This document shows, piece by piece, positions 1-26,638 of a stretch of DNA of 26,638 nucleotides. The DNA is from an uncultured Erysipelotrichaceae bacterium (GTDB taxonomy: Bacteria > Bacillota_I > Bacilli_A > RF39 > UBA660), in contig CACZQZ010000004.1 of the NCBI GenBank assembly GCA_902783405.1, positions 1-26,638 on the forward strand. The letters run 5' to 3'. How positions within the stretch are numbered: position 1 is the stretch's first letter; each line of letters begins with the position of its first letter. A program made the position numbers and the translations under genes. Below the pieces are notes generated by a model. It saw nothing but the letters and a program-made list of their open reading frames with translations. It made no database searches and had not been told where the DNA came from.

Positions 1-3
1 TAT

Positions 4-29
4 GCACTCCTTAAGTGCCATCTTTTTTT
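4..29 (+). terminator. Possible intrinsic terminator (short hairpin + T7), possibly the 3' part of a larger leader beyond the window
   Basis: GCACT(4-8)/AGTGC(14-18) stem followed by T7 at 23-29. The stem is short and upstream context is missing. Confidence 0.3.
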
Positions 30-44
30 GTTAGGAGGAAAAAT

Positions 45-395
45 ATGAAAGAAATATTAAAGGAAATGAGAAAGAAACTACTTGATTTAAAGGAGGAACA
101 ACGCCTTAAAAGAATTAAGGAATCAGAACTATTAAGCCCAGATTTTGATTTCTTAAAAATAGATAATGATGGCTATTTAGTTCATCCTTATCTAATTATT
201 GGTTCACTTCATTATACTCGTGATAAGGTTATAGCTGCAGGAATAGTTAATGGATTAAGAAAGATGAAAGATAGTAATGGTGAATATGGACACCTCCCTT
301 TTTTAGAAGGAAGAAATGAAATAAATGAAAGAGTATACCGTAAACCTATATATTCAGAAAAACAACTATTAAAAGAAAAAAAGAAAGGAAGATAA
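45..395 (+). CDS. Hypothetical protein (116 aa), translationally coupled to thrS
   Basis: RBS AGGAGG at 33-38 favours ATG 45 over the ORF-track start at 15. Stop TAA is 1 nt before the thrS ATG. No recognisable motif. Confidence 0.75.
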
Positions 396-396
396 T

Positions 397-2160
397 ATGA
401 TAAATATTAAAGAAGATGAAAAATTAAGTGTATTAAATCATAGTTGTGCGCATTTACTTGCTCAAGCAGTAAAACACCTTTATCCACAGGCAAAATTTTG
501 GGTAGGACCTGTTATTGAAGAAGGATTTTATTATGATATCGATTTAGGAGATGCTGTTATTACAGAAGAAGATTTACCAAAAATAGAAAAAGAAATGAAA
601 AAGATTTCTAAAGATGGTAAAAGAATTATTAGAGAAGAAATTAGTAAAGAAGAAGCTTTAGAAAAATTTAAAGATAATCCATATAAAATTGATTTGATTT
701 CTAGAATGGATGAAAAGGATACTATAATTTCTTGTTATACGCAAGGAGACTTTACAGATTTATGTAGAGGACCTCATGTAGAAACAGTAAAACTATTGAA
801 ACATTTTAAACTTTTAAAAGTATCAGGAGCTTACTGGAAAGGTGACGCTAAAAATAAAGTATTACAAAGAATTTATGGAATCTGCTTTGAAAATGAAGAA
901 GATTTAGAAAATCATTTAAAACTTCTTGAAGAAGCAAAACTAAGAGATCATAGAAAAATTGGTAAAGAACAAGAACTATTTATGAGTCATGAATTAGTTG
1001 GTGCTGGAATGCCTCTATGGCTTCCAAATGGAGCAATTATTCGTAAACAACTAGAAAACTATATTTATGAGAAAGAAGCAAAACTTGGATATTTACATGT
1101 ATATACACCATGTGTAGGAACAGTAGATTTATATAAAACTTCAGGTCACTGGGATCATTATAAAGAAAACATGTTTCCAATGATGAAAGTAGATGAAGAG
1201 GAATTTGTTTTAAGACCAATGAACTGTCCACATCATATGTTAATTTATAAAAATAAAATGCATTCTTACCGTGATCTTCCAATTCGTATTGGAGAATTTG
1301 CGACTGATTTTAGATATGAAGCAAGTGGGGCTGTTAAAGGACTTGAAAGAGTTCGCTGTATGTGTCAAAACGATGCTCACTTATTTGTAACACCAGAGCA
1401 AATCGGAGAAGAATTTAAAAAAGTTGTAAACTTAATTTTAGATGTTTATAAAGATTTTGGTATTAAAGAATATAAATTTAGATTATCGCTTAGAGATCCA
1501 GAAGATAAAGAAAAATACTTTGATGATGATAAGATGTGGAATGAAGCAGAAGCAAAATTACGCGAAGTTTTAAATGAACTTAATGTTGATTATTTTGAAG
1601 CAATAGGTGAAGCTGCTTTTTATGGACCAAAGTTAGACGTTGAAGTAAAACCAGCTGTAGGTCCAGAAGTTACGTTATCAACTTGTCAATTAGACTTCTT
1701 ACTTCCAAGAAGATTTGATTTATCTTATATTGATTCTAATGGAGAAAAAAGGGTTCCTGTTGTTTTACATAGAGCTATCTTTGGAACTTTTGATCGCTTT
1801 ACGGCATTTATTATTGAAGAGACAAAAGGTGCATTTCCACTTTGGTTAAATCCTGTTCAAATAAATGTTATTCCAGTTAATTTAGAATATCATGAAGAGT
1901 ATGCGAAAGAAGTTTATGAAAAATTACAAAACGAAGGATTTAGAGTAAAATTAGATAACAGAAATGAAAAATTAGGTTATCGTATGAGAGAAAGTCAGAC
2001 TAAAAAAATACCACTTACTTTAATTTTAGGTGATAATGAAAAAGATAGTAAAACTGTAAGTTATAGAAGATATGGAGAAAAAGAAACAACAACTGTTTCT
2101 ATGGATGAATTTATCAATTTAGTAAAAGAAAGCATTAATAAAAAAGAATATAATATTTAA
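397..2160 (+). CDS. thrS: Threonine--tRNA ligase (short form lacking the N-terminal TGS domain)
   Basis: Editing motifs HSCAH and DLCRGPH; catalytic motifs [47 protein letters not shown]; anticodon-domain KLGYRMRE. Confidence 0.98.
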
Positions 2161-2186
2161 AAAACAGATATAATTATCTGTTTTTT
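2161..2186 (+). terminator. Intrinsic terminator after thrS
   Basis: AAAACAGATA-taat-TATCTGTTTT hairpin ending in T6, directly after the stop codon. Confidence 0.85.
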
Positions 2187-2196
2187 GTAAAAAAAG

Positions 2197-2225
2197 TTGA
2201 CTTTATAAAAAAAAGGGTGTATTAT
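2197..2225 (+). promoter_or_regulatory. Sigma-A type promoter for the leader/rel unit
   Basis: TTGACT (2197-2202), 17 nt spacer, TATTAT (2220-2225). Confidence 0.75.
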
Positions 2226-2260
2226 CATTTTAAAAATTAAATCTTATTGAGGTGATGTGT

Positions 2261-2326
2261 ATGAAAAAGAAATACTTTTTATCGCTTTTCAACATTTGTC
2301 ATCAAGGAAGATTTTGCGCTTTTTAA
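2261..2326 (+). CDS. Putative leader peptide MKKKYFLSLFNICHQGRFCAF (21 aa, not in ORF track)
   Basis: Strong RBS GAGGTG (2249-2254), ATG 2261, TAA 2324-2326. Lies between the promoter and a terminator hairpin upstream of the rel-like gene. Confidence 0.6.
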   Translation: MKKKYFLSLFNICHQGRFCAF

Positions 2327-2330
2327 GAGT

Positions 2331-2366
2331 AAGCATGTTCAAGGAAAGACTTGTGCGTGCTTTTTT
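2331..2366 (+). terminator. Attenuator-type intrinsic terminator between leader ORF and rel-like gene
   Basis: AAGCATGT-T-CAAG-gaaaga-CTTG-T-GCGTGCTT: 12 pairs (2 G-U, one U-U mismatch) followed by T6. It ends 22 nt before the rel start. Confidence 0.7.
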
Positions 2367-2388
2367 GGTTTTGTAAGGAGGTATCTAT

Positions 2389-3828
2389 ATGGAAAAAATT
2401 ACAATTGATTCATTACTTCAAAATCTTGAAGGAAGGTCACTCACTGAATTAGAAAAAATTCGTAAGGCGTATAATTATGCAGATAATTTACATTATGGAC
2501 AACTGAGACAAAGCGGAGAAGCATATATTACGCATCCACTTACTGTAGCTTATATTTTATCTGAACTTGGAGCAGATACGGATACAATATGTGCTGGACT
2601 TTTACATGATACACTAGAAGATACGGAAACAACCAAAGAAGAAATTGCAGAGTTATTTAATAAAGATGTTGCTAATTTAGTAGATGGAGTAACCAAAATT
2701 AGTAAGTTAAATTTTTCATCAAAACAAGAACAAAATATGGCTAATGCTAGAAAAATTATTACAAGTATTACAAATGATGTAAGAATTATTATTATTAAAC
2801 TTGCTGATCGCTTACATAATATGCGAACTTTAGAGTATAAATCAGAATATAAGCAAAAAGAAAATTCAATAGAAACGATGGAAATTTTTGTTCCTATTGC
2901 TTATCATATTGGAACTTACCGAATCAAAAGTGAACTTGAAGATTTATCATTACGTTATTTGAAACCAGATATGTATAAACAAATAGAAGATAAAAAAATA
3001 AAAGTGGAAGAAGATAGCAAAACGTGCTTAAAAGAAATGTATGAACAAATAAAAGATATATTAACTAGAAAAGATATTCCTAATGAAATTAAAGTTAGAA
3101 CTAAAAATATTTATGGTATTTATAAAAGATTAAATGATGGCCATAAATTATCTGATATTCATGACTTGTTATCATTAAAAATAATGGTTGATGATATACC
3201 AAATTGTTATCAAACACTTGGTATGATTCATAATATTTATCATCCAATTAATAATAAATTTAAAGATTATATTTGTAATCCCAAAACAAATATGTATAAA
3301 TCTCTTCATACAACGGTATTTGGACCAGAAGAAAGACTTGTACAAACACAGATAAGAACTTTTGATATGGATAAAGTAGATTCTTTTGGACTAACAGCTT
3401 ACTGGAATATTAGTAAAGGAAATGCTAGAGATATTATGCAAAAAGAATTAAAAGAAAAATATCAATTCTTTAGATCTCTTTTAGAAATTAATAAAGCATT
3501 TGGAGATAACAGTGAATTTATTGAACAAGTAAAAAATGAATTATTATCAGATAAAATATATGTATATACATCTAAAGGAGATATCATAGAACTTCCTAAA
3601 GGATCAACACCAATTGATTTTGCTTACAAAATACATACTGAACTGGGAAATACAATGGTAGCTGCTATTGTAAATGATGAGTATGTACCAATTGATTGTA
3701 CTTTAAAGAATCAAGATAGAGTAAGAATTATTAAAGATGATTTATCTTTTGGGCCTAGAAAAGATTGGGAAGATAAAGTCGTAACAACAAAAGCTAAAAG
3801 GAAAATTAAGGAATTTAATAAAAAATAA
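2389..3828 (+). CDS. RelA/SpoT family protein (479 aa): HD hydrolase + degenerate synthetase + TGS, no ZFD/ACT domains
   Basis: HD motifs RQSGEAYITHP, LLHDTLEDT, KLADRLHNMRTL; synthetase-like KDYICNPKTNMYKSLHTTV and QTQIRT; TGS motif LPKGSTPIDFAYKIHTELG. RBS AAGGAGG. Confidence 0.95.
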   Translation: MEKITIDSLLQNLEGRSLTELEKIRKAYNYADNLHYGQLRQSGEAYITHPLTVAYILSELGADTDTICAGLLHDTLEDTETTKEEIAELFNKDVANLVDGVTKISKLNFSSKQEQNMANARKIITSITNDVRIIIIKLADRLHNMRTLEYKSEYKQKENSIETMEIFVPIAYHIGTYRIKSELEDLSLRYLKPDMYKQIEDKKIKVEEDSKTCLKEMYEQIKDILTRKDIPNEIKVRTKNIYGIYKRLNDGHKLSDIHDLLSLKIMVDDIPNCYQTLGMIHNIYHPINNKFKDYICNPKTNMYKSLHTTVFGPEERLVQTQIRTFDMDKVDSFGLTAYWNISKGNARDIMQKELKEKYQFFRSLLEINKAFGDNSEFIEQVKNELLSDKIYVYTSKGDIIELPKGSTPIDFAYKIHTELGNTMVAAIVNDEYVPIDCTLKNQDRVRIIKDDLSFGPRKDWEDKVVTTKAKRKIKEFNKK

Positions 3829-3884
3829 TAAAATAAGTGTAATGAGAATATTAAAAAATAATATTGAGAGAGGTAAAATAATAT

Positions 3885-5096
3885 ATGGAGATTAAATATG
3901 ACTTAACAGAAAAAGAATTAAAAGAGGTAGCAAAAAAAAATAATAAAACAATTGAAGAAGTTGCTAACGATTATAAATATGCATTAAAAGATTTAGAATA
4001 TTCATTAAAAGAGATAAATTCAATAATTGAAAAAAACAATTATAAAACTGATTTTAATAATATCAATATTAAAGGGTATGGAAAGAATGATGAATTAAAA
4101 AATAAATATATATGTTATGATAATATTGAAAAGGCCAATACATATAACATAGATGATATGGCTATTGTTACTGGATTTGGACCAACGAGTGCACCAACAG
4201 CCGGTACTTTATCGTCAATTTTTAAAGTATTAGAACTACAACGAGAAACAGGCATATATACACATATTATCATATCAGAACTTAGTGCACTTAATTCAAG
4301 ACAAAAACCATTAGATGATTTGTTTTTATATACTAAACAGTTCATTTCTTTTATAAAAAAACTTGGCTTTGATGAATCAAATGGGGAAATTAGAACTCAT
4401 AATTTCTTGGATCACTCCAGAATTTTTTCGATTATTTCAAGTGTTTTTAAAATTAGTGATTTTATAGGTGGAGAAGTAACAGATGAAATGTATAAGAGAT
4501 TAAATTTACTTGGAAATGATTACTCAACAATCGTTAGTCAAGTGTATACTGTTGCTGATATTGTTTTGCCAATCATAAGAGATAAGAAAAAATTTGTTAT
4601 AGTTCCAGCAGGACTAGAAGAACATTTATATCCATATCTTGCTCGTGTAAGTGTAGAAAGAATAAAAAGTAAATCAGGAGGAATAAATAATTTAATAGAA
4701 AAAGATGCGACCGTTTGTGCTTTATATGGTAAATTAATTAGTGGATTATTTCCTTACGTTAAAATGTCAAAGAGTATTAAAGAATCATCAATTAACTTAG
4801 GAGATACCAAAGAAGAAATTTATCAAAAAATAGTGGAATGTGGAAAAAGAAATGAGGAAGTAATATTACAGATGATTGTTCTTGCTTCTAATTGGAAATC
4901 GTCTGAAGTTCATATGGCAACAAAAGCATTTGAAAACATGGAAAACAATTATGATGAATGGTTAAAATATAAAATAAAGTATTATAATTTTTTTATAGAA
5001 CTTAAGCAATTGTGGGATGATTCTAAATATAATAAGTTCATAGATACATATAATGAGTTATTTAAGGAGAAAGAAAATGAAATTAATTATCTGTGA
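3885..5096 (+). CDS. Divergent class Ic aminoacyl-tRNA synthetase-like protein (archaeal-type TrpRS/TyrRS-like), function unknown
   Basis: GFGPTSAPTAGT in place of GFxPSGxxHLGH; IIISELSAL; VADIVLP; VPAGLEE; SGLFPYVKMSKS followed by INLGDTKEEIYQKI. RBS GAGAGGT. Confidence 0.75.
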   Translation: MEIKYDLTEKELKEVAKKNNKTIEEVANDYKYALKDLEYSLKEINSIIEKNNYKTDFNNINIKGYGKNDELKNKYICYDNIEKANTYNIDDMAIVTGFGPTSAPTAGTLSSIFKVLELQRETGIYTHIIISELSALNSRQKPLDDLFLYTKQFISFIKKLGFDESNGEIRTHNFLDHSRIFSIISSVFKISDFIGGEVTDEMYKRLNLLGNDYSTIVSQVYTVADIVLPIIRDKKKFVIVPAGLEEHLYPYLARVSVERIKSKSGGINNLIEKDATVCALYGKLISGLFPYVKMSKSIKESSINLGDTKEEIYQKIVECGKRNEEVILQMIVLASNWKSSEVHMATKAFENMENNYDEWLKYKIKYYNFFIELKQLWDDSKYNKFIDTYNELFKEKENEINYL

Positions 5097-5868
5097 TATG
5101 AGTGGTATTGCTTCAAGTAAGGGTGTAAATAATGAGATATTATTAAATACACTTAATAACTTGAAAAATTATGAATGCACTTTTTGCACTGGTAAAGGAT
5201 ATAATGGAGGGTATCAAACTTTGAAAGATATTAATTTAAAAGTACCATTTATATGTGAAAATGGTTCTGTTATAGTAACTAAAGATGGTACCGCACTATA
5301 TCATGATAAAATGGATTATAATAAAATAAAAAAATTAATTTGTAAGTTAAATAAAATGCCATATGAATTTTTGGCATATGTTGATTTGAAATCCCATAAA
5401 TATAAATTTTTAAAAGGATGTAAAAAGCTAAGTGAAGATTTGAGTCAACCATGGTTTTATAGTGAAGAAATCTATGACAATATAGATGAATTTTTAAATA
5501 ACATAGATAAAAATAATATTTGCAGAATAACAACTAGAGGATTGGAACTAGATAATTCAATAGAAGAACTTAAAGATTTTGATGTTGTATTATCAGAAAA
5601 TGAATTTCATTCTATTTGTAATAAGGGAACGAATAAAGGCTTTGGAGTAAAAAAATTAGCAGATATTTATAACATTAAATTAAATGATATCATTATTATT
5701 GGAAATGATTTGAATGATATTGATATGTTTAAATTAGAGTGCAGTTTAAAAATTGCCACAGGTGAAACAAAGCCACCACGAGAACTAATTGATTTATCTG
5801 ATGTTTATGTTCCTTTATGTGATTTACCTGATTTTTTAACAAAAATTGACAAAAAAAATGATATATGA
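5077..5868 (+). CDS. Cof-type HAD-superfamily (IIB) hydrolase with atypical motifs (263 aa)
   Basis: MKLIICDMSG (motif I variant), CTGK, FICENGSVI, KGTNKGFGVKKL, IIIGNDLNDIDMF. RBS AAGGAG at 5064-5069 supports ATG 5077; overlaps the upstream gene by 20 nt. Confidence 0.85.
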   Translation: MKLIICDMSGIASSKGVNNEILLNTLNNLKNYECTFCTGKGYNGGYQTLKDINLKVPFICENGSVIVTKDGTALYHDKMDYNKIKKLICKLNKMPYEFLAYVDLKSHKYKFLKGCKKLSEDLSQPWFYSEEIYDNIDEFLNNIDKNNICRITTRGLELDNSIEELKDFDVVLSENEFHSICNKGTNKGFGVKKLADIYNIKLNDIIIIGNDLNDIDMFKLECSLKIATGETKPPRELIDLSDVYVPLCDLPDFLTKIDKKNDI

Positions 5869-5899
5869 TAGTATAAAAACAAAAAAGGGAGGAAGTATT

Positions 5900-7051
5900 A
5901 TGGGTGATATAGTTTTAACTGGTGATAGACCAACAGGAAGATTGCATTTAGGACATTTAGTTGGCTCATTATCCCAAAGAGTAGAATTGCAAAATTCTGG
6001 ACAGTTTGAACAGATTTTCATTGAAATAGCTGATGCCCAAGCAACAACGGATAATTCTGGAAACATTCAGAAGGTTAAGGACAATGTTATTGAAGTTGCA
6101 TTAGATTATCTTTCTTGTGGAATTGATCCAACAAAAAGTACAATTTTTTTACAATCAGAAGTACCAGAATTGAGTGATTTAACATTTTATTATATGAATT
6201 TAGTAACTTTAGCTAGATTGCAAAGAAATCCAACAGTAAAACAAGAAATTATATATAGAGGATTTAATAATACTATTCCAGTTGGATTTATGACGTATCC
6301 AATTAGTCAGGCAGCAGATATTACAGCATTTAATGCTAATGTAATACCTGTTGGTGACGATCAACTTCCAATGATAGAACAGACAAGAGAAATCGTAAGA
6401 ACATTTAATAGATTATATGGTGAAACTTTAGTTGAACCAAGAGCGGTATTACCTAAAAATGAATCTTGTCAAAGGTTACCAGGAACTGATGGACAAGCAA
6501 AAATGAGTAAGTCTATGGGAAATTGTATATTTCTAGCTGACTCTCCAGAAGAAGTTAAAAGAAAAGTAATGGGAATGTATACGGATCCTAATCATTTAAA
6601 AGTTTCTGATCCTGGGAAAACAGAAGGTAATCCAGTATTTATATATTTAGATGCTTTCTGTAAAGATAAACATTTTAAAGAATATTTTACCAATCAAGAA
6701 ACAGGAAAAATGGAATATAAAAATTTAGATGAATTAAAGGCACATTATGAACGTGGTGGCTTAGGAGATATAAAAGTGAAAAAATTCTTAAATTATGTTC
6801 TTCAAGATACTTTGACCCCAATACGTTCTAGAAGGCAAGAATATGAACAACACATATTAGAAGTATATAAAATTTTATTTGATGGAAGTGATAAAGCTAG
6901 AAAAATTGCTGCTGAAACACTTGGAAAAGTTAAAAAAGCTATGGGATTAGATTACAGAAATGATTTAGAATTAATTAATAATCAATGTGCTAAATATGGT
7001 TCGTCACCAATTAAAGTAGAAGAAAAAAAACTAGAGGCATATAAAAAATAG
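5900..7051 (+). CDS. trpS: Tryptophan--tRNA ligase, TrpRS-II (TGDRPTG) subtype (383 aa)
   Basis: TGDRPTGRLHLGH, IADAQA, RLQRNPTVKQE, YPISQAADI, PVGDDQLPMIEQ, KMSKS, YTDPNH. RBS GGAGG supports ATG 5900 rather than 5846. Confidence 0.96.
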   Translation: MGDIVLTGDRPTGRLHLGHLVGSLSQRVELQNSGQFEQIFIEIADAQATTDNSGNIQKVKDNVIEVALDYLSCGIDPTKSTIFLQSEVPELSDLTFYYMNLVTLARLQRNPTVKQEIIYRGFNNTIPVGFMTYPISQAADITAFNANVIPVGDDQLPMIEQTREIVRTFNRLYGETLVEPRAVLPKNESCQRLPGTDGQAKMSKSMGNCIFLADSPEEVKRKVMGMYTDPNHLKVSDPGKTEGNPVFIYLDAFCKDKHFKEYFTNQETGKMEYKNLDELKAHYERGGLGDIKVKKFLNYVLQDTLTPIRSRRQEYEQHILEVYKILFDGSDKARKIAAETLGKVKKAMGLDYRNDLELINNQCAKYGSSPIKVEEKKLEAYKK

Positions 7052-7070
7052 GATTTCATATCCTATTTTT
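7044..7070. terminator. Bidirectional terminator between convergent trpS and kinase-like gene
   Basis: AAAAATAGGA-tttcata-TCCTATTTTT perfect 10 bp inverted repeat overlapping both stop codons. Confidence 0.85.
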
Positions 7071-8193
7071 GTTTTACATGAATTGTTTTAATTATATAGT
7101 TAAATTTTTCTCTATAATTAAACCCTGATTTTAATATGAAACTTTCTATATTTTTAAAAATATCATTTAATTCTATCGTTCTTTTTTCTATATCAATGTT
7201 ATTATAGTTTAGTAATTCCTGAAATAGTAATACTGTTGGAGCAAGACTTAATTCTAAAAAGGATTTAACAATTTCGGTGGAGGAACATTTAGATATTTCA
7301 ATATTTTCTTTTTCCGTTATAGATACTTTTAAAGAATGTGTAATTCGCATATCACTAAATTCAACATTTTTTCCGATTATATCAAAATTAATCGAAAATT
7401 GATTTTTTTTACCATATTTAAATAATTCATTTCTATTTTTGTTTTTCATAGAAAGAAATGTCTCATTTATTATTCCTTTTTCTAAAAAGTAATCTTCAAA
7501 TGCTAAGTATGTTCCAACTCTAATATTAAAATAGTTTCGAATATTGTATGGTAAAATAGCACCTTGTTTTGTAATGTAAGTAGTTTCTTCTGTGATTATA
7601 TCCCAATTATTTAATGCAAATAGTAATGCAAAAGTAGTTTTACCTCCAAGACTTGAATTATTAATTAATATATTTTGATTATCTTTATTTACTAATCCAC
7701 CGTGTATACCATACAGTTCTCCGTACATAAGATAAGGTGTTAATAGTAAAATATTAATCATTGTAATTGCTTTTTTATTTTTTTTTACAATCATGAAACA
7801 TTCTTGTTTATTTTTATTAAAAATATATATAAAATAGGCATAACATTTTATTATGTAATATTTTTTGTCTTTTGAGCATTTTGCAAGTGAAGTAGTTAAT
7901 GTCGCTTTGTTAAAATCTTTAATAGCATTTGTTTCAATTAAATCGTTACTTTTGATATAATTGTTTATTCTATTAAAAATATTTTCATCTTCTACAATAT
8001 ATGTAATCAAAGTGTTATTACTGTTTTGTCCTTTAAAAAGATTATTAAAAGCATTGGAAAAATCGATTAATTTTTTTGAATAAAATTCATAGTAACAATT
8101 TACTTGTGTTATTAACTTGTTGTTTTTAAAAGTAATTTCTTTTTTTTTATGATTTTTTTTGTATTGATTTATTTCATTTATGATCTGTCTCAT
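7063..8193 (-). CDS. HPr kinase-related P-loop protein (HprK-related family), atypical motifs
   Basis: IHGGLV...ILINNSSLGGKTT...IITEETTYI matches the H(A/G)xxV...GxSGxGKS/T...xDD pattern of HprK-related kinases. Overlaps the upstream nucleotidyltransferase gene by 20 nt. Confidence 0.65.
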   Translation of the reverse strand: MRQIINEINQYKKNHKKKEITFKNNKLITQVNCYYEFYSKKLIDFSNAFNNLFKGQNSNNTLITYIVEDENIFNRINNYIKSNDLIETNAIKDFNKATLTTSLAKCSKDKKYYIIKCYAYFIYIFNKNKQECFMIVKKNKKAITMINILLLTPYLMYGELYGIHGGLVNKDNQNILINNSSLGGKTTFALLFALNNWDIITEETTYITKQGAILPYNIRNYFNIRVGTYLAFEDYFLEKGIINETFLSMKNKNRNELFKYGKKNQFSINFDIIGKNVEFSDMRITHSLKVSITEKENIEISKCSSTEIVKSFLELSLAPTVLLFQELLNYNNIDIEKRTIELNDIFKNIESFILKSGFNYREKFNYIIKTIHVKQK

Positions 8194-9271
8194 TATATAT
8201 CCTCCTATATTTATGAATTACATCATATGAAAATATTCGTTCTGTTATTGTTGAAGAAGTTATCATCTTTTTATTTTCATCTTCTTGCTCAAATATTATA
8301 TTTAATATATTTTCTGTTTTAATTTTACGTAATAAACTCTCAATTTGATTGCTTTTACTATCTGGAAATAATTCAGTTGTATATGTTAGTGAAAAATAAA
8401 TATATTTTTCTAAACTATATTTTTTAATCTCTTGATATAGAATATCTATATCAATTTCAGTAAAGTATTTTTTTATAAAATAATAAATGTCAATAAATTT
8501 ATATAAATCTAAAACTTTTCTTTTTTTTAATATACCGACTAGTGATGAATCTTTATAGAGATGTATACATAATTCTATAAAATTATGATAATAGTTTAAA
8601 GAATATATTGGGATGTTATCATTTTTTATAATTGAAATTCTATTTTTTAAAAAATAATCTACAATTTCATTATTGTTTTGACTCCAGTCTATTGAAAAAT
8701 TTAAATCAACATCAATGGTTTCGACAGCAGGATTATTGTTTTTTCTCACAAATGGTGCGGTTTCACCTCTGGTTAAAATACTTTTATCTAATTCTTCTTG
8801 TGTAAACTTTATTATTTTTTTATTTTTATAATCATATTTTCCTTGTATGAATCCTAAGTTATGTAAAATATTTGTTACTACTGGAATAGAATCCTTTTTT
8901 ATCAATATATCAATATCATTACTTGCTCTAGATCCGTATTTGAATAATGTATTATTTAAAATAGAACCTTTTAAAAAAACATATTCAATATTATTTTTAT
9001 CTAATTCATTAGAAATAATATTTATCCATTTATTTTGTTCTAATGTTCTCTCTTTTTGTAATTCATTTATCATGTATGTTGTGAAATATACTGGATAGTC
9101 AAATTTTCTTACACCGATTTTTTCCATCTTTTCATATGTTAAGCCGGCAACTCTATGGTATGTTAGGTATCCTAAAATATTAATCCAATTTACATTATTT
9201 AAAAAAAAATCATCGTGTACATTTACATCATATTTTAATAATTCCAAAATTAATTTATGTTCTTGATTCAT
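8174..9271 (-). CDS. Nucleotidyltransferase family protein (uncharacterised NTP_transf_5 type)
   Basis: FLKGSILNNTLFKYGSRASNDIDILI and C-terminal LCIHLYK...FIDIYYF pattern. RBS GGAGG on the minus strand. Confidence 0.85.
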   Translation of the reverse strand: MNQEHKLILELLKYDVNVHDDFFLNNVNWINILGYLTYHRVAGLTYEKMEKIGVRKFDYPVYFTTYMINELQKERTLEQNKWINIISNELDKNNIEYVFLKGSILNNTLFKYGSRASNDIDILIKKDSIPVVTNILHNLGFIQGKYDYKNKKIIKFTQEELDKSILTRGETAPFVRKNNNPAVETIDVDLNFSIDWSQNNNEIVDYFLKNRISIIKNDNIPIYSLNYYHNFIELCIHLYKDSSLVGILKKRKVLDLYKFIDIYYFIKKYFTEIDIDILYQEIKKYSLEKYIYFSLTYTTELFPDSKSNQIESLLRKIKTENILNIIFEQEDENKKMITSSTITERIFSYDVIHKYRRIYNETDHK

Positions 9272-9362
9272 ACATTATTTGCCTCCCACAATGAAATTAA
9301 AGTATTTAATATATTCTATCATAAATCATCAAATTTAGAAATAAATTTTTCATATAGATTGT

Positions 9363-9391
9363 TTGTGTTATTTTAAGTTTTGTGATAAAAT
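9363..9391 (+). promoter_or_regulatory. Rightward promoter of the divergent intergenic region (AKR / HAD-TrpD-like unit)
   Basis: TTGTGT (9363-9368), 17 nt spacer, TG-a-TAAAAT extended -10 (9386-9391). A minus-strand TG-a-TAGAAT near 9314-9322 could drive the leftward operon. Confidence 0.55.
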
Positions 9392-9420
9392 ATGGGGAAT
9401 AAATCATTTGAGGTGATTTC

Positions 9421-10299
9421 ATGGATGATATTCGTATTTCAAAGATAGGATTAGGGACTTGGTTACTGGGTGGAGATGTTAAGGCAAATATTAATAATAA
9501 TGATGAAAAAGACTTAAATGCTATTAAGTATGCGATTAAAAATGGAATTAACCATATAGACACATCAGAAAGTTATTCTGGTGGAAAGAGTGAAATACTA
9601 ATTGGACAATCAATAAAATGTTTTGAACGTAATAAAATTTTTATTGCTACTAAAGTTAGAGAGTGGAATTTATCATATGATAAACTTATATTATCATGTA
9701 TGAAATCTTTAAAACGGTTGGATACAAATTATATAGATCTATATTATGTGCATAAACAAAATAAAGCAATTCCAATTGAAGAAACATGCAAAGCATTAAA
9801 CTATTTATTAGAAAAAGGTTTTATAAAAAATGTCGGATTATCAAATGTTGGCATAGAAACGATTGAAAAATTTAATTTATTATTAGATAAGCAAGTATAT
9901 GCAGTTCAAAATCAGTATAATTTGATTTGTAGAGAGTCTCAGGTTAAAGGAATTATTGAATATTGTAGAAAAAATAATATTAAATTTATATGTTGGAGAC
10001 CAATTTTATTATCATATCCGGGAGTCTCTGATCCGATGTATAAAAAAGGTACTTATCCTGTGCTTGATGAAATGGCAAAAAAATATCATGTTTCGAATGT
10101 TCAAGTCGTTGCTAAATGGTTGCTACAGCAAGATAACGTATATATTATATTTAAGAGTAATAATATAAAGCATATTCAGGAAATATTAGAAACACAAAAT
10201 TTTAATCTTTCAAGGAAAGATTGGCAAATATTAAACTATAATTTTCCAATTCAATTTGACAGGGGATGTGCAAGTAATGAATTTTATGAAGTTTCCTAA
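9421..10299 (+). CDS. Aldo/keto reductase
   Basis: IGLGTW, GINHIDTSESY (Asp/Tyr), IATK (Lys), DLYYVH (His), VGLSN, QNQYNL. RBS GAGGTG. Confidence 0.95.
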   Translation: MDDIRISKIGLGTWLLGGDVKANINNNDEKDLNAIKYAIKNGINHIDTSESYSGGKSEILIGQSIKCFERNKIFIATKVREWNLSYDKLILSCMKSLKRLDTNYIDLYYVHKQNKAIPIEETCKALNYLLEKGFIKNVGLSNVGIETIEKFNLLLDKQVYAVQNQYNLICRESQVKGIIEYCRKNNIKFICWRPILLSYPGVSDPMYKKGTYPVLDEMAKKYHVSNVQVVAKWLLQQDNVYIIFKSNNIKHIQEILETQNFNLSRKDWQILNYNFPIQFDRGCASNEFYEVS

Positions 10300-12079
10300 A
10301 GCATTTCTACTTGATTTAGACGGCACTGTATTGGATACAGAATCATTGTATTTACAATTAATGATGAATTATAATAAAAAATATGGTCTACATATTTCAA
10401 AACAATTTTATATTAATAACTTTTTAGGAAAATCTAGGGATGTTATATCAGAAATTATGAAAATAAGATGGAAAGATAAATATGATGAAAACGAATATTG
10501 GATGGGCTTATTAAAATATAGAAAAGATTATTTAAAAAATAATAAAGTTAAAGCAAAAGAAGGATTTTTAGAATTTATAAAATATGTAAAACTAAATCAT
10601 AGTTATATTGGAATTGTGACATCAAATTCTTTGGATTTAGTAAAATTTTTACTACAACAAGCAAATATAAATGAAAATGATTTCGATATTATTATTTGTA
10701 GAGATAATGTGGAAAAGATAAAACCATATTCAGATTTATATGAATTTGCTATAAAAAAATTAAGAATAAAAAAAGAAGATATCATTGTTATAGAAGATAG
10801 CCCTATCGGTATTGAGGCAGCTATAAATGCTAATTTAAAAATTATAAATATAAAAGATATTGCTTTTGTAAATAAAGATTTAAATCAGAAATGTTGCATG
10901 ACTATCAATTCATTCTATGATATCATTAATTTTATGAAAATGTTGGAGGTCAATATGGAAATAATCAAGTCAAAAAAAAACAAAGAACCTTTTGAATCTT
11001 TGTATAAATTGAATGTAGGTTTATCCTTAGATGAATATGAGGCAGAAGAAGCTATGAACATTATATTAAATGAATCGGATATACAAAAAAGAATTAGTTT
11101 ATTAACAATGTTATTAAATGGCATAATGATAAAAGGGCCAACGGTTAACGAAATTAGTGGATTATTAACTGCTTCATTAAATATGGATGATGTACTAAAA
11201 AGTAATAAGTTAGAAATTAAAATGCCTAATAATGATATGATTGTTGGCGTTGCATCTAGTGGAAAAAAAGGAATTAAAACAATTAATATAACAACCGTTT
11301 CATGTTTTGTAGCTGCTGCATGTGGTGTAAATATTGCGAAGGCATGTTCACATTCTACATCATCAAAGACTGGATCAACTGATTTTTTAGACATTTGTGG
11401 TATAAATGTAAATATACCATTTGAAAAAAAAGTTGAAATATTTAAAAAACACCATATTTCATTCTTTTCTATTGAAGAGACAACACCAAAATTTGCTAAA
11501 GTTTATGGTGGAATATTTTATGCACCACATGCAATGAGTTTTGGATTAGCAGGATTAAGTTTTCCAATAAAAGTTGATTCACTTGCATATGGATTATCAC
11601 ATCCAAATGTAAAATTATCTGCTGAAGTTTTGAAAAAATTTGGGGTGAAGAATGCACTTATCTATTCTTCAACATACGATGGTATTCATTTTTTAGATGA
11701 ACTGTTGCCAGTTGGATGTGTAAATTTTGCTAGGATTAAAAATGGGAATGTAGAAAAAACTATTTCAGCGGATATACATGAAGCTTTAGATTTGACATCT
11801 GGTTTTGATTTATCTAGTATTAAAGAAAAAGAAGATAAAAAAGACAATGTGATAGAATCTATAAAAATTTTACACGGTGATGGTACGGAAAGTCAAATTG
11901 ATACAATTTGTATTAATGTTGCAATATTTTTATTACTTGGTCATAAAGTAGATTCATTAGAAGAAGGTTATAGGAATGCAAAAAGTATAATTAAAACTAA
12001 TAAAGTATGGAATTTATTTTTAAATGTAGTTGAATTATATGGTGGTAGTAAAGAGTATATTGAAAGTTTACTACTTTAG
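10277..12079 (+). CDS. Fusion: HAD-IA phosphatase (N-terminal ~226 aa) + divergent anthranilate phosphoribosyltransferase (TrpD)-like domain (from Met at 10955)
   Basis: HAD motifs DLDGTVLDTE, IVTSN, KIKPYSDLY, IEDSPIGIEAA. TrpD-like motifs KGPTVNEISG, ASSGKKGIKTINITT, KACSHSTSSKTGSTD, FLDE, INVAIFL. RBS AGGGG before 10277 and a second RBS GGAGGT before in-frame ATG 10955. Confidence 0.85.
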   Translation: MNFMKFPKAFLLDLDGTVLDTESLYLQLMMNYNKKYGLHISKQFYINNFLGKSRDVISEIMKIRWKDKYDENEYWMGLLKYRKDYLKNNKVKAKEGFLEFIKYVKLNHSYIGIVTSNSLDLVKFLLQQANINENDFDIIICRDNVEKIKPYSDLYEFAIKKLRIKKEDIIVIEDSPIGIEAAINANLKIINIKDIAFVNKDLNQKCCMTINSFYDIINFMKMLEVNMEIIKSKKNKEPFESLYKLNVGLSLDEYEAEEAMNIILNESDIQKRISLLTMLLNGIMIKGPTVNEISGLLTASLNMDDVLKSNKLEIKMPNNDMIVGVASSGKKGIKTINITTVSCFVAAACGVNIAKACSHSTSSKTGSTDFLDICGINVNIPFEKKVEIFKKHHISFFSIEETTPKFAKVYGGIFYAPHAMSFGLAGLSFPIKVDSLAYGLSHPNVKLSAEVLKKFGVKNALIYSSTYDGIHFLDELLPVGCVNFARIKNGNVEKTISADIHEALDLTSGFDLSSIKEKEDKKDNVIESIKILHGDGTESQIDTICINVAIFLLLGHKVDSLEEGYRNAKSIIKTNKVWNLFLNVVELYGGSKEYIESLLL

Positions 12080-12196
12080 TTTTAAAATATTTCTTATAAA
12101 TTTGATTATGATTTTTAAATGATGTGAATTTATGATGGGTTTATAAAAGATTGAGGAAAATGCTAAAAAATTAATATTAAAGAGGTTTTAGAAGAT

Positions 12197-12466
12197 ATGA
12201 TTTATAAATTTAAATTCTTTTTTACAGATGGAACTTCACAACTTGGTGATGCTTGGAGTAAAAATCCGCGAACATTATATAATGATTTTGATGGGTTGAT
12301 GGATTGGAATGAGTTTGAACAATTACATAATGAAGATTTAACAGTTCATCAAGTTTTAGAATTAGCTATGGAAGTTTATAAACCAATAAGAAAAGAATAT
12401 TATAGAATTGAAATAGTCAATGTTGATACTGGTGAAGTTGTAGATTATATTGATATTAGAGAATAA
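12197..12466 (+). CDS. Hypothetical protein (89 aa, acidic)
   Basis: RBS AGAGGT, clean ORF, motif resemblance to 12964-13275. Confidence 0.75.
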   Translation: MIYKFKFFFTDGTSQLGDAWSKNPRTLYNDFDGLMDWNEFEQLHNEDLTVHQVLELAMEVYKPIRKEYYRIEIVNVDTGEVVDYIDIRE

Positions 12467-12508
12467 AATGAAAGGAAAAAATAGGGTATATTTGAAATAA
12501 TTATTTGC

Positions 12509-12533
12509 AGAAGGATTTTTTCCTTCTTTTTTT
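12509..12533 (+). terminator. Intrinsic terminator
   Basis: AGAAGGA-ttttt-TCCTTCT followed by a T-run. Confidence 0.75.
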
Positions 12534-12605
12534 GTTGAAAAAATTTGATAAATTAAATCTTATAACGATATAAAGAGAATAATAACAACTTATGAAAAAG
12601 ATTCA

Positions 12606-12923
12606 TTGCTTAATTTATTAATTAAAAATGATGAATTACAAAGAAAAATAAGAGGATATCATTATCGTAATAATAAATTATATTCACTAATAGTATTGTA
12701 TTTTGTAGAAGGTAAGAATGAATATTTATTATCAGCATTTAAATGGTATTTTGATGATAAAAACTTCTCTATTAAAAATATTAATAATTCATATAGTATT
12801 GATGATTGTTTGTTTTACGGCTTTCCAATTTTTGATAAAGATTACTATGATATTATGAAGAAAGTGATAATTAATTTAAATAAAAATTATAAAAACAAAA
12901 TAAGAATTAGAAATCAGTATTAA
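12606..12923 (+). CDS. Hypothetical protein (105 aa, TTG start), possibly frameshifted from ATG 12592
   Basis: ORF fills the gap between neighbours. Weak RBS; out-of-frame ATG-A5 14 nt upstream. Confidence 0.5.
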   Translation: MLNLLIKNDELQRKIRGYHYRNNKLYSLIVLYFVEGKNEYLLSAFKWYFDDKNFSIKNINNSYSIDDCLFYGFPIFDKDYYDIMKKVIINLNKNYKNKIRIRNQY

Positions 12924-12963
12924 TTTGTGTTATTATGTTTGTAATGGATGGTGGTAAACTATT

Positions 12964-13275
12964 ATGATAAATTTAGAAGAATTAAAATTTAATAAGAATA
13001 ATCAATTATATGAAACCGGATATAGGATTGTGTATTTTTATGAAGATGGTAATTATTCTATTGGAGAGTTTTGTAAAACAATTGAAGGTTTTATGATTGG
13101 ATTTGCTGATAGTAACCCAATTATTGATGATGAAGATATACCAAAATTTATTTCAAATAAGGATTTATTAAATAGATGTTTAAAATATGATGAAAAAGCA
13201 ATTGGTGCTGCTATTTATAAAACAGATGGGACTTTAATTGATAGAATAAGTAGTAAAGCTAATAAAAAAATCTGA
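12964..13275 (+). CDS. Hypothetical protein (103 aa)
   Basis: RBS GGTGGT, clean ORF, motif resemblance to 12197-12466. Confidence 0.75.
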   Translation: MINLEELKFNKNNQLYETGYRIVYFYEDGNYSIGEFCKTIEGFMIGFADSNPIIDDEDIPKFISNKDLLNRCLKYDEKAIGAAIYKTDGTLIDRISSKANKKI

Positions 13276-13366
13276 GTTTTTTGTACTTAGTATTATCATG
13301 AAATAAATTTGATAATAAAGTAATGTTTTACCATTTTTTTAATGCTTAAAAATTTTTTACAAATAT

Positions 13367-13387
13367 AAGGAAGAAATTCCTTTTTTT
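13367..13387 (+). terminator. Intrinsic terminator abutting the next promoter
   Basis: AAGGAA-gaaa-TTCCTT hairpin with GNRA loop, followed by a T-run. Confidence 0.65.
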
Positions 13388-13388
13388 G

Positions 13389-13418
13389 TTGAAAAATGGT
13401 TATAAATTATAGTATAAT
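13389..13418 (+). promoter_or_regulatory. Sigma-A type promoter for the AMP-dependent ligase gene
   Basis: TTGAAA (13389-13394), 18 nt spacer, TATAAT (13413-13418). Confidence 0.7.
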
Positions 13419-13461
13419 TTAGTTAGAAGAATAAGGGGACATAATGAAAGGATAAAGTAAT

Positions 13462-15330
13462 ATGACAAAAGAAGATTTATTAAAATTAAAAATGAAATTA
13501 TCTAAATTATCTGAAGAAGAACAAAAGAAAAGAAACCTTTATTTAAGAGATTTAGCAAGTGGAGAACTGCAAGGACCACCAACGGGATATCCTAGTATAG
13601 ATAAACCATGGCTAAAACATTATGATTTTTCCAAATTAGATTATTTGGATATTAAAAAAACAGTATATCAAGAAGTTTACGATAATAATTTACCATATCA
13701 AAAAGAATTAGCACTCGAATTTTTTGGTACAAAGATATCATATAAAAAATTTTTTGAAAATGTTCAAAGCGCTGTTAAAGCGTTAAAAGAATATGGCGTG
13801 AAAAAAGGTGATTATGTTTCATTTTGCATTGCAGGAATTCCTGAAACTGCATACCTGTTTTATGCTTGTTCTTATATTGGAGCTATAGGAAACTTCATGA
13901 CACCAAATATGTATATGGAAGATATGGCAGAGAATGTAAACATTTCAGAATCAAAAATATTTTTTGTGATGGATAAATTCTATGAAAAAATAAGTCCTGC
14001 ACTTAAAAAAGCTAATGTAGATAATGTTATAATAGTACCAACACTTAATTCTTCGCTATTAAAATATGTTTCTCCAAAATTTAAAATTGTTAATTCAAAT
14101 GAATTATTTTGGAATCAATTTATAAAAGATGGAAAATATAAGAAAGCAGAAGAACCAGTAAAATATGAAAAAGATTCTCCACTGGTAGTTGTTTATTCAT
14201 CCGGAACAACAGGTAGATATAAAGGAATACTACTATCTAATGATAGTTTTCAAAATTCTGTTCATAGTTATCCATCGATTGGTGTGGATATTTCTAGAAA
14301 TCAAAAATTTTATCAAATTATACCACCATGGGTATCTACAGGTTTAAGCACATCACTTCATTTACCATTAACTTATGGTGTTTCAGTATTTATGGATCCT
14401 CGTTTTGAAAGAGAACCATTTGTAAAAAATATTATTAAACATAAGATAAATTATGCAGTTGCTACAACTAGTATGTATGAGGGATTTTTAGATGAAAACT
14501 TAGTTAAAAATAAAATTTGGCCATCCATTAATTATCCATTTCAAGGTGGAGAAGCATTACCTATTGAAAAACAAATAAAAATAGATGAAGCTTTCAAAAA
14601 GCATGGATGCGATGCAAAAATTAGATCTGCTTATGGTCAATGTGAATGTGGAGCCGCAATTGTTACTCAAACACAAAAAATAGATCATCCAAAAGGATCT
14701 TCTGGAATTCCACTTCCTGGTATAAATCTAGCCATTGTTGATGATGATAAAAATGAATTAACTGTTAATACAAGAGGAAATATTTTTGTTGATACTCCAT
14801 GTGGAATGTTAAAATATTTTAATAATGATAAATTGACAGAAGAATATTTTTATATTGATAAACAAGGTACTAAATGGAGTCAAACAGGAGATATTGGATA
14901 TATAGATGAAAATGGTAATTTGTTTATAGAAGGAAGAAGTAAAGATTATACAATAGTAAATGATAACAAAATCTATAATTTCGATATTGAAAAAATCATT
15001 TTACAAGATTCTAGAATTAAAGATTGCGATGTAGTTGCTAGAACTGATGGCGAAAAGCAAGAATTATTTGCACATATTATTTATGTAGATGAAGTAGCAA
15101 ACAATAAAGATTTCAATATTGAAGAAAATTTAAAAGAAATACAAGAAAGAATATATCAATATTATGATAATCTAAATATGGTTCCTAATTTATTTAAGAT
15201 AAGAACAGAATTTCCTTGTGCTATGTCTGGAAAAAGGGACGTACGGGCTATGCAACAAGATAATGACAATGTTATTTTCTTAAATTCTAAAGAATTAGTT
15301 AAAACTTTAAAAAAAGTTAAAAGTATGTAA
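13462..15330 (+). CDS. AMP-dependent synthetase/ligase (class I adenylate-forming, acyl-CoA ligase-like)
   Basis: YSSGTTGRYKG, YGQCE, SGIPLPG, TGDIG, GRSKD, C-terminal SGKRD. Confidence 0.93.
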   Translation: MTKEDLLKLKMKLSKLSEEEQKKRNLYLRDLASGELQGPPTGYPSIDKPWLKHYDFSKLDYLDIKKTVYQEVYDNNLPYQKELALEFFGTKISYKKFFENVQSAVKALKEYGVKKGDYVSFCIAGIPETAYLFYACSYIGAIGNFMTPNMYMEDMAENVNISESKIFFVMDKFYEKISPALKKANVDNVIIVPTLNSSLLKYVSPKFKIVNSNELFWNQFIKDGKYKKAEEPVKYEKDSPLVVVYSSGTTGRYKGILLSNDSFQNSVHSYPSIGVDISRNQKFYQIIPPWVSTGLSTSLHLPLTYGVSVFMDPRFEREPFVKNIIKHKINYAVATTSMYEGFLDENLVKNKIWPSINYPFQGGEALPIEKQIKIDEAFKKHGCDAKIRSAYGQCECGAAIVTQTQKIDHPKGSSGIPLPGINLAIVDDDKNELTVNTRGNIFVDTPCGMLKYFNNDKLTEEYFYIDKQGTKWSQTGDIGYIDENGNLFIEGRSKDYTIVNDNKIYNFDIEKIILQDSRIKDCDVVARTDGEKQELFAHIIYVDEVANNKDFNIEENLKEIQERIYQYYDNLNMVPNLFKIRTEFPCAMSGKRDVRAMQQDNDNVIFLNSKELVKTLKKVKSM

Positions 15331-15346
15331 ACTTTTAATTTTTTTT
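15311..15346 (+). terminator. Probable AT-rich terminator overlapping the ligase stop codon
   Basis: TTAAAAGT-atgtaa-ACTTTTAA followed by T8. Confidence 0.5.
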
Positions 15347-15388
15347 ATGTTTTTTATGGTATACTTAAAGAAGGATAGGAATGGTATT

Positions 15389-17215
15389 ATGATTATAACA
15401 AAATCTACATTATTAATAATTTTTAGTATTATATATATAAGTGCAATGATTGGCATTTATTTTGCTAAAGAAAGAGAAAAAAATGAGGAAACTAGAATAT
15501 ATACATATCTTTTGATAACCAATTTATTTAGTTTGATATTTCAAATTTTATGCATTATATATTCATATAACTATGATTGTCTTAATATGCATATGTGTAA
15601 TTTTATATTTAAAACGTATTCTGTTTTATTTTTGGTTTATGTGACATATTTATTGATATATTTAGTCATTATTAGTTTTGATAATTATAAAAAAATTATG
15701 TGGGTAATTCATACATTATTAAATATTAGTGTTGTTATTACATTTTTATTACCAGCAAAATTATATGTATCCCCTGATAAGTCTTCTTTTTATACAACAG
15801 GATTAGCTATGGATTTTGTGTATTTTGTGTCGCTTGTTATTTCAACTTCCATTATTGCAATATTATTTATAAAAAGAAAAAAAATATCAAAAGTTAAAAC
15901 GATACCTTTACATAGTTTTGTTGTTCTTGGTTTAGTTGCAATGATTATTCAAAAAATAAATCCAGAATTAAGTATAATGAGCGCTGTTGAAACATTTTTA
16001 TGTTGTATGATGTATTTTACGATTGAAAATCCAGATTTAAAAATGATAAGACAACTAGAATTAGCAAAAAACGGTGCTGAAAAAGCAAATAGAGCTAAAT
16101 CAGATTTCTTATCTAGTATGTCTCATGAAATTAGAACACCACTAAATGCTATTGTAGGTCTTTCTGAAGATATTGCTTCATATAAAGATCAAGTACCAAA
16201 AGAAGTGGTAGAAGATACAGAAGACATCCGAAATGCATCCCAAACATTACTTGAAATTGTTGGAAATATCTTAGATATCAATAAAATTGAAAGTAATAAA
16301 ATAGAGATTGTAGAAACAACATATGTACCAAAAGAATTAATTGAAACATTAGCTAAAATAAATGCTACTAGAATAGGGGAAAAACCAATTCATTTTAATA
16401 TGAATATCGCAGAAGATCTTCCTTATGAACTTTTAGGCGATAAACTTCATATTAAAGAAATAATTAATAATTTACTTAGTAATGCTTTTAAGTATACAGA
16501 TAGAGGAGAAGTTACTTTAACAGTAAAATGTATTAATAAAGATAATCTTTCCAACTTAATTATCAGTGTAAAAGATACAGGCCGCGGAATTAAAAAAGAA
16601 AATATTGATAAATTATTTACTAAATTTGAACGACTAGGAGCAGACAGGAATACAACCATTGAGGGAACAGGACTAGGTCTTGCCATTACAAAAAATTTAA
16701 TTGAAATGATGGGGGGGACTATTAATGTTCAAAGTCAATTTGGAGAAGGATCTTTATTTGTTGTATTCTTACCACAAAAAATAAGTAAAATGGAAAAACC
16801 AGATGTTGTAGAGTTAAAACAAGAAGTTACTAAAGAAGTAAAAGATTATGGACATAAAAAAATACTTATTGTTGATGATAATATGCTAAATATTAAAGTA
16901 GCTAGAAGAGCGCTTTCTGATTTTAATTTTGAAATAGATGAAGCAACCGATGGATATAGATGTTTAGAAAAAGTAGTAAAAGGTAATGAATATGATTTAA
17001 TTTTAATGGATATTATGATGCCTAATATGGGTGGTGAAGAAACTTTATCTAAATTAAAAGAAAATCCAGAATTTAAAATACCTACTATTGCTTTAACTGC
17101 AGATGCTGTTGCTGGAGCAGAAGAAAAATATAAAGAAGAAGGATTTATTGATTATTTAGCAAAGCCTTTCTCAAGAAATCAGATTAAAGAAAAATTAGAG
17201 GAAATATTTAAATAA
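15389..17215 (+). CDS. Membrane-bound hybrid sensor histidine kinase/response regulator
   Basis: About 7 hydrophobic N-terminal segments; HisKA FLSSMSHEIRTPLNAIVG; HATPase NLLSNAFKYT, DTGRGI, GTGLGLAI; receiver ILIVDDN, ILMDIMMP, AKP. ATG 15389 is the Met with an RBS-like AGGA upstream. Confidence 0.95.
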   Translation: MIITKSTLLIIFSIIYISAMIGIYFAKEREKNEETRIYTYLLITNLFSLIFQILCIIYSYNYDCLNMHMCNFIFKTYSVLFLVYVTYLLIYLVIISFDNYKKIMWVIHTLLNISVVITFLLPAKLYVSPDKSSFYTTGLAMDFVYFVSLVISTSIIAILFIKRKKISKVKTIPLHSFVVLGLVAMIIQKINPELSIMSAVETFLCCMMYFTIENPDLKMIRQLELAKNGAEKANRAKSDFLSSMSHEIRTPLNAIVGLSEDIASYKDQVPKEVVEDTEDIRNASQTLLEIVGNILDINKIESNKIEIVETTYVPKELIETLAKINATRIGEKPIHFNMNIAEDLPYELLGDKLHIKEIINNLLSNAFKYTDRGEVTLTVKCINKDNLSNLIISVKDTGRGIKKENIDKLFTKFERLGADRNTTIEGTGLGLAITKNLIEMMGGTINVQSQFGEGSLFVVFLPQKISKMEKPDVVELKQEVTKEVKDYGHKKILIVDDNMLNIKVARRALSDFNFEIDEATDGYRCLEKVVKGNEYDLILMDIMMPNMGGEETLSKLKENPEFKIPTIALTADAVAGAEEKYKEEGFIDYLAKPFSRNQIKEKLEEIFK

Positions 17216-17221
17216 AAAAAT

Positions 17222-17265
17222 ATTTCCAAAACTTGCCCAGAAAGGATAGTTTTGGAAATTTTTTT
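17222..17265. terminator. Strong, probably bidirectional terminator
   Basis: ATTTCCAAAACT (17222-17233) / AGTTTTGGAAAT (17248-17259) 12 bp stem, T-run downstream and A-run upstream. Confidence 0.85.
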
Positions 17266-17334
17266 CCGAAACTTGATATTATATTGAATAAATAAGGGTA
17301 TATTTAATAAATAAGATAATTTTTTTAAATTTAA

Positions 17335-17363
17335 TTGACTAAATCTTTTTAAATGAATATAAT
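17335..17363 (+). promoter_or_regulatory. Near-consensus sigma-A promoter of gltX
   Basis: TTGACT (17335-17340), 17 nt spacer, TATAAT (17358-17363). Confidence 0.85.
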
Positions 17364-17379
17364 TAAGTTGGTGATTTTT

Positions 17380-19038
17380 ATGACAAATAAAGAATTAGCA
17401 GACATTATGTTTCCAAATGTGAAACATGATATAGAGTATTATGAAAATTTATATCCAGAGCGAAATTTAAAAGAAGGAGCAGTCGTATCTAGATTTGCAC
17501 CAAGTCCAACAGGATTTGTACATATGGGAAGCTTGCTTGCCGCTTTCATCGAAAGAAAAGTGCCAAAACAAACAGGGGGAGTATTCTTTCTTAGAATTGA
17601 AGATACAGATGGAAAAAGAACAGTTGAAAATGGTATTGGTGGAATTATTGCTGATTTAAAGGCTTTTCATATCGATATAGATGAAGGTGTAATTAGTGAA
17701 ACTGAAAGTAAGGGTGAATATGGACCTTACATTCAAAGTGAGAGAAAAGAAATATATGAAACTTATGCTAAATATTTAGTAGAACAAGGACTCGCTTATC
17801 CTTGCTTTTGTACACCAGAAGAAATAGAAGAAATAAGAAGTGTTCAAGAAAAGAAAAAAGACCGTATTGGATATTATGGAAGATGGGCTAAATGTAAATA
17901 TTTAAGTAATGAAGAGAGAATAGAGAGAATCAAAAATGGAGAAAAATTTATTGTAAGATTAAATTCTCCAGGTAACTTTGATAATAAAGTTGTTTTAAAT
18001 GATTTAGTAAGAGGAAGAATCGAAATGCCAGAAAACGATATGGATATCGTTTTAATTAAAAGTGATGGCCTTCCATTATATCATTTTGCTCATGTTATTG
18101 ATGATCATTTAATGAGAACAACACATGTCTTAAGAGGAGAAGAGTGGATTCCATCAACTCCATGTCATTTACAATTATTTAAAATCTTTGGTTGGAAAGC
18201 TCCTAAATATGCACATTTAGGTCTAGTTATGAAAATTGGCGAAGATGGTGCTAGAAGAAAACTATCCAAAAGAAAAGATCCTGAAGCAGCTGTTAGTTTT
18301 TATCATGAAAAAGGAATTCCAGTAGAAGCTGTTAAATATTATTTAATGACGATTGCTAACTCTAATTTTGAAGCTTGGTGGGATCAGAATAAAGATAAAA
18401 CTTATGATGATTTTACTTTTGATTTTAAGAAAATGAGTTTGAGTGGTTCATTATTTGATTTAGAAAAACTTCTTAATATTTCAAAAAATTATATTAGTAC
18501 GATGAAAGCAGAAGAATTATATGATGAATTAGTTACATATACTGAAGAATTTGATTCTGAATTTCATCAAATTTTAAAAAATGATAAAGATTATGCTTTA
18601 AAAGTTTTAAATATTGAAAGAGAAAAGAAAAAACCTCGTAAAGATTATGCTATGTATAGTGATATAAGAAAATATTCTTGGTATATGTTTGATGAATTAT
18701 TTGAAAAAGAAGAAAAAACATATGATTTTCAAAATATCAATGATAAAGATGAAATTAAGAATATCGTAAATGAGTATTTTACTAATTATTATGATGAAAA
18801 TGATGATCATGAAACTTGGTTTAACAAAATGAAAGAACTTGCTAAAAAATTAGGTTATGCAGATAATATGAAAGACTATAAAGAAAATCCAGATAATTAT
18901 AAAGGAAACATTACTGATATTGCAACTGTTATTAGAGTAGCTATAACAACTCAAGCACAAACTCCAGATTTATATGAAATATTACAAGTTCTTGGTAAAG
19001 ATAGTATTTTAAAGAGAATAGAAAAAGAGTATTACTAA
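17380..19038 (+). CDS. gltX: Glutamate--tRNA ligase (long ~550 aa clostridial-type form)
   Basis: SRFAPSPTGFVHMGS, LRIEDTD, AYPCFCT, HVLRGEEW, KLSKRK. RBS GGTGA supports ATG 17380; the ORF-track start at 17353 lies inside the promoter. Confidence 0.97.
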   Translation: MTNKELADIMFPNVKHDIEYYENLYPERNLKEGAVVSRFAPSPTGFVHMGSLLAAFIERKVPKQTGGVFFLRIEDTDGKRTVENGIGGIIADLKAFHIDIDEGVISETESKGEYGPYIQSERKEIYETYAKYLVEQGLAYPCFCTPEEIEEIRSVQEKKKDRIGYYGRWAKCKYLSNEERIERIKNGEKFIVRLNSPGNFDNKVVLNDLVRGRIEMPENDMDIVLIKSDGLPLYHFAHVIDDHLMRTTHVLRGEEWIPSTPCHLQLFKIFGWKAPKYAHLGLVMKIGEDGARRKLSKRKDPEAAVSFYHEKGIPVEAVKYYLMTIANSNFEAWWDQNKDKTYDDFTFDFKKMSLSGSLFDLEKLLNISKNYISTMKAEELYDELVTYTEEFDSEFHQILKNDKDYALKVLNIEREKKKPRKDYAMYSDIRKYSWYMFDELFEKEEKTYDFQNINDKDEIKNIVNEYFTNYYDENDDHETWFNKMKELAKKLGYADNMKDYKENPDNYKGNITDIATVIRVAITTQAQTPDLYEILQVLGKDSILKRIEKEYY

Positions 19039-19051
19039 AAGGAGTATGAAA

Positions 19052-20011
19052 ATGAATTTTAGGACGTATGAAGATTTAGCTAATATTTTAAATAATAATT
19101 TACATAAAATACCTTCAGATGTGGATTTGGTAGTAGGAATACCAAAAAGTGGACTAATGGTAGCGAGTATGATATCTCTATATTTGAATTTACCATTATC
19201 TGATTTAGATTTGTTATTATCGGATAGTATGTATGCTTCAGGTACGACTAAAGTAAAGAAGACTTGGATATCAAAACCTTCTGATGCAAGAAAGATATTA
19301 ATTGTGGATGATAGTTCAATATCTGGAACAGCATTAAATGAAGCAAAAGAAAAGATTAAAAAATCAAAATATAAAAATAAAGTTATATTTTTAGTAGTGT
19401 TTGTAAACGAAAAAACAAAAAAATTACCGGATTTATATTTTGATATTTGTCCTAGTCCTAGAATGTTTGAATGGAATTATATGCATCATGGACTTTTGGA
19501 ACAAGCATGTGTAGACATTGATGGTGTACTTTGTAGAGACCCTTCAGAAGAAGAAAATGATGATGGAAAAAAATATATAAAGTTTATTAAGACGGTAAAA
19601 CCGAGAGTTGTTCCAACAAGAAAAATTGGTTATTTAGTAACATCAAGGCTTGAAAAATATAGATCACAAACTGAATATTGGCTTTCTAAAAATAATATTC
19701 AATATGATCAATTAATTATGATGAATTTATCATCTAAAGAAGAACGTATTAAACTTGGAAATCATGGAAGCTTTAAGGGAGAACAATATAAAAAATTACC
19801 AAATACTGTGATATTCATTGAAAGTAGCAAAAATCAAGCTCAAACAATTGCTAACGTATCAGGAAAAGACGTGTTTTGTGTTGAAGACAGTAAACTTTAT
19901 CGACCATCATTTGATTGTTTAGATGTAAACGAAAGTAAAATTAGAAGACTATTTAGAAAGGTAGTTCCTTTTAAAATTAGAAAAAAATTAAAAAAAATGT
20001 TTAAAAAATAA
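19052..20011 (+). CDS. Type I phosphoribosyltransferase fused to a C-terminal HAD-like phosphatase domain
   Basis: VVGIPKSG, PRPP loop ILIVDDSSISGTAL, then ACVDIDGVLC, LVTSR, FIESS. RBS AAGGAG spacing favours ATG 19052 over 19046. Confidence 0.8.
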   Translation: MNFRTYEDLANILNNNLHKIPSDVDLVVGIPKSGLMVASMISLYLNLPLSDLDLLLSDSMYASGTTKVKKTWISKPSDARKILIVDDSSISGTALNEAKEKIKKSKYKNKVIFLVVFVNEKTKKLPDLYFDICPSPRMFEWNYMHHGLLEQACVDIDGVLCRDPSEEENDDGKKYIKFIKTVKPRVVPTRKIGYLVTSRLEKYRSQTEYWLSKNNIQYDQLIMMNLSSKEERIKLGNHGSFKGEQYKKLPNTVIFIESSKNQAQTIANVSGKDVFCVEDSKLYRPSFDCLDVNESKIRRLFRKVVPFKIRKKLKKMFKK

Positions 20012-20024
20012 ATAACCTAAATAT

Positions 20025-20054
20025 AAAAACAAGTATGCAAAAGACTTGTTTTTT
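20025..20054 (+). terminator. Intrinsic terminator overlapping an extended -10 (TG-t-TATAAT, 20054-20062) for the glycosyltransferase operon
   Basis: AAAAACAAGT-atgcaaaag-ACTTGTTTTT. Confidence 0.75.
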
Positions 20055-20094
20055 GTTATAATAAAAATAGATAAATGAAATAGGATGTGAAAAT

Positions 20095-21030
20095 ATGCCT
20101 AAAATAAGTATTATTATTCCTGTATATAATACAGAAAAATATATAGAAAAATGTTTAAATAGTATTTTGAATCAAACATTCAATGATTTCGAAGTGATTG
20201 CTATTGATGATGGAAGTACAGATTCATCTTTAGAGATTTTAAAAAAATATGAGAGTGATGAAAGATTTGTAATTATTCATAAAGAAAATGAAGGACAAGC
20301 AGTAGCTAGAAATATAGGTATCAAAAAAGCAAGTGGAGAATATATTACTTTTGTTGATAGTGACGATTATATTGACAAAAATATGCTAGAAGATTTATAT
20401 CGCTTGGTACAAGAAAAAGATGCAGATGTAGCTATTTGTGATATTTTAAAAGAAAGTAAAGCAGATAAACTTGTCTTTAAAAACTATTGGGATGTAAATA
20501 CAGAAAAAAATAAAAACATGATGACTTCTCATATGGGACCAGTAGCAAGACTTTATAAAAGAGATTTATTTATAAAACACAACATTTTCTTTAAAGAGAA
20601 AATTATTTATGAAGATTTGGCAACCATTCCATTACTTGCTATGGTATCCAAAAACATAGAATACATAGAAAAACCTTATTATCATTATATTATAAGAGAA
20701 AACTCCACAATGCAAAAAATAACATATTCAGAAAAACTAAAAAATATATTTGATGTTATGGATTATTTAGAGGGACATATTACTACAGATTATAAAGAAG
20801 AACTAGAGTATTTATATATAGAACATTTATTATATAGTGCATCACTTAGATTTTTTAAATTTCAAAAAAAAGATATGCTTTTAAAAATTCAAAAAATTAT
20901 GAAACAAAAATATCCAGATTATACAAAAAATATGTATTATAAAAAGAAAAGTATCAAATTTAAAATCGTTTGCCATCTTTTCTATTATAAAAATTATTTT
21001 CTATTATCATTAATAACGAAAGGAAGATAA
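20095..21030 (+). CDS. Glycosyltransferase family 2
   Basis: ISIIIPVYNTE, IDDGSTD, ARNIGI, GEYITFVDSDDY, YED. Confidence 0.95.
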   Translation: MPKISIIIPVYNTEKYIEKCLNSILNQTFNDFEVIAIDDGSTDSSLEILKKYESDERFVIIHKENEGQAVARNIGIKKASGEYITFVDSDDYIDKNMLEDLYRLVQEKDADVAICDILKESKADKLVFKNYWDVNTEKNKNMMTSHMGPVARLYKRDLFIKHNIFFKEKIIYEDLATIPLLAMVSKNIEYIEKPYYHYIIRENSTMQKITYSEKLKNIFDVMDYLEGHITTDYKEELEYLYIEHLLYSASLRFFKFQKKDMLLKIQKIMKQKYPDYTKNMYYKKKSIKFKIVCHLFYYKNYFLLSLITKGR

Positions 21031-21032
21031 AT

Positions 21033-21974
21033 ATGATTAAAATAAGTGTTATTGTTCCTGTATATAATACTGAAAAATATATGGAAAAGTGTTTAGATTC
21101 TTTGACTTGTCAAACGATTAAAGATATAGAAATCATTGTTATCAATGATGGAAGTACAGATAAAAGCAAAGAAATTATTGATAACTATGCAAAAAAATAT
21201 CAAAATATAAAAGCTTATCATTTACAAAATGGAGGAGTTAGTAAAGCAAGAAATTTTGGTTTAAAAAAAGCTAAAGGAGAATATATTACTTTTTTAGATA
21301 GTGACGATTATATTGATGATAATTTATATGAAAAAATGTATGATAAAGCAAAAGAAAATGACGCAGATGTATGTGAATGTGATTATATTTGGGAATTTCT
21401 TAAAAAGAAAAGATATGATTATTTAAATAAAAACATTCACCCATTACTATCAATGAGAGCTGTTGTATGGAATAGACTTTATAAAAGAGAGTTATTAATT
21501 AATAATAAAATATCTTTTCATGAAGGAGTACATTTTGAAGATGTAGAATTTTGTTATGAAGTTTTTCCTTATATTAAAAATTTTGCTTATGTTAAAGATG
21601 TTTATGTTCACTATGTACAAAGAGATAATTCTATTACAAGTGATCGAACAGATAAATTAAAAGATATTTATAAAGTACTAGATGGTACTATACAATATTA
21701 TAAAAAACATCATTTTTATGATGAATATAAAAATGAATTAGAATATATTTATATGAGATATATTTTTGGTAGTTCTTTTCTTAGAATGGTTAAAATTAAA
21801 GATCATAAAATTAGAAAGAAAATGCTTAAAGAATCTTATCATAAATTATTAGATGTTTATCCAAATTATAAAGAAAATCCATATTTAAAAGAAAAAGGAA
21901 AAAGAAACTTTTATTTTCGCTCAATTAATAAGTTTACTTTTCCAATATACTGTTTTTTGTTTCATCTTAAATAA
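21033..21974 (+). CDS. Glycosyltransferase family 2 (tandem paralogue of the previous gene)
   Basis: ISVIVPVYNTE, INDGSTD, ARNFGL, GEYITFLDSDDY, FED. Confidence 0.95.
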   Translation: MIKISVIVPVYNTEKYMEKCLDSLTCQTIKDIEIIVINDGSTDKSKEIIDNYAKKYQNIKAYHLQNGGVSKARNFGLKKAKGEYITFLDSDDYIDDNLYEKMYDKAKENDADVCECDYIWEFLKKKRYDYLNKNIHPLLSMRAVVWNRLYKRELLINNKISFHEGVHFEDVEFCYEVFPYIKNFAYVKDVYVHYVQRDNSITSDRTDKLKDIYKVLDGTIQYYKKHHFYDEYKNELEYIYMRYIFGSSFLRMVKIKDHKIRKKMLKESYHKLLDVYPNYKENPYLKEKGKRNFYFRSINKFTFPIYCFLFHLK

Positions 21975-22001
21975 ATTATTTAAAAAGCAGGAGGTTATTA
22001 T

Positions 22002-22484
22002 ATGAAAAAGAAAGTTTTATTTATATCTTCGACAGGTGGTCATTTTTCAGAAATGATGCAACTAGAAAAAATATTTAAAAACTATGATTATCATATTATT
22101 ACAGAAAAAACAAAGTCCAATAAAAATTTAAAAAATAAATATGGTAAAAAAATTGATTACTTGGTTTATGGTACTTATAGTACGCCTCTAACTCTTATTT
22201 TGTATCCATTTAAACTAATTATAAATATTTTTAAATCACTTTATTATTATGTAAAAATAAGACCAAAATTTATTATAACAACAGGAACTCATACAGCAGT
22301 TCCTATGTGTTATATTGGAAAGTTATTTGGATCTAAAATTATTTTTATTGAAACTTTTGCTAATAGTAAAACAAAAACAAAATCTGGTAAAATGATTTAT
22401 CCTATTGCGGATTTATTTTTAGTGCAGTGGGAAAGTATGCTAAATTTATATCCTAAAGCAGTTTATGGGGGGTGGATATATTGA
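22002..22484 (+). CDS. PssD/Cps14F family (Alg14-like) glycosyltransferase subunit
   Basis: ISSTGGHFSEM, IITTGTHTAVP, IETFA, FLVQW, VYGGWIY. Confidence 0.92.
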   Translation: MKKKVLFISSTGGHFSEMMQLEKIFKNYDYHIITEKTKSNKNLKNKYGKKIDYLVYGTYSTPLTLILYPFKLIINIFKSLYYYVKIRPKFIITTGTHTAVPMCYIGKLFGSKIIFIETFANSKTKTKSGKMIYPIADLFLVQWESMLNLYPKAVYGGWIY

Positions 22485-22960
22485 TATTTGTAACGTTAGG
22501 CACTCAAGATAAACCTTTTCCAAGACTGCTTGAAAAAATAGAAAAGCAAATTAAAAAAGGAAATATCAAAGAAGATGTTATTGTTCAAGCAGGATATACC
22601 AAATATGAATCAAAATATATGAAAATTCTTGGTATGATTCCTATGGAGGAATACCATAAATATATGGAAAAATGTGATTTATTAATTACACATGGTGGTG
22701 TAGGTTCTATTTTTGATGCTTTAAAATTGGGTAAAAGAATTATAGGTTGTCCTAGACTTAAAAAATATGGGGAACACTTAAATGATCATCAAATACAACT
22801 TATTGATTCCTTTTGTGAAAAAGGATATCTATTAGCTTATAATGAAGATGATGATTTATCTGAAATCCTAAAAAAAGTAAAAAAAATGAAACCTATAAAA
22901 TATAAACCAAATAACCAAAAAATGTTAGACATTATTACGAATTTTATAGAGAATAATTAA
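22481..22960 (+). CDS. PssE/Cps14G family (Alg13-like) glycosyltransferase subunit
   Basis: IFVTLGTQ, LITHGGVGSI, PRLKKYGEHLNDHQ. TTG 22481 after a G-rich RBS overlaps the upstream stop (TTGA). Confidence 0.92.
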   Translation: MIFVTLGTQDKPFPRLLEKIEKQIKKGNIKEDVIVQAGYTKYESKYMKILGMIPMEEYHKYMEKCDLLITHGGVGSIFDALKLGKRIIGCPRLKKYGEHLNDHQIQLIDSFCEKGYLLAYNEDDDLSEILKKVKKMKPIKYKPNNQKMLDIITNFIENN

Positions 22961-22970
22961 AGGAGAGTTT

Positions 22971-24212
22971 ATGAAAAAGAGAAGACTAAAAAAGAGTGCT
23001 GTTATTATTTTAATTATATTTTTATTATTTATTTTCTTAATCATTGGATTATTTTTACTAAAACCATGGAAAAGGGGATCATCTAAAGAAACAAAAGATA
23101 CAAAACAAATAAAAGAAAAGTATAATGCAAAAGATTATTACACAGAATTTGCAAGTATAAAAGAAGACACAAAACTTTATAAGTATGAAAATAAAAAATA
23201 CATAGATGCAGGTACTATTTATAAAGATGCTAAAATATCATTAGAAGAATCTAAAGATAAATATTTTAAAATAAAAAATAGTGATTATTATGTTTACTAT
23301 GATTCCTTTATTAAATCAGAAGAAAAACAAAAAGATAAATCATATGAAAGATGGGTTCCATATAATGAAAATATAGAAGGAGAAAACTTGACATTATCAC
23401 AAGATGATAAAAAATTATTAACTATAAAAGAAAAGTTAAGTTTACCAATTTATAGAAAAACAGAAGATAAAAACTATGTTTTATATAAAGAAGAATTATA
23501 TGAAATAAAAAAAGATGAAGGAAATATAACCGAAAAACAAAATTCAGATACTTCTTTAGCAAGTAGTGTTGCTGTTTTAAATTATCACTTTTTCTATGAT
23601 CCTGAAAAAGGAGAAAAATGCGATCAAATTATTTGTCATACCAAAAAACAATTTATATCACATTTAGATTATTTAAAAGAAAATAATTATACTGCATTAA
23701 CAGCAGAAGATTTAAAATTATTCTTAAAGAAAGAAATCAATGTCCCTAAAACAAGTTTAGTAATTACTATAGATGATGGTTATCTAGCTGAGCTTGGTGT
23801 AGAACTTTTAAATGAATATAAAATGCATGGAACTTTATTTTTAATAACTTCATGGTATCATCCAAGTGATTTTAAAAATGAATATGTAAAATTAGAATCT
23901 CATTCACATGATATGCATAATACTGGTGTTTGTCCTAAAGGACAAGGTGGAGCAATTCAGTGTTGGCCTGATGATAAAATTTTAAATGATTTAAAAACCA
24001 GTCAAAATGAACTTGGCGAATCTAAAGTTTTTTGCTTCCCATTTTATGAATATAATAATCATTCAATAGAACTTTTAAAACAAGCTGGATTTGAAATGGC
24101 TTTTGTAGGTGGAAATAAAAAGGCTTCTCCTGGCGTAGATTTATTTCAAATTCCAAGATATGTTATTGGTAGTGATACGACTTTAGAAGATTTTAAAAGA
24201 AAAATTAATTAA
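22971..24212 (+). CDS. Membrane-anchored polysaccharide deacetylase (NodB/CE4, IcaB/PgaB-like)
   Basis: N-terminal basic + hydrophobic anchor; VLNYH, ITIDDG, HGTLF, SHSHDMH, FCFPFY, IPRY. Confidence 0.9.
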   Translation: MKKRRLKKSAVIILIIFLLFIFLIIGLFLLKPWKRGSSKETKDTKQIKEKYNAKDYYTEFASIKEDTKLYKYENKKYIDAGTIYKDAKISLEESKDKYFKIKNSDYYVYYDSFIKSEEKQKDKSYERWVPYNENIEGENLTLSQDDKKLLTIKEKLSLPIYRKTEDKNYVLYKEELYEIKKDEGNITEKQNSDTSLASSVAVLNYHFFYDPEKGEKCDQIICHTKKQFISHLDYLKENNYTALTAEDLKLFLKKEINVPKTSLVITIDDGYLAELGVELLNEYKMHGTLFLITSWYHPSDFKNEYVKLESHSHDMHNTGVCPKGQGGAIQCWPDDKILNDLKTSQNELGESKVFCFPFYEYNNHSIELLKQAGFEMAFVGGNKKASPGVDLFQIPRYVIGSDTTLEDFKRKIN

Positions 24213-24240
24213 AAGTTGAGTAAATTTTACTCAATTTTTT
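24211..24240 (+). terminator. Intrinsic terminator
   Basis: TTGAGTAA-att-TTACTCAA followed by T6. Confidence 0.8.
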
Positions 24241-24346
24241 GTATTATATAATTGTAAATGAATAAAAAAGTAAAGAAAAATATAACAAATTCTTTTTGTT
24301 GTGATATAATAGTTTGGTGCAAAGACGTAAAATGGAGTGAGGCAGT

Positions 24347-26116
24347 ATGGTGTTTAGAAAGAATATGTTTCAACTATTAAAATATAATATAAAAACTTTA
24401 GTAGCGTTTGAAGTAATTTATAAGACAATAACGTTATTATTGTTTATTTTTATTTCAGTGAATGGTTTTAATTTAACTTTACAACATACTGGAGATTACT
24501 ATCTTTCGATTCAAAACTTAAATTCTGTTATTCAAAGTAATGAAGCTTTTTTATATTTTTTAGTTTTATTTGTTTTCATTATTTTAACAGAAATTTATCA
24601 TACTACAGCTCTTATTCTTTTGTTTGATTCTTCGTACCAAAGAGAAAAAATGAAATTAAAAAATCTTTTCTTAATTACTAATGTTAAATGTCTACAGCTA
24701 CTTAATTTAAAAAATATTCTGTTTTGTATTTTATTTTTATTTATTTTAATTTACTGTAAATTTAATCATGCCGAATATTTATTATATATTATAAATATAT
24801 TTCAAAAGTATAAGTTCATATTTTATATTATATTTTTTGTTTTAATTGCATTTCTATTAAAAAGAAAATATATATTTCATTTTATTCTTCTTGAAGATAT
24901 GCGATTTAATAAATCAAAGAAAAATAGTATAAAACTTACAAAATATCATTTTACAGAAGATTTATTCTCTTTATTTTTAACATTTTTATTTATTATTATT
25001 TTGTTTTATATTATGTATATATTAACATATCATTATTTGAATATTCCAAAAGTGTTAGATAATTTAAGTATCACTATAATCTGGTGTATTATTCTTATTG
25101 CTATAACTATTTTTTTAAGTTTATCAAAGATTTTATATTACCTAACTATTGGTACTTTATTTTATAAGCAAAAAATTGAAAAAGGAGACTTAGTTGATAT
25201 CAATACATATGAAGATATTACAAGTCATAAAGCATATAAACTATTTATAGGTGTATTATTTTTAATTGTTATTTTTATTACTATTAAATCAGCAGATTAT
25301 ACTTATCAAATTATGGAAGGAAACGTTAATTTTCAAACAGAACATATAAATAGAGTAGAAGTTACAGCACATCGTGGAGCAAGCTTGGATTATCCAGAAA
25401 ATACCATGAGTGCCTTTAAAGGGGCAAAAAAATTAGGGGCTGAATGGATTGAACTTGATGTACAACAAACCAAAGATGGTAAAATCATTGTATTTCATGA
25501 TGGTGAATTCACTAGAGTTTCTGGGGTGGATACAAGACCACTGGAAGTTCCATATCATGTTATTAAACGTTATGATGCAGGAAGATATTTTGATAAAAAA
25601 TTTGACGGAGAAAAAATCCCATTACTCGAAGATGTAATTTTATTTGCAAAAAATAATAATATGAAATTAATTATTGAATTAAAAACATATAACAAAAATG
25701 AAGACTTTGAAAAAAAAGTTCTTGATATAATTAAAACATACGAATATGAAAAAAAATGTATTATAGCGTCTGGCTCATATGAATCTTTAGAAAAAGTTAA
25801 AAATATAAGTAGTGAAATAAAAACATATTATATTAGTTATGAAGTAGATGATGAATTTATAAATTCAAGTAATATTGATGGCTTTTGTGTGGAAAACTCT
25901 GTTATAGATGAAACTCTTGTAAATAAAATACATAATTTGGATAAAAAAATATGGACATGGACTGTTGATTCAGAAGAAACTCTTAATCACATGATTGATT
26001 TAAAAGTGGATAATATAATTACAAATGATATTACATTAACTAATAGAATTTTAAAAGAAAAAAAAGTAAATGATAGAAAAAAAGAATCTGAAATCACTAA
26101 AAAAATATTTCAATAA
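24347..26116 (+). CDS. Glycerophosphodiester phosphodiesterase with N-terminal membrane domain
   Basis: Multiple TM segments, then TAHRGAS, PENTMSAF, IELDVQQTKDG, VFHD, IELK, WTVD, IITND. Confidence 0.93.
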   Translation: MVFRKNMFQLLKYNIKTLVAFEVIYKTITLLLFIFISVNGFNLTLQHTGDYYLSIQNLNSVIQSNEAFLYFLVLFVFIILTEIYHTTALILLFDSSYQREKMKLKNLFLITNVKCLQLLNLKNILFCILFLFILIYCKFNHAEYLLYIINIFQKYKFIFYIIFFVLIAFLLKRKYIFHFILLEDMRFNKSKKNSIKLTKYHFTEDLFSLFLTFLFIIILFYIMYILTYHYLNIPKVLDNLSITIIWCIILIAITIFLSLSKILYYLTIGTLFYKQKIEKGDLVDINTYEDITSHKAYKLFIGVLFLIVIFITIKSADYTYQIMEGNVNFQTEHINRVEVTAHRGASLDYPENTMSAFKGAKKLGAEWIELDVQQTKDGKIIVFHDGEFTRVSGVDTRPLEVPYHVIKRYDAGRYFDKKFDGEKIPLLEDVILFAKNNNMKLIIELKTYNKNEDFEKKVLDIIKTYEYEKKCIIASGSYESLEKVKNISSEIKTYYISYEVDDEFINSSNIDGFCVENSVIDETLVNKIHNLDKKIWTWTVDSEETLNHMIDLKVDNIITNDITLTNRILKEKKVNDRKKESEITKKIFQ

Positions 26117-26160
26117 TTATATAATAAAAAAGATAATTCAATTATATTCACTATGAAAGT

Positions 26161-26189
26161 TTGGATTTTTCTTTTTTTTTTGATATAAT
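26161..26189 (+). promoter_or_regulatory. Promoter for the ABC ATPase with a poly-T spacer
   Basis: TTGGAT (26161-26166), 17 nt spacer containing T10 (26172-26181), TG-a-TATAAT (26184-26189). Confidence 0.7.
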
Positions 26190-26207
26190 ATTTCTGGAAG
26201 GTGACGT

Positions 26208-26638
26208 ATGAAAAAATCAGAAAATGCTATTATCGTTGAAGATGTGTATAAAGATTTTAAAATATACTATGATAAAGCAAATAGTTTAAAAGAAAAATTG
26301 ATTTTTTGGAATAGAAATCAAAATGAAAAATTACATATTTTAAAAGGAATAAATTTAGAGATAAAGCAAGGAGAAACTGTTGGATTAATTGGAACAAATG
26401 GTAGTGGAAAAAGTACCTTGTTAAAATTAATGACAAAGATAATTTATCCAAACAAAGGAAAAATCACTGTTAATGGTAAATTAGCATCACTTCTAGAATT
26501 AGGTGCAGGTTTTCATCCCGATTTTTCAGGTAGAGAAAACATTTATTTCAATGCTTCTATTTTTGGAATGACGAAAAAAGAAATTGATAATAGATTAGAA
26601 AAAATTATCAAATTCTCAGAATTAGAGGAATTTATTGA
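26208..26638 (+). CDS. Polysaccharide/teichoic acid export ABC transporter ATP-binding protein (Wzt/TagH-like), truncated by the window end; not in ORF track
   Basis: MKKSENAIIVEDVYKDF...GLIGTNGSGKSTLLK...LLELGAGFHPDFSGRENI. RBS AAGGTGA. Confidence 0.93.
   Translation, partial: MKKSENAIIVEDVYKDFKIYYDKANSLKEKLIFWNRNQNEKLHILKGINLEIKQGETVGLIGTNGSGKSTLLKLMTKIIYPNKGKITVNGKLASLLELGAGFHPDFSGRENIYFNASIFGMTKKEIDNRLEKIIKFSELEEFI

Follow-up and report, generated by a model that had tools for sequence, protein, structure and literature searches.

A mobile gene cassette is a candidate tryptophan-specific relative of the tyrocitabine pathway

We analyzed a 26,638-nucleotide stretch of DNA from an uncultured Erysipelotrichaceae bacterium (the window), in which positions 3885-12079 hold seven genes in three units. 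Gene positions and families given in a preliminary description of this DNA were confirmed with the ORF list, Pfam and NCBIfam, as was the three-unit arrangement, and the divergent intergenic region between the nucleotidyltransferase and reductase genes (9272..9420), previously put at about 150 bp, measures 149 bp by sequence and ORF coordinates. A terminator common to the convergent pair is only weakly visible. The stop codons, separated by 11 nt, both lie inside a short palindrome read from the sequence (7049..7066; 6 bp, TAGGAT..ATCCTA, two G-C pairs), which has T-runs on either side and is a weak candidate for a bidirectional terminator, but the terminator scan made no call there.

The first gene (3885..5096, + strand) encodes a class Ic synthetase-like ligase (PF00579, 34.9 bits) that reaches 36.9 bits with the trpS model, against a cut-off of 176.75. 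Homologues form only 184 representative clusters among 1.84 billion proteins. The motifs TGFGPTxxPTAGTLS, the Asp of ADIL, GxEEH and KMSKS are invariant in the family, and the HIGH position is occupied by Thr-x-Gly-Thr, much like the TIGN of bacterial TrpRS. The AlphaFold model (pLDDT 81) has its best PDB matches in archaeal and eukaryotic TrpRS, with a TM of about 0.6. Next on the + strand is a Cof-type HAD-IIB phosphatase-like protein (Pfam Hydrolase_3; ORF 5053-5868, likely start 5077, its ATG preceded by AAGGAG at 8 nt), in which motif I is CDMSG; the Ser at Asp+2 is conserved in 17 Bacilli-type orthologues. The unit ends with a full-length TrpRS gene (ORF 5846-7051, + strand, likely start 5900, with GGGAGG before the ATG), the product of which scores above the TIGR00233 cut-off (241 bits). 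This TrpRS contains no Trp residue.

On the - strand, the product of 7063..8193 is a P-loop protein for which no Pfam, NCBIfam or PDB sequence match was found. Its structure neighbours in the Atlas, HprK-related kinase B and ScmC-like proteins (TM 0.58-0.72), point to an HprK-related-kinase-like fold, and it is probably a tailoring kinase. The adjoining gene (8174..9271, - strand) encodes an NTP_transf_5 nucleotidyltransferase (PF14907, 103 bits), probably also a tailoring enzyme. Among the 18 cassettes closer to that of the window, 17 carry each of these two genes, with the P-loop gene always next to the nucleotidyltransferase gene.

The last unit, on the + strand, starts with an aldo-keto reductase (9421..10299; PF00248, 199 bits), which is likewise found in 17/18 closer cassettes and is replaced by an SDR or a Zn-ADH in other cassette types. 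It is followed by a fusion protein (10256/10277-12079; Pfam HAD_2 and Glycos_transf_3) with a HAD-IA domain to about 10950 and a TrpD-fold phosphoribosyltransferase domain from about 10955 to 12079. The two domains are separate genes in every other locus. The TrpD-like domain scores 134 bits with the trpD model, below the cut-off of 199. In its family, GSGK[KE] replaces GTGGD and KHGN has disappeared; NxST, SSxxGSxD and DE are retained. The PRPP-pyrophosphate loop is rebuilt (GSGKK), and the donor substrate could therefore differ. Small carrier genomes yielded no canonical trpD, and neither trpB nor IGPS was found in the genome studied here, which speaks against the objection named beforehand, that the TrpD-like gene might belong to a normal scattered trp pathway.

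Upstream of the ligase gene lies a short Rel/SpoT paralogue of 479 aa (2389..3828, + strand) with HD, synthetase and TGS domains only (Pfam and NCBIfam). It also adjoins the cassette at five other loci (L009, L011, L014, L016 and L036) and is probably an accessory gene accompanying the Bacilli-type version. Its catalytic EXQ motif reads QTQ, as it does in four Bacilli-type cassette-linked orthologues; EXQ is retained in the Rel of L088 and in the long Rel of congeners. The present assembly (G000) has a second Rel on contig C104, and congeners have only a Rel of 723-746 aa.

We counted genes around 45 related loci flanked on each side by 3 kb or more. A full trpS gene was near the ligase gene in all 45, and 41 had a TrpD-like gene nearby; the association is not a matter of chance. 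The genes are rearranged from locus to locus, and some partners are fused: TrpD to ligase and HAD-IIB to ligase (the latter in P0153) in other organisms, HAD-IA to TrpD in the window. Every cassette type combines a phosphoribosyltransferase, a reductase, the ligase and a cognate synthetase, and most types add a HAD phosphatase and a kinase. The carriers are small Bacilli, CPR-type bacteria, Micromonosporaceae and one Polyangia MAG, with further matches in Nanoarchaeia, Woesebacteria and similar groups. Neither five genomes of the same genus nor 399 genomes sampled from the class yielded the ligase or the cassette, and integrases or recombinases lie near some loci. Co-occurrence across distant taxa and patchiness had been named beforehand as signs of a single system; the former was observed together with rearrangements and fusions, the latter within the host genus and class.

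The synthetase partner follows the ligase subfamily. Ligases with the motif PTAGT, as in the window, adjoin TrpRS, and a sister subfamily with PH[VIL]GT adjoins TyrRS instead; in four independent contexts the linked TyrRS scores above the TIGR00234 cut-off. Because the TrpRS neighbour is invariant and the ligase subfamily distinct, the amino acid used by the window cassette is most likely tryptophan.

The linked trpS is an accessory gene. The cassette TrpRS is 79-85% identical to the cassette-linked TrpRS of most other Bacilli-type MAGs and only 34-50% identical to the TrpRS of the five same-genus genomes. In a tree, the window type is nested among the ordinary TrpRS of related Bacilli and shows no special divergence; cassette-linked TrpRS genes as a whole are polyphyletic, and some cassettes have two copies. 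The suggestion that this trpS is an extra copy applies to four other carriers (G423, G425, G426 and G427), which have an ordinary second trpS elsewhere in the genome, but finds no support in the present assembly (87% complete), where no trpS besides the cassette copy was found. The same is true of G424.

The closest described system is the tyb cluster of Lactobacillus iners, in which tyrosine is ribosylated from PRPP (TybC), reduced (TybE) and adenylated by the 'abortive' TyrRS-like TybB (Patel et al., Cell 2022, as reviewed in PMC13235161). As far as the review's description goes, the window cassette has the same logic, with PRPP transfer onto an aromatic amino acid, reduction, and adenylation without tRNA charging. 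The product of 3885-5096 would then probably be an adenylating enzyme corresponding to TybB, the TrpD-fold domain a putative counterpart of TybC, and the aldo-keto reductase a putative counterpart of the TybE step; homology to these three proteins rests on that description. Both systems are found in host-associated Bacillota with small genomes and are patchy at the strain level, and the tyb-related clusters reported in archaea and Candidatus bacteria according to the same source fit our matches in Nanoarchaeia and Woesebacteria. Several differences count against the likeness. The window has neither an NRPS nor an exporter, which tyb uses for prodrug formation and export (TybD and TybA), and in their place are two HAD proteins, the P-loop protein of HprK-like fold, the NTP_transf_5 enzyme and the short Rel; the ligase model has a C-terminal helical domain, whereas TybB is said to be without a tRNA-binding domain; and the rebuilt loop of the TrpD-like enzyme could mean another donor substrate. 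A cognate synthetase gene, present in the window cassette, is not mentioned for tyb in the review (PMC13235161).

We therefore favor, with moderate confidence, a reading of the seven genes as a horizontally mobile biosynthetic cassette and tryptophan-specific relative of the tyrocitabine pathway, which most likely would convert tryptophan, PRPP and ATP to a tryptophanyl-AMP mimic. The TrpD-fold enzyme would attach the phosphoribose of PRPP to the L-tryptophan amino group, and an Amadori-type rearrangement followed by the aldo-keto reductase would fix the sugar as an open polyol chain. The synthetase-like enzyme, with ATP loop (KMSKS) and indole-binding Asp retained, might then adenylate the carboxylate of the modified tryptophan with no transfer to tRNA, and the result would be a stable tryptophanyl-AMP mimic. 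Phosphate or nucleotide groups could be added or removed by both HAD proteins, the P-loop protein and the nucleotidyltransferase, which may thereby tailor the product or mask it in the producing cell. The co-carried TrpRS would sustain the producer's translation, most likely because TrpRS is the target. Each chemical step, the product and the immunity role are inferred by analogy; what the analysis shows directly is the identity of the genes, their conserved linkage and fusions, the mobility of the cassette, and the agreement of ligase subfamily with neighbouring synthetase. The constant trpS companion suggests what the tyrocitabine-like class of drugs targets.

The core of the earlier proposal, one biosynthetic system for an aminoacyl-nucleotide mimic with its own trpS on board, is supported by the distant co-occurrence, rearrangements, fusions and patchiness, by the second trpS of several other carriers and by the lack of a normal trp pathway, and some of its details need revision. 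By the tyb precedent, the phosphoribosyltransferase would act on the amino acid's own amino group and not on a separate amine or heterocycle, and the ligase would adenylate the modified amino acid, not attach an amino acid to a nucleoside. The cluster had also been put forward as a candidate undescribed one; its class is already described, as tyrocitabine biosynthesis follows the same logic for tyrosine according to PMC13235161, and the window cassette fits a tryptophan version of that core chemistry with other tailoring genes.

Some producer clusters for synthetase inhibitors include a second, insensitive copy of the target, such as the indolmycin TrpRS, mupirocin IleRS and albomycin SerRS (PMC9437257). 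As in those clusters, a full synthetase gene lies here inside a mobile biosynthetic cluster, and the four carriers named above have an extra ordinary copy. Unlike them, G000 has a sole trpS as far as found, and the linked TrpRS come from several unrelated clades and not from one resistant lineage. The sole copies found in G000 and G424 and the ordinary look of the window-type TrpRS count against production with immunity, and the retention of an antibiotic pathway in a genome of about 1 Mb would be surprising. The sole copies would also suit a tryptophan housekeeping or regulatory module of small-genome auxotrophs, in which the paralogue senses tryptophan or tRNA-Trp and controls the phosphoribosyltransferase, or in which a novel route for obtaining or sparing tryptophan is co-expressed with TrpRS. 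Many carriers are indeed tiny-genome organisms without a trp pathway, a short Rel with a TGS domain adjoins the cassette, and Mukai et al. (2017; PMC5370408) favored for the odd TrpRS operons of CPR bacteria a role in metabolism or encoding. Those operons share with the window an unexplained extra TrpRS-type gene, archaeal in flavour and adjacent to a bacterial TrpRS, in tiny-genome bacteria, but include a tRNA-Trp(A73) and an ORF1 whose fold is unknown, with no TrpD-like gene reported, whereas the cassette has a TrpD-like partner and no linked tRNA. The phosphoribosyltransferase-paralogue fusions are reminiscent of HisZ-HisG(S), where a synthetase paralogue is likewise coupled, both physically and genetically, to a PRPP-type transferase; HisZ, however, is a class II, non-catalytic, regulatory protein of a core pathway that has lost its catalytic motifs, and the cassette paralogue is class Ic, accessory and mobile, with KMSKS invariant. 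The five congeners and 399 sampled class members, whose genomes are small as well, did not yield the cassette, the one Micromonosporaceae carrier genome checked encodes a canonical TrpD as well as a normal TrpRS, there is a parallel family of tyrosine type, and the variable methyltransferase, oxidase and kinase genes and the exporters at some loci look like tailoring. We thus regard a housekeeping module as unlikely.

The mobile, patchy distribution and the lack of an exporter in the window would also suit a resistance island without a producer, in which an insensitive TrpRS goes together with enzymes for inactivating an external TrpRS inhibitor or tryptophan analogue by ribosylation, phosphorylation, nucleotidylation or reduction, and the synthetase-like protein is a decoy. 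Kinase, nucleotidyltransferase and reductase functions are typical of drug modification, the nucleotidyltransferase weakly matches Lnu(C), and a tyrosine-type cousin contains APH-like and CAT-like genes. It is these modifying enzymes, though, that vary by cassette type, around an invariant core of phosphoribosyltransferase, ligase and synthetase; the ligase is strictly conserved in its ATP and amino-acid motifs and occurs fused to the phosphoribosyltransferase, which points to consecutive catalytic steps, and the characterized tyb relative is a producer by the account in PMC13235161, which makes an island of this kind distinctly improbable. That HAD phosphatase, P-loop kinases and Pol-beta-type nucleotidyltransferase resemble RNA-repair operons, that the partner Rel has a TGS domain and a dead synthetase, and that the ligase model keeps its C-terminal helical domain could suggest that the synthetase-like protein brings tRNA-Trp to the phosphatase, kinase, nucleotidyltransferase and Rel-hydrolase for mending or modification of its 3' end. 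This we consider very improbable: only one cassette type has the repair-like genes, no consistent linkage to a tRNA gene was seen, and RNA repair has no place for the universal TrpD-fold phosphoribosyltransferase and reductase or for the common small-molecule oxidases and methyltransferases. A pyl-like expansion of the code, an alternative raised in the preliminary description, would have the cassette make a tryptophan analogue and the paralogue charge a dedicated tRNA, as the placement of a biosynthetic set beside a synthetase-like gene whose ATP and amino-acid motifs are intact might imply. It is close to refuted and scarcely credible: the window has no tRNA gene and no Rfam match, tRNA-Trp is near one of 41 related loci (with a normal CCA anticodon; the others have only other tRNAs or none), and TGA, TAG and TAA are all used as stops in the genome.

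The neighbouring P-loop and PF14907 genes also resemble the lasso-peptide tailoring pair of an HPr-kinase homologue and a nucleotidyltransferase. Unlike in lasso-peptide systems, genes for a precursor peptide, PqqD, a cyclase or a protease are absent, and in 17/18 closer loci the pair forms part of the tryptophan cassette.

In RNA runs, only the trpS of relatives was present and no expression of the window cassette was seen. Bovine and sheep gut runs of three or more studies contain near-identical DNA, and the assembly is therefore sound. The source of the cassette-bearing genome is a rumen bacterium.

All seven genes that the preliminary description had listed for the cassette at 3885-12079 are present, as checked by ORF listing and family scans. 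On the forward strand, a class Ic synthetase-like protein, here called the ligase (3885-5096; 36.9 bits with the trpS model TIGR00233, cut-off 176.75), is followed by a Cof-type HAD-IIB protein (5077-5868) and a full TrpRS (5900-7051; 241 bits with TIGR00233), the starts of the latter two being read from the sequence. The reverse strand encodes a P-loop protein without family match (7063-8193), its predicted fold resembling HprK-related kinases, and an NTP_transf_5 enzyme (8174-9271). Back on the forward strand are an aldo-keto reductase (AKR, 9421-10299) and an ORF (10256-12079, likely start 10277) with a HAD-IA domain fused to a TrpD-like domain (134 bits with the trpD model, cut-off 199). 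The divergent genes, described as sharing a promoter region of some 150 bp, are separated by 149 bp. The convergent genes are indeed neighbors, with 11 nt between them, but their proposed common terminator amounts to a weak 6-bp palindrome with T-runs on either side, where a terminator scan made no call. As originally noted, there is no exporter within 3885-12079, and genome-wide, too, neither trpB nor IGPS was found.

The window is an entire contig (C4) of a 0.97 Mb assembly (87% completeness, about 25% G+C). Mis-binning was considered and rejected: the contig belongs to the genome, because thrS is single-copy in the assembly and 57-69% identical to that of congeners. Near-identical DNA also occurs in bovine and sheep gut sequencing runs from several studies. 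Synteny with congeners stops at thrS, so that the island borders could not be defined in this way. Metatranscriptome reads matched trpS transcripts of relatives only, and none was informative on the cassette. Next to the cassette, at 12080-13460, three small ORFs (89, 105 and 103 aa) lie where the GC skew is very high (0.49); they match no family, and related loci lack homologues of them.

The ligase is not a canonical TrpRS. Its scores are well under the cut-offs for trpS and tyrS, and it has TAGT at the HIGH site and GLEE at the GxDQ site. Its family has invariant residues of its own (TGFGPTxxPTAGTLS, the Asp of YTVADIL, GxEEH and KMSKS), and the YTVADIL Asp corresponds in alignment to Asp132 of Bacillus TrpRS, which binds indole. 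Together with KMSKS and the other invariants, this Asp is a feature of an active adenylate-forming, indole-type-binding enzyme and not of a decayed paralogue. An AlphaFold model (pLDDT 81) keeps the C-terminal helical domain, and its nearest structures are archaeal and eukaryotic TrpRS (TM about 0.6). Judged by motifs and model, the ligase is a putative active adenylate-forming enzyme for an indole-type substrate.

The TrpD-like domain also differs from the canonical enzyme, by its score, by changed motifs and by the missing trpB and IGPS. The 5-phosphate motif (NxST), SSxxGSxD and the acidic DE are kept in the family; the pyrophosphate loop GTGGD is altered to GSGK[KE], and KHGN and the anthranilate-binding Arg are lost. 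The window protein has SSGKK at the GTGGD site and KACS at the KHGN site. No canonical TrpD was found in the small carrier genomes.

In order to follow the cassette beyond the window, we gathered 23 genome and 80 metagenome loci by profile-guided scans, and mapped the window proteins and proteins of distant cassette versions onto them. Homologues with 60-82% identity are numerous in metagenomes, on contigs with the same gene set in a different order. Flanks of at least 3 kb on either side of the ligase are available for 45 loci; all of these contain a full trpS, and 41 contain a TrpD-like gene. The four without the latter include one contig that ends within the cassette and one that an integrase gene interrupts. 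In a search of 1.84 billion representative proteins, only 184 clusters of the ligase family were found, several of which are fusions of TrpD-like protein and ligase (717 and 736 aa) or of HAD-IIB and ligase (590 aa). With the HAD-IA/TrpD fusion of the window, these form a chain that connects four of the seven cassette genes. The co-occurrence in distant taxa that had been proposed as a mark of a single system was thus borne out, with the set kept, the order rearranged and genes fused. The HAD-IA and TrpD-like parts (10256-12079) share a frame in the window only and are separate, slightly overlapping genes in all other examined loci, which reflects either a fusion that arose recently or an assembly difference of one base.

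Partner genes vary around this core. The window type has AKR, HprK-like protein, NTP_transf_5 (17 of 18 loci), HAD-IIB and often a short Rel. In the CPR type, the partners are an SDR and a SAM methyltransferase, and in a third type two proteins without assigned family, a methyltransferase and a HAD. The myxobacterial type combines a fused core with a thymidylate-kinase-like gene and a methyltransferase, and the Micromonosporaceae type has a HAD, an AAA_33 kinase, an SDR and a DAO-type flavin oxidase. Most types have an AKR, SDR or Zn-ADH. Specialised-metabolite pathways usually look like this, with a fixed core and tailoring enzymes that change.

Several partner genes have unusual features. 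The short Rel/SpoT protein upstream of the ligase (2389-3828) consists of HD, synthetase and TGS domains alone, and QTQ stands at the site of the catalytic EXQ motif. As a second Rel is encoded on contig C104 of the same genome and congeners have only a Rel of 723-746 aa, this protein is an additional paralogue. The short form adjoins the cassette in several MAGs and also in a tyrosine-type cousin (L036), and may be a hydrolase-only enzyme working with the cassette. In the HAD-IIB protein (5077-5868), motif I reads CDMSG, and the Asp+2 general acid is Ser in 17 of 17 Bacilli-type orthologues, which suggests that it is not an ordinary phosphatase; distant relatives retain DxDG. In two other cassette types, membrane proteins (11116-11877 in locus L104, 1771-2748 in L033) have weak similarity to UbiA-family decaprenyl-phosphate phosphoribosyltransferases, a hint at a prenylated or lipid-linked product there. 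An envelope pathway of the decaprenyl-phosphoribose kind was set aside, as the weak UbiA-like genes are missing from the window type.

The cassette is an accessory, mobile element. Searches for the ligase found none in 5 genomes of the same genus, 19 further genomes of the family and 399 sampled genomes of the class, although it is present in distant taxa, in line with the patchy distribution expected earlier. These include MAGs labelled Bacilli, Tenericutes, Patescibacteria, Paceibacteria, Saccharibacteria, Elusimicrobia and Lithacetigena, as well as Micromonospora, Salinispora, Actinoplanes, Pilimelia and one Polyangia MAG. An integrase, restriction system or recombinase lies near some loci. 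The Trp-type cassette has been passed by gene transfer among rumen and gut Bacilli, CPR-type bacteria, actinomycetes and one myxobacterium represented by a MAG.

The window TrpRS shares 79-85% identity with its cassette-borne counterparts in most other Bacilli-type MAGs, and only 34-50% with the TrpRS of five congeners. In a tree, the TrpRS linked to cassettes are spread over at least four separate clades, and two TrpRS from different clades occur together in some cassettes, indicating that the gene has been repeatedly recruited or swapped in. This argues for selection on some TrpRS being in the cassette. Two full genes of different clades are found in each of L015, L062 and L063, and L015 looks like an intermediate in the swap of one TrpRS type for another.

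In producer clusters with a self-resistance synthetase, that synthetase is a second copy beside a housekeeping one. The cassette copy is additional to an ordinary trpS elsewhere in the genome in four carriers (G423, G425, G426 and G427), among them a complete 1.54-Mb genome and Micromonospora phaseoli. The window assembly and G424 (about 1.1 Mb, mostly one 1.04-Mb contig) differ in that the cassette copy was the only one found. The idea of an extra trpS therefore holds for the four carriers but is not apparent in the window assembly as recovered, at 87% completeness. The window-type TrpRS sits within the ordinary TrpRS of related Bacilli and has active-site motifs typical there, so that its sequence gives no sign of a specialised resistant enzyme. 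A Gln at the His43-equivalent position was considered as a resistant-type feature and rejected, since it is common in the relatives' ordinary TrpRS and thus undiagnostic. A role in immunity would fit the universal linkage, the match of ligase and synthetase, and the extra copies in four carriers. One clade (L017-L023, L052-L059, L076-L105) comprises 32 sequences, all cassette-linked in our dataset; 8 of 9 aligned members have T-[VI]-A-N at the bacterial TIGN site, so that the nearly universal Gly of the HIGH-type motif is swapped for Ala. The window TrpRS contains no Trp residue, versus a genome average of 0.55% in long ORFs.

There is also a tyrosine-type sister family. More distant ligases have PH[VIL]GT in place of PTAGT, and are found beside a TyrRS above the tyrS cut-off in four independent contexts. 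Two of these contexts include a Zn-dehydrogenase as well as a TrpD-like gene, and genes of HAD, kinase, exporter or acyl-CoA-ligase-like type are recurrent among the four. For the PTAGT subfamily of the window, the linked synthetase is TrpRS in all 45 loci and not TyrRS, which speaks against a tyrosine substrate. Linkage to the cognate synthetase is consistent across cassettes. The most complete producer-like version seen is the tyrosine-type cassette of L167, which adjoins two ABC exporters, a fatty-acid-CoA-ligase-like gene, a radical SAM/SPASM gene and a 57-aa ORF. In L164, a 644-aa TyrRS with an N-terminal B3_4 domain (545-2479) lies beside a tyrosine-type ligase fusion. A hidden TrpD domain was sought in a 911-aa tyrosine-type fusion, and no similarity was found in its N-terminal part.

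The closest precedent is the tyrocitabines, a recently found class of nucleotide antibiotics with unknown target (2026 review, PMC13235161). In Lactobacillus iners, TybC glycosylates L-tyrosine with PRPP to give Amadori-type intermediates, TybE reduces the sugar, and the TyrRS-like TybB, said to lack a tRNA-binding domain, transfers AMP onto the carboxylate to give the active antibiotic; the NRPS TybD (stand-alone A-PCP-C) acylates and masks the product, which TybA exports (PMC13235161). Clusters with a TybB homologue are reported from archaea and Candidatus bacteria (PMC13235161). The candidate for the TybB role, that of a TyrRS/TrpRS-like Rossmann-fold enzyme that adenylates and does not charge tRNA, is the window ligase, which has a class Ic fold, KMSKS, the aromatic-binding Asp and an altered HIGH motif, but its model has the C-terminal helical domain. 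The role of TybC would fall to the linked and sometimes ligase-fused TrpD-fold PRTase, in which the 5-phosphate and metal motifs are kept and the pyrophosphate loop is rebuilt, and that of TybE to the AKR, a match by enzyme class only. Unlike the tyb cluster, 3885-12079 has neither NRPS nor exporter, and neither a carrier nor a condensation domain is present in the AMP-binding protein at 13462-15330; the tyrosine-type L167 does have exporters and an acyl-CoA-ligase-like gene. L. iners had no record among our protein-search matches or in the cluster and context look-ups, and membership in the tyb type is proposed from architecture and from the functions described in the review, not from sequence homology. 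The tyrocitabine literature consulted makes no mention of a linked cognate synthetase, and nothing specific on clusters with TrpD-like or synthetase-like genes was found in the literature searched.

Together, the above observations most likely mean that the window encodes a tryptophan version of a tyrocitabine-type pathway with different tailoring genes. The TrpD-like enzyme would carry out ribosylation, the AKR reduction and the synthetase-like enzyme adenylation, with phosphate- and nucleotide-handling enzymes tailoring the product in place of an NRPS. Independently of the tyrocitabines, the enzyme set by itself suggests N-ribosylation, an Amadori rearrangement and a reduction, a reading to which the precedent gives concrete form. 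The aminoacyl-nucleotide-mimic cluster of the preliminary description is thereby supported in its core linkage and patchy distribution, but can no longer be called undescribed, given the published tyrocitabine analogue.

Some of the genes would be explained by a resistance island, by a HisZ-like housekeeping or regulatory module for tryptophan, or by a repair system for tRNA-Trp, but none of these accounts for the invariant core of PRTase, ligase and synthetase combined with mobility, variable tailoring and a tyrosine sister family. Expansion of the genetic code by a pyl-like operon, raised initially as an alternative, is close to excluded: a dedicated tRNA is a hallmark of such operons, and the window has no tRNA, T-box or other Rfam match, nor is any tRNA consistent in the 41 cassettes scanned, one of which has a nearby tRNA-Trp with anticodon CCA. 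The pairing of a kinase with a nucleotidyltransferase is also known from lasso peptides, but neither the window nor any examined related locus has a gene for a precursor peptide, PqqD-like protein, cyclase or protease.

If the tryptophan version of the tyrocitabine-type pathway is true, "abortive synthetase" chemistry would be a general route to aminoacyl-adenylate mimics. The packaging of a synthetase with the cassette gives a direct, testable hypothesis on target and self-protection, and suggests that natural inhibitors of TrpRS and TyrRS could serve as leads, and insensitive synthetases as tools. It also bears on competition among bacteria with tiny genomes, and on the capture of an essential translation gene by an accessory island. 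It is conceivable, if somewhat doubtful, that the pairing of ligase subfamily and synthetase reveals the target of the tyrocitabine class as the cognate aminoacyl-tRNA synthetase, that the window product would be the first natural tryptophanyl-adenylate mimic inhibiting TrpRS, and that an insensitive cassette TrpRS has replaced the ancestral housekeeping enzyme, which would leave the rumen host dependent on its own antibiotic island.

Two observations concern the surroundings of the cassettes. The only nearby tRNA-Trp(CCA) in the scanned set directly follows the TrpD-like gene in a water-buffalo MAG (18598-18671 in L012). In the window, 13462-17215 encodes an AMP-binding enzyme (622 aa) paired with a hybrid histidine kinase/response regulator; the pair recurs on contigs C18 and C33 of the same genome, adjoins the cassette in L008, L011 and L047, and may be either unrelated to the cassette or an acyl-activating partner as in one tyrosine-type locus.

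Follow-up and report, generated by a model that had tools for sequence, protein, structure and literature searches.

Conserved non-canonical signature motifs in four proteins of a mobile gene cassette encoding TrpRS-like and TrpD-like proteins

Introduction

Aminoacyl-tRNA synthetase (aaRS)-like enzymes and self-resistant aaRS copies are known in antibiotic clusters (PMC12945691, PMC9437257; for the ascamycin cluster, see the review in PMC12945691), and auxiliary copies of tryptophanyl-tRNA synthetase (TrpRS) confer indolmycin resistance (PMC9437257). In lasso peptides, an HprK-like kinase and a nucleotidyltransferase (NTase) phosphorylate a hydroxyl and then glycosylate the phosphate (PMC8498205). 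In TrpD, the GTGGD loop serves the PRPP 5'-phosphate and the anthranilate amine (PMC9835598).

Here, we analyzed a 26,638-nt stretch of DNA (the window) from an uncultured Erysipelotrichaceae bacterium (GCA_902783405.1, CACZQZ010000004.1:1-26638), which carries a gene cassette that apparently has not been described before. A first-pass annotation of this DNA had proposed that four neighboring enzymes (an aaRS-like protein, a Cof-type HAD, a kinase and a TrpD-like domain) deviate at their signature residues while their frames stay intact, and that these parallel swaps reflect co-adaptation to a novel substrate rather than decay.

Results

Region 3885-12079 of the window holds one copy of the cassette, with seven to eight genes, and translation of the region gave intact frames throughout all cassette ORFs. 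Shine-Dalgarno sequences lie ahead of the true starts of Cof-HAD (5077), trpS (5900) and HAD-TrpD (10277), and overlaps of 20 nt (TrpRS-like/Cof-HAD and kinase/NTase) and 23 nt (aldo-keto reductase [AKR]/HAD) join adjacent genes, in agreement with the first-pass description of full-length frames with good ribosome-binding sites (RBSs) and overlapping stops and starts. Its contrast between deviant and canonical enzymes was confirmed: AKR, NTase, the second HAD and trpS are canonical (AKR tetrad; GS...DID; HAD-IA DLDGT; HLGH and KMSKS), and all the deviant motifs are present, as checked by translating the DNA at the exact positions, but the losses in the TAGT motif and in the kinase are milder than had been described. 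At 0.97 Mb, the source genome is small; it is also AT-rich, and its assembly is 87% complete. Searches of the window detected no tRNA gene or Rfam element, and ORF annotation placed no exporter inside its Trp-type cassette. All ORFs of 3885-12079 were accounted for, and neither they nor the orthologous loci include a lasso cyclase, a leader protease/PqqD or a precursor peptide; the partner families expected of a lasso-peptide (RiPP) tailoring cluster are missing beside the kinase/NTase pair.

The TrpRS-like protein (3885..5096, + strand; 403 aa) is a class Ic synthetase paralogue with a weak PF00579 match and scores 36.9 bits against the NCBIfam trpS model TIGR00233, under the cut-off of 176.75. 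Its TAGT (4197-4208) belongs to the hallmark GFGPTxxPTAGTL, and KMSKS lies at 4761-4775. The AF2 model (pLDDT 86) predicts a class Ic Rossmann catalytic fold with the helical C-terminal domain kept. Its best Foldseek matches were archaeal/eukaryotic TrpRS and TyrRS (E 1e-12 to 1e-9, TM 0.5-0.6), and the predicted full-length fold is that of archaeal/eukaryotic-type TrpRS (3jxe, 3a04, 3tze; TM about 0.6). In alignments to solved enzymes, TAGT falls on HFGH of A. pernix TrpRS (3a04) and on TIGN of the active B. stearothermophilus TrpRS, a bona fide enzyme from which it differs at two positions only. Like TrpRS, the protein has KMSKS and the Asp of the VAD motif; its T-x-G-T lies at the position of TIGN (B. 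stearothermophilus 1d2r) and HFGH, and the canonical GxDQ is GLEE. It further differs from canonical TrpRS in having its own hallmark, in an N-terminal extension of ~90 aa in the non-actinomycete forms, and in a gene that always adjoins or is fused to the TrpD-like gene, next to a real TrpRS or TyrRS. The hallmark is invariant across 120 metagenome homologues and all loci, KMSKS is invariant in all homologues, and a Tyr-type sister carries HMGT at the signature.

Cof-HAD, a Cof-type HAD-IIB protein (5077..5868, +; Pfam Hydrolase_3 PF08282, 2e-25), scores 81.7 against TIGR00099, under the cut-off of 137; its ORF opens at 5053 and 5077 is the likely start. Alignment to E. coli YidA (1rkq) pairs DMDGT with DMSGI (motif I, DMSG at 5095-5106) and GDQEND with GNDLND (motif IV, 5701-5718). 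The protein shares the nucleophile Asp and probably the Hydrolase_3 fold with YidA, Cof and YbiV, and motif II Thr/Ser, motif III Lys and the motif IV ND align; unlike in these proteins, the general acid/base at Asp+2 is Ser and Thr+4 is Ile, changes fixed in 17/17 Trp-type cassettes, and the first Asp of the GDxxND of Cof-type phosphatases is Asn. DMSG is a later change, restricted to one cassette sub-type. The sister Cof-HADs of related cassettes keep D[IL]DG; those sisters with a canonical motif I likewise have GNDxND. The Ser at the acid/base position may indicate a non-catalytic or non-phosphatase role.

The next gene, trpS (5900..7051, +), encodes a tryptophanyl-tRNA synthetase of the TrpRS-II subtype that exceeds the TIGR00233 cut-off of 176.75 (241 bits) and, among solved structures, is closest to D. 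radiodurans TrpRS II (E 4e-115; next, 1.6e-67). The source assembly, at 87% completeness, holds only tyrS, the cassette trpS and the TrpRS-like paralogue, the cassette trpS being the sole TrpRS found, as it is again in a nearly closed genome (G254); this status could reflect housekeeping just as well as immunity. It is 79-86% identical to trpS of other cassettes vs 47-51% to same-genus trpS. The type of TrpRS linked to the cassette varies, with 30-38% identity between types, and the linkage is therefore functional rather than inherited.

On the opposite strand lies kinX (7063..8193, -), a two-domain P-loop protein assigned to the PEPCK/HprK fold by structure comparison. No Pfam or NCBIfam family matched it at E <= 0.01, including Hpr_kinase_C and the HprK-related kinase A/B models, and its profile gave only an insignificant KaiC P-loop match in the PDB. 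Its AF2 model (pLDDT 90.6) retrieved PEPCK in Foldseek at E 2e-7. With VIA-align, the modeled C-terminal domain aligned with the HprK/P catalytic domain at Z 9.3-9.7 (rmsd 3.0-3.7 Å over 130 residues) and with PEPCK at Z 10.6, unrelated rows staying below Z 5. The Walker A sequence is NSSLGGKT (7636-7659, -) and the acidic pair lies in TEE (7585-7593, -). SLGGKTT and TEETTY are invariant in 16/16 kinX sequences, and this signature is common to all kinase-carrying cassettes; the Walker A core GGKT is kept, variation being limited to the first Gly, which is present as G in locus L023. TEE would be a conservative stand-in for ADD, and xSSLGGKT appears to retain GK[T] of GxSGxGKS. The NTP_transf_5 nucleotidyltransferase-fold protein (8174..9271, -; PF14907, 2.5e-29) has a canonical GS...DID motif, is translationally coupled to kinX and invariably stands beside it in orthologous clusters.

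The aldo-keto reductase (9421..10299, +; PF00248, 1e-58) has a canonical tetrad (D47/Y52/K78/H111) and is kept in Trp-type cassettes, with an SDR or MDR-ADH in its place in variants. The HAD-IA (beta-PGM-like) phosphatase domain (10277..10954, +; HAD_2, 3e-28; DLDGT) is fused in frame to the TrpD-like domain only in the window, all orthologues having it as an ORF of its own; within the fusion, an RBS and an ATG at 10955 correspond to the start of the separate TrpD-like gene of those orthologues. HAD-IA is the least constrained cassette gene, missing from CPR-type cassettes and broken by an in-frame TAA at locus L009.

The TrpD-like domain (10955..12079, +; Glycos_transf_3, PF00591, 3e-28) scores 134.2 against TIGR01245, under the cut-off of 199.05, and its profile matches solved TrpD at E 1.7e-38. 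Relatives of TrpD include TrpD2/YbiB and type II nucleoside phosphorylases, but YbiB is not among the profile's PDB matches at E <= 0.001. ASSGKKG (11252-11272) stands in place of GTGGDG and KACSH (11339-11353) in place of KHGNR; family-wide, GTGGD becomes (A/G)SGK(K/E/D) in all 22 sequences and the fusions, and KHGN becomes K..S(H/R). SGK, K...SS..GS.D and DE are invariant over 19-22 sequences, as is D248, and LDEL aligns with MDEI, the Mg-binding Asp-Glu pair thus being kept. The domain shares with TrpD the Glycos_transf_3 fold and the residues that ligate Mg and pyrophosphate (Lys, SS..GS.D and DE). It departs from TrpD at the anthranilate-binding N138/R139 of KHGNR, where it has S and H/R, and in lacking conservation of the anthranilate Arg segment; KACSH keeps the Lys and the following SS.

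Across about 40 orthologous clusters and 120 metagenome homologues, all four motif sets are fixed. The signatures are invariant beyond chance, since 14/17 residues at 93-109 vs 58/403 overall are invariant in the TrpRS-like alignment (identity down to 30%) and 9 of just 19 invariant columns of the TrpD-like alignment fall in its two motifs. Pairwise NG86 dN/dS on unsaturated pairs, computed on AT-rich MAG sequences whose ORFs a simple script had called, was 0.07-0.22 for TrpRS-like, 0.06-0.18 for Cof-HAD, 0.14-0.19 for kinX and 0.08-0.14 for TrpD-like, the level of the canonical NTase (0.11-0.15) and AKR.

The gene set recurs, with its order kept or rearranged, at 16 loci in genomes and about 10 in metagenomes, under record titles that include Bacilli, Tenericutes, Patescibacteria, Saccharibacteria, Paceibacteria, Elusimicrobia, Thermoanaerobaculia and others, MAG labels that may be wrong. 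It is scarce among kin (0/60 relatives, 3/400 genomes of the order). At least seven fusion proteins join TrpD-like to TrpRS-like: a 961-aa ORF (L024) and six others of 717-761 aa, the latter keeping both hallmarks. An actinomycete variant comprises TrpD-like, TrpRS-like, SDR, FAD oxidoreductase, trpS, HAD-IA and an EamA exporter. A Tyr-type variant comprises CysD, CysN/C, TauE, a sulfotransferase, TrpRS-like (HMGT), TrpD-like, ADH, Cof-HAD and two TyrRS, TyrRS replacing TrpRS, and PAPS synthesis with a sulfotransferase replacing kinase/NTase. Both variants lack the kinase and NTase, while the core pair and a cognate aaRS stay. The cassette is horizontally mobile and has spread between very different bacteria.

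Discussion

Our data reject decay of the four deviant genes, because their substitutions are fixed in homologous clusters and their dN/dS is far below 1. The smallness and AT-richness of the genome, and the loss of textbook motifs from four neighboring enzymes, might have suggested non-functional relics whose motif changes are private damage. This reading is scarcely credible and already refuted by the conservation and dN/dS data (0.06-0.22): dozens of orthologues, with identities as low as 30%, have the same residues fixed, the AF2 models have high confidence, the frames are intact with RBSs, and the sole gene damaged in a relative is the canonical HAD-IA. The four proteins are conserved members of four distinct subfamilies, apparently uncharacterised, for which adaptation to non-canonical substrates would be the natural reading. 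To this extent the first-pass interpretation stands, but its parallel, simultaneous swaps were not borne out. The TrpRS-like and TrpD-like signatures, shared at 30% identity by actinomycete, CPR-labelled and fused forms, are ancient and family-defining, DMSG is later, and the presence/absence patterns of the four genes differ. The four genes are modules of a mobile cassette and did not co-adapt as one unit in the source genome.

Each deviant protein appears to preserve the part of its fold that carries the chemistry (KMSKS and T-x-G-T in TrpRS-like; K, SS..GS.D and DE in TrpD-like; the nucleophile Asp in Cof-HAD; GK[T] and the acidic pair in kinX), and the residues that changed are probably those contacting the canonical substrate or assisting catalysis. 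We propose, with a probability of roughly 0.6 and from folds and gene neighbors, that the cassette serves the biosynthesis of a Trp-linked, ribose-derived metabolite and that its TrpRS-II-type enzyme provides immunity or supply. The cassette's core would be a ligase derived from TrpRS and a transferase derived from TrpD, both acting in one pathway. TrpD-like would take a ribosyl group from PRPP or a similar donor and form a ribosyl-5-phosphate adduct of an acceptor other than anthranilate, the sugar then being processed by the HAD phosphatases and the NAD(P)H reductase. TrpRS-like would activate tryptophan with ATP and link it to the ribosyl partner, much as MshC does with cysteine. The HprK-fold kinase and the NTP_transf_5 enzyme could put a phosphate, then a nucleotidyl or glycosyl group, on a hydroxyl, a role that PAPS synthesis and sulfotransferase may take in the sister cassette. 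The TrpRS-II-type synthetase would shield the producer from a Trp-adenylate-like product or supply Trp-tRNA.

Two other functions deserve consideration. A kinase, a HAD phosphatase and a nucleotidyltransferase together resemble the logic of RNA end-healing enzymes such as T4 Pnkp, and the cassette could be centered on tRNA(Trp) and TrpRS (tRNA modification, repair or alternative charging) instead of a small-molecule pathway, TrpRS-like binding tRNA, TrpD-like binding nucleic acid as TrpD2/YbiB does, and kinase, HAD phosphatases and NTase processing RNA ends. The constant linkage of a genuine TrpRS or TyrRS (in two genomes the only TrpRS found), the short Rel paralogue with a TGS domain that adjoins Bacilli-type cassettes, the C-terminal helical domain kept in the TrpRS-like model, and DNA binding by TrpD2 proteins, which have no PRPP motif (PMC9835598), agree with such a system. 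We nevertheless consider it unlikely: the TrpD-like profile matches TrpD at E 1e-38, with YbiB absent at E <= 0.001, and the Mg/pyrophosphate ligands are kept; the window holds no tRNA gene or Rfam element; the reductases (AKR, SDR, ADH), FAD oxidoreductase, EamA/TauE transporters and PAPS/sulfotransferase module of the variants point to small-molecule chemistry; and a cassette present in only 3/400 genomes of the order is not a general translation function. Production of a metabolite also accounts better for the PAPS synthesis genes and exporters than does an island for resisting or detoxifying an environmental compound that targets TrpRS, in which an insensitive TrpRS-II-type enzyme would accompany drug-modifying kinase, NTase, reductase and phosphatases. 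We regard such an island as quite improbable, although the cassette TrpRS is of the auxiliary TrpRS-II subtype, auxiliary copies give indolmycin resistance (PMC9437257), the NTase weakly matches the Lnu(C) and ANT(2'') resistance nucleotidyltransferases, and the cassette is mobile and patchily distributed. What stays invariant is the core, the sometimes fused TrpRS-like + TrpD-like pair, which is hard to square with drug modification, and it remains with its cognate aaRS where the kinase and NTase are missing, in the actinomycete and Tyr-type variants.

For a cassette making a Trp-linked metabolite, known systems offer two partial parallels. Firmicutes lasso clusters (paeninodin, pseudomycoidin) have the same pairing as here of an HprK/PEPCK-fold kinase with a coupled NTP_transf_5-type enzyme; unlike them, the cassette and its orthologues are devoid of genes for a lasso cyclase, a protease, PqqD or a precursor. 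The nearest ESM Atlas structures to kinX bear the names 'HprK-related kinase B' and ScmC, recalling the HprK-related kinases A/B and ScmC of the SynChlorMet cassette, but kinX has SLGGKTT/TEE against the GxSGxGKS/ADD of HprK kinases and adds an N-terminal PEPCK-like domain. The second parallel is in role: MshC (the CysRS-like cysteine:GlcN-Ins ligase), AcmF (ascamycin) and SbzA (SB-203208) are aaRS paralogues in dedicated clusters that transfer an amino acid onto an acceptor of the sugar or nucleoside type, but they derive from CysRS, AlaRS and IleRS, unlike TrpRS-like. AcmF and SbzA use aminoacyl-tRNA, whereas TrpRS-like would use Trp and ATP. The ascamycin cluster reportedly uses sulfation genes, as does the Tyr-type variant found here.

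Results

Gene organization and reading frames

The cassette lies on the window, contig C4 of a source assembly of 0.97 Mb (142 contigs, 87% complete, about 25% G+C). It encodes a TrpRS-like protein (3885-5096), a Cof-type HAD (5053/5077-5868), a canonical TrpRS (trpS, 5900-7051), a 376-aa protein without Pfam or NCBIfam match that we call KinX (kinX, 7063-8193, minus strand), an NTP_transf_5 nucleotidyltransferase (NTase, 8174-9271, minus strand), an aldo-keto reductase (AKR, 9421-10299) and a 607-aa HAD-IA/TrpD-like fusion (10256/10277-12079). thrS (397-2160) and a short Rel (2389-3828, 479 aa) precede it, and the genes 3' of it, among them gltX and genes for an AMP-binding enzyme and a hybrid histidine kinase, are unrelated to it. 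Three small ORFs of 89, 105 and 103 aa, without Pfam match, lie directly downstream (12197-13275). thrS, trpS, the TrpRS-like paralogue and a 561-aa GluRS/GlnRS-family gene (17353-19038) all fall inside 19 kb, an unusual synthetase density for a 1-Mb genome. A search of the window for tRNA genes and Rfam families, including T-boxes and riboswitches, found none.

The first-pass annotation had described the frames as intact and the partner enzymes as canonical, and both statements hold. Shine-Dalgarno sequences precede the true starts, adjacent genes overlap by 20-23 nt, and the partners carry the expected motifs (HLGH and KMSKS in trpS, DLDGT in HAD-IA, the AKR tetrad, the NTase motif). HAD-IA and TrpD-like form a single in-frame ORF in the window only (junction at about 10945-10957) and are separate, adjacent or overlapping genes in all orthologous clusters. 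The ribosome-binding site GGAGGT and ATG (at 10955) of the separate TrpD-like gene persist inside the fused ORF, and the fusion may be due to a stop codon lost recently or to misassembly.

Signature residues of the four deviant proteins

All of the deviant motifs reported earlier are present, their coordinates being verified by translation and the signature positions by alignment to solved canonical enzymes. Relative to solved TrpD, the TrpD-like domain replaces GTGGD by ASSGK and KHGNR by KACSH, loops whose roles have been described (PMC9835598), and in the alignment the Lys, the SS..GS.D after it and the metal-site DE are retained. The Cof-HAD reads DMSGI where YidA has DMDGT, with loss of the Asp+2 acid/base, and GNDLND where YidA has GDQEND. 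In the TrpRS-like protein, HFGH of A. pernix TrpRS is replaced by TAGT and KMSKS is unchanged; TAGT likewise lines up with TIGN in B. stearothermophilus TrpRS, an active enzyme, so that the loss of HIGH is no evidence for lost adenylation. This alignment to solved TrpRS was obtained from a broader sequence alignment than the close homologues, whose profile gave no PDB match at E <= 0.01.

In KinX, Walker A retains the GGKT core and ADD to TEE is a conservative change. A sequence-profile search of the PDB returned only an insignificant match to the KaiC P-loop. The confident AF2 model (pLDDT 90.6) resembles PEP carboxykinase from end to end (Foldseek E 2e-7, VIA-align Z 10.6), residues 159-376 match the HprK/P catalytic domain (VIA-align Z 9.3-9.7, unrelated rows scoring below Z 5), and structural neighbours in the ESM Atlas bear the names 'HprK-related kinase B' and ScmC. 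Because of these matches, a kinase-fold label is justified for the predicted structure of KinX.

Conservation and selection

A search of 5.8 billion proteins with the TrpRS-like protein (E <= 0.001) returned 378 matches, and in the best 120 of them (60-82% identity) PTAGTL and KMSKS are invariant (120/120). Scans of genome and metagenome contigs yielded 23 and 23 loci, respectively, whose synteny was established by scripted ORF calls and BLAST. The order TrpRS-like, Cof-HAD, trpS, kinX, NTase, AKR, HAD-IA, TrpD-like is common to about 18 loci labelled Bacilli or Tenericutes. Seven loci carry a rearranged set with neither of the two HADs under the labels Patescibacteria, Saccharibacteria, Paceibacteria, Lithacetigena, Thermoanaerobaculia, HR35 and Flavobacteriales, all organism names being MAG record titles. 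DMSG is found in 17/17 Cof-HADs of the window's Trp type, SLGGKTT with TEETTY in 16/16 kinases, SGK with K..S(H/R)..SS..GS.D in 22/22 TrpD-like proteins, and GFGPTxxPTAGTL in every TrpRS-like protein of the loci, including actinomycete proteins at 30% identity.

Comparisons with the window itself approach saturation (dS about 1), and dN/dS was calculated from closer pairs (pairwise NG86, dS 0.03-0.8, uncorrected for composition). It is well below 1 for all four deviant genes (0.07-0.22 for TrpRS-like, 0.06-0.18 for Cof-HAD, 0.14-0.19 for kinX, 0.08-0.14 for TrpD-like), as it is for NTase (0.11-0.15), AKR (0.12-0.32), trpS (0.05-0.07) and rel (0.05). The substitutions are therefore fixed across homologous clusters rather than private and selection on the four genes is purifying, the two outcomes that the first-pass annotation had set as its test; decay, which it had already doubted, is refuted. 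Its picture of parallel swaps made at once does not survive. The signatures of TrpRS-like and TrpD-like are ancient and mark their families, the kinase signature is common to all kinase-bearing cassettes, and DMSG is a later change in one sub-type only, sister Cof-HADs keeping DxDG. The four genes are separate modules, each differing from the others in phyletic pattern.

The canonical HAD-IA seems the least constrained component, with about 45% identity between loci and an in-frame TAA at 16870 in one locus (L009, 16612-17301). It looks dispensable, because it is missing from CPR-type cassettes and is the fastest evolving. An apparent truncation of AKR in another locus, L012, is an ORF-caller artefact, the gene being full length by tblastn.

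Distribution and the linked synthetase

The TrpRS-like gene was detected in 0/60 relatives, five of the same genus among them, and in 3/400 genomes sampled from the order, yet records named from other phyla contain it at 60-64% identity. The window trpS shows 79-86% identity to trpS of other cassettes versus 47-51% to same-genus trpS; it travels with the cassette. It is of the TrpRS-II subtype known from D. radiodurans (E 4e-115 versus 1.6e-67 for the next structure), and the cassette copy is the sole TrpRS detected in the 87%-complete source assembly and in the nearly closed genome G254; a second TrpRS copy is present in genome G181. CPR-type cassettes are linked to a TrpRS of another type (30-38% identity) and one locus, L015, has both, so the linkage of cassette and TrpRS is functional, not inherited. 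A same-family genome, G021, has two TrpRS-II-type trpS (contigs C21, which is locus L032, and C2; 77% and 60% identity to that of the window) and no detected TrpRS-like gene; thus either this subtype can also circulate independently of the cassette, or the G021 contig is cut.

The short Rel is a second paralogue with HD, RelA_SpoT and TGS domains and without the C-terminal ACT region; another RelA_SpoT gene lies on contig C104 of the source genome, and same-genus Rel proteins (717-746 aa) are only 49-50% identical to the short Rel. In Bacilli-type loci the short Rel adjoins cassettes of both the Trp and the Tyr type, and its presence in genome G006 without any cassette rules it out as an obligatory part.

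Fusions and cassette variants

A Polyangia MAG encodes TrpD-like and TrpRS-like as one 961-aa ORF (L024, 8033-10918), which is followed by trpS, and the two are also fused in six proteins (P0121-P0126, 717-761 aa) that keep both hallmarks; across the 717-961 aa fusions these are SGK(D) and GFGPTxxPTAGTL with KMSKS. An actinomycete variant in Micromonospora, Salinispora, Actinoplanes and Pilimelia combines TrpD-like, TrpRS-like, an SDR, an FAD oxidoreductase, trpS, HAD-IA and an EamA exporter. In Salinispora fenicalii (L027, 8372-9511), a phage-integrase-family gene directly upstream of TrpRS-like occupies the slot of TrpD-like in other actinomycetes, which hints at a mobile-element context.

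A Tyr-type variant occurs in genome G302 (L037, G302:C4, 4175-15553) and four metagenome loci (L050, L051, L052, L057). It has a TrpRS-like protein with HMGT (33% identity), a TrpD-like protein (42% identity), an MDR dehydrogenase, a Cof-HAD that has the canonical DIDG, two tandem TyrRS, and genes for CysD-like, CysN/CysC, TauE and sulfotransferase proteins; it looks like the tyrosine/sulfation counterpart of the Trp/phosphorylation cassette. The recurring logic is an aaRS-like ligase, a TrpD-like transferase, an NAD(P)H reductase and a HAD phosphatase, joined by a hydroxyl-decorating module (kinase/NTase or PAPS/sulfotransferase) and a cognate class Ic synthetase, with or without an exporter.

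Discussion

Literature searches for this gene combination and for TrpRS-like, TrpD-like or TrpD2 proteins found no description of the cassette. If our reading is right, it encodes an undescribed biosynthetic pathway, widely spread by gene transfer and built on a re-tooled TrpD and the first TrpRS-derived non-translational ligase family; a 2022 review of aaRS paralogues has no TrpRS-like protein (PMC9437257). Such a pathway would reside in genomes of about 1 Mb, where specialised metabolism is unexpected and some of which house their only TrpRS there. The deviant proteins offer four natural experiments in catalytic-motif re-purposing under purifying selection, most clearly the Cof-HAD, in which the acid/base Asp has become Ser and sister proteins retain Asp. 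On this reading, 'tryptophan--tRNA ligase' and 'anthranilate phosphoribosyltransferase' would misname the TrpRS-like and TrpD-like genes; some JGI records among the homologues already bear these names.

Two other functions were weighed against biosynthesis, and we disfavour both. A tRNA-centred system would account for the invariable link to an aaRS and for the adjacent Rel, but it sits poorly with the rarity of the cassette and with the reductases, exporters and sulfation genes of the cassettes and their variants. The fusion of the core pair, TrpD-like and TrpRS-like, and the existence of variants without kinase and NTase likewise argue against a resistance island, even though trpS is of the TrpRS-II type and modifying-enzyme classes are present.

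As for the product, a more speculative reading, at a probability of roughly 0.3, is a new natural class of aaRS inhibitor: a Trp (in the sister cassette, Tyr) ribosyl-phosphate or ribosyl-sulfate mimicking the aminoacyl-adenylate, made by reduced-genome gut and rumen Bacilli, CPR-like bacteria and actinomycetes, some of which would have exchanged their housekeeping TrpRS for an immune TrpRS-II-type cassette copy. For the main reading, a biosynthetic pathway, we infer five steps. The TrpD-like domain, with pyrophosphate and Mg ligands kept, the 5'-phosphate loop changed and the anthranilate residues absent, would act as a ribosyl transferase on another acceptor, and the HADs and the reductase would then process the ribosyl-phosphate. 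For the TrpRS-like protein (KMSKS, T-x-G-T) the most likely role is adenylation of Trp and its transfer to the ribosyl partner, in the manner of MshC; alternatively the protein could be aminoacyl-tRNA-dependent, as are AcmF and SbzA (PMC12945691), which would explain the linked TrpRS. Self-resistant aaRS copies exist (PMC9437257), and the cassette TrpRS may similarly confer immunity against a Trp-adenylate-like product. The HprK-fold kinase and NTP_transf_5 pair would phosphorylate a hydroxyl and then decorate the phosphate, following the precedent of lasso-peptide tailoring, where a kinase phosphorylates a hydroxyl and a nucleotidyltransferase adds a sugar to the phosphate (PMC8498205); unlike those tailoring clusters, the cassette carries no RiPP genes.

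Follow-up and report, generated by a model that had tools for sequence, protein, structure and literature searches.

What reaction does a TrpD-like protein carry out when its gene lies among genes for aminoacyl-tRNA synthetases (aaRSs)? The question is raised by a 26,638-nucleotide stretch of DNA from an uncultured Erysipelotrichaceae bacterium (contig CACZQZ010000004.1, positions 1 to 26,638), called the window here. The initial annotation read the gene at 10955–12079 as a TrpD backbone with a rewired acceptor site, which still uses PRPP and ribosylates something other than anthranilate, creating a new N-riboside. The gene and its motifs are as follows; the motifs were placed by HMM alignments of the window protein and of its family profile to solved TrpD chains.

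10955–12079, plus strand: TrpD-fold (Glycos_transf_3) domain or gene of the GSGKKG-loop family, 374 aa, with its own ATG (Pfam, NCBIfam, PDB profile, AF2 model)
11252–11272, plus strand: ASSGKKG loop in place of GTGGDG; the family consensus is GSGKKG, and K104 and K105 are invariant in the family alignment (alignment, translation)
11285–11296, plus strand: NITT, the TrpD NxST PRPP/Mg motif, retained (HMM alignment, translation)
11339–11383, plus strand: KACSH and STSSKTGSTD (the latter at 11354–11383); the Lys of KHGN is kept, its His, Gly and Asn are substituted, S132 is invariant, and the SSKxGSxD phosphate-binding segment is kept (HMM alignment, translation)
11474–11476, plus strand: E174, an invariant, family-specific Glu at the Pro of the TrpD A-P-x-x-H-P segment (alignment)
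11495–11542, plus strand: AKVYGGIFYAPHAMSF in place of the anthranilate-carboxylate Arg segment; Y184 is invariant, and only the TrpRS-linked clade has A181 and M194, the TyrRS-linked clades having D and L there (alignment)
11696–11701, plus strand: D248-E249, the acidic metal-binding pair, retained and invariant, equivalent to (G)xDE of TrpD (alignment)

The TrpD backbone is clear. The window protein matches Pfam Glycos_transf_3 (E = 2.9e-28) and the NCBIfam trpD model TIGR01245 (E = 1.3e-39). Comparison with TrpD and with TrpD2/YbiB, which the initial annotation had proposed, gives a full-length match of the family profile to TrpD chains of the PDB (E = 3.4e-45) and none to YbiB in the PDB. 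The AF2 model of the TrpD-like protein (pLDDT 88.9) has TrpD structures as all of its best 50 PDB matches, with TM scores of 0.66–0.84.

The motif readings of the initial annotation also hold. Translation of 11252–11272 places ASSGKKG on the GTGGDG of solved TrpD chains, translation of 11339–11353 places KACSH on KHGNR, and 11495–11542 aligns onto the Arg segment R..ELG.RT.FN, which becomes KVYGGIFYAPHAMSF in the HMM alignment of the window protein. The PRPP and metal elements all fall on TrpD positions: NITT for NIST, SSKTGSTD for SSKSGSAD, and the DE metal pair. The description "rewired acceptor site" is only partly apt. The anthranilate-binding residues are indeed gone, but the GTGGD loop is not purely an acceptor element, since in TrpD its main role is to hold the PRPP diphosphate. 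Sharp changes in this loop occur at two positions only, G to K and D to K, the T-to-S change being conservative. The altered loop may allow a different donor or a metal-independent mode.

These features are shared by a large family. When 1.84 billion cluster representatives were searched exhaustively with a profile, 641 had E < 1e-30. Among the best 150 of these 641, the loop, wherever it is covered, reads G-S-G-K-(K/D/E) or, in a handful of cases, a minor variant of this, and not G-T-G-G-D; the exception is protein P0277, which has TGGD. Members down to 31% identity share S102, G103, K104, K105, G106, K108, T109, N111, K129, S132, S136, S137, G140, S141, E174, P178, Y184, P204, D208, D248, E249 and N321 as invariant residues. 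Because both the PRPP/Mg residues and the altered residues are invariant over this range, the substitutions relative to TrpD are not random decay, and the conservation indicates that the protein is selected as an enzyme. The spread of the family is patchy, as follows: uncultured tiny-genome Bacilli and "Tenericutes", Patescibacteria, Woesearchaeota, Nanoarchaeota, Clostridia, Proteobacteria, and the actinomycetes Nocardia, Nocardiopsis, Dactylosporangium and Actinospica. In their source records the members are labelled "anthranilate phosphoribosyltransferase" or "hypothetical protein".

The former label, given by automatic annotation, amounts to the proposal that the window protein is an ordinary TrpD (EC 2.4.2.18; e.g., PDB 1ZYK and 9UCW). 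The resemblance is real: trpD is the best NCBIfam match, the whole fold is shared (TM 0.7–0.84), and the NxST motif, the Lys of KHGN, SSKxGSxD, DE and LNA are kept. However, the score against the trpD equivalog model is 136.4 bits, below the cut-off of 199.05. In the window family GTGGD has become GSGKK, HGN has become xxS, and the Arg of R..ELG.RT is lost, with E174, Y184 and D208 as new invariants. In addition, a search of the window's genome (142 contigs totalling 970 kb, 87% complete) found no trpD above the cut-off and no trpB, trpC (IGPS) or trpF (PRAI). Nor were trp genes found at any related locus examined, and there the TrpD-like gene is never inside a trp operon. The probability of an ordinary TrpD is negligible; judged by scores, motifs and gene content, the window gene product is not TrpD and has no role in tryptophan synthesis. 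The name matters, as hundreds of family proteins carry it in databases, where it wrongly implies tryptophan synthesis in organisms from which the pathway is absent.

Two other members of the superfamily could be considered as models. TrpD and the thymidine, pyrimidine and AMP phosphorylases have a common fold, and the diphosphate loop of the window protein now carries two Lys residues. On this basis the SGKKG loop might bind phosphate, which would make the protein a phosphorylase or an enzyme of salvage type, resembling the nucleoside phosphorylase II (NP-II) group rather than a PRPP transferase. Weak C-terminal matches to the PyNP and TP models point the same way, though TIGR02644 scores 26 bits against a cut-off of 409, nucleoside phosphorylases are marginal among the PDB matches of the family profile, and the best 50 fold matches are all TrpD. 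Further, the 374-aa protein has no Pfam match to the extra C-terminal NP-II domain, the TrpD-type DE metal pair and NxST motif are retained, and the reductase and phosphatase neighbors (see below) fit a ketose phosphate product better. A phosphorylase-like role is quite improbable.

The second model is the TrpD2/YbiB group. YbiB-type TrpD paralogues bind nucleic acids, and a class Ic aaRS gene is close by in nearly all loci, so the window protein might be a non-catalytic or nucleic-acid-binding helper of the neighboring synthetases, i.e., a tRNA or aaRS accessory. Against this, the YbiB model NF006564 matches residues 24–80 only (E = 3e-4), YbiB chains are absent from the PDB matches of the family profile, the catalytic PRPP/Mg residues are invariant, and fusions to dehydrogenase and phosphatase domains suggest small-molecule chemistry. 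A helper role is very improbable. Both groups share the Glycos_transf_3 superfamily with the window protein but give marginal, partial matches only, and they differ in gene context, as does the NP-II group in its C-terminal domain. As identities for the window protein, canonical TrpD, NP-II and YbiB were each ruled out by model scores, PDB profile matches and fold matches.

The gene neighborhood is more informative about function. Upstream of the TrpD-like gene, the window carries the following genes.

3885–5096, plus strand: degenerate class Ic aaRS-like paralogue, HIGH lost and KMSKS kept; a near-universal partner, with a TybB-like role (Pfam, NCBIfam, context)
5053–5868, plus strand: Cof-type HAD (Hydrolase_3) phosphatase (Pfam, context)
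5900–7051, plus strand: genuine TrpRS, HIGH and KMSKS intact (trpS model, about 237–241 bits against a cut-off of 177)
7063–9271, minus strand: P-loop protein with GGKT, resembling HprK by eye and giving no Pfam match, and NTP_transf_5 nucleotidyltransferase (Pfam, context)
9421–10299, plus strand: aldo-keto reductase (AKR), the probable reducer of an Amadori ketone, with a TybE-like role; a Zn-ADH takes its place in other clades (Pfam, context)

This arrangement recurs. The TrpD-like gene usually has as companions a genuine TyrRS or TrpRS, a HAD phosphatase, and a reductase of either the AKR or the Zn-ADH type. Of the 57 bacterial and archaeal genome loci, 52 have the degenerate class Ic aaRS-like gene within the fetched stretch; in most loci the 3′ end of this gene meets the start of the TrpD-like gene, or no more than a few kb separate the two. 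In clades from Clostridia, Alphaproteobacteria and Bacilli, the adjoining genes encode a Zn-ADH-family reductase (loci L030, L047 and L043) and a HAD phosphatase. The reductase and HAD phosphatase beside the TrpD-like gene fit a ketose 5-phosphate intermediate. AKR in the window's clade and Zn-ADH elsewhere represent a non-orthologous replacement, and the replacement of one reductase by a non-homologous type between clades argues for carbonyl reduction as an obligatory step. The P-loop and NTP_transf_5 pair is conserved in TrpRS-linked cassettes only and is absent from Tyr-type loci. The possibility that the cassette is a defense system was also considered and dropped: PADLOC, run on the cassette proteins, found nothing but a weak match for a Rel-like gene.

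Some of the partners are physically joined. The TrpD-like and aaRS-like proteins form natural fusions in P0253 (736 aa) and P0256 (717 aa), and the TrpD-like protein is fused to a Zn-ADH in P0197. The P0253 gene adjoins genes for a phosphopantetheinyl transferase (PPTase) and a C39-ABC exporter, as expected of a secondary-metabolite locus. In the window, the frame of the TrpD-like gene stays open 5′ of 10955, back to 10277, giving an in-frame fusion to a HAD_2 phosphatase. Its elements are as follows.

10277–10954, plus strand: phosphatase domain of the HAD_2 type (subfamily IA); its DLDGT motif is intact, and it shares one open frame with the TrpD-like part (Pfam, E = 3e-28)
10945–10949, plus strand: GGAGG Shine-Dalgarno sequence, 5 nt 5′ of the ATG at 10955 (sequence)

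In relatives, the HAD gene (220–232 aa) and the TrpD-like gene are separate, overlapping by a few bases in different frames. The TrpD-like ORFs of relatives are 371–391 aa long and begin at an ATG equivalent to 10955. The in-frame junction of the window arises from a short length difference within an unconserved linker. The internal GGAGG makes it possible that a free TrpD-like protein is produced besides the fusion form. Contigs from four studies (sheep and cattle gut metagenomes), one of which may be the window's own source, cover 10600–11300 with 0 differences and 0 indels, and their agreement indicates that the fusion is real in the sampled population. With the junction identical in contigs of the four studies, the possible source contig among them, an assembly artefact was ruled out. 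The initial annotation of 10955–12079 overlooked the two features that say most about function, the in-frame HAD fusion and the aaRS-like partner. The fusions to HAD, dehydrogenase and aaRS-like proteins reveal the order of the partners as joined in evolution.

What pathway would bring such partners together? A pathway of the tyrocitabine type was reportedly first described in 2022, and in their Cell paper of that year Patel et al. are said to have used the names "Amadori synthase" for TybC and "abortive tRNA synthetase" for TybB. The tyrocitabine (tyb) pathway is taken here from a review that summarizes Patel et al., Cell 2022 (PMC13235161). As described there, TybC of Lactobacillus iners couples PRPP to the amine of L-tyrosine, "likely via an Amadori rearrangement"; the TybC product is reduced by TybE; and TybB, a TyrRS-like protein without the tRNA-binding domain, adds AMP to the carboxylate (PMC13235161). 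The review also states that related clusters in archaea and in many Candidatus bacteria always have a TybB homologue and often a "glycosyltransferase" (PMC13235161). Literature on TrpD-like proteins with a tRNA synthetase, or on "Amadori synthase", yielded nothing relevant beyond this review.

The correspondence with the window family is extensive. A counterpart of TybB is present as the TyrRS/TrpRS-like paralogue lacking the tRNA domain, found in the 52 loci and fused in P0253 and P0256. A counterpart of TybE is present as the AKR at 9421–10299, the Zn-ADHs of L030, L047 and L043, and the P0197 fusion. That is, an "abortive" synthetase and a reductase, as the review describes them, are partners of the window-family gene. 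The archaeal and Candidatus-bacterial spread given there matches the taxonomic range of the family, and the proposed chemistry, from PRPP and an amino-acid amine to an Amadori product, is the same, TybC being compared through the review's description. TybC itself may belong to the GSGKKG family, judging by the review's wording; no protein named as from L. iners was among the matches listed from profile searches of a 5.8-billion-protein set. There are also differences. The window clade is linked to TrpRS, not TyrRS; the window gene is HAD-fused; the cassette adds a Cof-type HAD, a P-loop kinase-like protein and NTP_transf_5; and it has no NRPS or PPTase.

Thus, we consider the window gene product to be probably a TybC-type "Amadori synthase", that is, a TrpD-fold enzyme using PRPP for N-glycosylation of the α-amine of an aromatic amino acid, most likely L-tryptophan. 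This best explanation builds on the fold, the motif pattern, family-wide conservation, gene linkage, the fusions and the absence of a trp pathway, and from them it proposes the donor, the acceptor, the order of steps and the product. If it is correct, nature has re-aimed a TrpD fold from an aryl amine to the amine of an amino acid. The claim that the protein still uses PRPP and ribosylates something other than anthranilate is largely right, though not new in kind: the PRPP and metal ligands are kept, the anthranilate ligands are lost, and the gene context and the tyrocitabine precedent agree, PRPP use itself being deduced. The claim of a new N-riboside fares less well. The chemistry is probably not new, given TybC with L-tyrosine in the review's description (PMC13235161), and the product is likely an Amadori-rearranged 1-amino-1-deoxy-ribulose 5-phosphate rather than a stable N-riboside.

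The proposed mechanism is as follows. PRPP would be bound as in TrpD, by NxST, K129, the SS/GSxD segment and Mg-binding D248-E249. K104 and K105 stand where the diphosphate loop of TrpD has Gly-Asp; they probably bind the PRPP diphosphate, the substrate carboxylate or both, taking over from the lost Arg. E174, Y184 and D208 are candidates for ammonium binding or for moving protons in the Amadori step, E174 being a candidate acid/base or ammonium ligand. The TrpD-like enzyme would join PRPP to the amino-acid α-amine, likely that of L-Trp, to give an N-(5-phosphoribosyl)amino acid, which would rearrange to the 1-amino-1-deoxy-ribulose 5-phosphate, either on the enzyme or by itself. The upstream aldo-keto reductase would then reduce the Amadori ketone at C2, and the 5-phosphate would be removed by the fused HAD domain, the Cof-type HAD or both. 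The degenerate TrpRS-like paralogue would adenylate the carboxylate without tRNA, giving a tryptophanyl-AMP-like nucleotide, the tryptophan analogue of tyrocitabine. The genuine TrpRS of the cassette would be a spare copy or an insensitive one. Since the P-loop kinase-like and NTP_transf_5 genes have no tyb counterpart, the end product may be substantially different from tyrocitabine.

Pairing of a PRPP transferase with a phosphatase is familiar from two-step ribosylation systems, namely CobT/CobC and the BtrL/BtrP proteins of butirosin. In these, as proposed for the window, PRPP-dependent transfer is followed by removal of the 5-phosphate, a coupling made explicit here by the HAD fusion. The transferase folds are unrelated, however, and in the window pathway as proposed, ketone reduction and adenylation would follow.

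The choice of tryptophan as acceptor comes from the linked synthetases. Where the TrpD-like protein shares at least 46% identity with that of the window and there is enough flank, every locus has a genuine TrpRS, and about 30 loci at 42% identity or less have a genuine TyrRS. In a maximum-likelihood tree, the TrpRS-linked loci fall together in a single clade (SH-aLRT 99) that branches from within the TyrRS-linked lineages. The change from a TyrRS to a TrpRS link, as read from the tree, is one switch, a single event rather than a statistical correlation. Fixed in the Trp-linked clade and different elsewhere are A130 (P elsewhere), T176, T177, A181 (74% of the others have D) and M194 (86% have L), residues that fall in the former acceptor segments. 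We infer a change of acceptor in the window's clade, from Tyr to Trp; tryptophan is the likely acceptor because the window gene belongs to a derived clade linked to TrpRS instead of TyrRS.

The TrpRS link could be hitch-hiking rather than a mark of substrate choice. In that case the enzyme class would stand, i.e., PRPP-dependent N- or C-glycosylation in a pathway linked to the aaRS-like protein, and the acceptor would be something other than free tryptophan: tyrosine, a different aromatic amine, or an activated form (aminoacyl-AMP or aminoacyl-tRNA, for example); the cassette TrpRS would serve only for supply or hitch-hiking. Several points speak for such an acceptor: the specificity is deduced from the linked aaRS alone, the tree shows the switch just once, the aaRS-like partner scores nearly equally against TrpRS and TyrRS models, and the pathway steps may run in another order. 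On the other hand, the split between TrpRS and TyrRS is clean over about 45 loci, and the clade-specific substitutions at A130, T176, T177, A181 (D in Tyr-linked clades) and M194 lie in the former acceptor segment. An acceptor other than free tryptophan is unlikely, though much less so than a phosphorylase-like or helper role. The synthetase link gives a useful rule: the GSGK-loop signature, an aaRS-like partner and a linked genuine aaRS together should spot tyrocitabine-type pathways and predict the amino acid and, plausibly, the target synthetase.

The TrpD-like gene was not detected in any of the 24 sampled genomes of the same family, five of them of the same genus, and at locus L001 the cassette is flanked by Mob_Pre/AAA_25/HTH genes and by a PHP-AAA_21 and CBASS block. 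This absence, together with the position at L001 between mobilization and defense genes, indicates that the gene is accessory and mobile. The cassette TrpRS (5900–7051) is the sole TrpRS found in the 87%-complete genome, and the host's own TrpRS gene is either unassembled or displaced. The fit to the trpS model is about 237–241 bits for the cassette TrpRS, against 266–369 bits for the single TrpRS of same-genus genomes.

A tentative proposal, which we hold to have somewhat less than an even chance of being correct, is that the cassette directs the synthesis of an undescribed tryptophan counterpart of tyrocitabine, a Trp-AMP-mimicking nucleotide antibiotic directed against TrpRS. The producers would be tiny-genome ruminant-gut Bacilli and Patescibacteria, the acceptor would have changed from Tyr to Trp, and the drug-insensitive TrpRS of the cassette would have replaced that of the host. 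A Trp-type pathway, if real, would provide a new scaffold for antibiotics that mimic aminoacyl-AMP. In a Patescibacteria genome (L016), the cassette-type TrpRS and a second TrpRS lie side by side.

The TrpD-like gene of the window does not stand as a separate frame. Positions 10277-12079 form a single open frame that encodes an HAD_2 phosphatase followed by the TrpD-like protein, and the two are unfused in every relative seen. The junction is identical among contigs of four ruminant-gut studies, and a GGAGG-ATG is retained inside the fused frame.

Natural fusions with other partners occur in the family (representative proteins P0253, P0256, and P0197; loci L070 and L071). TrpD-like and aaRS-like domains are joined in P0253 and P0256, proteins of 717-736 aa, and P0197 joins a TrpD-like domain to a Zn-ADH. 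A PPTase and a C39-ABC exporter are also encoded at the P0253 locus. In sister subfamilies (representatives P0200-P0278; locus L069), the loop reads GSGKD(D/E), GSGKDTW, or GSGKE(T/D). One sister-subfamily member, P0254, adjoins an aldehyde dehydrogenase on a haloarchaeal-looking contig.

TrpRS genes were compared in the window's genome, G000, which is 87%-complete, and in 40 relatives. The cassette copy (window 5900-7051) is the sole TrpRS found in G000, and it fits the trpS model more weakly, at 237 bits, versus 266-369 bits for the TrpRSs of same-genus genomes. The host's own TrpRS gene may have been displaced, or it may be unassembled in G000.

The conserved right border of the cassette is the TrpD-like stop, at 12079. 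Three further features of the window are as follows.

2389-3828: short Rel/SpoT homologue of ~480 aa, with HD, RelA_SpoT, and TGS domains
12197-13275: three small ORFs of 89, 105, and 103 aa, 3′ of the cassette
19046-20011: protein of 321 aa, residues 10-147 of which form a type I phosphoribosyltransferase domain

No counterparts of the three small ORFs were found in any related locus. The Rel/SpoT homologue, in related Bacilli, shares the fetched stretch with Trp-type and Tyr-type cassettes alike (L003, L008, L009, L011, L020, L027, and L030), adjoining the cassette in several; it could reflect host synteny or be an island component. The eight-gene cassette of the window recurs at locus L001 (1-21143), on a contig of 550 kb, where it is flanked by Mob_Pre/AAA_25/HTH genes on one side and by a PHP-AAA_21 gene and a CBASS pair (SAVED, DncV-like) on the other, surroundings that look like a mobile or defence island.

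Variant cassettes were also observed. The Trp-type variant of L006 (8869-21131) has a radical SAM/SPASM gene directly 3′ of the TrpD-like gene, along with two Cof-HADs, a PP-binding gene, and two tandem double-ABC ATPase genes, the products of which are, by their look, putatively ABC-F-like. In the Tyr-type cassette of L030, from a related uncultured Bacilli genome, the gene immediately 5′ of the aaRS-like one encodes a sulfotransferase (7957-8958), and downstream there are two TyrRS-like genes.

The 321-aa protein is a second PRPP-type enzyme in the window, unrelated to the TrpD-like protein. Downstream of its gene are two GT2 genes, together with an Alg14/Alg13-like pair.
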